IMG/VR virus record: IMGVR_UViG_3300028025_001180
Length of the DNA stretch: 64,000 nucleotides
Origin: a virus
Lineage: Duplodnaviria > Heunggongvirae > Uroviricota > Caudoviricetes
Strand: one strand, 5' to 3'
In this document: positions 1-64,000 of the stretch, in pieces
Layout: each line of letters begins with the position of its first letter
How positions within the stretch are numbered: position 1 is the first letter of the stretch
Translations under genes and position numbers: made by a program
Notes under the pieces: model-generated
Databases searched by the model: none
What the model saw: only the letters and a program-made list of their open reading frames with translations
Told to the model about the DNA's origin: nothing

Positions 1-38
1 CAGTTCCTATTGTAGGAACGTATAAAGGAAGTAGACAC

Positions 39-272
39 ATGGATGGTATGTGGGTGATACCTAGTATTAGTACAGAACAAATGATTATAGGTATAAAAGA
101 AACTATCAAAACCTACGAGCACAGAAGAAATGAGATGTTGAAAGCACGTGATAGTAGAAGCTGGTTAGAAGTGTGCAAGATATTAAAGAAGTACTACGAC
201 AATGTTCGTAAGATAAATAAAGAGTATACATCAGATATAACAAAACAATTATACATAGAAGCATATGTTTAA
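39..272 (+). CDS. Hypothetical protein. The reading frame is open back to window position 3, so it may be the C-terminal part of a longer gene truncated by the window edge. Its stop overlaps the ATG of the next gene (ATATGTTTAA), suggesting translational coupling.
   Basis: ORF track. The frame upstream of the ATG at 39 has no stop codon back to the window start. Its position is consistent with an operon with the 265..1326 gene. Confidence 0.4.
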   Translation: MDGMWVIPSISTEQMIIGIKETIKTYEHRRNEMLKARDSRSWLEVCKILKKYYDNVRKINKEYTSDITKQLYIEAYV

Positions 273-1326
273 ATATAACTTGAATCTAGTTAATGAATTA
301 TTCTTTGAACTTACACACACTCCTGAGAACAAAGAGTATAAGATAGTATTTTTAGATAAGAAGAAAGAACTATACAGCACCACTCTTAAGAAAGGAATGT
401 GGGCTAAGTATCCTCAAAGATATCTTACTAATTACTTTGTGGAGATATGGGATGGGGAGATGTTGAAAGAAAGAATTAGCTTCATAGATCAGATGAAAGG
501 TAAGCGTGTGTTTATATCTTTTGAATCTAGTTCATTAGGAGATAGCATTGCTTGGATACCATACTGTCTAGAGTTCAAGAACATATACCAATGTGATGTC
601 ATAGTATCTACATTCAAGAATGAACTGTTTGAATCTGTATATCCAGAACTTAAGTTTGTAGGTAGAGGTGTAACAGTAGATAATATCATAGCAATGCTTG
701 AACTAGGATGGTTTTGGGATAAGCTAAAAGAACCTACACACCCTGCCACTATACCATTACAACAAGCAGCATCTAATATATTAAACCTAAAGCACAGAGA
801 GATACAACCTAGGATAGCTTTCACTCCTAAAGAAAGACCTATACTAAATAAATACATCTGTATCTCTACTAGATCTACAGCTCAGTGTAAGCATTGGTAT
901 TATTGGAAAGAGTTAATTAGAGAGTTACAAGAGATGGGATATGCTGTATTTGAGATGTCACAAGAAGCTGATGACTTGGGTGCTGATAAACTAGAAGATA
1001 AATCACTAGATAATGTAATGAACTATCTACACCATGCAGATCATTACATTGGTTTGTCAAGTGGTATAAGCTGGCTCAATTGGGGAATAGAAAAGAAAGG
1101 AACAATGATTTCTAACTTCACAGAAGAAGGTCATGAGTTTCAAAGCAATTGTATACGTATAACTAATAAGAATGTATGTAATGGCTGTTGGAACAATCCT
1201 CTGTTTAAATTCAATAAGGGTGATTGGAACTGGTGTCCTGAAAATGAAAATAGCCCTAGACAGTTTGAATGTCATAAGGCTATTTCAATGGAAGATGTTT
1301 TACTTAGTTTTAAATCTCTTCTGTAG
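265..1326 (+). CDS. Putative GT-B glycosyltransferase of the TibC/BAHT (bacterial autotransporter heptosyltransferase) type, 353 aa.
   Basis: The C-terminus carries a Cys tetrad, CNGC-x15-C-x11-C (C-x2-C-x15-C-x11-C). This matches the spacing I recall for the Fe-binding 'iron-finger' of TibC (C358/C361/C377/C389). There is an upstream SSLGDSIAWIPY Gly-Asp-Ser region. The size is right for a single GT-B protein. No homology search was run. Confidence 0.45.
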   Translation: MFKYNLNLVNELFFELTHTPENKEYKIVFLDKKKELYSTTLKKGMWAKYPQRYLTNYFVEIWDGEMLKERISFIDQMKGKRVFISFESSSLGDSIAWIPYCLEFKNIYQCDVIVSTFKNELFESVYPELKFVGRGVTVDNIIAMLELGWFWDKLKEPTHPATIPLQQAASNILNLKHREIQPRIAFTPKERPILNKYICISTRSTAQCKHWYYWKELIRELQEMGYAVFEMSQEADDLGADKLEDKSLDNVMNYLHHADHYIGLSSGISWLNWGIEKKGTMISNFTEEGHEFQSNCIRITNKNVCNGCWNNPLFKFNKGDWNWCPENENSPRQFECHKAISMEDVLLSFKSLL

Positions 1327-1498
1327 GAACTTCTATTGCTCCTTGAGACTTAGCTAGTTCTAATGCTACAGCTTCAATAAACTTCAATATATCATTGCCA
1401 TACATTGTAGGCAATTTCTCATTAGCATAGTTCATTAATAGTTGAACCTTTTCTGCAGTCAAAGAAGGAACTGGTAGTTGTTTTGTTTCTTGATTCAT
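1310..1498 (-). CDS. Small hypothetical protein, 62 aa. It is the last gene of the minus-strand block and its 3' end overlaps the converging plus-strand gene by 17 nt.
   Basis: ORF track only. Coding-like composition. No motif recognised. Confidence 0.35.
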   Translation of the reverse strand: MNQETKQLPVPSLTAEKVQLLMNYANEKLPTMYGNDILKFIEAVALELAKSQGAIEVPTEEI

Positions 1499-1552
1499 AA
1501 TATATGATTTTTAACAAAGGTAAGTTAACTAAATTAATTACCAAAATTTACT

Positions 1553-1948
1553 TTATTCAATAATTGTAGTTGTTGTTGTGGTGGTTTCTACAGGAGTCTC
1601 TGTTGTTGTTGTTGTAGTTGTAGGTTCTATAGGAGCTTCAGTGGTTGTAGTGGTGGTAGTAATTGGAACAGGAGGTACATAATCACCTGTGATTGTTAGG
1701 TTAAGTTGTTCAGCTACCCAATCCCAAGCATAAGCATCCACTTCCCATTGAGTGTAGGCTTCACCTGTCATATAAAGGTTGCCTTGAGCCACTTGAATAC
1801 CAAGATTACCATCTTCTTGTTCTGTCAATAAGACATAGTAAAATGTAGCACTTGTTCCTAAAGTTACATTTATGGCATAAGCATTTAATATCTTAGCCTC
1901 TAAAATTTGTCCATTGTCCCATATTGAGACAGGTTGAATTGTTTTCAT
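1553..1948 (-). CDS. Hypothetical virion-associated protein, 131 aa, with a C-terminal poly-Thr tail (TTTTTTTEAPIEPTTTTTTTETPVETTTTTTT).
   Basis: ORF track. The poly-Thr linker is the same kind seen in five other structural proteins of the block. It follows the BNR gene after a 27-nt spacer. Confidence 0.55.
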   Translation of the reverse strand: MKTIQPVSIWDNGQILEAKILNAYAINVTLGTSATFYYVLLTEQEDGNLGIQVAQGNLYMTGEAYTQWEVDAYAWDWVAEQLNLTITGDYVPPVPITTTTTTTEAPIEPTTTTTTTETPVETTTTTTTIIE

Positions 1949-1975
1949 TTTTATTTGTTTTTATTTTTATTTTTA

Positions 1976-3658
1976 TTAGCATGTTCCGTCAAACATTTGA
2001 ATAGAAACTGTACCTCCACCAGTTACAACTTGCCCAGCAAATGTTCTACTTGTTCCAGTTGCACTTACGCAAGTAAGATTAGAAGAAGTGTCTATAACCT
2101 CCACAGAGTCATTGCTTATATTTGTATAAGATACAACTATTGTTCTTGATGCCCCAGTTTGCGTTGTTGTTCCAGATGCACCATTACCAGCTGTTATTGG
2201 GAATGTAACACCACTTACTTGCACACCATTAATGGTTATATCTGTAATTGATGTACCAGCAGTATTATTAGTAATATCAACAAAAGCAGGACCTGCCGCA
2301 GTTGTAGTGGTGGTTGTTGTTGGAGTGTTTAATAATGCTTTTCTATATATTTGGCTCCAAGCACGAGCTGTTGTAGCACTGACTATAAAACTAGATCCTC
2401 CATTTATACTATAGTTAAACTGCCCTATATTGTTTAACATCATGGCAATATAATTGTTTGTAATACCTGTAGTGACAGCTGTACCACCAGCTATAGCAAC
2501 ATTATTAGTATACCCATCACTTTGTGCAAAAGAAGTACCTGAATTAATTGATGATATGACTAAAGGTGAAAATGATGAAGGAGAGTAGAATGATGTAGTT
2601 GTAAACTCATTTGTAGCCCCCACCATAACTTGTCCATTATCTGATATAGTTGCAGAGGTAAACCCTACACGTCTTGTGCTAGCAAAATAACTAACTGTGT
2701 TTGAATACCTTTCAGTAAAGCTAGAACCAAAATTGTTTGTAACAAATGCTTTTACTCCTTGTGTTCCACCAAGACCTGGTTCAAGATAGTCAGTTGTTAA
2801 AAACTGATTTTGACCTGTTCCATCTAAGGCAATATCAAAAAATCTTGAAAACTCGCTACCACCACTTCTTGTCCAAGTAGATCCATAGTTAGTTGAGTAA
2901 ATTCTAAATGACCAAGGTCTTGGAGTATTAATCCCTCCTGGATCCACTTCATAAGAATAAACAGCAGTCATATATTGACCATTTCCAGATACAGATATTT
3001 TAAATGGATAATTGTTATACATATTAACATTCATAGAATCTGTATATATAGTACCAAATGAAACACCATAATCTGATGATGCTACAAGTAAAGCCTGTTT
3101 GAGACCTCCTGCACTCAAAGTGTTTGTTAGACCTGCTATACCTATATATTGTCCATTATTAGACATAGCTACACCTGTTGGATAAAGGGTGCCACCAAAA
3201 ACTCCACTTATTAATTTTGCTGTGAATGTAGCTCCTCCATCACTAGATAGATAAACTGTAAGACTTAATGAATTAGTAACAACAGCAATGTATGTTCCTG
3301 TACTATCTCCTGCTATTGCTGTCCAAGTATAAGATGATGTCAAACCTGATAAAGCTGTAAAAGTGTTCCCCCCATCTGTAGATTTATAAGCAGCTGTTCC
3401 TGCCACCCCATACATTACATATGGAGAGGTACTAGTAATTCCTGATAAATCTTCTCTAGTTACTAATTGATTTGATGCTTTGGCAGCATATGTAGGAAGT
3501 GATGTATTTATATTTACATAAGTGTTAGCTTCAGTTTTTGTGATTTGCTTAAGACTGCTTGGTATAGTTGTCTTAGCTGTAAAAAAACCTTGAGTAACAC
3601 CACTTTGTAAGTTATTAAAACTAATGGTCTGATTTTGTTGTAAATCACTATATGCCAT
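1976..3658 (-). CDS. BNR/Asp-box repeat (sialidase-like beta-propeller) protein, 560 aa. Putative receptor-binding or glycan-degrading tail protein.
   Basis: At least six S-x-D-x-G-x-T-F/W type repeats (KSTDGGNTF, SSDGGATF, SSDYGVSF, STNYGSTW, TNNFGSSF, INGGSSF). A poly-Thr linker is followed by a C-terminal domain. It lies immediately downstream of the two tail-fibre genes. Confidence 0.75.
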   Translation of the reverse strand: MAYSDLQQNQTISFNNLQSGVTQGFFTAKTTIPSSLKQITKTEANTYVNINTSLPTYAAKASNQLVTREDLSGITSTSPYVMYGVAGTAAYKSTDGGNTFTALSGLTSSYTWTAIAGDSTGTYIAVVTNSLSLTVYLSSDGGATFTAKLISGVFGGTLYPTGVAMSNNGQYIGIAGLTNTLSAGGLKQALLVASSDYGVSFGTIYTDSMNVNMYNNYPFKISVSGNGQYMTAVYSYEVDPGGINTPRPWSFRIYSTNYGSTWTRSGGSEFSRFFDIALDGTGQNQFLTTDYLEPGLGGTQGVKAFVTNNFGSSFTERYSNTVSYFASTRRVGFTSATISDNGQVMVGATNEFTTTSFYSPSSFSPLVISSINSGTSFAQSDGYTNNVAIAGGTAVTTGITNNYIAMMLNNIGQFNYSINGGSSFIVSATTARAWSQIYRKALLNTPTTTTTTTAAGPAFVDITNNTAGTSITDITINGVQVSGVTFPITAGNGASGTTTQTGASRTIVVSYTNISNDSVEVIDTSSNLTCVSATGTSRTFAGQVVTGGGTVSIQMFDGTC

Positions 3659-3659
3659 A

Positions 3660-6600
3660 TTATTTTAATTTAGCTTCTAATTCTTCAATACGTTTTTCCA
3701 AACTAGCAACCTTTGCCACTAACACTTGTGCGTAAGACAAAGATAAGAAACCATCTTCACTTTCTATCACTGCACTTGGTAATATTTCTTGTAAGTCCTG
3801 TGCGTAGTATCCTAATTCCTCTTTACCATCTTTTATGTATAGCTTAGGCTTTATAGCCTCTATTCCACTAATTATAGGCTTATCACTTATTTCTTTCTTT
3901 AAACGCTTATCTGAAAATTCAAAGAATGATGTAGCTGTGACTGAAGAACTAAATGTAGCAGCACCTGTTGTTGCAATTTTTAATCCTGTTGGGTCGCTTC
4001 CACCTGCAGGTCTTAACCATATACCATTTCCTGATGTAGATTCTAATAATGAAAATGATGAAACTACTTCCCCAACAAACATAGAATTACCTGCTAAAAT
4101 TCTTGAAGTAAACCTTCCTGTACCATTAACATCTAACTTGTATCCACTATCTGTTGTAGTACCTATTAATACGTTACCACCATTTTGATTTAATGCTAAT
4201 GGTTTATAACCTATTAATTGCTCTACTGCTTGTATTGTTCCATATCCCAATGAGTGATAACCAAATATTAATTGAGCATTTGTATTACTTGCTCTTTGTA
4301 TAACAAGTTGCTCATTACCTGCATCTGCTGAAATTGTTAATCTATTTCTAAATATACCTGTACCATTAACATCTAATTTATATCCTGCGTCAGTTGTAGT
4401 TCCTATTAATACATTACCACCGCTTGTGATTCTCATTCGTTCGCTTCCTGCATTCTCAAATATTGTTGCAGCAGATTCAGAGTTATTGATATAAAGATTT
4501 GTACTATCATCTATACCAATAAACGTACCATCGCTTGTACCTTCTCCTGTGTTTGAATTAACTAAGTGTAATTGCGCTCTGTTTGCAGTACCTGCACCAT
4601 AGATTTGTAAAACTCTATTATTTGATGCTTGACCTGTTGCATTTGCAGTTCCTATTCCTAAATTGCCACCACTTGTTATCCTAGCCCATTCTGTATATGT
4701 TAAACCATTTGTACCTAATCTTCCAAATGTTAAAAATCCACCTCCTGCTCCATGTGCAAATAAATCTGTACTATTACCTGCTGCTAAGTCTTGACCTAGT
4801 CCAGCAAATACATTTGTTCCATTATCATACACTAAAAATTTAGCTCCAATTCCTGTTCCAAGTGAAAGTTTTGAATATCCTAAAGGGTTAGTAATTCCAA
4901 TACCAATTCCTGTACCACTTTCATACATTATGCTATTCCCAATAGAACTTGCACTACTCCATTTAGGAATATAGTTGGTAGTACCACTACCTGTTACACC
5001 ACTTCCACCACCTCCTCCAATAGTTACACCATTAATTTGGAATACACCATTAATGTTTACGTTACCATTAACTTGTAAAGCTCCTCCACCTGTAATACCT
5101 GCAGTATTAATTAATACTTGGCTAGCTTGATTAATAGTCATTACAGTAGTTAAAATACTACTTTGTAATGTCTTAAAATATAAAACTCCACCAGTTCCTG
5201 CAAATTTACTTCCTTGTATTTGTGCTTTTGTTTGACCAATATCAGCCTTAAAGTTTAAAAAAGTATCACCTGCACTATTATCACCAGAGATGCTTAATGT
5301 AGCATTTGTTGTAGGTCCACCTACTATTACTTCACCACCGCTTGTGATTCTCATTCGTTCGGTACCATTTGTAATAACACCTAAATCGTGATTAGTAAAA
5401 GTACCAATCAATCCTAAAGACGAATAAGTAATACCAGTTCTTATTGTTCCATTACCAGCTGCAACTGCACCGCCTATTACATCAAGTTTCTCACTTGGAC
5501 TACTCGTTCCGATTCCAACATTACCACCATTAGTTAATACCATTTTAGCAGCACCTCCACCTGTTTGCCAATTATGACTTAAAGCATCATAGTTAAGATT
5601 AGTATAAGCTGAACCTGTATAAGCCTGTATGTCTACTGCAGATGCTTGAGTTAATCTTAATGTGCTTCCTACAAATACGCTACTAGATAACGTAGCAGCA
5701 CCTGTAACTCCTAATGTACCACCAAATGTTCCATTTCCACTTGCAGCAAAATCACCATTGCTACCACCTGTAGCTGATATATTAACTCCTGGTGTACAAA
5801 CGTGAGTTAATGTAGAACCTGTTTGAGCTGACCCTCCAAATGTAACTGTTTCATTGTTTAAAGGATACACCTCAACATTCATTGTACAGACATTAGGAGA
5901 ATTGCTAGTTGCTTCAACTGAAAAGTTTTCATCATTATTACTTATAACTCTTAAAGTTAATAATGTGTAAATACCTGCTTGAGAGGTGATTAAAATATCT
6001 TGGGAATGATTTACTAAGATGTCAGCTGTTACGTTGATAACTACACTTCCAGTGGTGCCTTGCAATGTCATTCTAACAGCAGATGCTAAAGCATTACCTG
6101 TTACATTACAAACCACTGTATATCCTGCATTACTTACATTAGCTGTAGAAACATATCTCTTAACAGCTCTTTCAAGTGAGCTTGAATTAAAGTAATAATC
6201 TGTAGCACTTACAGTGCTTGAGAATGTAGCAGATCTATCAGTAGCAATAGATAACGCAGTTGTAAATGTATTAGAAGTGGCTATATCAGCCCCACCTGAA
6301 ACTCTTATAGTAAAAGGGACTGATGCAAATCCTAAAAAAGGATTCTGTCCTCCTATTTTTACAAACCCTAATCTTGGAACTGCTTGTGCATCTGTTCCAA
6401 TATAAGTGGATTCTCCATTTACACTAATGGTACCAGTAGGTGAAAAGATTATATTATTAGTCCAAGCTCCTCCATTTAAATGCCAAAAAGCTAAATCATA
6501 AGTAGCATCTTGTTGTAAAATCCAACCTCTATTATTTGTACTATCTAATATTGTAAATCTTGAACTACCTCCTACTGTATTTGAACTACCTGCTCCATTT

Positions 6601-8168
6601 GCTATTATTTCAGCAGTAGCTCCTGTAGTTCTAATGTTACCAGTAAATGTAGCAGTTGTACCATTTAAAGCTCCTGTCAACGTACCACCTGCTAAAGGTA
6701 AGTAAGTAGAAGATGCACTACTTGTAGTTAAATATGTATTTGAATCTATACTTCCATCTGCTTTTAAAAACTGAGTTGATGTACCACCGCTTTTTATTAA
6801 ACTATTTGCTGTTACAGAAGATGAGAATGTAGCTGTACCAGTTACTTGGAACCTTGCACCATTACTTGTTTGAGTTCCTATTATTACGTAACCATCAGAT
6901 GTGATACGCATACGTTCAACAACACTTGTAGCAGATGCACCATATCCTGTTCCAAATGAAACACCTGCATCGTTACTGCCATTAAATTGAAGATAACCTA
7001 GCCATGTAGAATCTACCTTTTGTTGTATTCTGAAACCTGCACTTGTCCAAGAAGTACCATTAACAACACGAGTGTTTGTTAATTCTAACAAATCAACACT
7101 ACCTGTATTAACTTGCAATTTTTGAACTAATGATTGGTTTCCTAATGTTGTCCCAAGGGTAGGCCCTACAATATTTAATTTGGATGATGCGTCAGCATTT
7201 CCTCCAATACCTATATTCTTATTTGCATCCCAAGCATAAGGAAACTCTATTTCACTACCAAGACCCTGATCTCCCCATCTTGATGTTAGTAAACGAATAG
7301 ATGATATTCTTACTGATGAAGCATTAGTAGTAGTTATAGTTAGTCTAACAAAGTTGTCCCCACCAAAGGTAGTGATATAAAACCAAGCAGGGATGGCATT
7401 ATAAGTATTTGATGACGTATGTCTAACTGTCCAAGTAACATTGTCCGCAGAAGATTCAAATACAATTGTCTTTGCTGGTGATACCACTGTATATGTAAAT
7501 CCAATACATAACCAACTTGCACTGTTAAAAGAAACTCCTGTCCAAATCCATCTTGCAGAAAGTATAGTTGTACCATTAATAATCTCAATATTTTGGTTTT
7601 GTTTTTGTGCAAATAAATTATTATTTAATGTTGCAGAATTATAAGTAATACCATCAGCTGATGTTTGATATTGAGGTGAGTATAATCCAAATGAAAATAC
7701 ATCATGCCATAGATATGGAGAAATAGGAGATTGTGCAACCTGTGATGTATCAGATGGTATCACTGTATTTGTTAATGATCCATTTTGTTTAAAGCTCTGT
7801 AGGCCAAATGCAAAAATACCTCCAGTAGATGATACGTTTACTAAATTAGTTCCATCAAATGTTAAGTTAGCTTCAGCGTTTGCTGTATTAGTAGTTCCTA
7901 ATGATGTAAGAATTCTATTATCAACAGGATTTGTAATTGTACTAAATCCAGTACCAGACGTACCAGAAGAACCATTGGCACCTGATGTGCCAGATGTTCC
8001 TGTAGTACCACTAGTTCCCTTTGTACCACTTGTACCACTAGATCCTGCTATACCATTGGCTCCTGAGGTTCCACTTGATCCTGCTATACCAGACGTTCCA
8101 GAAGTAGAATAACTGATTGGTACACCACTATCAGTCAAAAGATTATTAGTAATTAAAGCTATGCCCAT
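3660..8168 (-). CDS. Tail fibre, 1502 aa, with an N-terminal collagen-like G-[TS]-[SA] tract, internal 'ERMRITSGGNV-IGTT' fibre repeats, and a C-terminal peptidase-S74 intramolecular chaperone (self-cleaving) domain.
   Basis: The N-terminus is GTSGIAGSSGTSGANG... The repeats ERMRITSDGYVIIGT, ERMRITSGGEVIVGG, ERMRITSGGNVLIGTTTDAGYKLDVNGTG and NGGNVLIGTTTDSGYKLDVNGTG are present. The last 84 aa, SDKRLKKEISDKPI...GYYAQDLQEILPSAV...LSLSYAQVLVAKVASLEKRIEELEAKLK, match the endosialidase/T5-Ltf chaperone consensus SD-R-K-NI...AQEVQEV-PEAV. Confidence 0.88.
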   Translation of the reverse strand: MGIALITNNLLTDSGVPISYSTSGTSGIAGSSGTSGANGIAGSSGTSGTKGTSGTTGTSGTSGANGSSGTSGTGFSTITNPVDNRILTSLGTTNTANAEANLTFDGTNLVNVSSTGGIFAFGLQSFKQNGSLTNTVIPSDTSQVAQSPISPYLWHDVFSFGLYSPQYQTSADGITYNSATLNNNLFAQKQNQNIEIINGTTILSARWIWTGVSFNSASWLCIGFTYTVVSPAKTIVFESSADNVTWTVRHTSSNTYNAIPAWFYITTFGGDNFVRLTITTTNASSVRISSIRLLTSRWGDQGLGSEIEFPYAWDANKNIGIGGNADASSKLNIVGPTLGTTLGNQSLVQKLQVNTGSVDLLELTNTRVVNGTSWTSAGFRIQQKVDSTWLGYLQFNGSNDAGVSFGTGYGASATSVVERMRITSDGYVIIGTQTSNGARFQVTGTATFSSSVTANSLIKSGGTSTQFLKADGSIDSNTYLTTSSASSTYLPLAGGTLTGALNGTTATFTGNIRTTGATAEIIANGAGSSNTVGGSSRFTILDSTNNRGWILQQDATYDLAFWHLNGGAWTNNIIFSPTGTISVNGESTYIGTDAQAVPRLGFVKIGGQNPFLGFASVPFTIRVSGGADIATSNTFTTALSIATDRSATFSSTVSATDYYFNSSSLERAVKRYVSTANVSNAGYTVVCNVTGNALASAVRMTLQGTTGSVVINVTADILVNHSQDILITSQAGIYTLLTLRVISNNDENFSVEATSNSPNVCTMNVEVYPLNNETVTFGGSAQTGSTLTHVCTPGVNISATGGSNGDFAASGNGTFGGTLGVTGAATLSSSVFVGSTLRLTQASAVDIQAYTGSAYTNLNYDALSHNWQTGGGAAKMVLTNGGNVGIGTSSPSEKLDVIGGAVAAGNGTIRTGITYSSLGLIGTFTNHDLGVITNGTERMRITSGGEVIVGGPTTNATLSISGDNSAGDTFLNFKADIGQTKAQIQGSKFAGTGGVLYFKTLQSSILTTVMTINQASQVLINTAGITGGGALQVNGNVNINGVFQINGVTIGGGGGSGVTGSGTTNYIPKWSSASSIGNSIMYESGTGIGIGITNPLGYSKLSLGTGIGAKFLVYDNGTNVFAGLGQDLAAGNSTDLFAHGAGGGFLTFGRLGTNGLTYTEWARITSGGNLGIGTANATGQASNNRVLQIYGAGTANRAQLHLVNSNTGEGTSDGTFIGIDDSTNLYINNSESAATIFENAGSERMRITSGGNVLIGTTTDAGYKLDVNGTGIFRNRLTISADAGNEQLVIQRASNTNAQLIFGYHSLGYGTIQAVEQLIGYKPLALNQNGGNVLIGTTTDSGYKLDVNGTGRFTSRILAGNSMFVGEVVSSFSLLESTSGNGIWLRPAGGSDPTGLKIATTGAATFSSSVTATSFFEFSDKRLKKEISDKPIISGIEAIKPKLYIKDGKEELGYYAQDLQEILPSAVIESEDGFLSLSYAQVLVAKVASLEKRIEELEAKLK
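3663..3914 (-). other. Peptidase-S74-like intramolecular chaperone domain of the 1502-aa fibre. The predicted autocleavage serine is in FSDKRLK.
   Basis: Motif match as described for the parent CDS. Confidence 0.8.
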
Positions 8169-8191
8169 TGTTCAAAGTTAGTTTATTTCTA

Positions 8192-11100
8192 TTATATAAA
8201 TGTAAATTCTCTCCATGATGTACTTGTTTTAACCCATAATCCTTCAACTCCATCAGTTTGATATACTATTAATCCTGTTGCTGGTGACGATATTGCCAAT
8301 CTTTGAGCAGCTGTCATCACAGGAGGTAAGAAACCTTGAGTGGTAGAAGAAACTTGTAAAGCAGCAGTTGCAACTGAAGTGGTTGTTCCTATGTTAGTTG
8401 TACCTGCAACACAAAGACCATTAGTAGGAGCTACAGTTGATGTTGAATAACCTATTGCAACGTTTCCATTTACTTGTAAACGACTGCCTATTAAGTTGTA
8501 AGCTAATGCAATACCAACATTACCTGATGAAGATATTACTAATTTATCTGCATTTGTGCTTGTAAAAAATGATAAATAGTCATTTGTATTATCATAAATT
8601 ATTCTACCTTTAAAATCTGTTCCACTAACTGAAAAATCTATTACACTACCACCTGTTGCACTACCATTCATTTGTAAATATGCATAGTTTGCATCACTAT
8701 GCATATGTAATCCCAATCCTATTGTTGAACTTGAACCTCCTGTTACATATAGCTGAGAAGGGAAACTTGTACTACCAATAGAAGTGTATCCATTTATATA
8801 ACTATTAGAACCCAAAGTTATCAATGCCCCTGTATCTGTAATATTACTATTACCTATTGTAGTTGCACTTGTAAACTTAGCCACTGTGTTTGTAGTACCA
8901 GAAACTGCCACTGATGTTCCAGACGATCCACTAGTTCCAGATGTTCCAGATGAACCAGAGGTTCCGCTTGTTCCTGATGTACCACTAGTACCTTTAGTAC
9001 CACTGGTTCCACTCGAACCAGATGTAGCAGAAGTTCCACTAGATCCACTTGTAGCAGACGTACCTGATGATCCATTAGTACCAGATGTACCACTAGAGCC
9101 AGAAGTTCCACTAGTTCCTGTTGTACCACTTGACCCTGATGTAGCAGACGTGCCAGAACTTCCAGATGTTCCACTTGTACCAGACGACCCACTAGTACCA
9201 CTAGTTGCAGAAGAACCTGAAGATCCACTGGTTCCTGAACTTGCTGAGGTGCCAGAGCTGCCATTTGTTCCTGCAATCCCTGAGCTACCTGAAGTTCCAG
9301 CTGTACCATTACCTCCAGAAGCACCATCAAGATTTACTGTCCATGATGTAAATGTACCAGATCCCACTGTTCTAGTTGGGGCTCCAAATTGAAGAGCTCC
9401 TGTAGATGGGTTGTATGATACCACCTCACACTCTTGAAAGTTTGTAATGCTATTAACTATTATTATAGATTGAGCCACTGAATATGCCAACCCTGTTCCT
9501 ACAGTGATTGTCCCAGCATTGCCTAAAGTGAAGGATGTAGTAGATGTTGTTTGATATCTATCTCCAGATAATCCTGCAGTTCCAGATGTTCCAGACGTAC
9601 CAGTAGAACCACTTGTACCAGATGTTGCTGAAGTTCCAGACGTACCCTTAGTACCACTTGTACCACTTGATCCAGAGCTTGCTGATGTACCAGACGAACC
9701 ACTAGTCCCTGAAGTACCTGAACTACCAGACGAACCACTAGTTGCAGATGTGCCTGAGCTACCACTAGTACCAGATGTTCCAGATGAGCCACTACTACCA
9801 GAAGAAGCTGAAGTACCTGATGAGCCTGATGTAGCACTAGTGCCAGATGAACCTGAGGTTCCACTTGTTCCGCTAGTTCCCTTTGTACCACTAGTTCCAC
9901 TTGAACCACTCGTACCTGCTGTGGCATTTATACCTGAAGTACCAGCAGTAGCATTTAAACCAGATGTTCCAGAGGTACCTTGTAAACCAGAAGTACCTGA
10001 AGTAGCTGAAGTTCCAGATGTACCAGAAGAGCCAGAAGTACCAGAAGTTCCAGACGTACCTCCTCCTACAATAAGAGAAGCCTCAAAATAACTTCCTGTA
10101 CCTGAAGTATTAATATTTTGTGAAGTTGTATTTCCTGTAAAAGCAGTAACTTCTAAATAATCTGTACTTCCATTTAAGTAAATAATTTCATTTATTTGTT
10201 GAGCATACCCAGCACCACTTAATATTTGAGTTTGATTTATGCCAATTTGAGTAGAACCATTTTTTCTAAATTGTATATTAGTTTGATTGTTTGTAACAGC
10301 ACCAGCATCCCACCAAATTTGAGCATTAACATTGTAATATCCAGCAATAGTTGGCTGAAATTTATTTGGTGTGAACCAACTATTAGGATCAACATCATCA
10401 ACAAATGCTACAACTTGGTCAGATCCATTTGTTATAGTTTGTGGTGCATTTTTTATAGCTCTAAAAAGATAATTAGATGCTACTAATCCTGTAGGAGAAA
10501 TACCACTAGACCCACTAGTTCCAGCTGTACCACTGCTTCCAGAAGTACCAGACGTACCAGTAGATCCTGATGTACCTGATGTTGCTGATGTACCACTAGA
10601 TCCAGATGTGCCACTAGATCCAGATGTACCACTGGTTCCACTTGTAGCAGAAGACCCTGAAGTTCCACTAGTGCCTGATGTACCCTTAGTTCCAGATGTT
10701 CCACTTGAACCTGAAGTTGCAGATGTTCCGCTACTACCACTTGATCCACTAGTACCACTTGTTCCAGAAGAACCACTAGTTGCACTCGTACCACTTGATC
10801 CAGATGTTCCACTAGATCCAGAAGTACCACTAGTTGCTGAAGTTCCAGAAGAACCATTTGTTCCACTAGTACCAGATGAACCATTAGTTCCACTTGTGCC
10901 ACTAGTTCCTTTTGTTCCACTAGTTCCACTAGACCCAGCAGTGCCACTTGAACCAGAGGTTCCAGTAGAACCACTTGTTCCACTTGTTCCACTTGATCCA
11001 TTGGTACCACTTGTTCCACTAGAACCTGATGTGCCAGATGAACCAGAGCTTCCACTTGATGCAGAAGTTCCTGAAGATCCTGATGTGCCAGAAGTTGCAG

Positions 11101-14100
11101 ATGAACCACTTGATCCAGATGTACCTGCTGTGCCACTTGAACCACTTGTTGCACTGGTTCCACTTGATCCACTTGTACCACTAGACCCATTGGTTCCAGA
11201 AGAACCAGATGTACCACTAGTTCCAGAACTACCACTTGTTGCAGATGTTCCAGACGTACCAGATGTACCCTTTGTTCCACTAGTTCCACTTGATCCAGAT
11301 GAACCACTTGAAGCTGATGTACCAGAAGATCCAGATGTTCCAGATGTTCCAGAAGTTCCATTCGCTCCAGATGTACCAGAGGTACCAGAAGGAGGAGTAA
11401 ATGTAGTTTGTGCGTATGAATAATTACTTACACCCTCTGTGTAGAAAGTTATTGTATTAGCAGAGCCACCATTATGTTGTGCATAGATTTGACAATATAG
11501 TCTGTCTGTTGCGTTCAATGCAGTTTGACCTAAGAAAAGATCAGTGAAAAACTCTTTGATGACACCAGTGGTCATACCCTCTGTGTCTAAGTTTGTAGTA
11601 CCTAGAAGAGTAGATGCTCCTCCTGTTGTATATTTATATAGCTCTATATCAACTGCTACATTTACATTTGCGTTGATAGAAAAGTGAGTGACCCAAGCCC
11701 AGTTTCCTGAAGGTAGATTTGTAGCATTTGGTATACCTGAATCTGTAGCATAAGTTGCTATTAGTGTACGAACATTTTGTGTAACACTTAGTACCACAGT
11801 TTGTTCAGCAGTACCTGTACCAATAGGTGACCACTCTTTATATGTAGGTGTGCCAAAAGCACTATTTGTATTTACAGATTGATTTAAGTAGTATATAAGA
11901 CCTCCAGCCACACCACTTACACCAGAACTTCCTGCTGTACCAGATGTACCTGAACTGCCTGATGTTCCACTGCTTGCAGACGTACCAGATGTACCTGCTG
12001 TTCCACTTGATCCATTAGTACCACTAGTTCCAGTAGTTCCAGATGTTGCAGAAGTTCCGCTCGATCCATTGGTTCCACTAGTTCCACTAGTTCCAGATGT
12101 ACCTTTTGTACCACTAGTTCCAGAGCTTCCACTAGACGCAGAAGTACCAGAAGAACCAGAAGTAGCACTTGTACCAGAACTTCCATTAGTACCTGCTGTT
12201 CCACTCGAACCAGATGTTCCACTTGTTCCACTAGAACCACTTGAACCAGAAGTTCCTGAACTACCAGATGTTCCAGAGGTTCCACTAGATCCTGACGAGC
12301 CACTTGACGCAGATGTACCTGAAGTAGCAGAACTACCAGAAGTCCCTGAGGACCCATTAGTTCCACTTGAGCCATTGGTTCCAGATGAACCTGAAGAGCC
12401 TGAAGAACCACTGGTTGCAGATGTACCAGATGTTGCACTTGTACCAGAAGAACCAGAAGATCCACTTGTGCCTGAAGAAGCAGAAGTACCAGAAGACCCA
12501 CTAGTTGCAGAGGTTCCACTAGAACCTGCTGTTGCACTTGTACCTGATGAACCAGATGTTGCAGATGTGCCAGATGAGCCACTTGTTCCTGAGCTACCAG
12601 AAGTTCCACTTGTAGCAGATGTACCTGCAGTGGCAGATGTACCAGAACTACCAGCAGTGCCAGACGAACCACTCGTACCACTAGAACCATTGGTACCAGA
12701 TGTACCATTTGATCCAGCTGTACCACTAGTTGCACTAGTTCCATTACTTCCATTTGTGCCACTTGTTCCAGAAGAACCACTGGTGCCACTTGACCCAGAA
12801 GTACCTGCTGTAGCACTAGTTCCTGCTGTACCACTAGATCCAGATGTAGCAGATGTACCAGACGTAGCAGATGAACCAGAAGTTCCTGCTGTTCCAGAAC
12901 TACCATTAGTGCCACTAGTTCCACTAGTGCTACTAGTTCCAGAAGTAGCAGAGGTTCCATTAGACCCACTAGTACCAGAAGTACCAGACGACCCACTTGT
13001 TGCAGAAGTACCACTAGACCCATTTGTTCCAGATGTGCCTGACGATCCACTTGTCGCACTGGTTCCACTAGAACCAGAGGTACCAGATGTTCCTGTTGTG
13101 CCAGAACTACCACTAGTAGCACTTGTTCCACTTGAGCCAGATGTACCAGAAGTACCAGAAGACCCTGAGCTTCCACTTGTACCAGAGCTACCTGATGTAC
13201 CACTAGAACCATTGGTGCCAGCTGTACCAGCACTTCCTGACGTACCTGAGCTACCATCTCCACCTGATGCACCATCTAGATTGACAGTCCAAGTGGAATA
13301 TGTGCCAGAGCCTACAGTTCTGCTAGGAGCACCAAACTGAAGGGCTCCTGTATTAGTATTATAAGAAATTACCTCACATTCTTGGAAATTTACACTATCA
13401 TACACTATGATAATAGACTGTGCCAATGTATAGGCTAGTCCTGTACCAACTGTGATTGTTCCAGCGTTTCCTAATGTAAAAGATGTATTTGATGTTGTTG
13501 CGTATCTATCACCACTTAAACCAGCAGTTCCAGAAGATCCAGAAGAACCAGATGTTCCTGAAGAAGCTGACGTACCTGAAGAAGCAGATGTACCACTGGT
13601 AGCACTAGTCCCACTAGAACCAGATGATGCAGATGTTCCACTCGATCCACTAGTAGCTGAAGTTCCACTAGAACCAGACGTTCCAGAAGTTGCAGATGTA
13701 CCACTGCTGCCACTTGTTCCAGCAGTACCACTACTACCACTTGTACCAGAAGTTGCACTCGTTCCAGAACTTCCAGAAGTAGCTGAAGTTCCACTTGATC
13801 CACTAGTTGCACTTGTGCCACTAGAACCACTTGTTCCAGCAGTTCCACTAGAACCAGAAGTTCCACTTGAAGCTGATGTTCCACTAGTAGCTGATGTGCC
13901 ACTTGAACCACTAGTTGCTGATGTACCACTAGATCCGCTAGTACCACTTGATGCTGATGTACCAGATGTACCTGTTGTACCAGACGTACCTGTAGTTCCA
14001 CTAGACCCACTTGTTCCTGAAGAAGCACTAGTGCCACTAGTTCCACTAGAACCATCTGTTCCAGACGTACCTGATGTTCCTGTTGTTCCAGATGAGCCTG

Positions 14101-15403
14101 ACGTTCCTGCAGTACCAGACGTACCATTTCCACCACTAGCTCCATCTAAGTTAACTGTCCATGAGCTATATGTGCCTCCACCAACAGTTCTTGTTGGTGC
14201 AGCAAACACTAACACACCTGTATTAGTATCATAACTTATAATTTCACATTCTTGGAAATTATTTAAGTCATATACTACAATGATAGATTGTGCTACACTA
14301 TATGCTAATCCTGGAGCCACTGTTAGTGTCCCAGCATTACCTAATGTAAATGTATCTGTAGATGTTGTTCTATATCTATCTCCAGAGATACCTGCAGTAC
14401 CTGAGGAGCCTGATGTTCCTGCTGTTCCATAATAGCTACCTAAACTACCATCACCTCTTATATATTGAGCAGTTGTACCATTTGCTGTGACGTTGATATT
14501 TCCACTTGATGTAACTGGTGCTCCCACTGTAAAAGCAGAAGGCATAGTTAGCCCAACACTAGTTACAGTGCCTACTGACCAACCTCTGTTAGCAGATAAA
14601 TTATATGTAACACCATTAATTGTAAGTGTTCTAGTGCTAGGAACAGGTACATATCCTAACACAGATTCAATATCAAGATTTGTAATAGGAGCAGCTGATG
14701 TAACTAATCCTTTTCCATTTACACCAAACTTTAAGAAAGTATTACTTCCATAAATATTACTATTAACTGGTGCCAAAGTAAGAGTTACAGGAGATCCTGT
14801 CGTACCAATTCCAGTTACATCTCCTACAAAAGATAAAGATGCAGAAGGAACAGCTATAGTTACAGGAGTTACATTTGTAACACGTCCTTTACTATCTACA
14901 GTTACTCTAGGAACTTGTGTAGAAGAACCATATGTACCAGGAGCAGTATTAACTGTTGCTAATGTTAGCACAGCAGATCCAGGACCTGTTGCTGTACCAT
15001 CTCCTGTTAAAGCAGAAATATAATTTCCAGCAGGTTGGTATGGTGTATTATCTAAGCTACCATCTCCCTTAACAAAGTCTGAAGAGGTTCCACCAATTGT
15101 AATATGTTTACCAGCATATAAATCTCCTGTATATGTTAAATCAAAACCTGCAGCTGTAATAATTGTGTCACGTACCATAGTGCCACCAAGTCCCACAGGC
15201 AAGCCTGGTCCAGATTGAAAAACACCATTATTAAATAGATATCCTATTGCAGCTTCCTGAAACTTAGCATCTATTTTTTGTAGAGCAGTTTGTAAACTAT
15301 CATTAGTATTGATGCCAGTGTATACTAAATTAGCACCTTCGTAAAATACGCAAGTAGAATTCAGTATGACTGGACATGGTTCAGTGGAGCAAATTGGATC
15401 CAT
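8192..15403 (-). CDS. Giant tail fibre, 2403 aa. Long imperfect collagen-like (G/A-T/S-S)n tracts alternate with three copies of a ~90-aa globular repeat. Its N-terminal Cys module is shared with two other fibre genes.
   Basis: The N-terminus reads MDPICSTEPCPV...CVFYEGANLVYTGINTNDSLQTALQKIDAKF. There are hundreds of GTSGSSGTSATSG triplets. The triplicated module reads LSGDRY-TTS-TSFTLGNAGTITVGTGLAY-AQSIIIV...NFQECEV-SYN--TGALQFGAP-RTVGSGT--WTVNLDGASGG. The C-terminus reads GFLPPVMTAAQRLAISSPATGLIVYQTDGVEGLWVKTSTSW. Confidence 0.85.
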   Translation of the reverse strand: MDPICSTEPCPVILNSTCVFYEGANLVYTGINTNDSLQTALQKIDAKFQEAAIGYLFNNGVFQSGPGLPVGLGGTMVRDTIITAAGFDLTYTGDLYAGKHITIGGTSSDFVKGDGSLDNTPYQPAGNYISALTGDGTATGPGSAVLTLATVNTAPGTYGSSTQVPRVTVDSKGRVTNVTPVTIAVPSASLSFVGDVTGIGTTGSPVTLTLAPVNSNIYGSNTFLKFGVNGKGLVTSAAPITNLDIESVLGYVPVPSTRTLTINGVTYNLSANRGWSVGTVTSVGLTMPSAFTVGAPVTSSGNINVTANGTTAQYIRGDGSLGSYYGTAGTSGSSGTAGISGDRYRTTSTDTFTLGNAGTLTVAPGLAYSVAQSIIVVYDLNNFQECEIISYDTNTGVLVFAAPTRTVGGGTYSSWTVNLDGASGGNGTSGTAGTSGSSGTTGTSGTSGTDGSSGTSGTSASSGTSGSSGTTGTSGTTGTSGTSASSGTSGSSGTSATSGSSGTSATSGTSASSGTSGSSGTAGTSGSSGTSATSGSSGTSATSGSSGTSATSGTSGSSGTAGTSGSSGTSATSGTSGSSGTSATSGSSGTSASSGSSGTSATSGTSASSGTSASSGTSGSSGSSGTAGLSGDRYATTSNTSFTLGNAGTITVGTGLAYTLAQSIIIVYDSVNFQECEVISYNTNTGALQFGAPSRTVGSGTYSTWTVNLDGASGGDGSSGTSGSAGTAGTNGSSGTSGSSGTSGSSGSSGTSGTSGSSGTSATSGSSGTTGTSGTSGSSGTSATSGSSGTSGTNGSSGTSATSGSSGTSGTSGSNGTSATSGTSSTSGTSGTNGSSGTAGTSGSSATSGTSATSGSSGTAGTSATAGTSGSSGTSGSSGTSGTNGSNGTSATSGTAGSNGTSGTNGSSGTSGSSGTAGSSGTSATAGTSATSGTSGSSGTSGSSGTSATSGSSGTSATAGSSGTSATSGSSGTSASSGTSGSSGSSGTSATSGTSATSGSSGSSGSSGTNGSSGTNGSSGTSGSSATSGTSASSGSSGSSGTSGTSGSSGTSGSSGSSGTSGTSGSSGTAGTNGSSGTSATSGSSGTSASSGSSGTSGTKGTSGTSGTSGTNGSSGTSATSGTTGTSGTNGSSGTAGTSGTSASSGTSGSSGTSGTAGSSGVSGVAGGLIYYLNQSVNTNSAFGTPTYKEWSPIGTGTAEQTVVLSVTQNVRTLIATYATDSGIPNATNLPSGNWAWVTHFSINANVNVAVDIELYKYTTGGASTLLGTTNLDTEGMTTGVIKEFFTDLFLGQTALNATDRLYCQIYAQHNGGSANTITFYTEGVSNYSYAQTTFTPPSGTSGTSGANGTSGTSGTSGSSGTSASSGSSGSSGTSGTKGTSGTSGTSATSGSSGTSGTSGSSGTNGSSGTSGSSGTSATSGSSGTAGTSGSSGSSATSGTSGSSGTSASSGSSGSSGTSGSSGTSGTNGSSGTSGTSGSTGTSGSSGTAGSSGTSGTKGTSGTSGTNGSSGTSGTNGSSGTSATSGTSGSSGTSGSSGTSATSGSSGTSGTSGSSGSSGTSATSGSSGTSGTKGTSGTSGTSGSSATSGTSGTSGSSGTSGSSGTSATSGTSGSTGTSGTSGSSGTAGTSGSSGISPTGLVASNYLFRAIKNAPQTITNGSDQVVAFVDDVDPNSWFTPNKFQPTIAGYYNVNAQIWWDAGAVTNNQTNIQFRKNGSTQIGINQTQILSGAGYAQQINEIIYLNGSTDYLEVTAFTGNTTSQNINTSGTGSYFEASLIVGGGTSGTSGTSGSSGTSGTSATSGTSGLQGTSGTSGLNATAGTSGINATAGTSGSSGTSGTKGTSGTSGTSGSSGTSATSGSSGTSASSGSSGSSGTSGTSGSSGTSATSGSSGSSGTSGTSGSSGTSASSGSSGTSGTKGTSGTSATSGTSGSTGTSGTSGTAGLSGDRYQTTSTTSFTLGNAGTITVGTGLAYSVAQSIIIVNSITNFQECEVVSYNPSTGALQFGAPTRTVGSGTFTSWTVNLDGASGGNGTAGTSGSSGIAGTNGSSGTSASSGTSGSSGSSATSGTSGSSGTSGTSGSSGTSATSGSSGTTGTSGTSGSSGTSGTNGSSGTSATSGSSGTSATSGSSGTSGTKGTSGTSGTSGTSGSSGTSGTSGSSGTSVAVSGTTNTVAKFTSATTIGNSNITDTGALITLGSNSYINGYTSIGSTSFPSQLYVTGGSSSTIGLGLHMHSDANYAYLQMNGSATGGSVIDFSVSGTDFKGRIIYDNTNDYLSFFTSTNADKLVISSSGNVGIALAYNLIGSRLQVNGNVAIGYSTSTVAPTNGLCVAGTTNIGTTTSVATAALQVSSTTQGFLPPVMTAAQRLAISSPATGLIVYQTDGVEGLWVKTSTSWREFTFI
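9313..9590 (-). repeat. Copy 3 of the intragenic ~270-bp direct repeat.
   Basis: The reverse complement translates to GLSGDRYQTTSTTSFTLGNAGTITVGTGLAYSVAQSIIIVNSITNFQECEVVSYNPSTGALQFGAPTRTVGSGTFTSWTVNLDGASGG. Confidence 0.7.
13262..13530 (-). repeat. Copy 2 of the intragenic ~270-bp direct repeat.
   Basis: Same module sequence: LSGDRYRTTSTDTFTLGNAGTLTV...NFQECEIISYDTNTGVLVFAAPTRTVGGGTYSSWTVNLDGASGG. Confidence 0.7.
14129..14400 (-). repeat. Copy 1 of a ~270-bp direct repeat that encodes the conserved globular module inside the 2403-aa fibre.
   Basis: About 70% protein-level identity to the copies at 13262..13530 and 9313..9590. The nucleotide similarity is visible by eye. Confidence 0.7.
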
Positions 15404-15555
15404 ATATTAATAATAATAATGTATAAGTAATTGATATACAAATAGGTGTATACTATGGGAAAGTGTACACCTATATACGCAAAAATAGCGAATTTAATTT
15501 AGTTTCAATGAGTTAGGAAAATTATTCCTACATAATATAGCAATAACTATGCTAT

Positions 15556-18500
15556 TTATTTACCAAATGGTTTAGCCTCAGATTGTGCTTTCATACCAAG
15601 ATCTTTAGCTATATCTGGATAGAACATTAACAGAACAGCATCTACTTGTGAAGCTATAGGGAATCCTTTTAATAAGTATTTAACCACTTGAGTTTTCTCT
15701 GCCTTCTCTTCATCTCCTACACCAAGAGCATACATCTCTGTACCAAAGTTTACAAATAGCTTCTTAAAGTTTTCTAAGTAACTTATTGCTGGGAAGATAC
15801 CTGAGGTGGTTAGGCCTAAGAAGGATGTTGGATTGTAGAAATAAGCAACCTCATCTCTAATCTTATCCATCACTCTAAGCATATACTTATATCTGTTCTT
15901 TGTAGCTCTATCATCATCATCTCCTGGTTCCACTGCTTTGGCACCTATGATTAATGTGGACAATGCAAGATAGAACATGAAGTCTGTCATTTGGTTACGT
16001 ATGTTATTACTTACCAATTCTACAAACTCCCCTTCTGTCATTCTTAGTTCTTTACCTGTATCTTTCTCATAGTCAGATCTTTTTGATTCATAAAGTCTTT
16101 TTATTTGATCGACAAACTTTTGGTCATCTCCTTTTATAGAACTGATTAAGCTATCAACAGAACCCATAAAGTCTTGTGTTAGAAGTCTGAACATGTTTCT
16201 AGTTCTACCCCACTCATAAGCTTCTGTAGCTGAGTTGTATTTTAAGTTACCAAACCTTACGTCTACAAGTCTTGGTATCCAGTTCTTGAACACCATGAAT
16301 GACTTACCATATATATTTAAGTTAATCTTTCTAAGGTCATCCTCAGATAGGTTACCTAACGCATCTTTAGTAATAGCCTGTACCTTTCTTCTAAGCTCAA
16401 TCACACTATCAGACTTTCTGTCTAAGCCTTCCACTACAAGTTCATTACCTTCTACCTTAGCTAGTTTCAAAAAGCCTTTCTCATCAATTAGTCTCTTTAC
16501 CTCTGACTCAAACTTCTCTTTTAATTGACTTCTTTCTTCAGCTGTGCCTGTAAACATATTAGCAAACTCTGGTTGTTTCTTAAGATATTCTCTTACGTTA
16601 AATACCTTACCATCTTCTACAATAGAGTTTTCTAAGTAGCTAAAGAAGTTAATAGACTGCACATATTGATCTCCAGTTCTCATCAAGATCATTAAGAAGT
16701 CTTGTATTCCTTCTTGGCTAAACTTACTAACAGACAACTCTTTAGCAAGGATGTTGTTATAGTTTTCTGTCAAAGGTTGGAAGTATTGTAATGCTCCTAT
16801 GTATTTCTTAGAATCTACACCATTCATTTTACCTGCTAGCATAAACTCATTACGTACAAAGTCTGCCTTTGTAAAGAATTTACCAGCATTGATATAACTC
16901 TGGAAGCTACCACCTAAGAAGTTTGATAGGGCTGATATAGGATTCAATCCTAGCGTCTTCATTTGGAAGACATTATTTAACTGTGTGATTGTCTTGTTTA
17001 AAGATATCTGAGCATCATCATAGTCTTCTGTAAATACCTTTCTACCTAATACTTTGTTTGCTCTCTTACCAAAGTTTGCTATACCTCCTAATAACTGATC
17101 AAAGTTTTCACTTTCTACATACTTCTGACCATACACAATAGCTGCCATCATATCTCTTATAAGCTTAGTGTTGTCAGAGTTGTCTGATGTAGTCTCAACT
17201 GTACCATCAGGTCTGTACTTAGTTTTACCAAAGTAGGAGGTTTTGATGGCTTCTTTGTTTGACTCAACCTTAATAATCACATTTAACTGGTGCTCAATGT
17301 TACTTAAATACTCATAACGAATGGCCATGTTATTTAACAGAGTCATATTTCTGAACAAGTCTTCACTTGCTTCTTCTACAGTTTCTCTAGTAAAGTATTT
17401 AGGAATAGAATACACTGGCTCTTTAGTAATAGGATCTATCTCACCATAACCTACGTCTCCTTCTGTGATAGTTATGTTTCTTAACAAAGACTCACCAAGC
17501 TTATACTCACCCCCCATTACAATCTTTTCTGTAAGACTCTTTCTTACAAATGGTAAAAACACTCTAGCATCTCTACTATTAATATATTTGATTCCTACTA
17601 GATATTCATTTCTATCTTTAATATAATCAAAGAACTCTTTAGCAGGTTTGTTCTCTGGTTTGTTAAGTTCTTTCCATGCTTCAGACTCCCATCTCTCCGC
17701 CTTGGGAAACTTACTAACAAACTCATACAATAACCAACCAGGAGAATCAGTTGTTGATGTATTGTATAAAGCATTAACATCAGCAACCTCTCTCTTCTTC
17801 TCTTTGTTTATACTTTCTTCATCACCAAATCTAGGTTTATCTTCTATTCTCTTAAATTCTTTTTCCTTTTGTTCTTTTAAGAATTCATTATACTTTGATA
17901 CATCAATGTTATCTCTAACCCATTGTGTATCTTTCTCAGCAATCTTACTCTTCAAAGTTTCGTAGAACTCAGAACTAAACTCATTTATTAATTCATTCTT
18001 GTTCTTCTTCTTGATGATATCAAAGTAGTTTTTGTTTGTAAGTCCTTTAGACTTAGCCCACTTATCATACTTCTCTTTAATAGCTAAAAGTTTGTTTCCT
18101 TGTTCTGACGTTTCAATAGACGCAAGACCAAAGGCTCTGTTAGCCATCTTATATAAAATCTCAGCAGACTTAAGCTGTATTACAGATGTAGAGTTAAATA
18201 ACTTACTAAATCCTTTAATAACCTTCTCAGGTTTTAATAAGTCCATAACGTTTACATCTTTTGCAATAACATTCTCAGCAAAGTCTTTTCTTACTTCTTC
18301 AAGATCTGCTTCTAACTCATTTGCACTTTCTGCAGTGTCTCTAATGTCTTGCCACAATGCTTGATCTTTCTCAGACAAGTCTTTCTTGAACAAAGACTTT
18401 AAGTCTGTTGCCAAAGATGTATAAACCATCAGAGAGGTTTCATAAGATAGGATTCTATCAGATAGGTCATTCTTTTGTTTATCTGTAAATGCTCCTGGAT

Positions 18501-20556
18501 CTTTACCTTTCCACTCATTATTATATGTATCTATAACTCTTTGAACGTCAGCATTTAATAACTTAGCCTGTCTAATAAGGGGCTCAACATTCTCTCTCAT
18601 TTGTAATTGTCTAATAGACTCATACAATGAGTTTAATAATTCAGCTTTACTTCTTTTCTCTTCAGGACTAGCTTTCTTAGAAGATATAGTGTCATATATC
18701 TTATTAAGCTTTTCAATCAACGTATCTAGTTTCTTATTACTAGTCTTTTCAGTTTCTAAACCTACAGGTAGTAAGTATGCTAGTTCTTCTTTGTTTAAGT
18801 TTACATCTCCTATCTGAACACCTGTCAACTGTGGTAGCACTCCTTCTTTAGGAATAGCTCCAGAATAAATTGCTCTGATAGGAATCATTCTTGTCTGTTC
18901 AAAGTCTTCTGGCTTAACACCATACCCCTTTTCTATAATAGACTTGTATTGTTTCATTTGTTGTCTCCAAGCACTCACCTTATACCAAGGAACATCTTTA
19001 TATCTTTGAACATTAAGGTCCATAAACTTCCAGTCTAAGATGCTCACCTTTCCTTCAGGAGTAACAGCAATAAAGTCTATAGTACCAGCTACATCACGTG
19101 ATGCATTATATACAGTCATCTCAGCAAGAAACTTTGTATTAGCAGGGAATGTTTCCAAACGAGCTGCCATGTTTCTTTTAAGAATATTATACATATCCTT
19201 GTTCTTAGGATTCAACTGAGATACATATCCATTATCATCAGGTCTTTCATTCTCAGGTCTTAATGTACCATCTTCATTTAAGAAGTAGTTCTTAAGCATG
19301 TGCTCAATATCAGCATGTCCTGCTGTACCTTTTTCTTTCTTAAGATCATCTACAGCTTGGTCATACTCAGACTTAGTCAAGTCTTTGTTAGCAAATCTTG
19401 TGCTATACCAATCCTTAACAAAGTCAGTAACTCTTCTCTTGATTCTATTACCATTGATTAAATAACCAGTGTCATCTTTTGTAATCTGATCACTAGTAAA
19501 TCTTAACTTATCAATTATAGCCTGTTGAGAATTAATGTTTTGTTGGAAATACACACCCTCAGTGTTTCTAATATCATCAACATTTCCAATTTCTTCACCA
19601 CCCAACACCATCATAGCTGCTTGGTCAAAGCCAGACTTAACAAATAATCCTTTAATAAATTCAACTATTTGGTTCCACCAACCTTCCACACTAGCCAATA
19701 GTTCTGGCTTCTCTGTAGAACCTTCATTCTTTTTAATGATAGTCTCAGCTAATATTTTACCAATAGCTTCCACCTTTAACTTTCTGATGTTAGGTTTGCC
19801 ATCAGCAGTTTGATATTGTTTATACTTACCATATGTAGCTAGGACATCAGAGTACATTTTGTAGCTGTTGATTTCTCCTAGTAACTTATTAAATAACTGA
19901 GGATTCTTTTGCTCTAGTATTTCTACAACAAAGTGCATAGCTTCTTCTGTAAGAGCTACATCTTCTTTACCTTGAGTTACCTTTACAAGCTTTTGCATGA
20001 TATCAGCAACACCATTCACGTCTTGCTTAACACCATCTACCTCTATGGCTTGTAGTGTTTTAATATCTACACCTATTCTATTTAAAAGATCTTTAACAAG
20101 ACTTACAGTTTGAGGAGCTGCTTTAGAAGCAGGTATCTCTTCTGTTTGTAATAAAATGCTATCTCCATCAGAGTTGACACCAAACGTAGTGTCATTCTCA
20201 AGATCTAATCTATTAGCCTCAGGTATCTCAAGATCTAATTCAGCCAAAGCTTGGTCAAGCTCAGCTGCATCTTTTGCATTCAAAGCATCCAACTGCTTCA
20301 CTGTAGGAGCAATAATAACTCCCACCTTATCTGAATATGCTTTGGGATAGAATACTTTCCCTAGGGCAATTTCAGAATTGATTGCTTTGTTAAGAGTGTC
20401 TGCCACAGAACGTGATACTCCATAGTAGTTCTCAGGATTAACTTTCTCTCTAGGAGATGTCCTAACTTCTATAAAGTCCTTACCATCAAAGTTCAAGTAA
20501 GGCTTGTTCTGTACATATTTCTCAACTGCAGTTTTTATACCTGTTTGACAACTCAT
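15556..20556 (-). CDS. Large virion (presumptive ejected/cargo) protein, 1666 aa. Its start is coupled to the stop of the 3660-aa gene by a TAATG overlap.
   Basis: A long uninterrupted ORF with coding-like composition. The ATG at 20556 overlaps the TAA of the upstream gene. No catalytic motif recognised. Confidence 0.7.
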   Translation of the reverse strand: MSCQTGIKTAVEKYVQNKPYLNFDGKDFIEVRTSPREKVNPENYYGVSRSVADTLNKAINSEIALGKVFYPKAYSDKVGVIIAPTVKQLDALNAKDAAELDQALAELDLEIPEANRLDLENDTTFGVNSDGDSILLQTEEIPASKAAPQTVSLVKDLLNRIGVDIKTLQAIEVDGVKQDVNGVADIMQKLVKVTQGKEDVALTEEAMHFVVEILEQKNPQLFNKLLGEINSYKMYSDVLATYGKYKQYQTADGKPNIRKLKVEAIGKILAETIIKKNEGSTEKPELLASVEGWWNQIVEFIKGLFVKSGFDQAAMMVLGGEEIGNVDDIRNTEGVYFQQNINSQQAIIDKLRFTSDQITKDDTGYLINGNRIKRRVTDFVKDWYSTRFANKDLTKSEYDQAVDDLKKEKGTAGHADIEHMLKNYFLNEDGTLRPENERPDDNGYVSQLNPKNKDMYNILKRNMAARLETFPANTKFLAEMTVYNASRDVAGTIDFIAVTPEGKVSILDWKFMDLNVQRYKDVPWYKVSAWRQQMKQYKSIIEKGYGVKPEDFEQTRMIPIRAIYSGAIPKEGVLPQLTGVQIGDVNLNKEELAYLLPVGLETEKTSNKKLDTLIEKLNKIYDTISSKKASPEEKRSKAELLNSLYESIRQLQMRENVEPLIRQAKLLNADVQRVIDTYNNEWKGKDPGAFTDKQKNDLSDRILSYETSLMVYTSLATDLKSLFKKDLSEKDQALWQDIRDTAESANELEADLEEVRKDFAENVIAKDVNVMDLLKPEKVIKGFSKLFNSTSVIQLKSAEILYKMANRAFGLASIETSEQGNKLLAIKEKYDKWAKSKGLTNKNYFDIIKKKNKNELINEFSSEFYETLKSKIAEKDTQWVRDNIDVSKYNEFLKEQKEKEFKRIEDKPRFGDEESINKEKKREVADVNALYNTSTTDSPGWLLYEFVSKFPKAERWESEAWKELNKPENKPAKEFFDYIKDRNEYLVGIKYINSRDARVFLPFVRKSLTEKIVMGGEYKLGESLLRNITITEGDVGYGEIDPITKEPVYSIPKYFTRETVEEASEDLFRNMTLLNNMAIRYEYLSNIEHQLNVIIKVESNKEAIKTSYFGKTKYRPDGTVETTSDNSDNTKLIRDMMAAIVYGQKYVESENFDQLLGGIANFGKRANKVLGRKVFTEDYDDAQISLNKTITQLNNVFQMKTLGLNPISALSNFLGGSFQSYINAGKFFTKADFVRNEFMLAGKMNGVDSKKYIGALQYFQPLTENYNNILAKELSVSKFSQEGIQDFLMILMRTGDQYVQSINFFSYLENSIVEDGKVFNVREYLKKQPEFANMFTGTAEERSQLKEKFESEVKRLIDEKGFLKLAKVEGNELVVEGLDRKSDSVIELRRKVQAITKDALGNLSEDDLRKINLNIYGKSFMVFKNWIPRLVDVRFGNLKYNSATEAYEWGRTRNMFRLLTQDFMGSVDSLISSIKGDDQKFVDQIKRLYESKRSDYEKDTGKELRMTEGEFVELVSNNIRNQMTDFMFYLALSTLIIGAKAVEPGDDDDRATKNRYKYMLRVMDKIRDEVAYFYNPTSFLGLTTSGIFPAISYLENFKKLFVNFGTEMYALGVGDEEKAEKTQVVKYLLKGFPIASQVDAVLLMFYPDIAKDLGMKAQSEAKPFGK

Positions 20557-23500
20557 TAGAATTTACATTTAAAGTCTTTAGTACTTAGATCTGTTTCTGT
20601 TTCAGGTTGCGAATTTAATTCATTTTCAACAATACCTGTAAAGTATTTTATGATTTCTGAATTAGGAATTTCATTGTTCACCTTACCTGTATTATTATCT
20701 AGCTCAGAAGGTTTGTTGAATTTATAATATTCAGAAGTGAATTGTCCATCTCCATATAAGTTTACCATCTTGAATACAAACTTTCCTTTATATGTTCTCA
20801 ACGCTTCACCACTTACAAACTTAACTTTCTGATAACCAAACATTTGTCCAATCATAGGATCACCTTTGGCTTTTAGTTCTGCATATCCTGCTCTTGTAAT
20901 AGTCTTGCCAGTCATGAAGTCAATCATCTCACCATACTTAGTAGTGATGATGCGTGGAATAGTTACCATATCATAGCCAGCAGCTTTAGACTTTTCTCCT
21001 ACAGTGATTACAAGTTTATCATTCTCACCAATTCCAATCTCTGGGATTTCTACAAATCCTGTAAACTTGTATTGAGAAATTATTTCATTCTTAAACTCAC
21101 CAATCTCTGTTACAGACTCTTCGTCAATATAAGGAGCAATAGCAGGAGTGATATCTGGGTTTTTCCAATTGTTTCTTTGGAACCAATTGTTGTTAGCAAA
21201 CTCTTGAACGTTTGTATCTACTACAGCTGTGTTTACAATATTCTTCACTTCTGCAGAATAGTCTTCAATAGGAATGATGTTCTTAATAGATACAGCAGAT
21301 TGATATGTACCTTGTATGATAGCTACTTTGATAAGATCTTTGAATAGTTGGTTAGTGTCTAGATTGTCTCTCAACTCTCTCATCATACCAATATACATGT
21401 TCTCATCATAAGCTTCTTTGATATTAGCCTTAAGCTTAATAGTCTTAGGACTGTTTGGTCTTTCTGCAGACACTACAACTAAGTCTTGTAGTATTTGTAC
21501 ATTAGGATATTTTTGTTTATCTTCTTCTAACTTCACTGCTACAGACTCTGGACCAAAAGATAACTCACTGATATTCAATGGGGTCTTTCTACCTGTTTGA
21601 ATAATATAATCAAGCAAGCTTGCTGTAGCTTTCTCAGCCACTCTATTAAATGTATCTTTAGCCATGTAAAACTTCTCAGCATATTGTTGAATAGTATTCT
21701 CAAGTACTCCTCTGAATTCAGATTGGTTAAACTTAAGGATAGCACCCAACGCTGTATTAGATTGATCTAACACAGTTTTTTCTGTACCTAAGAAAGAACT
21801 GTCTAATACTTTCTCTGGAGAACTAATGGCACCTTTAGTTTGTGCACGATCAGTCATCATTTCTTTTCTATAGAAGTCATCAGCATTTCTAAACGTAGTA
21901 GTATCATAATTGATAGCCTGTGTGAAGTTAAAGTTCTCATCAGCTAGAGTAACATAAGATAAGAACTCATTCAGTATCTTGTGTTGTTCAGCATTCTGAG
22001 CTTCAGTCATTGCATTCTTAGCATAAGAAGATATATTATCTTCAAAGTTGCCTTCAGCAATTGTAGCTGCTTGGATAGCTTTTGGATTTGCAGGGAAGTT
22101 TATCTTAGCTTGTTTAATGTAATCAGGATTGCTTATTGCATATCTAGGAGCACCATTAGCATCTAAGTTCTTAATGTGTTCTCTTATGATAGGCTGATTC
22201 ATGAACATAGCCACTGTCTTCATAGGAACACCTGCACGCTCTAACAACATGAATGTACCCACAACTCTATTGCTGTAGATAATCTTCATGATGTATGGGT
22301 CTTTAGCAATATCTACGAAAGCATTCGCATACATTGATAACTTATCAGAGATGTATTTACCAGCCTGGTCTAACATACCAGAAAGTGATATATGCTCAAA
22401 GCCACCATCAGTAAACTTATTATGTTGTAAAGCCATTTCTGTTTGTGGATTCTCTACAAACACATCTGTCTTTTGTGCAAGGGAATTACCTGTAATATTT
22501 ACAGCAGCAATACCAATCCATCTCTTACCAGTCAAGAACGCATGTCTTTGATTAGTCATGTAGTTTCTATCTAGCAATCTATTCTTGATATCACCTTCAT
22601 CTTCTCCTCTCAATGTATCTAAATCACCAGCAATCTCTTTAAGAGTTGTATCTGTATTAGGAGAAGTCAATCTATTAAAGTTCTCTGGTAAAGTTAACAA
22701 CGCTTCAATAGATCTAAAGTATTCATTCTCAAGAGATTGTTTGTAAAGTTTATCTGCTAATGTACCATAGTCATCAACTCTGCTTCCAGAGATTTCACTA
22801 TTGATATCTAACATTGCTTTGATGTCTTCTTCAAGAATAAACTTCTTGATAGCCTCTTTAGCTTGATCTCCATATCCAAAGAATGGTACAGACTTAATCT
22901 CTCCAGAAGGAGTTACATATACATTCTTTAAGTATAGATTTAATTTATCTATGTCAAAGTCAGATCCAGCCTTTGTAGTGATCTCAGAAGGAACCACAAT
23001 TGTCTTACCCATAAATTCAGGTAGGAAACCTTTGATTCTAAATACCTCCATAGAGTTTAAGCCCTGTGTTGGAATACGAAATCCTATACCTTTTAATATC
23101 TCTGATCCTTCTAATAACTTAATTAGTTCTTCATCAGTCTTACCTTTAGGTAATTGTTTCTTGAACCATGCAGGAAGATATACTTCCATGTATGGATCTT
23201 CTTTAGTGTAGAACTTAAGAGCAGACTTCTTTAATCCTTCTCCTCTAGACTCACCAGCTTTCTCCCACATTGTTACAGGAACCTGTACAGCAGGGAAACC
23301 ATTCACCTTAGGAGATACAATAGACTTGTCTACAATTGAATACAAGATGTTCTTGATTTGAATGTAGTTTGTAGATGCTTCGAATGGCATATAAAACTCT
23401 CCAGTTTCAGGATCAATAGATATACTATCAATACCATTCTCAGACATTTCTCTCTTAAGCATCTCTTGTCTCAATGTATCAGCTACAACAGTTTTGTCTT

Positions 23501-26500
23501 TAACAACAAAGTTGTCACCTAGGTCTTCAATACCAAGCTTTCTTAATAACTCTTGATATCCATTTAAGATCATTTCTTTTAATACCTCAGTATTATGTTC
23601 TGCTTTCTTTTTAATATCTTCACTAAGAGCCTTACCATCACTGTATAAGTCAACAGTGGCTAATTTAGTAGGTTGAGAACCAAGAGTTTGTTTGCTATCT
23701 TTGTCATAGCTATTCTCTACTTGGATACCATAAGCATCCCAGCCAACATTGATTGTATTGTTAAATACTTCTTCATTAAAGCTACCATCTTCATTGTATA
23801 ATTTGTGTAACTTCTCAGCTCCTACCTTTCTACCAGAAACTACAATAGCATAGTCATACCCTTCCTTAAACATTTTCTCATAGAATTTGCCAAGGTTAGT
23901 TCCTTTTATAGCTTTGTAATACAAAGGCATTTGTGAAAACTTATCTAACACCAAGTCAGTATAAACTTTACCATATTTATTACCAGATACAATAGGCTTT
24001 AATACATCTGTAACATATATAGGTTCAGGTTGTTCTACTAACGCTTCATCATGTTTACGTAATGCTTCACTTCTGTAAGTGTAGCCAGGAACATTCTGTC
24101 TTGTGTAAGCCATTTGCCATTGATGCCAATCTTCAGCCTCATCAGACCATTGACCATTCTTTAACTTCACCTCTTTGTATGCAGCGTCCATAATCCAAGA
24201 AGCAGCATCTGCTTCATTTGATTTAGGATAGAAACTATCTGTTACATTTACGTCAGCAGCTGTGAACGTCTTAGCAAAGTTCTTATGATCATGATATCCA
24301 TAATCATTAGGAGTTAACTCAACACCAGCTACAGTATTATATTGTTTATTGAACAAGTTGTTAAACTCATCAGAGTTTACAGTGATTCTTCTTGGAGATA
24401 AGAAAGACTTAATACGCTTAGTCTCATCTAATTGATTGCCCTTAATCTCAAACTGATATGGATCACCAAACAAGATCTTGTGGAACTCCACGTTGTTAAT
24501 CATGTAGTTAGCATTAGCAAACTTGATAACATTATTAACATCTTGATCTGTCAAAGCCAACTTATTTAAGCCAGCCTTTTCAGTGAATCTATTCTCTAGT
24601 TCAGGCATTAAGAAATTACCTACTTCTTTACTAGCAATAACCTTTTGTGTCTCCACTAAGTTTTGTCTAGTCTTGACAACAGTGTTATCTAATGACTTTA
24701 ATATGGCTGTGTCTAAATCTTCACGATTTGTATTAATAAAATTATTAATATCTTCTTCTGATGCTCTATTGTCAATAAGCTTTTGTACCTTATTCAACAA
24801 TGTAGCAGGAAGCATATCCTTTAAGAATCTAAGTTCTGTAGCTTTATCTCCTACGTTTCTAAGCTTAGTTCTGTTAGTGCTGTCTTGAGCTAACTTAATC
24901 TCATCCTTTAAGTATCCTAGGAATGTGTCAGTGAATAGCGTATCTATGTTACCAGCAGCTACATCTGTATAGGCAATTGTGTTACCTAAGTCCATCATCC
25001 ATTCTCTAGAACTATCTGCAGGGATTAATACATAATATCTACCATCTAGGTTTTGATTCATTTCTGTAATGTACCTATCACCTATGCTTAGAGAAGATGT
25101 TGTTTGTCCTGCGTTATCTACAACATCCTTAACCCCCTGTATGTATTGTAACTTGATCTCAGCAATTCTATTACCTTCTTCATCAAAGAACTTACCACCT
25201 AGCTTTAACACTTGGCTGTTTGTAGAGAATACATCATTTAACTGAGGCATGTTCTGCTTCAATTCTTCCAATGTGTCAGAAGAGTTAAATACGTATTCTA
25301 ATAAAGAAGGATAGTTTGCATCTGTGTCAGATTGTATTCTATTACCATCTACACCAAAGTATGTGCTGTCTTCTGCAGGAGAAGCAGCCACTGTATATAA
25401 CTTAGCTAACTCATTTAACTGTGTACGAATACCAAGCTTTCTACCACCAAAGCTCATCAACTCATCTGTCTTACTAAGACCTAACTTAATACCACTTACA
25501 GCATCAGAGAAAGCTTTCTTATTCTTAACCTTATTGTATACAGCCATTGGGAACTCGATACCCAACTCTCCTAAGAACTCTATCTTATCTTGAGGAGTCT
25601 TAATGTTGTAATCCTCTTTCTTAACTGTATAAATCTTTCTCTTCTCATCATAGCTAATGATAGAACCAGGCTGTTCAGCCTTAGTCTTCATATTCTCTAT
25701 CCACTCAGATCTTGTTGCAGCAATAGCAGAAGCTTGATTAGCAGGAGCAGTGTATATGTTATTACCATCCATGAACATAGCTAACGCATCAGGTCTTTGT
25801 TTTGTAAACACCTGATAGAAGTTAGTAAACAATCTAATGTCATGAGGTTTATAAGAATTAAAGTCAATCTTACCAGTGGTTAGATTACCACCTAAACGCT
25901 CAAACAATCTAACGTAGTCACTGTTCTGTTTAGCTAACTCATGTAGCTTAGACACAAACTCAGGGATACTTCTTGTGTTAGAAAGTCTATTCATCAAAGT
26001 TGTGAACGCTTGATTAAAAGGCAATAACTTAAGTCCACCAATACTAGATGTATCAGCTTCAGGACGTTTAAGTACTGCACTTGCTTCTTGGTTCAAACCT
26101 TTTGTCTTAATCAAAGTACCAATCAATAACTTAACAGCGTATGGAGAAGACTTCTTAAAATTAACAGTGAATGCTTCAGCTGCATAGTCTTTTCTATTAG
26201 CACCATCATCATTAACTGTAACTCTACTATCTTCATCAAACTCAATTCTGTATGTCTTCAAGAACTCTTTAGTTCTTTCAACTAACTTAACGTATTGATT
26301 CTCAGTGATTTGTGTTGCAGGGTTATCACCTATAACATTGTTCTGTATGTATTTCTCCTTGATTCTATTAAATAAATCAGAAGCTGTAATATCTTCTACA
26401 TTAAACAAAGAGCTGTTGTTGGCAAATATCTCACCAAACACTCTAGCTGTAATGTCTTGTACAAACTCATTAGTTTGTTTAGCATTTATACCTTCAATTT

Positions 26501-29500
26501 TTCTATACTCAGCAGCTTCATTCTTAACAGTTTCAGGAAGTGTTCTATCTGCAAACTCACCTGTATCTATAGCTTTGAATAACTCTTCTTTCAATGTAGG
26601 TTTATTTACAAATGATTTGAAGAAATCCATAATAGCTTTGAAGAAGTTCTTAATCTTTTCTGTAAGGTTTCTAGCAGGTAACTTACCAAGTCTGAACTCA
26701 GCAAAGTCATCAGCTATTCTTTCCTTAGCTTGTTGATCTGTAGCGTTTGCATAATCTATTCTTCTACCAGACTCTCTATCTAAGAAAGAACCTGTTTGAG
26801 CTTTGAACTCATCAAGTATAGCTTGTTGTTCTCCTTGAGATAAGAAACCTTTCCAGATACCTTCAAATATCTCATGGTATTCTGTACCTCTCTGAGCTCC
26901 TTTAAAGAACTTAGCTACACCATTCTCAAATGCTCCCCATGCCTTCTCTGTACTATTGATGTTAATAACATTCTCTAACACTTCATAAGGAATAGTTTTA
27001 GCATTCTTAGCGTGCCATTCTTTAAACAATGCAAGCTCAGTGTCACTTATTCTATCTACATCTGTTCTACCAATTCTTCTATATTCAGCATCACCAATGT
27101 TGATGTTCTTAGGTTGGTCAGGAGTAATGACTTCTTCTTCAACAACAGGAGCTGCAGCTTTTCTTTCACTTAATAACTTAGCTGTAATAACCTCAGCAGC
27201 AAACTTAGCAGCAGTTTGAATAGGTTGATCTAACTCATCAAACTTACCTAAGTCTTTCAACTGTTGTGTAGCAACAGCCATTAGTTGTGGATTGTCAACA
27301 ATCTTTTGGATGTTTGGATTCTCACCAACTAACTCTACAGTAAAGTCACCTTTACTGTCTGTAGTAACTGTATATGTAACATCACCTACATTAGACTTAT
27401 ATGTCTCCACTCCAGGTTCTGCAGGTTTAGCTACAGATTGTTTTGGAAGTTCTAAGCCATTTAGAATAATATACTTTTGTTTATGTGTATAAGGAACAGC
27501 CTCTGTAGGTTTAGCCACAGTGGTTGTCAAAGGAGCTATACGTCCAGATCCATCAGGGTTCTTACTTGCTAACAAATAAGACTGATAGTTCTTCCAGCTT
27601 CTTTGTGCTAACTTACCAGCAGCATCCACATAGAATTCTACAAATGGTTCACCTAGTCCTAAGTTAACTGTGAAGCTATTTACATTATGAAACACTCCTT
27701 GTAAATCACTTATAATAGGAATCTCTTGTTTCTCTATATTAGCAAAGTCATATGTATTAGTTCCAATGTGTAATACAGATCCTTCTATATAAATACGATT
27801 GCTACTTCCTTCACCCACACCTTTTGCTACAGCATCTGCGTTGGTATAGAATGTAACTCCCTGTAAAAATCTCTTATATATCTCATTAAACTTAACTGGC
27901 TTCTTAGCAGCAATTTGTTGCTTAGCTTCATTAGACATCGCTTTGAGTACATTATAAACTGCACTTGCTTGGTCTTTAGTTAAGTTAGAATTGTTTAAAT
28001 ATTCTAATGTATCTTGGTCTTGGAATACAGGTCTGCCATTAGGAAAGTTATAAGTTATACCATCTATATGGTCAACACCTCCTTTAGTCACAACAGTCAA
28101 AACTTGTTGTGTAGCAATTTGATTCTCAGGAACAAGAATACCACCTACAGACTTTTTAACATCATCTGTAATAGCAATACCTTTAGATGGAGTGAAGTTA
28201 AATATTGGATACTCTTCTTCAGCAGCTTCTCTTAAGTCTTTACGATATACTTCGTATGCAGCTAATTCTAATGCAGCTTGTTCTTCTTGACCAGCTCTAT
28301 TTCTAGGTTCACCTTTACTATTGTCTAATTTAGCAGCAGGCATACTTGTAAATACCACCTTATTTAATTCTACTTGCTCACCCACTTTACCAATAGGATT
28401 GCCATCCTTATCTACAAATTGTCTTTCTCCTTTCTTATCTTCTACAAATACAAGACCAATAAAACCATAAACAGGATCATTTAATAAGTCTGTATCAAAG
28501 TTACCTTCTCTAAAAGATAGTTCACCAAGACCAGCTAATCCTAATGCAGCTTCTTGTTTCTGAGTGACAACAATAGCTTTGATGTTCTTATTATTCTTAA
28601 AGGTCTTTACCTTGTTTATAAACTCATTATAACGTGTAACGTTAGGAGCTAATACTTTTTCCCAGTCAATAGAAGCAGACGTAGAAGATGTAAACAATAT
28701 ACCTGCATCTTTCTTAGGAGTTTCTTTAGGACTAGGACTATTCATTAAGTCTTCATCATTGTTGCCTGTTGGGACAACTCCAGATGTAGCAGCAATATCA
28801 GTTTGTGCAGATTTAATCTTATCTGCTACAGCATTCATCTTCTCTCTATTAGCTTGAAGATCAGCTTGTTCTTTTAAATATGTTTCTGAAAGTGCATTGA
28901 ACTCAGTCTCAACAGCATCAATTAATTGTGCATTGTTTAAAGAGTTAATAGATGTTAACTTATCTTCTCCTTCAGGAAGTGTAACACCTGCAAACTCAGG
29001 AGTAGATAATACATTATCAATAGCAGCATCCATTATGTCTTTCAACTCTGGAGACTCTACACCCTCATCTGCTAAATCTAATGTTTCAAAATCTTCAGGA
29101 GTTAAGAAACTTACATTACCTCTAGGTAACTGCACTTCAAACTCACCACCTAATGTTTGAGATAACACCTTAACCTTAGGTGCTAGCGTAAGTGTATTCT
29201 CTTCTTTTCTAACAGGTTGTTTTAAGAAGTACTCTTTACCAACCTCTAGTTTTCTTTCTTTCTTTATAGGAAACAATTCAATCTGTCCTTCTGGAGTAAC
29301 TGGTTGTTCTTCTCCTTCCACCACTGTAACAGGCACTTCTTCTGTAGCACCAAACTCTACGTCAGGCTTGAATTGGAATTCTGTAGGATTAGCCTTGATA
29401 GCATCATACTCATCAATAAACATTTTCCTACGTAAGCCTAGCTCAATGATATCAGACAATGCTGTCTTCAAATCATCCTTAGTCTCAGAAGTTACGTCCA

Positions 29501-31538
29501 TCTCATTAATCTGTGCTAATGATTGTTCAACAGCTTCTTTATTAGGTTTGTTTTCTTTAATGATACTTTGTAAAATATCTTGTGTATTAACACCTGCTGT
29601 GAACAATAGACTGTTTACTTCAGGGATACGCAAGTCATAACTACCTACCTTAGCTAAAGAATACACCATCTTATCTAAGATCTCTGATGTATAGCCAGGT
29701 TGATTACTATATTTTCTACCTAATGAATCATAAAGATCATTAATGTTCTTAGTAATTCTTCCAACATTTTTAATTCTATCTAAGAAATCTTCTCTACTTT
29801 CACCAGCATTTACAATACCATTTGCTACCAACTGTTGAAAGCCTTCTTCTGTAGATGATTGTTGAGAGTAATATGAAAGTTCTTCTCCAATAGAATCCAC
29901 TTTACCATACTTAACTCTTGGCATAATGTAAGATAGAGTGAAGTCATTTTCAAAGTCTTTCTCAGAAACCTTATCATTATTTACAATAGCTTGTTGTCTA
30001 GCCTTTTGAGAACCAATACCAATACCTATGTATCTAGCATAGTCTCCAAGTACAGTTTCAATATTGCTTTGATTCAAAGCACCTAGAGCAATGTCTGTAT
30101 TAGCTCTTCTTAATCCTCCTGTACCTAATATACCTTGTTGTTGAATTGTATTTCTAACTTGTTGGATACCACCAGACAAGCCACCAATTAATATACTCTC
30201 TAATCCTTCTTTAGTAGATATAGCATCTTCTACACCTTTACCAAGTACATTCCCCATAGTGCCACTTAGAGCAGTCAAGAAGTCTTGTGTACCTTGTCTG
30301 TTTCTAAAGGCTCTGTTGAAATAATCATTTGTACCTACTTGGATAGCAAACTGTGCACCTTCTTCAAATGCTTCTGATGGAGCAAAGAATAGTTTTGAAA
30401 CATCCTTTGATCTTTGTAGCAACTTTCCAAACTTAGTAGCTGGCATCACTTCTGTGAATGCAGCACCTTGTCCTTTCTTCTCGATCTGATTAAGTAACAT
30501 CTTATCAGCTCTATTAGAAGAACCTAATATCTTTGGAAGTTGAATATAGTTTGTGCCAGTTAATAATAAAGTATTCATTCCCCAAGTGAAGTTACCAACA
30601 CTACTTACATACTCATCAATCTCTTCTAGGTCAGCACCTGTAGGATTTTTACCATACTTTTTTACATATTGTTCTATTGCTCCTTTTCTAAACTCATTTG
30701 CATTTTGCAAAGCCTCTAATGAAGCTTCACCAAATGTACCCATTGTAGAAGCAACAATTCTTTCAGGATCACTTAGTACTTTAGCTAAAGGAGTCTTTAA
30801 ATATTTCTGAGCTATAGAATTAACTGCACCATCAAATGCAGCAAATTGATTCACTTTAGGAACAGCTTGCATTGCATTCTCTGCAGCAGTCACAGCCTCT
30901 AAACCATAACCACCTCTAACTAATGCATTTGTTGTACCTAATGTTTTTAATAATTTAGCCCAAGCTACACCACCACCAATAGCACCCACTGTATACCCTA
31001 AGTTCTTCATCAACTTATCTGAGAAGAAGTTAGCAGTCCAGATGTTATCAGGAGACCACCAGTCAGCATCTTTTTCTTTTGCTGTATAATAGTTAGGAGC
31101 AATATCTTCTAATCCTTGGATAAATGTTTCATCCATCTTTCTAGTCAAATCATTATTATACAGACTAGAAAACTTTCCATCTTTTATAGCAGAACCAACA
31201 CCATAAACAAGACCAGCTGTACCAGAAACAAGAGAAGCAGTTGCAGTACCAAAAAACTTAATAGCACCATTCTTCCATTTATCTGCACTAGATTGTTGCT
31301 GACCATACATCTCTTCTAAGTCTTCACCAGGTCTAACAGCAGCATATCTATCACCAGAATATAGATTGGACGTAGGAATAGCCTCTATACCTGCTGGTTT
31401 AACAGTACTTAATCCTTGTGTATACAAGTCAGTTATAGAAGGAGTAGGTCCTTTAGATTGTCTAATATCTGTATTTACTACAGGTGTATTTGGAAAACCT
31501 TCAATTGTACCCCCTAAGTTTACTATTTTATCTGGCAT
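20556..31538 (-). CDS. Giant 3660-aa virion protein, candidate virion-packaged RNA polymerase of the crAss-like type. A DFDID Asp triad lies at about aa 2785.
   Basis: This is the single longest ORF. It contains GSDFDIDK, resembling the universal beta-prime Mg-binding motif D-x-D-x-D (NADFDGD in bacterial RNAP). The size and its position among the tail/cargo genes downstream of the head module match the giant vRNAP genes of crAss-like phages. This is motif-level evidence only. Confidence 0.45.
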   Translation of the reverse strand: MPDKIVNLGGTIEGFPNTPVVNTDIRQSKGPTPSITDLYTQGLSTVKPAGIEAIPTSNLYSGDRYAAVRPGEDLEEMYGQQQSSADKWKNGAIKFFGTATASLVSGTAGLVYGVGSAIKDGKFSSLYNNDLTRKMDETFIQGLEDIAPNYYTAKEKDADWWSPDNIWTANFFSDKLMKNLGYTVGAIGGGVAWAKLLKTLGTTNALVRGGYGLEAVTAAENAMQAVPKVNQFAAFDGAVNSIAQKYLKTPLAKVLSDPERIVASTMGTFGEASLEALQNANEFRKGAIEQYVKKYGKNPTGADLEEIDEYVSSVGNFTWGMNTLLLTGTNYIQLPKILGSSNRADKMLLNQIEKKGQGAAFTEVMPATKFGKLLQRSKDVSKLFFAPSEAFEEGAQFAIQVGTNDYFNRAFRNRQGTQDFLTALSGTMGNVLGKGVEDAISTKEGLESILIGGLSGGIQQVRNTIQQQGILGTGGLRRANTDIALGALNQSNIETVLGDYARYIGIGIGSQKARQQAIVNNDKVSEKDFENDFTLSYIMPRVKYGKVDSIGEELSYYSQQSSTEEGFQQLVANGIVNAGESREDFLDRIKNVGRITKNINDLYDSLGRKYSNQPGYTSEILDKMVYSLAKVGSYDLRIPEVNSLLFTAGVNTQDILQSIIKENKPNKEAVEQSLAQINEMDVTSETKDDLKTALSDIIELGLRRKMFIDEYDAIKANPTEFQFKPDVEFGATEEVPVTVVEGEEQPVTPEGQIELFPIKKERKLEVGKEYFLKQPVRKEENTLTLAPKVKVLSQTLGGEFEVQLPRGNVSFLTPEDFETLDLADEGVESPELKDIMDAAIDNVLSTPEFAGVTLPEGEDKLTSINSLNNAQLIDAVETEFNALSETYLKEQADLQANREKMNAVADKIKSAQTDIAATSGVVPTGNNDEDLMNSPSPKETPKKDAGILFTSSTSASIDWEKVLAPNVTRYNEFINKVKTFKNNKNIKAIVVTQKQEAALGLAGLGELSFREGNFDTDLLNDPVYGFIGLVFVEDKKGERQFVDKDGNPIGKVGEQVELNKVVFTSMPAAKLDNSKGEPRNRAGQEEQAALELAAYEVYRKDLREAAEEEYPIFNFTPSKGIAITDDVKKSVGGILVPENQIATQQVLTVVTKGGVDHIDGITYNFPNGRPVFQDQDTLEYLNNSNLTKDQASAVYNVLKAMSNEAKQQIAAKKPVKFNEIYKRFLQGVTFYTNADAVAKGVGEGSSNRIYIEGSVLHIGTNTYDFANIEKQEIPIISDLQGVFHNVNSFTVNLGLGEPFVEFYVDAAGKLAQRSWKNYQSYLLASKNPDGSGRIAPLTTTVAKPTEAVPYTHKQKYIILNGLELPKQSVAKPAEPGVETYKSNVGDVTYTVTTDSKGDFTVELVGENPNIQKIVDNPQLMAVATQQLKDLGKFDELDQPIQTAAKFAAEVITAKLLSERKAAAPVVEEEVITPDQPKNINIGDAEYRRIGRTDVDRISDTELALFKEWHAKNAKTIPYEVLENVININSTEKAWGAFENGVAKFFKGAQRGTEYHEIFEGIWKGFLSQGEQQAILDEFKAQTGSFLDRESGRRIDYANATDQQAKERIADDFAEFRLGKLPARNLTEKIKNFFKAIMDFFKSFVNKPTLKEELFKAIDTGEFADRTLPETVKNEAAEYRKIEGINAKQTNEFVQDITARVFGEIFANNSSLFNVEDITASDLFNRIKEKYIQNNVIGDNPATQITENQYVKLVERTKEFLKTYRIEFDEDSRVTVNDDGANRKDYAAEAFTVNFKKSSPYAVKLLIGTLIKTKGLNQEASAVLKRPEADTSSIGGLKLLPFNQAFTTLMNRLSNTRSIPEFVSKLHELAKQNSDYVRLFERLGGNLTTGKIDFNSYKPHDIRLFTNFYQVFTKQRPDALAMFMDGNNIYTAPANQASAIAATRSEWIENMKTKAEQPGSIISYDEKRKIYTVKKEDYNIKTPQDKIEFLGELGIEFPMAVYNKVKNKKAFSDAVSGIKLGLSKTDELMSFGGRKLGIRTQLNELAKLYTVAASPAEDSTYFGVDGNRIQSDTDANYPSLLEYVFNSSDTLEELKQNMPQLNDVFSTNSQVLKLGGKFFDEEGNRIAEIKLQYIQGVKDVVDNAGQTTSSLSIGDRYITEMNQNLDGRYYVLIPADSSREWMMDLGNTIAYTDVAAGNIDTLFTDTFLGYLKDEIKLAQDSTNRTKLRNVGDKATELRFLKDMLPATLLNKVQKLIDNRASEEDINNFINTNREDLDTAILKSLDNTVVKTRQNLVETQKVIASKEVGNFLMPELENRFTEKAGLNKLALTDQDVNNVIKFANANYMINNVEFHKILFGDPYQFEIKGNQLDETKRIKSFLSPRRITVNSDEFNNLFNKQYNTVAGVELTPNDYGYHDHKNFAKTFTAADVNVTDSFYPKSNEADAASWIMDAAYKEVKLKNGQWSDEAEDWHQWQMAYTRQNVPGYTYRSEALRKHDEALVEQPEPIYVTDVLKPIVSGNKYGKVYTDLVLDKFSQMPLYYKAIKGTNLGKFYEKMFKEGYDYAIVVSGRKVGAEKLHKLYNEDGSFNEEVFNNTINVGWDAYGIQVENSYDKDSKQTLGSQPTKLATVDLYSDGKALSEDIKKKAEHNTEVLKEMILNGYQELLRKLGIEDLGDNFVVKDKTVVADTLRQEMLKREMSENGIDSISIDPETGEFYMPFEASTNYIQIKNILYSIVDKSIVSPKVNGFPAVQVPVTMWEKAGESRGEGLKKSALKFYTKEDPYMEVYLPAWFKKQLPKGKTDEELIKLLEGSEILKGIGFRIPTQGLNSMEVFRIKGFLPEFMGKTIVVPSEITTKAGSDFDIDKLNLYLKNVYVTPSGEIKSVPFFGYGDQAKEAIKKFILEEDIKAMLDINSEISGSRVDDYGTLADKLYKQSLENEYFRSIEALLTLPENFNRLTSPNTDTTLKEIAGDLDTLRGEDEGDIKNRLLDRNYMTNQRHAFLTGKRWIGIAAVNITGNSLAQKTDVFVENPQTEMALQHNKFTDGGFEHISLSGMLDQAGKYISDKLSMYANAFVDIAKDPYIMKIIYSNRVVGTFMLLERAGVPMKTVAMFMNQPIIREHIKNLDANGAPRYAISNPDYIKQAKINFPANPKAIQAATIAEGNFEDNISSYAKNAMTEAQNAEQHKILNEFLSYVTLADENFNFTQAINYDTTTFRNADDFYRKEMMTDRAQTKGAISSPEKVLDSSFLGTEKTVLDQSNTALGAILKFNQSEFRGVLENTIQQYAEKFYMAKDTFNRVAEKATASLLDYIIQTGRKTPLNISELSFGPESVAVKLEEDKQKYPNVQILQDLVVVSAERPNSPKTIKLKANIKEAYDENMYIGMMRELRDNLDTNQLFKDLIKVAIIQGTYQSAVSIKNIIPIEDYSAEVKNIVNTAVVDTNVQEFANNNWFQRNNWKNPDITPAIAPYIDEESVTEIGEFKNEIISQYKFTGFVEIPEIGIGENDKLVITVGEKSKAAGYDMVTIPRIITTKYGEMIDFMTGKTITRAGYAELKAKGDPMIGQMFGYQKVKFVSGEALRTYKGKFVFKMVNLYGDGQFTSEYYKFNKPSELDNNTGKVNNEIPNSEIIKYFTGIVENELNSQPETETDLSTKDFKCKF

Positions 31539-34315
31539 TATCTTTCAGTTAAAAGTGCTTCAATCCACTGTGCGTTTACGTTATTTGTTAAGTTCTGAAG
31601 AACAGCTTGCAAGTTTGGACTACCTGGCATAGTCATTATGTTTGACCTTCTACCATCGCTTCCAAATATATTTGCATAATATAAACCATTTTTATATGTA
31701 ATGTTAGCAGCTGCATCATAGCCACTTCCTCTCAAGTTTATAAAGTTAGGAGTTTTAAGATAGCTATCTCCTTGTATGTAAGTTTGCTTTTCTTTAGGAT
31801 CTCCCTTAGAAGTTTGGTCACCATTTGCTTGGATATAAGTTCTAAGATTAGTTACTTGCTTTGGTTCATATAATGTTGCAGGATTGATACCAAGTCTATT
31901 AGACTCATCATCAGCTACAATCATACCTCCTAATCTCTTATTTTCTTCTCCACCATATGCTACAATCTCTACCATAGGTTTACTTCCAGGTCCTGTAATA
32001 ACTTGTGCTTCATAAGTAACATCTTTACCACCAACATTAGAAGCAAATGCTTTGAAGTCAGGAGAAAGATTCTTCCCTGCTGTGTTATAATTAGCAGCAT
32101 ATCTTGTTAACTTATCTACAATTACTTTATCATCACCAGTATCTCCAGTCAATAAACCAGCTTTTAAGTTTGGCTGAATATTATAATATTGTTTTACAAC
32201 ATCTGCTTTTGTTTTTAAAGCTCCTGCATAATCATCTCCCAACTTATCATATATCTTATTAACTTGAGATAAATCAACAAGATTCATTGCACCCATATTT
32301 GGAACAGGTCCTCCTGCTTTTGCTAAACCTACTAATGCTTTAACTCCTCTAACTGCACCTGTTATAAGTCCTCCTTTACCTTTACCTTGTTGTTCTAATA
32401 GTATAGGTAATAATTCTGCCTTACCTCTCATATCTAATCTAGCTTCAGCTTTCTTAGCTTCTTCTCTTGCAGTTTTATCATTTAAGAATCCAACAGAAGA
32501 CGCATTACCTTTTAGGTAAATCGCCATATCATAAAAGTCTTCTGCATTAAGTTGAACAGGCTTACCTTTAATAAAACCTGCAACAGGTTTAACTCCTTCA
32601 ATTACTTTTGTCTTATCAATATCCTTTCCTAATATATTTCCTGTAACCTCGTTAACTTTAGTTTTAACAGTGTTTAATACATCATAATTTCTTCTTGATT
32701 CACCATATAGATAATAAGCATCTTGAAGATCTGGGTTTCTTTTCTTTTGCTCAGCAGTCATATTATTATAAGCCACTGTAGCTTTATCTCCCCATCTAGC
32801 TCTAAAGTTTTCTGGAGTTTCTTTATTTTGAGCTGCTGTATTATCAAGCAAGTTTTTAATAGCTTGATCTTTACCAATTCCTTGTTTCATCATAGAATCA
32901 AGTTTAGCTTGGTTTCCAGGTACTTTAGATATAGCTGCATTCCAAATAAAGTTATCAGAAGCATTAGTAAAGTTATCTGCAGCATTAGTTAACTCTGATT
33001 CAAACCTAGCAATAAGATCAATGTTACCTGGCATATCAGCTTGTTCAAAACCTGCACCAGCACCAAAGTCATCAGGTATACCATCACCATTAGTATCAAC
33101 ACCTTTGCCTTTGGTTCCTTTCATTTGAGAAAGAAGGATTTGTAATTGTCTATCTTTTTCTTTCTCTGATAATCCTATGTTAAACTTCTTAACATCCCAT
33201 GCCATTCCTTGAGCCCATCTAGATTGTTCATTAGCTTCTTGTTGTAACTTGAAGTTAGCTTCCCAACCTGGGTTGTTCATCAAAGTCTCTTTAGTTTTCA
33301 TCTCACCAAACATTGTGGTGAATCTACTCTTAACATCATCCTTATATAAAAGAGATCTGATAGAATCTGGATTTTCTTGAGCTACAGTCATTATATCATC
33401 ATACTGACTTTTAATGTTATTCTTTCTTAACTCAAGTTGATCTATTTGAGCTTGGACATCCTTGCCTGTGCCTTTTTGTAAAGCAAGTTCATTTATTTGC
33501 TCATCATACTTAGCAATAAGACCTTCTTTTTGTAAGTTGACTTTTTGAGTCAGCATCTCTGGAGAATACCCTCTGTATTCATATTGACCTGAAATATCTA
33601 ATTGTTGACCCACTCTAGAATCAGAAAAGATTTGTTCTATAGTTTGTTTTACCTTCTCTGGGAATCTACCTTCCTGTTCCATTCTTTTCATTACTGGAGA
33701 ATAGATAGGTCTACCTGCTTTATCAACTTTGATGTTACCTTGAGTATCTGTTTCATACACTTGATCAATTGTAAAACCATCAGGCTTTACAGAATCAAAT
33801 GTTTCTTTAGCAAACTTCTGTACATCAAAGTAAGGAATATAACTTGCTGAAAACTTTTGACCAGCTTTGTCAGAAGACAACCAACTGTTAGCTCTTTTGT
33901 TAAAGAACTCAATATTAGCTGGACTAGACTTTCCTTCTTCTACATCTTTCTGTAATCTAGCTAACTCTTTTCTATAATTGGCTGTAGAGTATACAGCATT
34001 CTGAACTGTAGGATCTTTAATAATCTGAGTAGCCATACCACCTACAGAGTTAACTAGTTGTTGATTAGAGAAGTCTCCTGCTGCGACAGTCTTTAACTTA
34101 CTACCCAAGTCATTTAGCTTGGACTGTAAGTACTTTTTGTCAGCATCATTGACAACATCCATACCAGCAATGTTATCTACATACCCTTGGATTTTTTGCA
34201 CACCTTGGTCATACTGTTGTTGCTTTTGAGTGCCAACAGTAACCATTGCTTCTATCAAAGGAGCCTTTGATACGTAGGGGTTAAATGTTTGTATTTGATC
34301 TGTAAACGATGCCAT
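31538..34315 (-). CDS. Large coiled-coil-rich virion protein, 925 aa. It is TAATG-coupled to the 3660-aa gene.
   Basis: ORF track. Its stop overlaps the downstream start (ACTGAAAGATAATGCC). Confidence 0.65.
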   Translation of the reverse strand: MASFTDQIQTFNPYVSKAPLIEAMVTVGTQKQQQYDQGVQKIQGYVDNIAGMDVVNDADKKYLQSKLNDLGSKLKTVAAGDFSNQQLVNSVGGMATQIIKDPTVQNAVYSTANYRKELARLQKDVEEGKSSPANIEFFNKRANSWLSSDKAGQKFSASYIPYFDVQKFAKETFDSVKPDGFTIDQVYETDTQGNIKVDKAGRPIYSPVMKRMEQEGRFPEKVKQTIEQIFSDSRVGQQLDISGQYEYRGYSPEMLTQKVNLQKEGLIAKYDEQINELALQKGTGKDVQAQIDQLELRKNNIKSQYDDIMTVAQENPDSIRSLLYKDDVKSRFTTMFGEMKTKETLMNNPGWEANFKLQQEANEQSRWAQGMAWDVKKFNIGLSEKEKDRQLQILLSQMKGTKGKGVDTNGDGIPDDFGAGAGFEQADMPGNIDLIARFESELTNAADNFTNASDNFIWNAAISKVPGNQAKLDSMMKQGIGKDQAIKNLLDNTAAQNKETPENFRARWGDKATVAYNNMTAEQKKRNPDLQDAYYLYGESRRNYDVLNTVKTKVNEVTGNILGKDIDKTKVIEGVKPVAGFIKGKPVQLNAEDFYDMAIYLKGNASSVGFLNDKTAREEAKKAEARLDMRGKAELLPILLEQQGKGKGGLITGAVRGVKALVGLAKAGGPVPNMGAMNLVDLSQVNKIYDKLGDDYAGALKTKADVVKQYYNIQPNLKAGLLTGDTGDDKVIVDKLTRYAANYNTAGKNLSPDFKAFASNVGGKDVTYEAQVITGPGSKPMVEIVAYGGEENKRLGGMIVADDESNRLGINPATLYEPKQVTNLRTYIQANGDQTSKGDPKEKQTYIQGDSYLKTPNFINLRGSGYDAAANITYKNGLYYANIFGSDGRRSNIMTMPGSPNLQAVLQNLTNNVNAQWIEALLTER

Positions 34316-34401
34316 GGTATTATAATTAGCAAATTTAATTTAAAATATTAGAATTACCAAGAGGTATAACATTTTTTGGTAAATCACTATAACTTAATTA
34401 G

Positions 34402-37400
34402 TTATAGATTTTTTAGAGCTTGAACAATTGCACCATTTCTTCTCTGTCTTGTAGTGCGAGTTTTCTCTTTACTTCCTGTAATAGCACCAGTTTTATCTCT
34501 ACTAACAATCTTTTCATAAAGTTCTTTTATTTGATTTGCTTGTGCACCTGTTAGATTATCTGCACTTATGCCCTCAGGAAGGTTAAATTGGGCAGGAGCA
34601 TTTACATTAAACGCTCTACCACTTGGAGAGAATCTGTAGTTGTACATGTTCTCATAAACGTTAAGTGTTTGATTCTCAAGCTTATTCTGAGCAGTCTTAG
34701 CAGAAATAGATTTAAGAGCTTCAAGGGTCTGAGCTTTAGTATTAGACTTAGCCTGAGCTTGTCTAACGTATTGTTGATCAAGGATTTGTAAGTTTTTAAG
34801 CTGAGCATCATTTAACAAAGCTCTATTCTTATCATATGTCTGCATCTTATTTGCAGCATTAATTCTTGTTTGTTCTCCTAACACTTTGTTCTTAGCTTCT
34901 AGGCTTTGAGACATAATCATTGCTTGGGCTGCTGGATTTGAACCTGCTGCTCTGATGGCTGCTCTAGATTGAGCATCAATAGCATTAAGCTGATCATTCA
35001 AAGAGATATCCATAGGAGTATCTAGCATTGGCTGGAATGTTTGAGCCTGCACAGGTTCTAACTGATTGGTAGCCATAGCATAGTATTCAGGATATAACTC
35101 TTCAGGATCAAGACCTATATTAGTTCTAGGTCTTAACAATGGAGTTAAGTTAGATAGAGCCATTTGACCTAATCCTTTCCAATCAAAACCTGCCTTTTCA
35201 GAATCTTCTGACACAGTAGATAAGTTAGCTGTAGTACTTAGTTTATCACTAGTTGGCTTAGGTGCAACATATCCTGGTTGGTATGGAACTTTTGTATTAG
35301 ATCCTGGTAACTTAGGTATTGCTTGTTGAATAGACTCCATAACATTATATTTTAAACCTCCCATTCCCTCAGGAAGATTACTAACTCCTGGAGTGAATCC
35401 AGAAGGAAGATTATAGTCTGTAATATATTGATTTCTAACAACAGAAGAAGTGTTAGTTGGATTAGATTTATTACTCTTTGCAGACTTAGAATTAGATACT
35501 TTTGAAGACCCTTGTGCAGAAGGTTGTGCAGAAACTTGTGATCCTGTATCACCAAATGTTTCAGGAATTGGAGTAAATCCTAATGTTGAGGTATCTGATG
35601 AAGCAGCTGAAGCAGCTACTGGTGCTGGTTGATTATATGGAGTACCATACATCATTGCTGAATTAAAATCAGGATTAAATGATGCATAGTTTCTAGCACC
35701 AGACATCAATTGATTTGTTAAGTCTTCATTATAAGGTTTATCTACCATATAAGATCTATCATCTGCATTCATTAATGTATTATTAAGTTCTTCATTAAAG
35801 AACCTAGGTTTAGGCTTAGCTCCTAGCATTCTTGCAAACAATGGAAGTTGACCACGTTCAGTTACATAATGCTTAGCTCCCTCATATAGTGTACCACCTG
35901 GTCCTTGAGCTTTTGCTCTTTGTGCAGGAGTAAGAGGACCTCCTGTTAAACCTATTCCATCCTGTGCCATCATACGAGGATCTTTTTCTTTTACTAACTT
36001 ACCTTGAGCCAATTCATCACTCTTTACACCTAGTTCACTAGCTGTATCAAGAATAGCATTTTGAACAGCCCCTAGATTTTGTTTTAAAATAGCTGCGTTT
36101 CTTAATTTCATATTTGCTCCCATAAGTTGAGCTTGACTTGTATTCATTTTCAATTGATCAAAACCACTACTTCCTGTAGTCATGTCTGCTCTTTCTGTAG
36201 CTTGATCTATTAATTTGTTTTGTTTTTTCTCCACATTGCTTATTTCTTCAGCAACATGTTTAAACTTCTTACCTTTTGCATCTGGGATACCAAACTCATC
36301 AGCAGCCATCTTTGATAGTTTCATATTACCAAAGACAACCATATTACTTTCATTTCCACCATCTCTTAACTTAACTGCTGGTTCACCACCTTCAACCTCT
36401 ACACCATTCTCACCAAAGTTAATAGGGATACCACCATTGTCATGAGACCTTCCTTTAAACATTACAGTTTCACCACCATCTGGTAGGAAAGGATTATATG
36501 ATATGGTTTCTGCCTTACCACCTTCAATTACTTCTAAGTCACCACCCATAGCAAATTTTCCACTATGCTCCATAGTCAAAGGTTTTAATTCAGGTCTGCC
36601 AGTAAACATTGCTGCTGCACTAGGAGGTGTATAATACTCATCTTTTAAATGACCACCACTTCTTAGCATGTCTGCATCATGAGGAGGTTTTAATAAGTCT
36701 TTAACATTATACTCACCAAACTTAGCAATTGTTTGTGGTTGCCATGTATGACTAACCCACTTATATTCATCACCTACATCTACCTTACCACCTTGCTCCA
36801 TATATGCACCAAACTGATTTTGTTGAGCTTGTGCAAAAGCAGCCTGCTGTGTATTCATCTCAGCTTTGCTTTTTTCTCTTTGTAACTCTCTAGCTTGTTT
36901 AGCACCACCTAATAAGTTACCACCCACTGTACCAATAAGTCCACCCACCAGACCACCCAATGGTCCACCTATAAGAGTACCAGCTGCTGTACCTACAGCA
37001 CTGCCAATCTGTGCTTGACCTGAGTCTTGAAAATATTCTCCAAACTCTGCTTCAGGAAGATTACCACCTTGTTTATATTGTTTTAACTTCTGAGACTCTA
37101 TTGGTTCATATCCAGCATCTGTATAGATGTCACCAGGATTGTATATGTTCTGAATCTCTGTAGGATTGCCACCAATCATTCTACCATTCTTAGATAAAAA
37201 GTTTGTACCTGATCCATAAGGATTACCTAACTGTCCAGGTTGTATAATCATATCTTCTGGTCTTACATATTTACGTTTAGCTTTCTCTGTAGTTTGTTGA
37301 GCTTGTAAACCTAACTCTGATAACTCTCTAGCTTGATATGCTTTATTTATTGCTTTTCTTTGCGAACCAATTGCTTCGATACCTGCTATGATTCCTGGCA

Positions 37401-37770
37401 CTGCTCCTAGAGCTGCCATACCTGCACCTGCTGCATCAAACCCTCCACTACCTTCTACATTACCAAATCCTTCAGGAGGAGCAACTGTACCATATCCAGC
37501 AGCCATTGTATCAATTCGACTTACAGACTGTCCACTCATAGGCATATTAAACATTCCTGTATTAGGATTAACTGCACCACCATATTGAGCAATAGGAGGA
37601 TTGCCAAAGTCTGTAAGTTGGTGTAACTGTTTGTTCACCATAGACTTACCCATAGCAGCTTTCTTTAACTCTTTACCATGAGCTTTCATAAATGCTTCTT
37701 CTGTAGGATACTTCTTGTAGAATTCCTTCTCAGATTTTACTTTAGCAATCTTTAATATTTGGTCTTTCAT
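34402..37770 (-). CDS. Gly-rich virion protein, 1122 aa, with glycine-zipper hydrophobic segments. It looks like an ejection or tape-measure-type protein.
   Basis: Segments GAGMAALGAVPGIIAGIEAIGS and GTAAGTLIGGPLGGLVGGLIGTVGGNLLGG are typical of membrane-inserting phage ejection and tape-measure proteins. Confidence 0.6.
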   Translation of the reverse strand: MKDQILKIAKVKSEKEFYKKYPTEEAFMKAHGKELKKAAMGKSMVNKQLHQLTDFGNPPIAQYGGAVNPNTGMFNMPMSGQSVSRIDTMAAGYGTVAPPEGFGNVEGSGGFDAAGAGMAALGAVPGIIAGIEAIGSQRKAINKAYQARELSELGLQAQQTTEKAKRKYVRPEDMIIQPGQLGNPYGSGTNFLSKNGRMIGGNPTEIQNIYNPGDIYTDAGYEPIESQKLKQYKQGGNLPEAEFGEYFQDSGQAQIGSAVGTAAGTLIGGPLGGLVGGLIGTVGGNLLGGAKQARELQREKSKAEMNTQQAAFAQAQQNQFGAYMEQGGKVDVGDEYKWVSHTWQPQTIAKFGEYNVKDLLKPPHDADMLRSGGHLKDEYYTPPSAAAMFTGRPELKPLTMEHSGKFAMGGDLEVIEGGKAETISYNPFLPDGGETVMFKGRSHDNGGIPINFGENGVEVEGGEPAVKLRDGGNESNMVVFGNMKLSKMAADEFGIPDAKGKKFKHVAEEISNVEKKQNKLIDQATERADMTTGSSGFDQLKMNTSQAQLMGANMKLRNAAILKQNLGAVQNAILDTASELGVKSDELAQGKLVKEKDPRMMAQDGIGLTGGPLTPAQRAKAQGPGGTLYEGAKHYVTERGQLPLFARMLGAKPKPRFFNEELNNTLMNADDRSYMVDKPYNEDLTNQLMSGARNYASFNPDFNSAMMYGTPYNQPAPVAASAASSDTSTLGFTPIPETFGDTGSQVSAQPSAQGSSKVSNSKSAKSNKSNPTNTSSVVRNQYITDYNLPSGFTPGVSNLPEGMGGLKYNVMESIQQAIPKLPGSNTKVPYQPGYVAPKPTSDKLSTTANLSTVSEDSEKAGFDWKGLGQMALSNLTPLLRPRTNIGLDPEELYPEYYAMATNQLEPVQAQTFQPMLDTPMDISLNDQLNAIDAQSRAAIRAAGSNPAAQAMIMSQSLEAKNKVLGEQTRINAANKMQTYDKNRALLNDAQLKNLQILDQQYVRQAQAKSNTKAQTLEALKSISAKTAQNKLENQTLNVYENMYNYRFSPSGRAFNVNAPAQFNLPEGISADNLTGAQANQIKELYEKIVSRDKTGAITGSKEKTRTTRQRRNGAIVQALKNL

Positions 37771-37788
37771 ATTGAACTATTGTATAAT

Positions 37789-38370
37789 TTATTTATATTT
37801 GTTTAACCAGCCACCATCTTGAGCCAGTGGATATTCTGTAACCATACTACCATCAAACTTATAATCCTTACCAGGATACATCATCTTCCTATCACCTGTA
37901 TCAGATATGCCAAGTACAGGATAGTCAACTCCCTTCATTGTTATTTCATTAGAACCTATCTGTGTTATCTCACCTGGATGAGCCCACTGACCAAGATCAT
38001 CTTTAATGGCAGAACCATTCTTAGATATAGTCTTAGGTTTAAAGTCTAATCCTTCTTGGTAGAACTTCATCTCTTGACCATTCTGAGCACTTGCTTTTGT
38101 CTTCTTAGTATACTTACCATTAGCAGGAGCTGAGCCAGCTACACGTGCGTATGTGAATCCTACAGCACCTGGCATAGATCCCCCCATCTCCATAGTGCCT
38201 CCCCATGCTCCATTATAGTTAAATCCTTTGTTAGTTGTTCCTTCACCTACCCAACCTGGTCCAGCTGTGGAATATCCAGCATTGGCATTCTCTTTCTTGC
38301 CATAGTTATCCTTAGTCTTTTTCTTTAAGACCAATCCTCCTTGTTCATATTTGTCTAACCAGTTAGCCAT
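37789..38370 (-). CDS. Gly/Tyr-rich structural protein, 193 aa. Both termini carry a WL[DN]KY motif (MANWLDKYEQGG ... DGGWLNKYK).
   Basis: ORF track. Its start overlaps the upstream stop by 1 nt (TAATGG). Confidence 0.55.
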   Translation of the reverse strand: MANWLDKYEQGGLVLKKKTKDNYGKKENANAGYSTAGPGWVGEGTTNKGFNYNGAWGGTMEMGGSMPGAVGFTYARVAGSAPANGKYTKKTKASAQNGQEMKFYQEGLDFKPKTISKNGSAIKDDLGQWAHPGEITQIGSNEITMKGVDYPVLGISDTGDRKMMYPGKDYKFDGSMVTEYPLAQDGGWLNKYK

Positions 38371-39236
38371 TATTTGTAAGAGATTTGAGCAGGTGCAATA
38401 ATGAATTGAGAAACTATATGTGCTTCAGAGCTATTGTCAAGAATGTGTCTCACCTTAAGATCCTTAGCTCTTAATGGTTCTTTCTTGAATGATCTTTTTC
38501 CATAATCCATATTCACTTGATTTACAACCTTATCTATTGATAAAGTTTCACAACTTGTTGAAAACAAAGGTAATGCTTTATTCTTAACTAACCCCCAGAA
38601 TGTATTGTATTGATAGAAGTTATCTGACTTAGTATAAGTAATAGTCTTGCTAAACTCATTATATATAGGATAGGTTAAGTACTGACTTAGGTTATTGATT
38701 GGCTTTGGTACAAGTTCTAATATACCTGTGGACTGTTGTCCATTGTATAGAACAGCTTTGTTAAACCATTGATTATCAACCTGTACCTGAGCATTGTCAT
38801 TAAACACACCATCTGGAATAGGTAAGTAATTAAACACCTTACTATAGTCTTTTACATTCTGAAGTATCTCATCATATGTTTGGTAAGCAAATGGATATTC
38901 AATTATGTATGGTTCTATATTACCATAATACTTGTTATAGTTAACTACATCTGTTAGATGTCTCCACATAGATCCTGTGTTACATACAGTGTATTGTAAA
39001 GCAGCTAGTTGTTCTTTAGTAGCTGTACCAATTGTAACATTGATACTAGTAGAACATTTACCTTGAGATTGTATAACTATTGTAGTAACAGCATCAGCAA
39101 CACTAACAGTGTAACCATCAATAAGGTTTTGCTTAGTAATGTCAGTGCCCAAAACTGTCCCTAAGTTATCAGAGATATCAAAGGGTCCTGTTCTGCCACC
39201 TGAGCAAGTTAATCTTATTATTACTGTCTTAGCCAT
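38370..39236 (-). CDS. Hypothetical tail or structural protein, 288 aa.
   Basis: ORF track. Compact spacing within the structural block. Confidence 0.55.
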   Translation of the reverse strand: MAKTVIIRLTCSGGRTGPFDISDNLGTVLGTDITKQNLIDGYTVSVADAVTTIVIQSQGKCSTSINVTIGTATKEQLAALQYTVCNTGSMWRHLTDVVNYNKYYGNIEPYIIEYPFAYQTYDEILQNVKDYSKVFNYLPIPDGVFNDNAQVQVDNQWFNKAVLYNGQQSTGILELVPKPINNLSQYLTYPIYNEFSKTITYTKSDNFYQYNTFWGLVKNKALPLFSTSCETLSIDKVVNQVNMDYGKRSFKKEPLRAKDLKVRHILDNSSEAHIVSQFIIAPAQISYK

Positions 39237-39246
39237 CTATTGTTGT

Positions 39247-42200
39247 TTAGGGTTGTTCTTCAACTGTTCCTTCTAATACACAAGGGTATCCTGTTACCAC
39301 TGCTGTACCAGTTAGGTTACAATACGTAATTATTGTGGTTGTTGTAGTTGTGGTTGGAGAAGGTATTTCTGTAACTGCTATTGCTGTGACATCACATCCT
39401 TCATTTAAGCCAGAATAGAAGAAGTTATTTTCTCCTATATAGAAGTTAGGTAGGTACGTATGGAAACTCACCCAGCTCTTTGTATTCAAGTTAAATGATG
39501 CAGTCCATGATTTATTACAGAAGTATTCAAGGTCTGTCACCTCAACATATTTCTTAACTTCAATATCACCAGCTATAGGTTGGTTAACATAAAACTCTTT
39601 AGCCACCTCATCATAGAACACATCCTTAGTTGGCTGAGGAATGTAGTCTAACTTAGTAATAATGATTCTTTCAAACTTACTATCAAATACACCATGAAGA
39701 CCAATGTTTTTGAAATGGTTATCTGTATCTACTGTTGGGAAGTATCTCAAGATTTCAAATGCCAAATGGTCTGTAAAGAACCTATTAAGACCAGAACCAA
39801 ACCCTGAAATTTCCTGTGCTTGCGTACCTTGAATTAAAAAGACTTGACCTCTCTTAGCATCAATAGTTACTTGTCCTTGAGGTATCTTAAGTAACATCTT
39901 ATTTTGACAACCAACAAATCCAAGATCTGTCTCAGCAAAATCAATTGGAGGTGCATTGTTACTACTAAATAAAGAAGGATTACCTAAATATGCAGCCTGA
40001 GGATTACTTGTTTCAATAGTTAATAAGTTACCATACAATAATGTTTTATTCTCAAATCTAGCTAATGTAGCTCTATTTTGTATACCATCTAATGATATTA
40101 ACTTACCATAGTTTTGAGGGAAATCAAAGAAACTCACTGGGCGATATATCAACCAACTGTTTATTCTGTTATCAGAATAGCTTTGTTGTGCATCAGAATA
40201 TATTGCTCTGAATGGAAAGTCTCTATAACACAATTGCTTTACCCAGTCTGCTGGTAAATGAGAGAAGAAGTTTTCTGTATTCTGCTTAGAGAAGGTTGTA
40301 TTGTAATAATATGTATTATCAAAAGCAATAGGAACTCTACTTTCTTGGAACCAACTATCAGGGATGCCTGAGCTCACGTGTGGGTAGAAGTCACCCTCTA
40401 AGTTATTGAATGCCTGACGTAAGTCTACATTAATAGAACTTTCTACATAATAGTAAGGAATACCATAAGCAAACAAATACATCTTACCATCATACACATA
40501 ATTCAAAGAACCAGCTGTAACTGTTCCAATAGGAGGTGTAGTGGAACTTGTTGTAGTGCTTGTAGATGTTTCTACAGCACTGTCATTAGGACAGTCAAGA
40601 TAGTTTGCTTTGGTGGATATAATATTCTTCATTAACGTGCTCCCCACATAATAATCAGATAGTATAGATCTAGCTGAATACCAGTATTGTGGATAGGCTA
40701 TGTTACCAATCTCATCATAGTATATATCAGAATCATCAGGAGCATTTACTCTATTATCTATAAAGAATGGAAGCTTTGTCTTAAATCCAAATCTACCAAT
40801 ATATGTATCTCCTCCAAATATAGTCTCAATAGTAGATGGTGAAACAAGTCTTGTTTGGAATCCTGTATCAATAGTTTGATACGAATATATCTGTCCCCAT
40901 TGAGCATTATTAATAACCTTTATAGAACCATAATAAGATACTACCTTAATATCTCTTTGAGCCTCAGGGCTAGCACAGTTACCTGCTTCTGAAATTGTAA
41001 ACCTTGAATTATCACTAATCTGACTTACACCTGCTATAACAAGAGATGACGTTTGATTAGGATATGGCAAAGGAGCTACTGTAAAAGGTACACCATCTCT
41101 ACTATCAATAGTTTTGATATAAACTGAAGATTCTCTATTCCAGTTGTTAAGATCATAGTTATCTCCTACTGATTGTACACCAGGGAATACATATTGAGAT
41201 TTGTCAAGTTGTCTTTGTTTGATTCCTTGATTATTAGGAATATCTGCACTATAGTCATAGCTAGATCTAGAGTTGAAAGAATAAGCAAAGTTTTTTCTAC
41301 TGATACCATTTACATAAATTTGTAAGTAAGTCTGGTATGCTGTAAAGAAAGCTATAGCACTAAATCCTCCAAGGTCTGCTATTCTCTTACTAGAGTTTAA
41401 TGCATCAACTTGTGTTTGTTCAGTGAGAAGTTTATATTTAGAATGCTTCTCCACCTCAACAAAGTGAGCTTTACCACCACCAAACAATACACTTTCTAAC
41501 TTAAGAACATTGCCTAATGTAGGCTGTCCAAAAGAGGTTTCTGGAGAATTGAAAACTTGTCTATAAGCAGAATCAGGATTGTTAAATCCATTTAACTTAT
41601 TTGGATAGCACTCAATATTTTGATTAGTGTTAGTAACAACAACAGTAGCTTTAGGGTTTCCACTAGTACGTACTGGAACCGTTGTTGAGTTTACTGTTAC
41701 AGGATTACCAAAACTAACTGTAATATTTGTAAGAGCGTCTGTAATTGGATCTGTATATTGAAAAACAGTAGATCCAAGTATAGAACTAGTTACAGTTAAT
41801 ACATATGCTGTGTTTGTAATATTAGTAAATGTAGCACTTCCTGTTATGACTGTAGGAAGTGTAATAGAACATATCTCACTAGTTCCAACAGCAAATGCTT
41901 GACTATCTATTTCTCCTGTAAAACAGTTTGTATATTGTAATGTACCAGCAGTAGTGGCTACTATTTGATATGTATCACATTGAGAATTGTAAGCATTGTT
42001 TCTCTCAAGTAAGAATGGATCTTCATTTAAGTCATTATAAGGATAGTTAGGATAGTAATAGTAAGTAGCATTAGGATCACTAGGATTTTCTCTAGTGTAC
42101 TTACCTACGTTTCTAAGAATACCTTTGGCAATGATAGACTTGTTAGTACTTCTATTACCTCTTACTATTTTAAATCCAACAATAGATGCCTTCTCTGCAT

Positions 42201-43956
42201 CTGTTAAACTAGAGCTTTGAATAGCAAACGCTACTTGTTGTACATCTATTTTTACACCTATTGGATAGATTGCATTAGCAGTTTGCATAACTGGTTCTAT
42301 CTGACCTCCAACATATACAACGCTTGGACTCTCAAAGTAAGGACTTACAAGAACATCAGGAAACTTATGATGTCTAATAGGTTGATCAGCAAGATCTCCC
42401 CATACGTCCACATTACATGGATATTTCTCTGAAGACTCCCAATATGCAAATTCTCCAGACTGGTAAGGATACGCATCTCCTATTCTAGGAGTGTCTTCTG
42501 TAGGAGCAGGATATGTTGTAGATACACTTGCAGTGTTATATATTTTCCAATATGGTTGAGGAGCTCCATCTCCAATGTAATCAGCATTATCTGTTGTTAC
42601 ATCTGACTCAGAAAACTCATTAAAGTTCTTTGCTCTACCAGGAATATGGAAACCATCTGTTTGTTTACCATTGGCTAATAAAAATACTATTTCAAACGCA
42701 TATACCTCATCTCTCAAATATCCTCTCAAGTTAGCTGTATAAAAACCATCAGCATAGGTATTACCAGCTGGTAGTTTATATGTCTCCCATTGAAGTTGTA
42801 TTTGATTAGCAATGCTTTGATAGTTGATTCTATCAATAGAAGTTAAGTTGTCCCAAACTATGACATCTTGTACGTTTGTTACATCTTGAGCAATATCATA
42901 ATAAGGAAACTTTTCAAGAACGTCTGCAAGACTCAAAGGAATCTGAGTTGTATTCTGTCCTGTATAAGTGATTGATGTAGATTTTTCTTGAATGTTATAT
43001 GTTCCCACTAATTCTACAGTGGTACCATTATTAATGGTCTTTATAACAGCTAAGTTAAAGTATTGGAAGTATCCTGTAACATCTAAGTTAGTAATATTTA
43101 ATACAATAGATTCACCTACAGAATATTGAAAATCAGGAGTGGTCACTTCTGTATTTGCAATAGATGTAGGATTAGTTACAGAATAGTAAGATGTATAAGC
43201 ATCTCCTGAAGCATTACCATATTGAATAGCAAACTGATAAGTACCTGCTTTTAAATCTCCTCCTACAACAATATCAGAAACTTCTATATTAGGAATTTGA
43301 AAGTTAGGTTGTACATTTAACTTATTACAATCTAATGTTGCTTGGATTTGGGGATCACAAGTCTGATCATTTAGGTAGTTGGTAATGTAAGGAACCTGTT
43401 CAATGTTGATAAATCTTCTTGGATTTAACCCATCAGTCCAATATACTTCTGTAGTACAGTTAGTTATCTTATGTACAGCTTTGTGTATTGGATAGTTTAT
43501 GTCAAAGTTTAAGCATGGAGAATTAGCACAAACTGTTAGTTCTGTATCAGGAATAGGAGTACAAAGTGTGTGGTATACACAGTCATTGTTATCCATATAT
43601 CCTATCTCACTTCCTCCTGTTTCAGGATTTGCTAAGAAGAATATATGTTTGTTTTTCTCTTGAATGAAATGTGTTCCAATAAGTTGGTATCCTTCAGGGA
43701 ACTCTAGACAAGCTTCATTACTTGGCTCATTCTGATAACTTACAGAATTGGAGTCAAAGTTTTCTAATGCTGCGTTTAGAGCATAGGAAAGCTTACCCTT
43801 CTGTACTTGATTTACAGAAGAGTCCATATCTAATCCAACTCTGCCAAGATTGTATTCTTGTCTTATGTTGGAAGGTCCTTGATTATCTATTCCATCCACT
43901 GCCATATCTTGAGCTTCTATTTGGTAATTCATATTGTGCAAAGCGTTGTAAGTCAT
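39247..43956 (-). CDS. Large tail structural protein, 1569 aa. It is a candidate tail hub or muzzle-type protein with a poly-Thr linker near the C-terminus.
   Basis: A long ORF with a TTTTTTTIITYC linker. The start as listed in the ORF track overlaps the upstream gene by 74 nt, so the true start may be a downstream Met (43932, 43905 or 43833). Confidence 0.65.
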   Translation of the reverse strand: MTYNALHNMNYQIEAQDMAVDGIDNQGPSNIRQEYNLGRVGLDMDSSVNQVQKGKLSYALNAALENFDSNSVSYQNEPSNEACLEFPEGYQLIGTHFIQEKNKHIFFLANPETGGSEIGYMDNNDCVYHTLCTPIPDTELTVCANSPCLNFDINYPIHKAVHKITNCTTEVYWTDGLNPRRFINIEQVPYITNYLNDQTCDPQIQATLDCNKLNVQPNFQIPNIEVSDIVVGGDLKAGTYQFAIQYGNASGDAYTSYYSVTNPTSIANTEVTTPDFQYSVGESIVLNITNLDVTGYFQYFNLAVIKTINNGTTVELVGTYNIQEKSTSITYTGQNTTQIPLSLADVLEKFPYYDIAQDVTNVQDVIVWDNLTSIDRINYQSIANQIQLQWETYKLPAGNTYADGFYTANLRGYLRDEVYAFEIVFLLANGKQTDGFHIPGRAKNFNEFSESDVTTDNADYIGDGAPQPYWKIYNTASVSTTYPAPTEDTPRIGDAYPYQSGEFAYWESSEKYPCNVDVWGDLADQPIRHHKFPDVLVSPYFESPSVVYVGGQIEPVMQTANAIYPIGVKIDVQQVAFAIQSSSLTDAEKASIVGFKIVRGNRSTNKSIIAKGILRNVGKYTRENPSDPNATYYYYPNYPYNDLNEDPFLLERNNAYNSQCDTYQIVATTAGTLQYTNCFTGEIDSQAFAVGTSEICSITLPTVITGSATFTNITNTAYVLTVTSSILGSTVFQYTDPITDALTNITVSFGNPVTVNSTTVPVRTSGNPKATVVVTNTNQNIECYPNKLNGFNNPDSAYRQVFNSPETSFGQPTLGNVLKLESVLFGGGKAHFVEVEKHSKYKLLTEQTQVDALNSSKRIADLGGFSAIAFFTAYQTYLQIYVNGISRKNFAYSFNSRSSYDYSADIPNNQGIKQRQLDKSQYVFPGVQSVGDNYDLNNWNRESSVYIKTIDSRDGVPFTVAPLPYPNQTSSLVIAGVSQISDNSRFTISEAGNCASPEAQRDIKVVSYYGSIKVINNAQWGQIYSYQTIDTGFQTRLVSPSTIETIFGGDTYIGRFGFKTKLPFFIDNRVNAPDDSDIYYDEIGNIAYPQYWYSARSILSDYYVGSTLMKNIISTKANYLDCPNDSAVETSTSTTTSSTTPPIGTVTAGSLNYVYDGKMYLFAYGIPYYYVESSINVDLRQAFNNLEGDFYPHVSSGIPDSWFQESRVPIAFDNTYYYNTTFSKQNTENFFSHLPADWVKQLCYRDFPFRAIYSDAQQSYSDNRINSWLIYRPVSFFDFPQNYGKLISLDGIQNRATLARFENKTLLYGNLLTIETSNPQAAYLGNPSLFSSNNAPPIDFAETDLGFVGCQNKMLLKIPQGQVTIDAKRGQVFLIQGTQAQEISGFGSGLNRFFTDHLAFEILRYFPTVDTDNHFKNIGLHGVFDSKFERIIITKLDYIPQPTKDVFYDEVAKEFYVNQPIAGDIEVKKYVEVTDLEYFCNKSWTASFNLNTKSWVSFHTYLPNFYIGENNFFYSGLNEGCDVTAIAVTEIPSPTTTTTTTIITYCNLTGTAVVTGYPCVLEGTVEEQP

Positions 43957-44857
43957 TTCTTACTCTTCTTTGCTTAGTCCATGCGTCTTGCTTCTTTATT
44001 TCAATGTTAGCCATGATGAACGCTTCATCATGTAGCTGTTTGTAGTATACTAACTTCTGCTGTATTTGATTGAAAGTTTCATCATTGATTTGATTAGACA
44101 ATGTTTCAAACACCTTGTATTTAATAAAGGCTTCTACAAACTCTCTAATACGATAGTTATCAGGAATTAACTGATTACCTACAGCATCGTAGTCTGTAGC
44201 ATAGAATATCATATGAACAACACCAGAACTAAAGTTAGTGACAAACTTATTATCTCTAATATCAAAGCTATCATAACCAGCACTTCCTGGAGTGAACTCA
44301 CGTACAGGAGGTACACTTGAATAGAATTGCCAAGCATCTGTATAACTTACATCACATCTGTTTTGACAAGAAATATTACCTGGTTTTAATAGATATTCTT
44401 TTCTTATCCCTCTAGCAATCTGTTGATTAGTTTTGTATACAGTTTGTATAATCTCAGGCATACAGCTACCATCACATCCTACATTACCACAACATGGACT
44501 AGGAATAGTACAGTCTGTTACAATAGGACTCACTTGAATAGTTGTTTGTGTAGCAGCTTGAGAATAGAATGAGTTAGCTGTTTGATATGGATAGTTAGAT
44601 GGTATCTCTGTACACATCCAAGCTTCTCTAACAGCAAAGAAGTTGTCAGGAAGTCTAGCTTCATAACCAGAAATATCTAATGTTTGTTCAGCAATAACAT
44701 AACTTGATCTGCCCAACTTTTGTAGACATTTGTCTAAGTAAGTAGGGAACATCAAATCATCCACTGCTCCTGTGTCAAAATAAGATTTTAACTCTTCTTT
44801 AACAGTTGAATAAACTGGTTCAGGTGAGACAAAATTGTACTTGTAGTAGTATGCCAT
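43883..44857 (-). CDS. Cys-rich structural protein, 324 aa (CCGNVGCDGSC).
   Basis: ORF track. Consistent orientation and spacing. Confidence 0.55.
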   Translation of the reverse strand: MAYYYKYNFVSPEPVYSTVKEELKSYFDTGAVDDLMFPTYLDKCLQKLGRSSYVIAEQTLDISGYEARLPDNFFAVREAWMCTEIPSNYPYQTANSFYSQAATQTTIQVSPIVTDCTIPSPCCGNVGCDGSCMPEIIQTVYKTNQQIARGIRKEYLLKPGNISCQNRCDVSYTDAWQFYSSVPPVREFTPGSAGYDSFDIRDNKFVTNFSSGVVHMIFYATDYDAVGNQLIPDNYRIREFVEAFIKYKVFETLSNQINDETFNQIQQKLVYYKQLHDEAFIMANIEIKKQDAWTKQRRVRNDLQRFAQYELPNRSSRYGSGWNR

Positions 44858-44863
44858 GTTCTT

Positions 44864-45340
44864 TTATTTTTTCCACTCACAATAAATGTGTTGGTATTTA
44901 TCATCTGTTTTTATGTAATGTGACAGCAATCTAGAAGTAGTACGAGAAGGTTTGAAATACCAAAGATTTATATTACGAATCCTAGTGGACTCTTTAAACC
45001 ACATCCAACCAAAGAAGAACCCCTCTGTATGGAAGTTGAAGTTGTAAATGATTTTTCCCTTTTGTTTTGTCTTCTGCCAATCAACTGGTAGATTGACCAT
45101 CTCCTTTCCATCAACTGTCTTTGTTTTCTTTCTCTTCTTTTTATTGATAGAGAACTCACCAAAGCCAAAAGGAAGCCTTGCTTTCTCTCCTGTTTCTAGA
45201 ATGTAGTTTTTAAAATTGTCATTATATAAATATATAATGTTTCGCCACTCATCAAATGTAATTTTAATAGTGGGATGTTTCTTACAAAAGTTACTGTAGT
45301 TTTCTTTACTAGAGCTTCTCCAGTCTATCTTAGTACGCAT
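44864..45340 (-). CDS. Basic hypothetical protein, 158 aa.
   Basis: ORF track. Its start overlaps the upstream stop (shared coordinate 45340). Confidence 0.5.
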   Translation of the reverse strand: MRTKIDWRSSSKENYSNFCKKHPTIKITFDEWRNIIYLYNDNFKNYILETGEKARLPFGFGEFSINKKKRKKTKTVDGKEMVNLPVDWQKTKQKGKIIYNFNFHTEGFFFGWMWFKESTRIRNINLWYFKPSRTTSRLLSHYIKTDDKYQHIYCEWKK

Positions 45341-46077
45341 TAGCTTGTTGGTTTTGCATTGGGAGCTTGTCCATCAATGCCATCAAATGTTTGGTCTGTT
45401 TTAATGCTAAAGTATGTCGATAATAGTTTTTGAGAAGTAAGTTGTAACACTTGTGTTATTAAGTAACCAGGACATCCATATTCCTTGTCTAATGGATTTA
45501 TACAATAATCTTCATCACTAACTTGAGGTATATTCCCACAAGCACAACCATCAGGATATAAAATGCTATTTGGAACATCTTCTTCAAAGAAGGCAGATAT
45601 TCTAACTGATTGTAAATTAGGATTGTTGATATATAAGTACCCACCATTTGCTATCCAATAGTATTGTTCAGCTTTGATAATAGGTAGTTTTAATAGATTT
45701 AAGTATCTATTGATTGTAATCTCTTTGAATCTTTTACCATTACCTCCCATAGCGTTTATAGAATAAACACCTTGGATTAAGTATTGATAGTTTCCCTCAC
45801 TGATGCGAGGAAGTTTATATCTGCTTCTTGCAACTTGACATGGTTCCACATATTCACAACAATCAGAGATGGGCACCTCTATCATTTCCAAACAAGGAAG
45901 TGTTTGGAATACAGTGTCAGTAGCCCAAAGCTTTCTGAGATTGGTCTCACGTTTGATTAGTAAAAGTGTGTTGTTCTTGATTTCAGACGCAACTACTCTA
46001 TCAGTAATTAGATTATCTGTAGTGAGCAATTTATGTACTGAACGTACATCTGAAACCATTTGTCTTAATGTTGCCAT
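45340..46077 (-). CDS. Cys-containing hypothetical structural protein, 245 aa.
   Basis: ORF track. Start and stop are coupled with the neighbouring genes. Confidence 0.5.
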   Translation of the reverse strand: MATLRQMVSDVRSVHKLLTTDNLITDRVVASEIKNNTLLLIKRETNLRKLWATDTVFQTLPCLEMIEVPISDCCEYVEPCQVARSRYKLPRISEGNYQYLIQGVYSINAMGGNGKRFKEITINRYLNLLKLPIIKAEQYYWIANGGYLYINNPNLQSVRISAFFEEDVPNSILYPDGCACGNIPQVSDEDYCINPLDKEYGCPGYLITQVLQLTSQKLLSTYFSIKTDQTFDGIDGQAPNAKPTS

Positions 46078-47327
46078 TATAAATACTGTTTGAATATATT
46101 TGTCATTCCATCACAGTCATCTATTAAAAATCCTGTTACTTCTGCCTTGGACATTGTGTGACCCATCTTGTCGTCCCAAAGACTTTTAGCATTTGAAAAT
46201 GCTGGAATTTGATAAAACTTTATACCATTAAAATCATGACTCACCTCATGGTGTTTGTCTCCTGTGAAGATGTAGAACTTGCTATGACTAGACCAATGTT
46301 CTCTAAACTCTATTGGAAATAAGGCTGCAAGCTTAGCTGGTTTGATAGCATCTCCATGGTTAAACATTAATGCTGAATCACCATAGCTTACGTACTTTCT
46401 ATACTTAGGAGAACAATCAAATGTTAATCTGTCTACGTTCCTGAAGTAGGTTTGTAACCAATTAACCATATGCCACCCTACAAACTCATCATGATTACCT
46501 GCTACATAGACTACATTAACAGTCTGAGCATATTGTAATAACATTGTAATCATTAACACCTCATGTCCACAGATGTATTCAAAAGATGTATGATATGTAT
46601 GTGTATTCTGTTGAGGAGTTCCTTTTGTAGTGGCATTAGTATACTCACTGTTAAACTCATCAGATCCTATTATATAAGTTATGTTCTCTAAGTTGTTGGA
46701 TAACTGAGCTTGATTAGCTATCAGTTCCACCTTGTACATAATGTTAGCTAGTCTGTCTGCTACATTATTGTTACCATCTATGTCCCATTTGTTTAAGTGA
46801 GAGTCTTGTTTGTTAATAAGTAACATACCATTTGGTTTGTTAAAATCAACCTTAGGGCTCATAACTTCTTGAGAAACAGGCTTATATGAAGCTAAAAAGT
46901 CTACAAACACATCTTGAAAAACTTGCTCTGTAGACTTCTTCCCTAACCATGCTTTGACTTGCCAATGAGGATTGTTTCCATTTCCCCAGAAGTTTTGGAC
47001 ATATTTGGTTATCTCCCACTTCTCTGTATCTATCTTACACTTCTCAATGAGTTCATCAAGACTTTTAACTTCTTCACTAAAATTAGCTACAACCTCTCCT
47101 GTACCCTTAGCCAAATCTTCTGTAAACTTAATCACTGCATTTTCTAACTCAGCAACGTAGTTTCCTATCTCAGCAGCTTCTTCACTTTGTTCTTGATTTC
47201 TTAATTCTTTTAATAGCTCATCCACCTCAAACTCTGTAATTCCAAGCTTATCAGCATAGAACTTTTTACTTTTTTTCCAGTGTAGAATCTCTTCTAGCTG
47301 TTGTAGCAAGGATTGATTTTCAGGCAT
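46077..47327 (-). CDS. Calcineurin-like metallophosphoesterase-fold protein, 416 aa, with an N-terminal coiled-coil. The motif set is incomplete, so it may be divergent or catalytically altered.
   Basis: VYVAGNHDEF (GNHD/E motif III) plus FNHGD and FTGDKHH. The canonical N-terminal GDxHG and GDxxDRG motifs are not recognisable. Confidence 0.55.
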   Translation of the reverse strand: MPENQSLLQQLEEILHWKKSKKFYADKLGITEFEVDELLKELRNQEQSEEAAEIGNYVAELENAVIKFTEDLAKGTGEVVANFSEEVKSLDELIEKCKIDTEKWEITKYVQNFWGNGNNPHWQVKAWLGKKSTEQVFQDVFVDFLASYKPVSQEVMSPKVDFNKPNGMLLINKQDSHLNKWDIDGNNNVADRLANIMYKVELIANQAQLSNNLENITYIIGSDEFNSEYTNATTKGTPQQNTHTYHTSFEYICGHEVLMITMLLQYAQTVNVVYVAGNHDEFVGWHMVNWLQTYFRNVDRLTFDCSPKYRKYVSYGDSALMFNHGDAIKPAKLAALFPIEFREHWSSHSKFYIFTGDKHHEVSHDFNGIKFYQIPAFSNAKSLWDDKMGHTMSKAEVTGFLIDDCDGMTNIFKQYL

Positions 47328-47435
47328 ATGTAGTTTAGTTTAGTTAAAATTACTGTAAAGGTAAGAACTATTTCTGACATTTTCAAAATTTTACTAACTA
47401 ATTTAATTATATAGAATAACTTTTTTAGTTAGAGT

Positions 47436-47470
47436 TTAAACAAAAACCCCCAGGGTAGAAACCCTAGGGG
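47436..47470 (-). terminator. Intrinsic terminator downstream of the 208-aa gene.
   Basis: The minus-strand RNA reads CCCCUAGGGU-uucu-ACCCUGGGGG (9 of 10 bp, GC-rich) followed by UUUUUGUUU. It sits 40 nt past the stop at 47510. Confidence 0.7.
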
Positions 47471-47509
47471 AGACCTTCTGTAAACCAACAAACAGAGGTT
47501 TTTAACTAT

Positions 47510-48136
47510 TTATGAACTACAGCTAGCATTTAAACTAAATGAACCAGAGCTAGTGAAACAGTTCACTGTGTCTGTTCTTAAGCGATAGCTACCTGCAGAT
47601 AATGTGTTAAGAGCCAAATCAGATGTCCAACTACCTGGAGCAGAACCTACCTGAGTATAGTTGAATGTGTACAACACTGTATCATTAGCAGCATTCATAA
47701 TGTACGCTGTATAAGTTCTTGTACCACTTCCAGAGTAGTAATATCCACCAGGAGTGATTAGAGCTGTATTTCCTGCAGTCACTGTGAACAGAGCTGATTC
47801 TCCACCTGCACATGATGCCACCGCACTTGTATCACCAGTTAAACATGCTGGAACTGGTGTAGTTGATGTACTTGTTGTAGAAGTAGAAGAAGTACTAGTA
47901 GTAGTAGTGGTAGTTGCACCACTTAAAAGCATATCTAGATAATTTGTACAAGTGCCTGTAGATTGTGCTCTGATAACAGATGCTGCATCTGGTACACCTG
48001 TAAGGCTATATCCTGCCAATAATGCAGCTCTAGATACTCCTGTTGCTAATGGTGTAGTATATCCATCTACATTTGAAAAAAGGTTAAAGGGACCTACATC
48101 TGTCCCTGCTAAAGTTAATGTTACTAATACTGTCAT
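47510..48136 (-). CDS. Ser/Thr-rich surface protein, 208 aa, with a poly-Thr/Ser linker. Candidate fibre distal domain or decoration protein.
   Basis: TTTTTTSTSSTSTTSTSTT linker. It starts 14 nt after the 86-aa anchor-module ORF and is followed by a strong terminator. Confidence 0.6.
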   Translation of the reverse strand: MTVLVTLTLAGTDVGPFNLFSNVDGYTTPLATGVSRAALLAGYSLTGVPDAASVIRAQSTGTCTNYLDMLLSGATTTTTTSTSSTSTTSTSTTPVPACLTGDTSAVASCAGGESALFTVTAGNTALITPGGYYYSGSGTRTYTAYIMNAANDTVLYTFNYTQVGSAPGSWTSDLALNTLSAGSYRLRTDTVNCFTSSGSFSLNASCSS

Positions 48137-48150
48137 AATTTTTTTTTATT

Positions 48151-48411
48151 TTATGGACACTCACTCAATAGGTTACAAAGCATACTTTTTAACTGTACGT
48201 TATTTCCAATAGCAGTTAAAATTGCTTGTGCTAATGCTGTTGGGTCTAGTTCACTATCTATTTTTTCAATAGCAACTGTTAAACAATCATGTGTTTGAAT
48301 GCCTGAATAAGGTAAGTTAGGTCCACTATAATATACGCAATTTGAATTAATCTCAGAACAGCAATCATTTGATTGATATCCTCCACAGTTCATTCCTGGT
48401 AAACAAGCCAT
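48151..48411 (-). CDS. ORF of 86 aa consisting only of the conserved N-terminal fibre-anchor module.
   Basis: MACLPGMNCGGYQSNDCCSEINSNCVYYSGPNLPYSGIQTHDCLTVAIEKID aligns with the N-termini of the 2403-aa and 376-aa fibres. Confidence 0.5.
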   Translation of the reverse strand: MACLPGMNCGGYQSNDCCSEINSNCVYYSGPNLPYSGIQTHDCLTVAIEKIDSELDPTALAQAILTAIGNNVQLKSMLCNLLSECP

Positions 48412-48430
48412 TTATTGTTGGTTTAATATG

Positions 48431-49561
48431 TTAAGGAATATACATAATGTAATATGCACCTATCACAGGTTGGATATTTGCATGTGCTGCTCCGCTACCT
48501 GTAGATTCTACTGTAACAGATGTACTTGTAGAAGCCACTGTAATACCTGTTGTACTAGTTACAGCTTGGATATCTTTAGGAGATGTATTACCAACAGCAA
48601 TTGTTCCACTACCACCAGTTACACCACTCTGTCCAATAGCATGTGTATGACCTGGGTCATTTAATGTAACAGTTGTATTTGCTACAGCATTGTGGGCATG
48701 TGCAGGTAGTTGTGGTGTAGTTAAAGTTATAGTGTTTGCTCCTGATGTGGTGTACAAAGAATAGTTTGGGTTGCCAGCATTAGCTGGATTTACCGCAGCA
48801 TCTAAAGAAGCACCTGGTACATTGTTAATAGCACCAACTGCTACACGTCCTCTTTTATCTGGAGTGCCATTTAATCCATTACACAAATACACTTTGAAGA
48901 AACCATTTGCTGGGATGCCAATACCTGATCCATCAAAATTTGATATTGACCCATAGTATTCATAGGCTACATAAGGAACCATTTTTAAATACTGTTGATT
49001 AGAGTTACCACTACCTTGACCAGCTATATAAGCTGCTATCAAAGCATCCAAGTCTGCTAACTTAACATAGTTTGTATCTACATCAAGCTCAAGAGCAACT
49101 AGGTCAGCCACTGTTGTACAAAGCTTATTTATAATAGCTTGGACAATAGCATGTGTATCTGAGCTAGATGTTACTCCTGTTAAACAACCAATTGTATAGT
49201 CAGCATTTAATGTAGTTATATCAGCAGCAACTGCAGTTATTTGAGTTTGTAAATTACAAACTACTTTAACTAATGTTTGGAACAATTGTTCAGAAGTCCA
49301 CTGATTTGTACCTACAGGAGTAGGTAAATAACCATTTACAATTGCACAACGTATACCTGAGGCAATAGTAATTTTGTCACCTGTTCCACTTAATAAAGGA
49401 ACTAGTTTATCAATTATATTTTCTATAACTAATTGAAGATTATCTCCAGATGTTATATCTAAAGGCACACTATCAAGACCTGTATAGGTAACACATTGAT
49501 CAGATACAACTTGTACGCATCCATTATAACAAGGTTCAGGAGGGCAATTTGAACAAGACAT
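48431..49561 (-). CDS. Tail fibre, 376 aa, with a phage tail-collar domain (MdpB-like) and the shared N-terminal Cys anchor module.
   Basis: KRGRVAVGAIN...TITLTTPQLPAHAHN and the C-terminal AHANIQPVIGAYYIMYIP match the tail-collar domain signatures (R-G-R-x-x-x-G; Q-[LM]-P-x-H-x-H; QPY-x-x-x-Y-I). The N-terminus reads CPPEPCYNGCV...CVTYTGLDSVPLDITSGDNLQLVIENIIDKL. Confidence 0.75.
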   Translation of the reverse strand: MSCSNCPPEPCYNGCVQVVSDQCVTYTGLDSVPLDITSGDNLQLVIENIIDKLVPLLSGTGDKITIASGIRCAIVNGYLPTPVGTNQWTSEQLFQTLVKVVCNLQTQITAVAADITTLNADYTIGCLTGVTSSSDTHAIVQAIINKLCTTVADLVALELDVDTNYVKLADLDALIAAYIAGQGSGNSNQQYLKMVPYVAYEYYGSISNFDGSGIGIPANGFFKVYLCNGLNGTPDKRGRVAVGAINNVPGASLDAAVNPANAGNPNYSLYTTSGANTITLTTPQLPAHAHNAVANTTVTLNDPGHTHAIGQSGVTGGSGTIAVGNTSPKDIQAVTSTTGITVASTSTSVTVESTGSGAAHANIQPVIGAYYIMYIP

Positions 49562-49568
49562 TTTTAAT

Positions 49569-49835
49569 TTATTTATGAATTAACACTTTAACTCTACTAG
49601 CTATTTGGGACACAGTGAATCTTATGGCATAATCTGGATTACAATATTTATAGGTTAATATCCTTTTGTAATTCAAAAGATCACCAATCACAGGACCAGG
49701 TAGATAGTTAGTCATAGAGAAGATGATATTGTTGTATTCTTGTTTAGCTAGATCTGTAAGTTTACAATCAATATCAGTAAGTAAAGCAGGAATGCTAGCA
49801 CATTCTATACAGTTAGTTAATCTTGGCTGTAACAT
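49569..49835 (-). CDS. Hypothetical protein, 88 aa.
   Basis: ORF track. It overlaps by 20 nt the untracked 44-aa Cys-rich ORF in another frame. Confidence 0.45.
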   Translation of the reverse strand: MLQPRLTNCIECASIPALLTDIDCKLTDLAKQEYNNIIFSMTNYLPGPVIGDLLNYKRILTYKYCNPDYAIRFTVSQIASRVKVLIHK

Positions 49836-49947
49836 ATTTAATCAGATTTGTAGCTTGTTTTGCAGCATAATTACATGCTGAACATAAGCCATTAATTAAT
49901 TGACATCCACAGCCCACTTTGGTTCCACAATTTCTACAGTTTGCCAT
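49816..49947 (-). CDS. Untracked 44-aa Cys-rich ORF, MANCRNCGTKVGCGCQLINGLCSACNYAAKQATNLIKYVTAKIN. It has a zinc-ribbon-like C-x2-C-x5-CxC-x6-C-x2-C pattern.
   Basis: Hand translation of the minus strand. The ATG lies 2 nt after the upstream stop. It fills an otherwise unusual 113-nt gap in a compact operon and ends at TAA (49813-49815). Confidence 0.4.
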
Positions 49948-49948
49948 C

Positions 49949-50554
49949 TTAATAAAAATTTATAATATAGTTATTTCCTGTGCAACCACAGTTATTTCTA
50001 ATAAAGTTATTTAACATGCGATCTGCTTGCATGTATAATTTGTTTGCTGTATCTACAGCACAGTTATTTGCAGCAGCTATTGATCCTGAAATCATGTAGT
50101 AAATACTATTTAAGTTTACCTTTGCTTGTGTTCTAATAGCTGAATCACACTCCATTAAGTCAAGTTTCATAAATGCATTATCAAACTTCTCTTGTATCAA
50201 CTCAGTACGCATAATGTTCTTTTCTACATTATACGTTATAGCAGGAGAAACTGTATATTTCAAATAGTAAATACCATCTGGTAAAGGAATCAAAGGTTCA
50301 CCAACAGCAGACAGTCCTAAAGATGTAGAATTGAATATATTAAACTCATTAGGAGTGAAAGGTAAAGAAACCACCCCAAAGTTAGGAACAGTGATTTCTA
50401 TTGTAGGGGCAGTTACAACAGGAGGATTTGTATCATATGTTGATGCATCAGCAACACCCAAAGTTAAAGTGTTGTAAGTTGGTATTACTAGTATATCTAA
50501 GACCATGTTATTTAAAATAATAATGCCAGAGGATTTGAGAATTAATCCTCTCAC
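49949..50554 (-). CDS. Hypothetical structural protein, 201 aa as listed in the ORF track. The true start is probably Met17 (ATG at 50506), because the tracked start is a GTG that sits inside a terminator hairpin.
   Basis: The track start translates GTG AGA GGA. Nucleotides 50525-50562 form the hairpin GCCAGAGG...CCUCUGGC followed by a U-rich tract on the minus strand. Confidence 0.55.
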   Translation of the reverse strand: MRGLILKSSGIIILNNMVLDILVIPTYNTLTLGVADASTYDTNPPVVTAPTIEITVPNFGVVSLPFTPNEFNIFNSTSLGLSAVGEPLIPLPDGIYYLKYTVSPAITYNVEKNIMRTELIQEKFDNAFMKLDLMECDSAIRTQAKVNLNSIYYMISGSIAAANNCAVDTANKLYMQADRMLNNFIRNNCGCTGNNYIINFY

Positions 50555-50562
50555 CCTCTGGC
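50510..50562 (-). terminator. Probable intrinsic terminator or attenuator after the 386-aa gene.
   Basis: The minus-strand RNA reads GCCAGAGG-(22 nt with internal GAGA/UCUC pairing)-CCUCUGGC, then AUUAUUAUUUUAAAU. Confidence 0.5.
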
Positions 50563-50589
50563 ATAGGTTAATATGATGCTACCTTTTTC

Positions 50590-51750
50590 TTAAGGGATCA
50601 AAGTAGTTGTTGTTGAAGTACTAGGCCATACAGTAGTTGTAGTGCTAGTAGTAGTGATACAAGCAGTGTCACCAGCTACAGCTCCTAAAGCAGCAACTAA
50701 TATAGCTTCGATAGCTGTTGTTTGATTCTCAGGAACAGCGATGATTACCATGCTATCTTCCATGATATAGTCACCCCATTGGTAAGCACTCTTATCATAC
50801 TCATTGAATTTGATATAGTACAAATCATAGATTTGACCATCAGTTACCCAAGACTCAAAGTTCTCGTTGTAACCATTCATTCTGTATAAATGCTTTAAGT
50901 AACCAGCTTGGTAGCTATAGAAGTTCTTCTCTAATTGTTGAACTTCAGCAGAAGTACCAACAGCATAGTTAGATCTTTGACGAATGATTGGCTCAGCAAC
51001 TCTATTACAAGGATCATCAACAATGAAGTCAGCAGTTGTAGCTGGACCAGCAAAGATGAAAGTTCTAAAGTAGAATCTGTCATACTCAAAAGGGAATGCA
51101 GCAACATCACAAGGCTGACCATATTTAGTTAATGGCTTACCAGTAATACGTAAGAATGCACTTTGATTGTTACCAAGTCTTTGGAATTGATAGAAATCAC
51201 TCAAATAGATATTGTCTGGGTTGTCACCAGGAGCTCTAGATTCTAACTTAAGAATCAAAGCATCAATCAATGCAGGCACATCTACATCTGTACAAGGATC
51301 ACCACCACATTCTAAACATGGAGCGTTTACTGTTACAGAACGAGTGAAACCATTGAAGTACAATGTGTTCAAGTAGCTAGAGAAACCACGTAAAGTTAAG
51401 GTGATAATTTCACCTGGTTTTACTGTGAAATCAACTACGTCAGTTACTTGATTCACTGGAGTAGGACAGCCTAAAGACTTGTACCACTCAGTTACATTTG
51501 AAGTACATCCAGATCCACTAGGACATCCTTTGATCTTGTCAGATCTTTTAGAGCCTTGTAAATACGTGTTTGTTCTACCTTGAGCAACATAGAAATAAGG
51601 GGCAGCAGCAACGTTAGCAGCTGTGGCAACAGTGTAGTCATTTAGGAAAATACCTACTTGACCAGCTGTTAAATTCTGTGTAGATCCAGAGCTAGGTAAT
51701 GTGTTTCCTACTGGTACTACAAAGAGGGTGGTTAGTGAAAAATCCGCCAT
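50590..51750 (-). CDS. Structural protein, 386 aa, with a C-terminal poly-Thr/Ser tail. Candidate head-tail or decoration component.
   Basis: ORF track. ACITTTSTTTTVWPSTSTTTT linker. It is followed by a terminator-like hairpin. Confidence 0.6.
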   Translation of the reverse strand: MADFSLTTLFVVPVGNTLPSSGSTQNLTAGQVGIFLNDYTVATAANVAAAPYFYVAQGRTNTYLQGSKRSDKIKGCPSGSGCTSNVTEWYKSLGCPTPVNQVTDVVDFTVKPGEIITLTLRGFSSYLNTLYFNGFTRSVTVNAPCLECGGDPCTDVDVPALIDALILKLESRAPGDNPDNIYLSDFYQFQRLGNNQSAFLRITGKPLTKYGQPCDVAAFPFEYDRFYFRTFIFAGPATTADFIVDDPCNRVAEPIIRQRSNYAVGTSAEVQQLEKNFYSYQAGYLKHLYRMNGYNENFESWVTDGQIYDLYYIKFNEYDKSAYQWGDYIMEDSMVIIAVPENQTTAIEAILVAALGAVAGDTACITTTSTTTTVWPSTSTTTTLIP

Positions 51751-51777
51751 TTTGTTTTATATTTAAATTGTAAAAAA

Positions 51778-52509
51778 TTATTCGTTTGTTTGTATCCTAT
51801 AGATTGAACTTTGAACAGCACTTTGGTTTTCTGTATACATTGCCAAGTTTTGTACTGTAAGATCTAATAACTCATCTTCTAGATATAGTTCAAGTTCACA
51901 GTCTTCATCAAAAGAAGGTTGTCCATCTAACATGATATATCCTGTCTTGTTAATGTACACTGGATATCTCATATATGATATGTAAATATCTTTTGGTGTA
52001 AACGTTCCATCTGTAAATACAGATATCTCGTCAGAGGATAAGAAGTTAAATGTTTCTTGATATTCAAAAGAAGGCTTGTAGTTGTCATTAGTTAATATGA
52101 ACTGAATGTCACCATGCTTAGCCAAGTCTCTATTTATCCATATCTTTCTATCTGTACATCTCCCTTTGTCTGCTAATATATAACTATCAAGATAGAACAT
52201 ATATTTTGGGACCAAAGTATTTAGATTTGCAAAGTATTGATTTAACTCATCATTCTTTAACACTAATGGCAAAGGTTGATGGTTATAGGTGATAACTAAA
52301 CTTTGAAGGTCTTCATAGCGTTTTTTAAACGCATCCAACCCATAACCAGAGTTTGTACTAGTACCATCAACCTTTTGCTTTATTAGCTTTATCTGAGCTT
52401 CGTTAAGTGCTAGAATCTTATCTTCTAGGTTAATTTGTTGATGCTCATTTGTTGATAGTTTATTTAGTTTCTGATCAATCTTGTATAATAAACTATCTAC
52501 TGGGATCAT
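51778..52509 (-). CDS. Hypothetical head-completion or connector protein, 243 aa.
   Basis: ORF track. It has an ATGA overlap with the upstream gene. Confidence 0.5.
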   Translation of the reverse strand: MIPVDSLLYKIDQKLNKLSTNEHQQINLEDKILALNEAQIKLIKQKVDGTSTNSGYGLDAFKKRYEDLQSLVITYNHQPLPLVLKNDELNQYFANLNTLVPKYMFYLDSYILADKGRCTDRKIWINRDLAKHGDIQFILTNDNYKPSFEYQETFNFLSSDEISVFTDGTFTPKDIYISYMRYPVYINKTGYIMLDGQPSFDEDCELELYLEDELLDLTVQNLAMYTENQSAVQSSIYRIQTNE

Positions 52510-53471
52510 AATGAGGCTATTTTTTTTCCTTTCAATTTGCCTTCCAAAGTCAATAACTGATCTTGGTTGTCTTCATCTGCAAGGAATTTAACTAAATCAT
52601 CTTCGTCAACTGCTATTTCAAATTCACCTTCGAAAACTCTACCATTAGGTCTCACTCTATAAACTGAATGAGCAACAGCTTGTTTTACTAGGTCTTTAAT
52701 ATGTAGCAAGTTTTCCTTCATATCTGCAAATCTGTTGAACACCTCAATTGGGTTCAAACCTTGATATTTGCCATTCTTGAATTCTGTTTGTTTTAGGAGG
52801 TTATCCACCTGATTGTAAACTGCTTCTTCTTTAGAATCATCAGATACTGGAAGACCAAGTAAACGAGCTACTTTCTTCTTCTTCTCAGGAGTCATAGAAT
52901 CAAACTTAATAATAGCTTTATTAATAAGTTGCTTCTTTTTAAACATCACCTTGTTTTCAATCTCATCATCTGCAACATAATATTGAATGTCTGCAGGATA
53001 TTCACCACGCTCCCAAGCTTGATAGCTAGAAGCAATTGTTGGATGAACTCTTAACCATGAGAATGCTAGCTCTTGCAATGGCATTGACAAATCATAAAAA
53101 TTGTCGCCATCCATAAGCTTAACAGGTTGTACGTGTAATGAATCATCAGTAGACGTTGATAAGCCATAGTTCCAGAAAGTAGAACGAGGACTTAAGTCAA
53201 CATTTAATGCTGCTTCAAGTTTATCTCTTAATTCTGTTACTCTTTCAACCTCCATCTCTCTTTCAAGAGGATCAGAGATTCTTCTGATGTAAGCAGCCTT
53301 TGGATCTAAGCCTGTTCTGTACTGACCATCCAATTCTTTATAAGGATATTTGAAAACTCCTGTACCAGGAATTCTTGTATACCCTCTTGATGCAAGTCCA
53401 CCTTGCATTGTTTGTAATTGAGAATTGTTGTAATCTTTTTTAATAGTAGAGATTTTTCCTATCTTGCCCAT
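52506..53471 (-). CDS. Hypothetical head-associated protein, 321 aa.
   Basis: ORF track. It is the first gene downstream of the capsid-gene intergenic structure. Confidence 0.5.
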   Translation of the reverse strand: MGKIGKISTIKKDYNNSQLQTMQGGLASRGYTRIPGTGVFKYPYKELDGQYRTGLDPKAAYIRRISDPLEREMEVERVTELRDKLEAALNVDLSPRSTFWNYGLSTSTDDSLHVQPVKLMDGDNFYDLSMPLQELAFSWLRVHPTIASSYQAWERGEYPADIQYYVADDEIENKVMFKKKQLINKAIIKFDSMTPEKKKKVARLLGLPVSDDSKEEAVYNQVDNLLKQTEFKNGKYQGLNPIEVFNRFADMKENLLHIKDLVKQAVAHSVYRVRPNGRVFEGEFEIAVDEDDLVKFLADEDNQDQLLTLEGKLKGKKIASL

Positions 53472-53560
53472 ATGTAGTTGTTTTTATTTGGTTTATTTGC
53501 AGATGGTCCCCATCGAAGGGAACACTGTACAGAATTTACTTGTACCTGTCCATCTGTGTT

Positions 53561-53610
53561 AGAAGACTCCCCCACTGGGATGTGGGGGGAAAGTCTTCTG
53601 ATTTTTTTAT
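53561..53610 (+). terminator. GC-rich hairpin plus T7 run in the 190-bp intergenic region after the capsid gene. It is oriented as a plus-strand intrinsic terminator. The same hairpin forms in the minus-strand transcript 3' of the capsid gene.
   Basis: AGAAGACU-CCCCCAC-uggGAU-GUGGGGG-gaa-AGUCUUCU (15 bp, 3-nt bulge) followed by GAUUUUUUUAU on the plus strand. This is an unusual GC island in AT-rich DNA. Confidence 0.5.
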
Positions 53611-53661
53611 GCGAAACACCAAGGGTGTCAGTCTAAGAATACTATCCTTAGAGGGGCATTA

Positions 53662-55215
53662 TTAGAATTGAGGAATCTCTTCAATCAATACTGTTCTAGA
53701 TAAATCTTCAATGAATACATCACAACGATCTTTCATCCAGATTTCATATCCTGGGAATTTGTTCGCAGAACTCATACCTTGAGACTTAGCAAAGCCTAAG
53801 TGGTGACGAGTACCATCGATATAACCCCAAGTCATAGAAGGTGCACCCTTCATACGTACTTCACGAATGTTATTGATCATAGAACCATCAGACATTGGAG
53901 ATACATCAAACACCATAAATACTGGAGTTGACTTCTTGTTTTGTCCAAATTCTAAATTTGTTTGAGGTAAGTCTAATTCTTTCAAGTGAATTAATTCAAC
54001 ACGACCAGTCTCACGAGTTACCATTGCATCGAATGCAAAGTTGTAAGTGATGTGTTGTCCTTCTCCTTGCATGTATCTGTTACCAGAATCAGCCATGAAA
54101 GTTAAACCAGAGTTCAAAGCGTCATTCTTCAAAGCTTGTTGGAACACGTCAAAACCAGCTTCGTTAGTGTACATTTTAACTCTTCTATCTTTAACATCAA
54201 CACGTCTGTAGAATAAGTCACCAAACACTGAACGAATCAAGTTTGCAGTGAACTCACCACGATTGTATTGAACTAAGTTACCATTGTTACGCATTCTGTG
54301 GTAAACACCAGCAGATGTACGCTTTAATTCTTGCTTAGAACCATTAGTCTTCACAGTTCCAGGACGAGCCCAGATCATACGCTTAACTTTTAATTCTAAC
54401 ATAGACTTACGCATCCAGAACTCAATAAATGGTTCCCACTTAACATCGTTACGAGTTAAAGGTAATTGGTTACGTCTTTGAGGAGCATATACTAAGATAT
54501 CTAAAGGTTTGCCAGAAGCATCTCTCATCATCTTGTCATCAGCCCACTCTGTAATTTTGTGCTCATAACCATATGCAGAACCTAAAGATTCAAACATTGT
54601 GATTTGCTCACCTAAACGAGGAAGACCTAATAAGTCTTGATCAAACTCACCAATTGCAGCATCAACTAATTCTAGTTCGATACCAACTTGTAAGAATGTA
54701 CCACTTACGAAATCAACTGTAGGATTGTCACTCACCAAAGTGAAAGTGTACAAGAAGCCCATATTCCAAGGAACAGGATCTTTTACTACATAGAAACGAG
54801 GACCATACTGACGAGTACCTACAGAAATGATAGCGTTCTTAGAGAACTCATTAGTGTCGATAATCAATTGGAACTCTTGACCATCAATACCAGGCTTGGA
54901 TAACTCCAAAGTGCTAGTAGGAACGTCAATGATTTTTGGGAACTTGTAAGGAACTTGTACTTGCCATTTCCAAGCATCACTGTTATTATCGATATAGTAA
55001 GGAGTAGACTTGTTAATCATGTCTAAGAAGTCATTACTATAAAGAGAACTCTGAGTGTACAAACTGATAATCTTCTTATCATAGTCTGCAGGCTCTGTAG
55101 AGTGAAAGCTCTCTAAGTGGTTTGAGTCAGTCAACTTACCTACTGCACGCTTATCCATAGAAGCGACACGAGCATAAGTAAATCCAGTTAAACCTGGAAT
55201 TGTTTGAATTGCCAT
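53662..55215 (-). CDS. Major capsid protein candidate, 517 aa.
   Basis: About 500 aa, immediately downstream of an acidic scaffold-like gene and followed by a strong RNA hairpin. Order is terminase-portal-scaffold-capsid. No fold-level proof. Confidence 0.55.
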   Translation of the reverse strand: MAIQTIPGLTGFTYARVASMDKRAVGKLTDSNHLESFHSTEPADYDKKIISLYTQSSLYSNDFLDMINKSTPYYIDNNSDAWKWQVQVPYKFPKIIDVPTSTLELSKPGIDGQEFQLIIDTNEFSKNAIISVGTRQYGPRFYVVKDPVPWNMGFLYTFTLVSDNPTVDFVSGTFLQVGIELELVDAAIGEFDQDLLGLPRLGEQITMFESLGSAYGYEHKITEWADDKMMRDASGKPLDILVYAPQRRNQLPLTRNDVKWEPFIEFWMRKSMLELKVKRMIWARPGTVKTNGSKQELKRTSAGVYHRMRNNGNLVQYNRGEFTANLIRSVFGDLFYRRVDVKDRRVKMYTNEAGFDVFQQALKNDALNSGLTFMADSGNRYMQGEGQHITYNFAFDAMVTRETGRVELIHLKELDLPQTNLEFGQNKKSTPVFMVFDVSPMSDGSMINNIREVRMKGAPSMTWGYIDGTRHHLGFAKSQGMSSANKFPGYEIWMKDRCDVFIEDLSRTVLIEEIPQF

Positions 55216-55250
55216 TGTTATACTTTTTTAATTTTTGTTATATAAATTGT

Positions 55251-56525
55251 TTATTGAAACCAAGAAGTGGATCTAGCTGACTGTTTAGATTTCACTGAAC
55301 TCTTCTGGGCTTGTCTGGCAACCTCACCAAATAACTCATTTGATTTTTTGGTGATACCTGTCTTTTGAATAGTAGATAATGTAGGGTCTTTTTCTAAGAT
55401 CTTCATTATCAATGCAAGCTTTACTTTTGTTGCATGATTCTCAGGACGTTTCAGCTCCAGTATAGTACGATCAAAATCTGTAAGAGTTTCTCCAGATGCT
55501 GTCTTGTACTTGTCTGTTACTAGGAAATCTTGTAGTTCACCAGCTAATTTAGGGTTAATTGGTATGCCATCAAATTCTTTAGCTTTAATCTTATCCTGTA
55601 AAACTTGGTTTACATTTTGTAAGTATTGTTGCTTGATGGCTTGTTGCTCTTGCAATTGAGCTTGTTTATCTTGCTCTAATTGTTGAAGCTTTGTAGCTTC
55701 TTTCTTTATTAAGACTTTATGATGTTTAGCAGCAACAGTTTCTAAATCACCATAGTTTTTAAGTCTTTCAACCTCTGTTGTAACATCTTCAGGATCAAAC
55801 CCTTGATCTGTTAATGCTTGTTTGATAACAGCAACTTGATTACTCTCATCGCTTAAATCCATCTCAGAGAAAGACTTGATTTGATTAAATGCACCAAAGT
55901 AGTCTTTTGGACTAACTCCTTTTACAAATATGGCATCAAACGCTTCTTGATAATCTTCTCCAAACTGACCAATGAAGTTGTTTACTATTTCAATAGCTCC
56001 CTTCTTCTTCTCTGCTTGGAACTTCTCCAAGAAAGCTTCAGGGCTATCAATAACTGTTTCTTCTTCATCTTCGTCTTGTGAAAAGACACCTAGTTTTAAA
56101 AGATCTTTTGATAAAGCTTCGAACTGGTTAGGAACTCCTTCTTCACCATCTTCGTCATCTTCATCACTATCTTCTTGATTATCAGCACCTTTTGCAACTG
56201 GTTTCTTATCTGTTGCAGGAGCTTCATCATCTTCTTCAGCATCTTCATCTTCTCCATATAAGAAACTTTGAATGTCCTTTTCAGGAGCTTCGTCTTTCTT
56301 ATCATCTTCTGGAGCAGGAGTAGATGCAGCTGTTTGTTTAGAAGTAGTTTTCTTTGTTGGAGCAGGAGCAGGTTCATCTTTAATGTCCTGAATGTCATCA
56401 GGATTAGATGTAGCACTTTCAGGAGATAACAAGTCATTTAATAACTCTTGATTTCCCATTCCCATATCCATAGTATCTTGAATACTAAAGTTGCCCATTT
56501 GGGGCATATCTAGATTTTCAGCCAT
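55251..56525 (-). CDS. Scaffolding-like protein, 424 aa. The N-terminal half is highly acidic (DEDDE runs) and the C-terminus has coiled-coil-like heptads.
   Basis: Composition: EDEDAEEDDEAP, SDEDDEDGEEG. C-terminal heptad-like QLEQDKQAQLQEQQAIKQQ. It lies directly upstream of the capsid gene. Confidence 0.5.
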   Translation of the reverse strand: MAENLDMPQMGNFSIQDTMDMGMGNQELLNDLLSPESATSNPDDIQDIKDEPAPAPTKKTTSKQTAASTPAPEDDKKDEAPEKDIQSFLYGEDEDAEEDDEAPATDKKPVAKGADNQEDSDEDDEDGEEGVPNQFEALSKDLLKLGVFSQDEDEEETVIDSPEAFLEKFQAEKKKGAIEIVNNFIGQFGEDYQEAFDAIFVKGVSPKDYFGAFNQIKSFSEMDLSDESNQVAVIKQALTDQGFDPEDVTTEVERLKNYGDLETVAAKHHKVLIKKEATKLQQLEQDKQAQLQEQQAIKQQYLQNVNQVLQDKIKAKEFDGIPINPKLAGELQDFLVTDKYKTASGETLTDFDRTILELKRPENHATKVKLALIMKILEKDPTLSTIQKTGITKKSNELFGEVARQAQKSSVKSKQSARSTSWFQ

Positions 56526-56644
56526 ATGTAGTTGAGTTTTAATTGGTTTTGTATGTAAAAGTAAATTAACTTAAGTTACTAGCAAAGAGAGGAGCCTTTA
56601 TATTGATCATTATTCAGTATAATATAGCATTAATATTTTTTACT

Positions 56645-57175
56645 CTAATCTAATTTGTTAAGAAAATTGTCATTTATAAGTCTATAACTTCTGATTGGGG
56701 CAAGGTCTGTTAGCGTAACTTGTTGAACATCAACCCCCCACTTCCTAGCTTCCACCCTAACTTTCTTAGTTAATGTGTTATCTAATTCAGAATCTGTACA
56801 TTCCTCCATAGTCATTGACATAATAACGTTTTTTATTATGCTTTGAGACATGTCTGACAATGCATCTTGTGCATCAAACACTTCAAGTAGAAATATCTTT
56901 ACGTCTGATATCTTGTATTTTACAACTCCCTTGACAACAATGTTTTGTTTATCTAGGGTATACAAAGACTGAGCGTCTAAGCTAAGTGTTGTAACTACTA
57001 CATGCTGATCTATCACTTCGTCAAAGAAAGGAACTTTAAAATGTATGCCTGGAAGCAACACTTGATTAAACTTTCCAAATCTTAGAAGTACAGCCTGTTC
57101 ATAGTCTCTGATGATGATGAATGGTAGAATATGATTCCACCATTCAATCAATACATCAATTAGTTTATCAAACAT
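56645..57175 (-). CDS. SPFH/band-7 (stomatin/prohibitin/HflKC-like) domain protein, 176 aa, with no N-terminal transmembrane segment.
   Basis: YEQAVLLRFGKFNQVLLPGIHFKVPFFDEV...VTTLSLDAQSLYTLDKQNIVVKGVVKYKISD...EARKWGVDVQQVTLTDLAP follows the SPFH consensus (ERAVV-RLGK...GPG-HF-IPF...V-V...TKDN-V-VDAVV-YRV-DP...WG-EV--V-I-DI-P). Confidence 0.65.
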   Translation of the reverse strand: MFDKLIDVLIEWWNHILPFIIIRDYEQAVLLRFGKFNQVLLPGIHFKVPFFDEVIDQHVVVTTLSLDAQSLYTLDKQNIVVKGVVKYKISDVKIFLLEVFDAQDALSDMSQSIIKNVIMSMTMEECTDSELDNTLTKKVRVEARKWGVDVQQVTLTDLAPIRSYRLINDNFLNKLD

Positions 57176-57177
57176 AT

Positions 57178-59760
57178 TTATTTGGTTTTCTTAGCTCTAC
57201 CTTTAGCGTTCTCTTTAGCTACAGCAAGATCATTAGCTTGATTCTCTCTAGCTATCTTTAACTTCTCTCTTTCTATCTCTAGCTTCTGAGAAGCAAGTTG
57301 GTTCTTGCTTTGTACATCCATCATCTTAGCTTGGTAATCTCTTTCAGCCTTTGACTGAGCCAAAGCCAGTTTGTCAATTTCTAGCACATCAGGAGTACCA
57401 CTGGTATCAAGATCTGATAAAGGACCACTCTTAGATTCAGCTGCAATAAGAGCAATTTCTTTCTTATTGATTCTATCAAGCTCAGCTTGGTAGTTTTCAT
57501 TAGCTAGTTTTTCTTCTGCTTGTATTTGAGCCGCTTCAATCTGAGCCTGAGCAATTTGTTGTGTTTGTTCAATTTCTTGTTGCTTTTGTTGTAACTGAGC
57601 GTTCTGCATAGACTCTTGTCTATCCTTCAATTTCTTAAACACCTGCTTCATTTGTCTCATTGAGTTGGTGCTATATAGTTCAATTACATCATGTAAAGAT
57701 CCACCATTTTGTATAACAGCTTGAGACAATCCTCTAATTTCATTAAACATTTGTCTATCTTCAGGTCTGTTAGTTAAGAATACCTTTAAGTCTCTAAAAC
57801 GTAAGTCTGTACCATTTACAGATACAAATGCAGATTCTCCCTCAGACGTAATATAAGATATAGTAGACTGTGGTTTCTTACTCTCAACGTATAAAGCTGC
57901 ATCAATAATTGATTGATATAGCTGACCTAGTACATATTCATGTGCTACAAACAAAGGTTCTGTCTGAGCATAAGATTGTGTAATAGCTGCGTTAGTACCT
58001 GTTGCTGATTCACTAGCTTGTACAGATCCTAGTCTTTGTCTTGACATACCTATCAATTCCCAACACTCATTCTTAAGTTGTTGTGCTAGAGTATATCTTG
58101 CTTGGATCTCCTGCGTACGTGTAAGGTCTAAGCTGGTGTATTGGTTAAATGAGCTTGGGCTCTTTAAGTTTTCAGGGCTGTCATCTACAAATACCACACC
58201 TCTGTTACGAGCTTCCATTTCCCAAATATCAAGAGCATCTTGAGCATCTCCATCCTTAGGAATAGGAATGTGTCTGATAGACATTAATTGCACCTTACCC
58301 ACTTCCTTCTCAAGTAGCTTATATAACTGGTTCATACACACATTATATAAAACTTGGAAAGGCTTCATCATATCTACAAGGCTCTTAGCCTCTGTATTCT
58401 TCACCTCAAATACTTGACCAATGATTGGACAGTAAGGTAATAAGTTATAAGGTTTGATATGGTAGATGTCTGGACCAATCTTAATACCTTGGTACCATTG
58501 GTTAATCCATCCCCACTCTAATGAAATTTCTGTAGGAATTGTTTTAGATTTATAGTCTTCATCTACTAACATAGATTGTTCATTACCCATCTCATCTGTA
58601 TATATCAACTTTCCTATCTTCTTTTTAGAAATCCAATAAGATCTTACTACTACATACTTATAACCAAAAGAGCTAACGTTTGATGTTAGTCCTAAGAAAT
58701 CCTGAAGACCATCATTGTTCTCTTTCATCTCAGACTCAATGATCATTCTAGTCTGTAGGACTAATGGATCATATGTATCATATTGAACAGAGTCATTACC
58801 AGGAATAGCATTAGGATTACCTAAGTTAGATTCACGTACGTTGATAAGACCATAGTCTTGTAATGAACTACGTAAGTGGTCAATCTCATCTTTAGTTAAG
58901 TCTGGAATAGACTCAATGATTTCAGACAACTCCATAACCTGTACAGTACCAGCAGCATATGCTCCTTGACTTCTACCAGTTGTATCTGATATATACTTTC
59001 TATCTGGAGTGGTTAAGAACCAAGTGTTCTTAGGATTAGCTACTTCTACATTAAATCCTGTCTTTGAGTTGTCCTCATAGATGTGGAAGAATTCTCTAGA
59101 AGAAATCAAAAGATCTCTAAAAGCATCTTCAGACTTTTCTTTTAATACAAACTCAGCTTTCTCAGCAGTTAATATATGGTTTGCCCATTTCTCTGCTATA
59201 GATGTATAACTATCAAGTTCATCTTTTACTTGTTCTAATGTTTTCTCCTGTAACTCCTCGTCTGAAATCTCTACACCATCAAATGCTGCTTTCTCTAATA
59301 TCTTTCTTTGTGCTTGAGAAACAACATAGTCTTGTAATAGTTGAGTTTTAAATTCAAGCTCTTCAGCTTTACTATCATCATCAAATGCCTTTACACGAAA
59401 TGCATCAGGTCTTTTAGAGATCTCTCCTACTAACTCATTAATAGGAGTGGTCATTATAGAATAATGTTTTACATAGGCAGGAAGAGCTAGATCTGCTGTG
59501 AGCACATCTGTGAAACTTCTTACTTCTGGTTCTTGGTAGAAATCTTCTCTTCTTAAAATACCTTTTACAAGGTCATAGTTTTTAACAAATGTATCTCTGT
59601 TCTTTACATACTCAGCATAGGCTTTGTTAGCAAAGTAATCCATTGTATTTTTAATCCAACTCTCATCCATCTTTTCTTTCTCAGTCTTGAACTGATCAGG
59701 GAAAATGTTAAGATAGGCATACCTGATTGTTGCGTCTTTCGTGTATCTTATAATTGCCAT
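57178..59760 (-). CDS. Portal protein candidate, 860 aa.
   Basis: It lies immediately downstream of the large terminase and has a size typical of crAss-like portals. The C-terminus is a charged coiled-coil. Confidence 0.55.
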   Translation of the reverse strand: MAIIRYTKDATIRYAYLNIFPDQFKTEKEKMDESWIKNTMDYFANKAYAEYVKNRDTFVKNYDLVKGILRREDFYQEPEVRSFTDVLTADLALPAYVKHYSIMTTPINELVGEISKRPDAFRVKAFDDDSKAEELEFKTQLLQDYVVSQAQRKILEKAAFDGVEISDEELQEKTLEQVKDELDSYTSIAEKWANHILTAEKAEFVLKEKSEDAFRDLLISSREFFHIYEDNSKTGFNVEVANPKNTWFLTTPDRKYISDTTGRSQGAYAAGTVQVMELSEIIESIPDLTKDEIDHLRSSLQDYGLINVRESNLGNPNAIPGNDSVQYDTYDPLVLQTRMIIESEMKENNDGLQDFLGLTSNVSSFGYKYVVVRSYWISKKKIGKLIYTDEMGNEQSMLVDEDYKSKTIPTEISLEWGWINQWYQGIKIGPDIYHIKPYNLLPYCPIIGQVFEVKNTEAKSLVDMMKPFQVLYNVCMNQLYKLLEKEVGKVQLMSIRHIPIPKDGDAQDALDIWEMEARNRGVVFVDDSPENLKSPSSFNQYTSLDLTRTQEIQARYTLAQQLKNECWELIGMSRQRLGSVQASESATGTNAAITQSYAQTEPLFVAHEYVLGQLYQSIIDAALYVESKKPQSTISYITSEGESAFVSVNGTDLRFRDLKVFLTNRPEDRQMFNEIRGLSQAVIQNGGSLHDVIELYSTNSMRQMKQVFKKLKDRQESMQNAQLQQKQQEIEQTQQIAQAQIEAAQIQAEEKLANENYQAELDRINKKEIALIAAESKSGPLSDLDTSGTPDVLEIDKLALAQSKAERDYQAKMMDVQSKNQLASQKLEIEREKLKIARENQANDLAVAKENAKGRAKKTK

Positions 59761-61802
59761 TATGAAAACAATTTATTTCGTTTATATTTATTTCTTGATT
59801 GTCCAAACATGTTATTCCTAGCTTCAGTGAAAAGTAAATTACCTCTTTTCTTATTGAACATAGAAGCCACTCTCTCATCTGATGTGCCACCTATCTTACC
59901 CATTATTGGGTCCATCTTCATTGCTTGAGCGATGGCTAACTCTGCAGCAATGATTCTATCAAAGTTACCTTGATCATTGTATTGAATAATCTCTTCAAGC
60001 AATACAGGATCAAATATCTTACTTACACCCAAGACTTCTCTAATCACCTCACCTGCATCATTCTTCTCTACAAAAATAGGAGCTTCCATATACTTCTTAA
60101 GACATGTGTGAAGATAGTCAATTATCTTCTGACTTGAACGATGAATTCCATAATCTCTTTTTACAGTGGTATTAGGAACAATCTCTTTAAGCCAGTCAGG
60201 TTGTCTCTCTAGATAGTGAGCATCCCCTTTAGCCTTCATATATTCGATAAATGATATATCATCATTCTCACACAGTGTTCTAGCGTTATAATACTTAATA
60301 AGAAATCTAGCCTGTTCTTCCCAAGTTTCTTTCTTATCAGGTCTTGCACAATACGAAGCTACGAACATATCTTGATACTTCTCACCACTAATTTCATGCA
60401 TCCTTTTATATATGTATACAGATCCAAGTGAACTTGAATATGCAGACTTACCTTGTCTATATGGATCGACCCCTGCTACGTACAATCCATAAGGTGGATT
60501 ATCTACAGGGAATTCGTATATAACAATAGGTGCTTCTTTCAGGTCTGAGTTCTTTAGAGGGAAGTTAGAGATGGGTAATTTATCTGTAAACTCATGAGCT
60601 ATCTTCTCTCCATCATGAAATAAAACAACAGGAGTTCCTGTTCTTTCTTGATTTAATAATCTAGTCTTCTGTCTCTTAGCACTGTCAATATCAAATATAT
60701 TTGTGTCCTCATTCAAGAAGATATCATCTACTTCCTGAGGATAGTACATTTTTTCTTTTAAATAGGCTATTCTATCTCCAGCTTTCTTAAGTCTTTCTAA
60801 GTTGTCATTAGTAATCTGAGTTGCCTTCTCTTCATTACTTACAAGCATTTTTACATTATGTAAGTCTGAGGTGGATGGTTCGTTCAAATATGATCCTAGT
60901 GTAGAATCCTCCTTTGCCTCCATTCTATACTTATGAGAAATGAAAAGACCATGTACACGCTTGTCATCTTTACTATTATTATATGTAAGGAAATTAAAGT
61001 TGTCTACGTCAAACATCAAGGATTTAGCATCCATGAATTTCTTCATGTCCCCACCAGTCCCAGTAAGTATGGGGCTACATCCCCAACCATAGGGTGTAGT
61101 GAAACCTGGAATAGCAGCCTGTAAGCCTCTAAGGAAATTCCCTTTACCAATCTCATCTATAATTAATTTACGTGGTTTTGTACCTGCAATTGCCTCTTCA
61201 TTATTACCTTCATCAAGGTTACGTATTAGAATGGAAGAGAATGGGATACGTTCACCAGACTTGGTCTTTATACCTAGAGTCACTTGGTTCTTCCAGTTGT
61301 CCTCAATTCTCTGCCATCTCCAATACTCAGGAATGAAATTCAATCCTTTGTCAATCTTATCAGTGATCAGTTTAATATCTGGGGCATTTAAACCTGCAAT
61401 AATATTCTGACTGTTCTCATCAAAGGTGGCACCCCATGCAATATAGGATGCTTCTAAAACTGACTTGGCAAAACGTCTAATACCTAGAATGACTAAGCCT
61501 CTCTTTTCTTGTTGGGCCCTGTCAATTTCGTTTGTCACAAGCCACTCATTATCTCTTAAAAAAGGATTGGCATATTTCTGTGCAATCCTTCCTCTTTCAT
61601 CTATTACGTCAACTTCTGTATGCCATATGTTCAAGTGCCAATACAAAAATGGGTTAATGTAAACACCTCCCATCATAGCTCCATTTAAACATAGCTCTCT
61701 GTGAAAGTCAAAGAATGGCTTACACTCCTGAGAGTCTTTATCAGGAATACGCTTCTGATTTATAAACCAGTCTTTATAATCTATATTTTGTAGTTCTATC
61801 AT
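59760..61802 (-). CDS. Terminase large subunit, 680 aa.
   Basis: Walker A-like LVILGIRRFAKSVLE (terminase-type R-x-x-G/A-K-S). Walker B-like KPRKLIIDEIG. Downstream nuclease-domain acidic motifs (YVAGVDPY). Position upstream of the portal. Confidence 0.75.
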   Translation of the reverse strand: MIELQNIDYKDWFINQKRIPDKDSQECKPFFDFHRELCLNGAMMGGVYINPFLYWHLNIWHTEVDVIDERGRIAQKYANPFLRDNEWLVTNEIDRAQQEKRGLVILGIRRFAKSVLEASYIAWGATFDENSQNIIAGLNAPDIKLITDKIDKGLNFIPEYWRWQRIEDNWKNQVTLGIKTKSGERIPFSSILIRNLDEGNNEEAIAGTKPRKLIIDEIGKGNFLRGLQAAIPGFTTPYGWGCSPILTGTGGDMKKFMDAKSLMFDVDNFNFLTYNNSKDDKRVHGLFISHKYRMEAKEDSTLGSYLNEPSTSDLHNVKMLVSNEEKATQITNDNLERLKKAGDRIAYLKEKMYYPQEVDDIFLNEDTNIFDIDSAKRQKTRLLNQERTGTPVVLFHDGEKIAHEFTDKLPISNFPLKNSDLKEAPIVIYEFPVDNPPYGLYVAGVDPYRQGKSAYSSSLGSVYIYKRMHEISGEKYQDMFVASYCARPDKKETWEEQARFLIKYYNARTLCENDDISFIEYMKAKGDAHYLERQPDWLKEIVPNTTVKRDYGIHRSSQKIIDYLHTCLKKYMEAPIFVEKNDAGEVIREVLGVSKIFDPVLLEEIIQYNDQGNFDRIIAAELAIAQAMKMDPIMGKIGGTSDERVASMFNKKRGNLLFTEARNNMFGQSRNKYKRNKLFS

Positions 61803-62131
61803 TTTCTATTTGCTAAGAACTCAGCAGCTGCTCCTGATAGCTCGCCTTTTCCTCTCACTTCCACCTTAGCTTCTTCCATGTTTCTTAACTTATCTACCAC
61901 TTCTACTAGAGCAAGGTAGTTTTTCATTGTCTCTTGTACAAACTTACCTTGAGCTTCAATAGATGCTATGACCATAGGTAACATGCCTCCTTTAGCTGTA
62001 GGTTTCCACTCAATCCTATCTTTCAATTCATGTAGTGGATTAGCATCAACGTATTGTTTCCATGAAACAAGTTGTGTCTCAGCCCATTCAAGCTCTGTAT
62101 TTATATATGTAGTTTTCTTAATAGTCGCCAT
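61799..62131 (-). CDS. Small protein, 110 aa, overlapping the terminase start. Possible small terminase or packaging accessory protein.
   Basis: Position only. ATGA overlap with the large terminase gene. Confidence 0.3.
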   Translation of the reverse strand: MATIKKTTYINTELEWAETQLVSWKQYVDANPLHELKDRIEWKPTAKGGMLPMVIASIEAQGKFVQETMKNYLALVEVVDKLRNMEEAKVEVRGKGELSGAAAEFLANRK

Positions 62132-62402
62132 CTTCTTCTTCTTCTTTTAGAATGTTATCAAGATCCATGCCCTCTTTAATTATCTTTTCTAACTCAGATT
62201 CCTCTGTATGAGGAACATCCATTTCTATTTCAGACTTATATTTGCTAAGAGCAAATGCTAGCTCTTTATCTGTTATACCCCAAATGTCACCATATCCATC
62301 AAGAGCTGTAGCTAAGTGTCTTCCCAAATTGTATGTAGGGAAGTCTTTATGTAGTTCTTGCAGTATAGATATCACTTCTGTATAGTGAGTCTTTTTACTC
62401 AT
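62118..62402 (-). CDS. Small acidic hypothetical protein, 94 aa.
   Basis: ORF track. Confidence 0.4.
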   Translation of the reverse strand: MSKKTHYTEVISILQELHKDFPTYNLGRHLATALDGYGDIWGITDKELAFALSKYKSEIEMDVPHTEESELEKIIKEGMDLDNILKEEEEDGDY

Positions 62403-62406
62403 TGTA

Positions 62407-62664
62407 TTATATTAACTGGTTTATATCGTCATCTGTTAGTTTACCTGAACCAATCTCCAAGTCTAACTCATCTATCTCTCCAAAGTTCTTTTTGCCTTCT
62501 TCTGTCATGTAATCTTTTGTAAACACTATTGCCATACTATCAAAGTCAGTACCTGGTTTTCCAGATATGTCAATATAATCTATCCCCTGATTATAAAGGC
62601 TAACTAACGTCTCAATCAGAGCGTCCAGTGGAATCTTCTGAATCTTCACTTCCTTGTTTTCCAT
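62407..62664 (-). CDS. Small acidic hypothetical protein, 85 aa.
   Basis: ORF track. Its 5' end overlaps the 115-aa ORF by 53 nt. Confidence 0.4.
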   Translation of the reverse strand: MENKEVKIQKIPLDALIETLVSLYNQGIDYIDISGKPGTDFDSMAIVFTKDYMTEEGKKNFGEIDELDLEIGSGKLTDDDINQLI

Positions 62665-62959
62665 ATACTGTTTGTATTAGTTGTTCTTCATCCTCTCTTG
62701 ATTCCATCTCTGCCACCCACTTTTCTATAGGGCAAGCACAAGATAAACACCTAGTTTTTGCTGCTAGGGTGCAGCCACAATGTGTACAATGCTTATCAAA
62801 CCTTCTAGGTTTCTTAGGTCTGTTTTCAGAACACCATTCACAGGCATCACAAATAGCCATACGTTGTTGGCTAATTTCTCTAATTTGCTCTTTCATATCG
62901 TCAGCTGGGAATAGGTTATTCTTCCAGCCCTCGTATATCTGAGAGAAGTTGATCTTCAT
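62612..62959 (-). CDS. Zinc-ribbon-type Cys-rich protein, 115 aa.
   Basis: CDACEWC ... CTHCGC ... CLSCAC Cys clusters (C-x2-C-x2-C, C-x2-C-x-C, C-x2-C-x-C). Confidence 0.5.
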   Translation of the reverse strand: MKINFSQIYEGWKNNLFPADDMKEQIREISQQRMAICDACEWCSENRPKKPRRFDKHCTHCGCTLAAKTRCLSCACPIEKWVAEMESREDEEQLIQTVYGKQGSEDSEDSTGRSD

Positions 62960-63302
62960 AGGTAATTTTACTTTTTAGTAAATTGATCAGAGCTTCTGTT
63001 TTTTCTAGTGTCACCTGAGAGGAACGTTTCTTCTGTTCAGAGGTTTCAGCACTGGCTATGAACTCAAGCATTAGGTTTTTCTTCCTAGTCAAGTCTTCTA
63101 GACGTTTCTTAGCTTTCTTCTCGTTGAAATAAAACTTCCCAAACCCAGAGATTTCGATACTGTTATTTGTGTCCATCGCCTCGTTGGCAGATTGAAACTG
63201 GTGGTTTATCACTGTCTCAATCATCTTCTCAGAAATCATCATCTTCACAGCAAGGGTTCTGACTAGGTAGTCTTTGACAGACATACTTATAGGCTTATCC
63301 AT
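62916..63302 (-). CDS. HU/IHF-like DNA-binding protein, 128 aa, with a divergent C-terminal half.
   Basis: The N-terminal half follows the HU pattern (SVKDYLVRTLA...EKMIETVI...FQSANEAM...IEISGFGKF), including the GFGKF signature. The canonical R-N-P-x-T-G beta-arm is not recognisable. Confidence 0.55.
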   Translation of the reverse strand: MDKPISMSVKDYLVRTLAVKMMISEKMIETVINHQFQSANEAMDTNNSIEISGFGKFYFNEKKAKKRLEDLTRKKNLMLEFIASAETSEQKKRSSQVTLEKTEALINLLKSKITYEDQLLSDIRGLEE

Positions 63303-63660
63303 GTGTTAGAGTTATTTGTAATACAAGATCTTTTTCGAAGTTGAGCAAGATGATGGGATTAACCTTCACCTTTGTCCCATCCTTTACAAATATCCCCATC
63401 TTCTTCAGCTTGGAAATAATGTTGTTTATAGCTGGGGACGTACTGTCGTATGTCTCACAAAACTCCTTACGTATGTTAGCGTAAGAGATGTTTCCCTTTA
63501 TGGCAGCAAAGGCTATCAATTGTATCTCTCTCTTTGTAAGCTTCAATTCATTCACAGCTGACAAGATCCTATAATACTTCTCAGCCATAGGAATAACATC
63601 CTCCACTGAAGTTTTTAGTCGTTGTACAATTGGTTTTGCTTCCATAATTAGTTGATACAA
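63295..63660 (-). CDS. Putative winged-helix DNA-binding protein or transcription regulator, 121 aa.
   Basis: The stretch ISKLKKMGIFVKDGTKVKVNP resembles a wHTH recognition helix plus wing. Weak. Confidence 0.3.
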   Translation of the reverse strand: MYQLIMEAKPIVQRLKTSVEDVIPMAEKYYRILSAVNELKLTKREIQLIAFAAIKGNISYANIRKEFCETYDSTSPAINNIISKLKKMGIFVKDGTKVKVNPIILLNFEKDLVLQITLTHG

Positions 63661-63723
63661 AGGTATGTATATCTGGACGATCTACAAATAACTAAATTAG
63701 TTATTATAAAACTTAATGCTATA

Positions 63724-63966
63724 TTATGCATCAAATTTCCTAAAGATCATTAAAAAGGTAAATAATAACAGTCCCACTCTTAACTCCTGCTCTAATCCCC
63801 CATCTGTCAACTCATAGTTTCTATTAGATATACCTAGTTCAAAGTTGTTGTAGTCTTTAGGTAGGAATTCTATACCTATCTCCCATTCATCAAAATGTAC
63901 AAATCCCCATATACAAACAACAACACTTAAGAGACCAACAATACAACCAAGTAATAATACTACCAT
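63724..63966 (-). CDS. Small membrane protein, 80 aa, with an N-terminal transmembrane helix.
   Basis: MVVLLLGCIVGLLSVVVCIWGF hydrophobic segment. Confidence 0.4.
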   Translation of the reverse strand: MVVLLLGCIVGLLSVVVCIWGFVHFDEWEIGIEFLPKDYNNFELGISNRNYELTDGGLEQELRVGLLLFTFLMIFRKFDA

Positions 63967-64000
63967 ATGTCTAAGCTTTTATTAGTGAGGAGGTATTAGC

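Follow-up and report, generated by a model that had tools for sequence, protein, structure and literature searches.

We found that the gene directly behind the portal gene of a crAss-like phage, in a 64,000-nt stretch of phage DNA (the window), encodes a short SPFH protein, here termed mini-SPFH, which comprises that half of a stomatin/HflK-type scaffold subunit that lies next to the membrane and nothing more: one helix, SPFH1 and SPFH2. The slot that this gene occupies after the portal gene is a cargo site for exchangeable accessory genes in this phage group. On the best reading of our data, mini-SPFH confers a fitness benefit yet is dispensable, in the manner of a moron, and does not belong to the capsid assembly machinery. 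We consider it probable, if only moderately so, that mini-SPFH is a dispensable, late, membrane-directed accessory protein.

Identity and architecture of mini-SPFH

The mini-SPFH gene (56645..57175, minus strand) begins with ATG and encodes 176 aa followed by a TAG stop. The Pfam model Band_7/SPFH (PF01145) matched residues 21-160 of the protein with E=4.6e-26 and 92.4 bits, against a gathering cutoff of 23.6. With this score above the gathering threshold and an alpha/beta fold composed of SPFH1 and SPFH2, mini-SPFH is a member of the SPFH/Band 7 superfamily. Structure prediction, proposed as a check in the original prediction, returned the same fold: the AlphaFold2 model, computed from a 78-sequence alignment, reached a mean pLDDT of 89.7 and a pTM of 0.76. 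In this model, all parts of which are encoded on the minus strand, an N-terminal helix of residues 2-16 (57128..57172) is followed by the beta strands of SPFH1 (residues 19-72; 56960..57121), the alpha/beta core of SPFH2 (residues 78-160; 56696..56944) and a short low-confidence tail of residues 161-176 (56648..56695), which takes the place of a coiled coil.

Foldseek comparison of the model with the PDB gave human stomatin as the best match (9oh9; E=1.7e-14, TMq 0.77) and, further, HflK (7vhq; E=1.8e-13), QmcA (8z5g), prohibitin, erlin and flotillin, at a probability of 1.00. The structural alignments to stomatin and HflK spanned 162-167 columns and included SPFH1, and the isolated SPFH cores 3bk6 and 4fvf could be superposed on the model with an rmsd of 1.0-1.7 A. 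A profile of mini-SPFH and its relatives, searched against solved structures, likewise retrieved human stomatin (E=2.8e-24), together with E. coli QmcA and HflK/HflC.

The original prediction had described a stand-alone SPFH-fold protein with neither a membrane anchor nor a long C-terminal coiled coil, and all of this was confirmed. We detected no signal peptide and no transmembrane segment in mini-SPFH, the highest Kyte-Doolittle mean over 19 residues being 1.28 and below the threshold of 1.6. Nor is there a C-terminal coiled coil or cap: the chain stops 16 residues past the last SPFH2 strand, at the point where the coiled-coil wall starts in every solved SPFH cage. The confidence of the model drops in this tail (mean pLDDT of 64 for residues 161-170 and of 48 for residues 171-176), which is conserved within the clade and contains an S-x-R-L motif that is conserved in the family, with R165 nearly invariant (>=90%). 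At the other end of the protein, the N-terminal helix (residues 2-17) is amphipathic, with a hydrophobic moment (muH) of 0.61, a mean hydrophobicity of 0.37 and a charged or polar face formed by D3, K4, D7, E11, N14 and H15. Its motif M-F/L-D-x-L...W....P is conserved in the alignments of the mini-SPFH family, and in the profile alignment the helix corresponds to the second half of the membrane hairpin of stomatin.

Stomatins and slipins such as QmcA and Pyrococcus PH1511 are the best sequence and structure matches of mini-SPFH, with a core rmsd of 1.0 A to PH1511. The phage protein aligns with ~165 of the 255-275 residues of stomatin and shares the succession of SPFH1 and SPFH2 after a membrane-facing N-terminal segment, which makes a cytoplasmic location likely. 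However, stomatins and slipins possess a hydrophobic hairpin or a transmembrane anchor, where mini-SPFH has an amphipathic helix only, and they build a 16-26-mer cage by means of a coiled coil and an oligomerisation/cap region, both of which mini-SPFH lacks. Prokaryotic slipins, moreover, have an NfeD partner in their operon, whereas mini-SPFH is phage-encoded and has no NfeD gene nearby, its neighbours being the portal gene and a gene for a 424-aa protein.

Among the NCBIfam models, the one for HflK matched best (TIGR01933, E=4.6e-21), and mini-SPFH covers positions 1-147 of the 261 positions of this model. The equivalog cutoffs for HflK/HflC are missed, with 75.4 vs 159.4 bits for TIGR01933 and 51.9 vs 134.4 bits for TIGR01932. 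HflK and HflC are encoded by a gene pair and have a transmembrane anchor and a periplasmic SPFH domain, whereas mini-SPFH is a single gene without these features and, for want of a transmembrane segment, cannot carry its SPFH domain into the periplasm the way HflK/C do. The protease-associated SPFH theme is shared, HflK and HflC being modulators of the FtsH protease, and databases automatically annotate relatives of mini-SPFH as 'HflC/HflK'. Mini-SPFH is homologous to the membrane-proximal half of stomatin, slipins and HflK and presumably works like it, yet lies outside those families as they are defined.

The mini-SPFH gene is genuine and subject to strong purifying selection. A protein-database search returned 712 clusters, the best 120 of which are all exactly 176 aa long and 82-94% identical, and the contigs bearing these best 120 of 712 clusters reach ~115 kb. 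In comparisons with three relatives (L001, L010 and L021), dN/dS was 0.064, 0.076 and 0.12, respectively, with synonymous sites near saturation. Because of these many homologues of the same length and of the low dN/dS, the open reading frame is not a product of chance.

HMMER, run exhaustively against 1.84 billion representatives, yielded 4535 matches at E<=1e-3; almost all of the best 150 of these are 168-190 aa long and colinear with the window protein from residue 1 to ~170, at 30-50% identity. The window protein anchors the family alignments, while the family profile search was built from distant members only. In this search, family proteins of 154-187 aa scored 154-247 bits, and the next best protein, with 107 bits, was a 248-aa cellular slipin (P0340) that has an N-terminal transmembrane segment (KD19 2.72) and a coiled coil. 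Mini-SPFH is thus a discrete phage family apart from the cellular slipins, to which the window protein belongs by its length and by its colinearity from the M-F/L-D-x-L helix to S-x-R-L. In every context sampled, mini-SPFH was phage-borne. The best match in BFVD was A0A6J7WFI0 (TMq 0.88), a 173-aa 'HflK' of an uncultured Caudovirales phage; this protein and UOF81165, annotated in GenBank MW202733 as 'prohibitin-like protein', are automatically annotated members of the mini-SPFH family, of equal length, colinear with the window protein and 23-28% identical to it.

One might suspect mini-SPFH to be a decaying hitch-hiker, that is, a piece of a host SPFH gene that was captured and has no function, as the protein is shorter than all cellular SPFH proteins and one close relative holds a mere remnant of the gene. 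This explanation has a negligible probability in our view: purifying selection, a length that stays constant throughout the best 120 of 712 clusters and an old, diverse phage family clearly apart from cellular slipins effectively refute a functionless remnant.

Other viral SPFH proteins differ from this family. These include ORFs of the T4-like phages 44RR, Aeh1 and RB43, the lipoprotein gp200 of Vi01-like phages, phrog_200, a band-7-like protein of the Agrobacterium phage OLIVR and orf75 of Burkholderia phage CSP3. SPFH proteins of other phages and of giant viruses are mostly 250-500 aa long and combine a transmembrane segment or lipobox with a coiled coil, whereas mini-SPFH is shorter and separate; their identity to it does not exceed 35% over partial lengths. 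Phage SPFH genes have been catalogued since 2006 (PMC1524935) and discussed as morons, with their function left undescribed (PMC10269572, PMC13239085, PMC4936722), and virus-encoded SPFH domains have been described as accessory genes or morons (PMC1524935, PMC10892097, PMC10269572, PMC13239085). An SPFH domain match in a gut Crassvirales genome has been mentioned in a preprint that does not give the locus (bioRxiv 10.64898/2026.08.21.746148). Our literature search turned up neither a functional study of a phage SPFH protein nor a description of a short SPFH family without anchor and coiled coil or of its cassette behaviour.

A variable slot behind the portal gene

On the minus strand of the window, an HU/IHF-like gene, the large terminase gene, the portal gene, mini-SPFH, a 119-nt spacer, the gene for the 424-aa protein and the major capsid protein gene follow each other in this order. 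The HU/IHF-like gene (62916-63302) was assigned by eye, with a weak Pfam match to Bac_DNA_binding for the homologue in relatives. TerL (59760..61802; phrog_6681, 5.6e-85) is the first large gene of the co-oriented block and the portal gene (57178..59760) was identified by P22_portal (4.8e-13) and phrog_6547 (3e-102). The capsid protein (53662..55215) is of the crAss type (PF23898 Crass_capsid, 6.7e-28; phrog_11589). The gene that precedes it (55251..56525) encodes an acidic, helical protein of 424 aa, whose PHROG match was solely to phrog_16294, a family of unknown function, and for which no relative was found in the PDB. In position, this protein corresponds to the ~400-aa product encoded ahead of the capsid gene in other crAss-like phages, and it is weakly similar to its counterparts in cr10_1 (E=6e-6) and Lbo-JY46 (E=3e-7). 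The original prediction had placed mini-SPFH between portal and scaffold genes. The portal gene and this pre-capsid gene do flank it; the scaffold role of the 424-aa protein, however, is only a putative one.

In 64 loci that span both the portal end and the gene for the 424-aa protein, with capsid proteins at least 96% identical, the content of the position behind the portal gene varied. The allele of the window, at 66-98% identity, was found in 51 loci, and the order TerL, portal, SPFH, 424-aa protein and major capsid protein is common in the clade without being fixed. A different mini-SPFH of 175-176 aa, only ~31% identical to the window allele, occupies the slot in five loci (L035, L039, L040, L071 and L074). 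This divergent allele B belongs to the same mini-SPFH family (131-137 bits; Pfam Band_7, 7.6e-15) and is nearer to other family representatives (48.6% identity to P0243) than to the window allele (31%), and therefore represents a xenologous replacement. Seven loci (L037, L047, L049, L075, L076, L100 and L102) contain no SPFH gene in the slot or within the +/-7 kb fetched; instead, they carry an acidic ORF of 78-83 aa and an ORF of 84-89 aa with an HEHFH motif. The inspection of these relatives covered ~7 kb around the capsid gene, and a copy relocated elsewhere in the genome is possible. In the last of the 64 loci (L056), the mini-SPFH gene is reduced to its C-terminal third. A homing-type Endonuclease_7 gene is inserted between portal gene and mini-SPFH in the relative L012.

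The bounds of the slot, in contrast to its content, do not vary. Its left boundary is the portal stop codon (57178-57180), 2 nt upstream of the mini-SPFH ATG, and its right boundary is the 119-nt intergenic region (56526..56644, minus strand), which has a mean column identity of 83% across relatives, above that of the flanking coding DNA. This spacer includes an invariant 15-mer, TTAATGCTATATTAT (56619-56633, minus strand), and in 19/19 loci checked the slot is delimited by the portal stop and an exact copy of this 15-mer, whatever lies between them. From the four states of the slot (51, five, seven and one loci) and its invariant bounds it follows that it is a cargo site and that mini-SPFH is probably dispensable for building heads.

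The TTAATGCTATATTAT element, which lies just upstream of the gene for the 424-aa protein, is a candidate phage promoter. A second exact copy is located at 63713-63727 on the plus strand, and a copy with one mismatch at 15532-15546 on the minus strand, directly upstream of an ORF of 2403 aa. Only the exact and one-mismatch copies are meaningful, as matches with up to three mismatches were not enriched in number (8 found vs 8 expected). If the 15-mer is read as a promoter, mini-SPFH closes the co-oriented TerL-portal unit as its last gene. A scan for sigma-70 promoters around mini-SPFH showed no enrichment (22 found vs 26 expected), which says little about a system that is likely of the Bacteroidota type or served by a phage RNA polymerase.

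These observations bear on the role in procapsid assembly or at the portal vertex that the original prediction had derived from the position of the gene in the head operon. Mini-SPFH could be a helper of head assembly or packaging, a membrane platform or ring that organises the portal dodecamer, prohead initiation or the packaging motor; in phage T4, the membrane-bound gp20-gp40 initiator would be an analogue of such a platform. The gene starts 2 nt past the portal stop, its synteny is kept down to 66% SPFH identity, three further lineages (L015, L108 and MW202733) have it close to TerL or portal, and among crAss-like lineages it is always found in structural operons. However, the portal proteins of the seven relatives without SPFH are still ~81-83% identical, and those of the five relatives with allele B ~78-79%. 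An allele with ~31% identity beside so similar a portal counts against a co-evolving structural partner, which would not tolerate this exchange. Nor is mini-SPFH found in this slot in two other phages: in Leptolyngbya phage Lbo-JY46, whose portal is the nearest among cultured relatives, the slot between the portal gene and the gene for a 407-aa protein is empty, and in the gut crAss phage cr10_1 the portal-adjacent slot is taken by two genes of unrelated kind. Elsewhere, members of the family lie beside primase, DNA polymerase and nucleotide-metabolism genes. With the gene absent or non-syntenic in relatives, the outcome that had been named beforehand as refuting it, the assembly interpretation fails its own test of synteny and is not supported, nor is the notion of a conserved head-module component, and we regard a helper function in head assembly or packaging as very unlikely. 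For annotation, this means that a position in the head operon does not by itself define a head-assembly gene.

The phage group in which this slot occurs is very abundant, freshwater and crAss-like: close relatives of the capsid gene occur on more than 600 IMG/VR contigs, of which the best 80, all at least 96% identical, were kept. A megablast search with 9 kb against GenBank phages gave no match. One relative is located in a Sediminibacterium MAG, a weak hint at a host in the Bacteroidota.

Genomic contexts across the family

We sampled ~15 independent contexts of the family, of which roughly 10 are late and 5 early or replication-type, so that the gene moves between modules of phage genomes. 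Across related crAss-like phages it was not consistently present and syntenic, as a gene of a conserved head-module set would be. In a second crAss-like lineage (L015), mini-SPFH lies upstream of portal and an intein-containing TerL, and in a third (L018, L111 and L112) in the tail module, between a CrAss_Ring_2-adjacent gene and the gene for a structural protein of ~1540 aa; in all crAss-like lineages it is part of structural operons. In unrelated phages, the gene was found after tail genes (L105 and L107), adjoining TerL (L108 and MW202733), next to lysis genes, or among early or replication genes: beside endonuclease and primase (L013), between Trypsin_2 and PolA (L016, where the Trypsin_2 gene overlaps the SPFH start), amid DNMK, PDDEXK and UvrD genes (L017), amid small genes of early type (L104) and after a DNA-polymerase exonuclease subunit (L109). 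A scan of IMG/VR with the family member P0264 gave no confirmed match.

Within this range, the window, L015, L108 and MW202733 represent at least four independent lineages in which mini-SPFH is located within two genes of TerL or portal. Together with the structural operons of the crAss-like lineages, this proximity could indicate a link to packaging or assembly, and its recurrence in four lineages is chiefly what our preferred reading of a dispensable accessory protein leaves unexplained.

Several of the late contexts suggest lysis as a possible field of action. As a lysis-timing or membrane-integrity factor, mini-SPFH might organise or sequester a holin or late membrane proteins in microdomains or, in a variant of this explanation, keep the energised membrane stable up to the point at which lysis is programmed. 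The gene ends a late operon near endolysin and small membrane or lipoprotein genes in three to four lineages: it follows a lysozyme gene and two small membrane/lipoprotein ORFs in L020 and at the P0314 locus, lies downstream of an Amidase_2 endolysin in L106 and has a holin upstream in L019, and TerL and lysozyme are located downstream of it in L108. In the window, late co-expression is likely. On the other hand, no lysis gene adjoins mini-SPFH in the window, about a third of the family contexts are replication-type, and we know of no precedent for an SPFH protein that controls a holin. Taking both variants together, we judge this explanation to be distinctly unlikely.

The behaviour of the slot would also be compatible with a conflict gene that mediates superinfection exclusion or counters membrane-acting defence systems of the host. 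Cassette-like presence or absence and allele swaps are typical of phage accessory conflict genes, and mini-SPFH shows both, with xenologous alleles exchanged among near-identical phages and homing endonucleases nearby. Within an allele, however, dN/dS is low and not raised, PADLOC matched neither the window protein nor any of three distant members of the family, and our literature searches showed no known anti-defence or exclusion protein with an SPFH fold, so that we assign a very low probability to this function, too.

Homing endonucleases are found in the neighbourhood of family members, the insertion in L012 being an example. A few family members have acquired hydrophobic segments: a two-helix hydrophobic hairpin is inserted in the SPFH1 loop of P0209, and P0152 has a C-terminal tail anchor. 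Such gains fit a family that works at the membrane.

Possible action at the host membrane

By current understanding, SPFH proteins are scaffolds that assemble into cages and for this require a membrane anchor and a coiled-coil wall, and in all solved SPFH cages (HflK/C, stomatin, QmcA, flotillin, prohibitin and erlin) the structure is held by this wall and a C-terminal cap. Without wall and cap, mini-SPFH would therefore not form a closed cage by itself, and would thus probably act on its membrane partner in monomeric form or in small oligomers. On the reading that we prefer, that of a late accessory protein, mini-SPFH would be made late in infection and stay in the cytoplasm, where its amphipathic helix and SPFH1 may dock peripherally on the inner face of the cytoplasmic membrane. 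The amphipathic character of the helix and the membrane-directed variants in other family members suggest this binding. There, mini-SPFH could bind a membrane target or intercalate into host microdomains of the slipin-NfeD or HflK/C-FtsH protease type; as partner, an SPFH-protease microdomain of the host, or else another late membrane protein, would be the most economical. The effect could be a tuning of membrane proteolysis or of the state of the membrane late in infection, up to lysis. Manipulation of host FtsH or of the membrane, which the original prediction had offered beside an assembly role, comes close to this.

It is conceivable, though unlikely, that mini-SPFH functions as a viral decoy subunit, which intercalates into or caps host SPFH cages and thereby opens or poisons them. 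The protein would have kept the lateral SPFH1/SPFH2 interfaces for this purpose and would target slipin-NfeD or HflK/C-FtsH cages, so that a membrane protease might be released or re-targeted late in infection. If each allele were adapted to another host scaffold, the exchange of alleles in the slot would be explained. If the decoy reading were true, mini-SPFH would be a viral antagonist of SPFH membrane microdomains, the first to be described. More generally, if proteins of this family act on SPFH/protease microdomains of the host, they would represent an uncharacterised phage route to the control of host membranes and natural tools for dissecting cage assembly and protease regulation. The family is a large one of phage proteins that keep only the SPFH1-SPFH2 module, and a very abundant freshwater crAss-like phage carries it.

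A recurrent partnership of SPFH and peptidase genes was also considered and dropped to anecdotal. The two HExxH proteins observed, a lipoprotein in L020 and the slot ORF, have no detectable homology to each other (E=1.5) and no Pfam or PHROG match, and the 'peptidase' annotated in the slot of cr10_1 gave a weak match to aRib only. As single leads, these two cases stand beside the Trypsin_2 gene in L016: the HExxH lipoprotein of L020 is encoded two genes upstream of mini-SPFH, and the HExxH ORF of the slot replaces SPFH in the seven relatives.

Contents of the SPFH slot and variation in the mini-SPFH family

In seven near-identical relatives of the window phage, the SPFH slot between the portal stop codon and a 15-mer element is occupied by two small ORFs (5090-5558 in L037, with the same pair in L047, L049, L075, L076, L100 and L102). 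One encodes an acidic protein of 78-83 aa and the other a protein of 84-89 aa with an HEHFH motif, which resembles the HExxH motif of metallopeptidases; neither has a match in Pfam or PHROGs. In one further relative, L012, a homing-type Endonuclease_7 gene (7579-8001, 140 aa; PF02945, E=8e-26) is inserted between the portal and SPFH genes.

Homing-type genes also accompany the mini-SPFH gene in L015, a distant crAss-like lineage, where an HNH_3 gene lies directly upstream of SPFH and the TerL homologue (9456-12890, 1144 aa) carries intein/LAGLIDADG domains (Hom_end_hint, LAGLIDADG_3). On L016, a phage contig of ~106 kb, a Trypsin_2 serine peptidase gene (7333-8016) shares 16 nt with the beginning of the mini-SPFH gene. 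This arrangement, a lone example, is reminiscent of the prokaryotic stomatin-NfeD protease pairing. Some members of the mini-SPFH protein family have acquired hydrophobic segments: a two-helix hairpin within the SPFH1 loop in P0209 (residues ~40-95), and a C-terminal tail anchor in P0152 (residues 183-203).

A conserved 15-mer and hairpins around the head genes

The 15-mer TTAATGCTATATTAT, a putative phage promoter, is unchanged in all 19 related loci compared. It has two exact copies in the window, one at 56619-56633 (-), upstream of the 424-aa and capsid genes, and one at 63713-63727 (+), in the opposite orientation and facing the window end. A third copy with one mismatch, TTATTGCTATATTAT, is located at 15532-15546 (-), upstream of the 2403-aa ORF. 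Terminator-like hairpins are commoner across 55000-62500 than in shuffled sequence (9 found vs 3.3 +/- 1.8), and one of them (56492-56506, minus strand) lies barely inside the 424-aa gene, at its 5' end.

Possible host and giant ORFs

A 59 kb contig of the same phage group (L021, JBBAJX010000014.1), whose SPFH protein is 81% identical to that of the window, is included in a Sediminibacterium sp. MAG bin. This placement points to a possible host in the Chitinophagaceae (Bacteroidota); the contig may also have entered the bin as a binning artefact.

Downstream of the head genes, a run of giant ORFs in a single orientation (3660-43956, minus strand; 1502, 2403, 1666, 3660, 925, 1122 and 1569 aa) is what one would expect of the tail, cargo and virion-RNAP proteins of crAss-like phages. 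A search for tRNA genes across the 64,000-nt window gave none. A GC-rich island at 8000-14000 (GC 0.41-0.47 vs ~0.35 elsewhere in the window) falls inside a single giant ORF, 8192..15403 (2403 aa).
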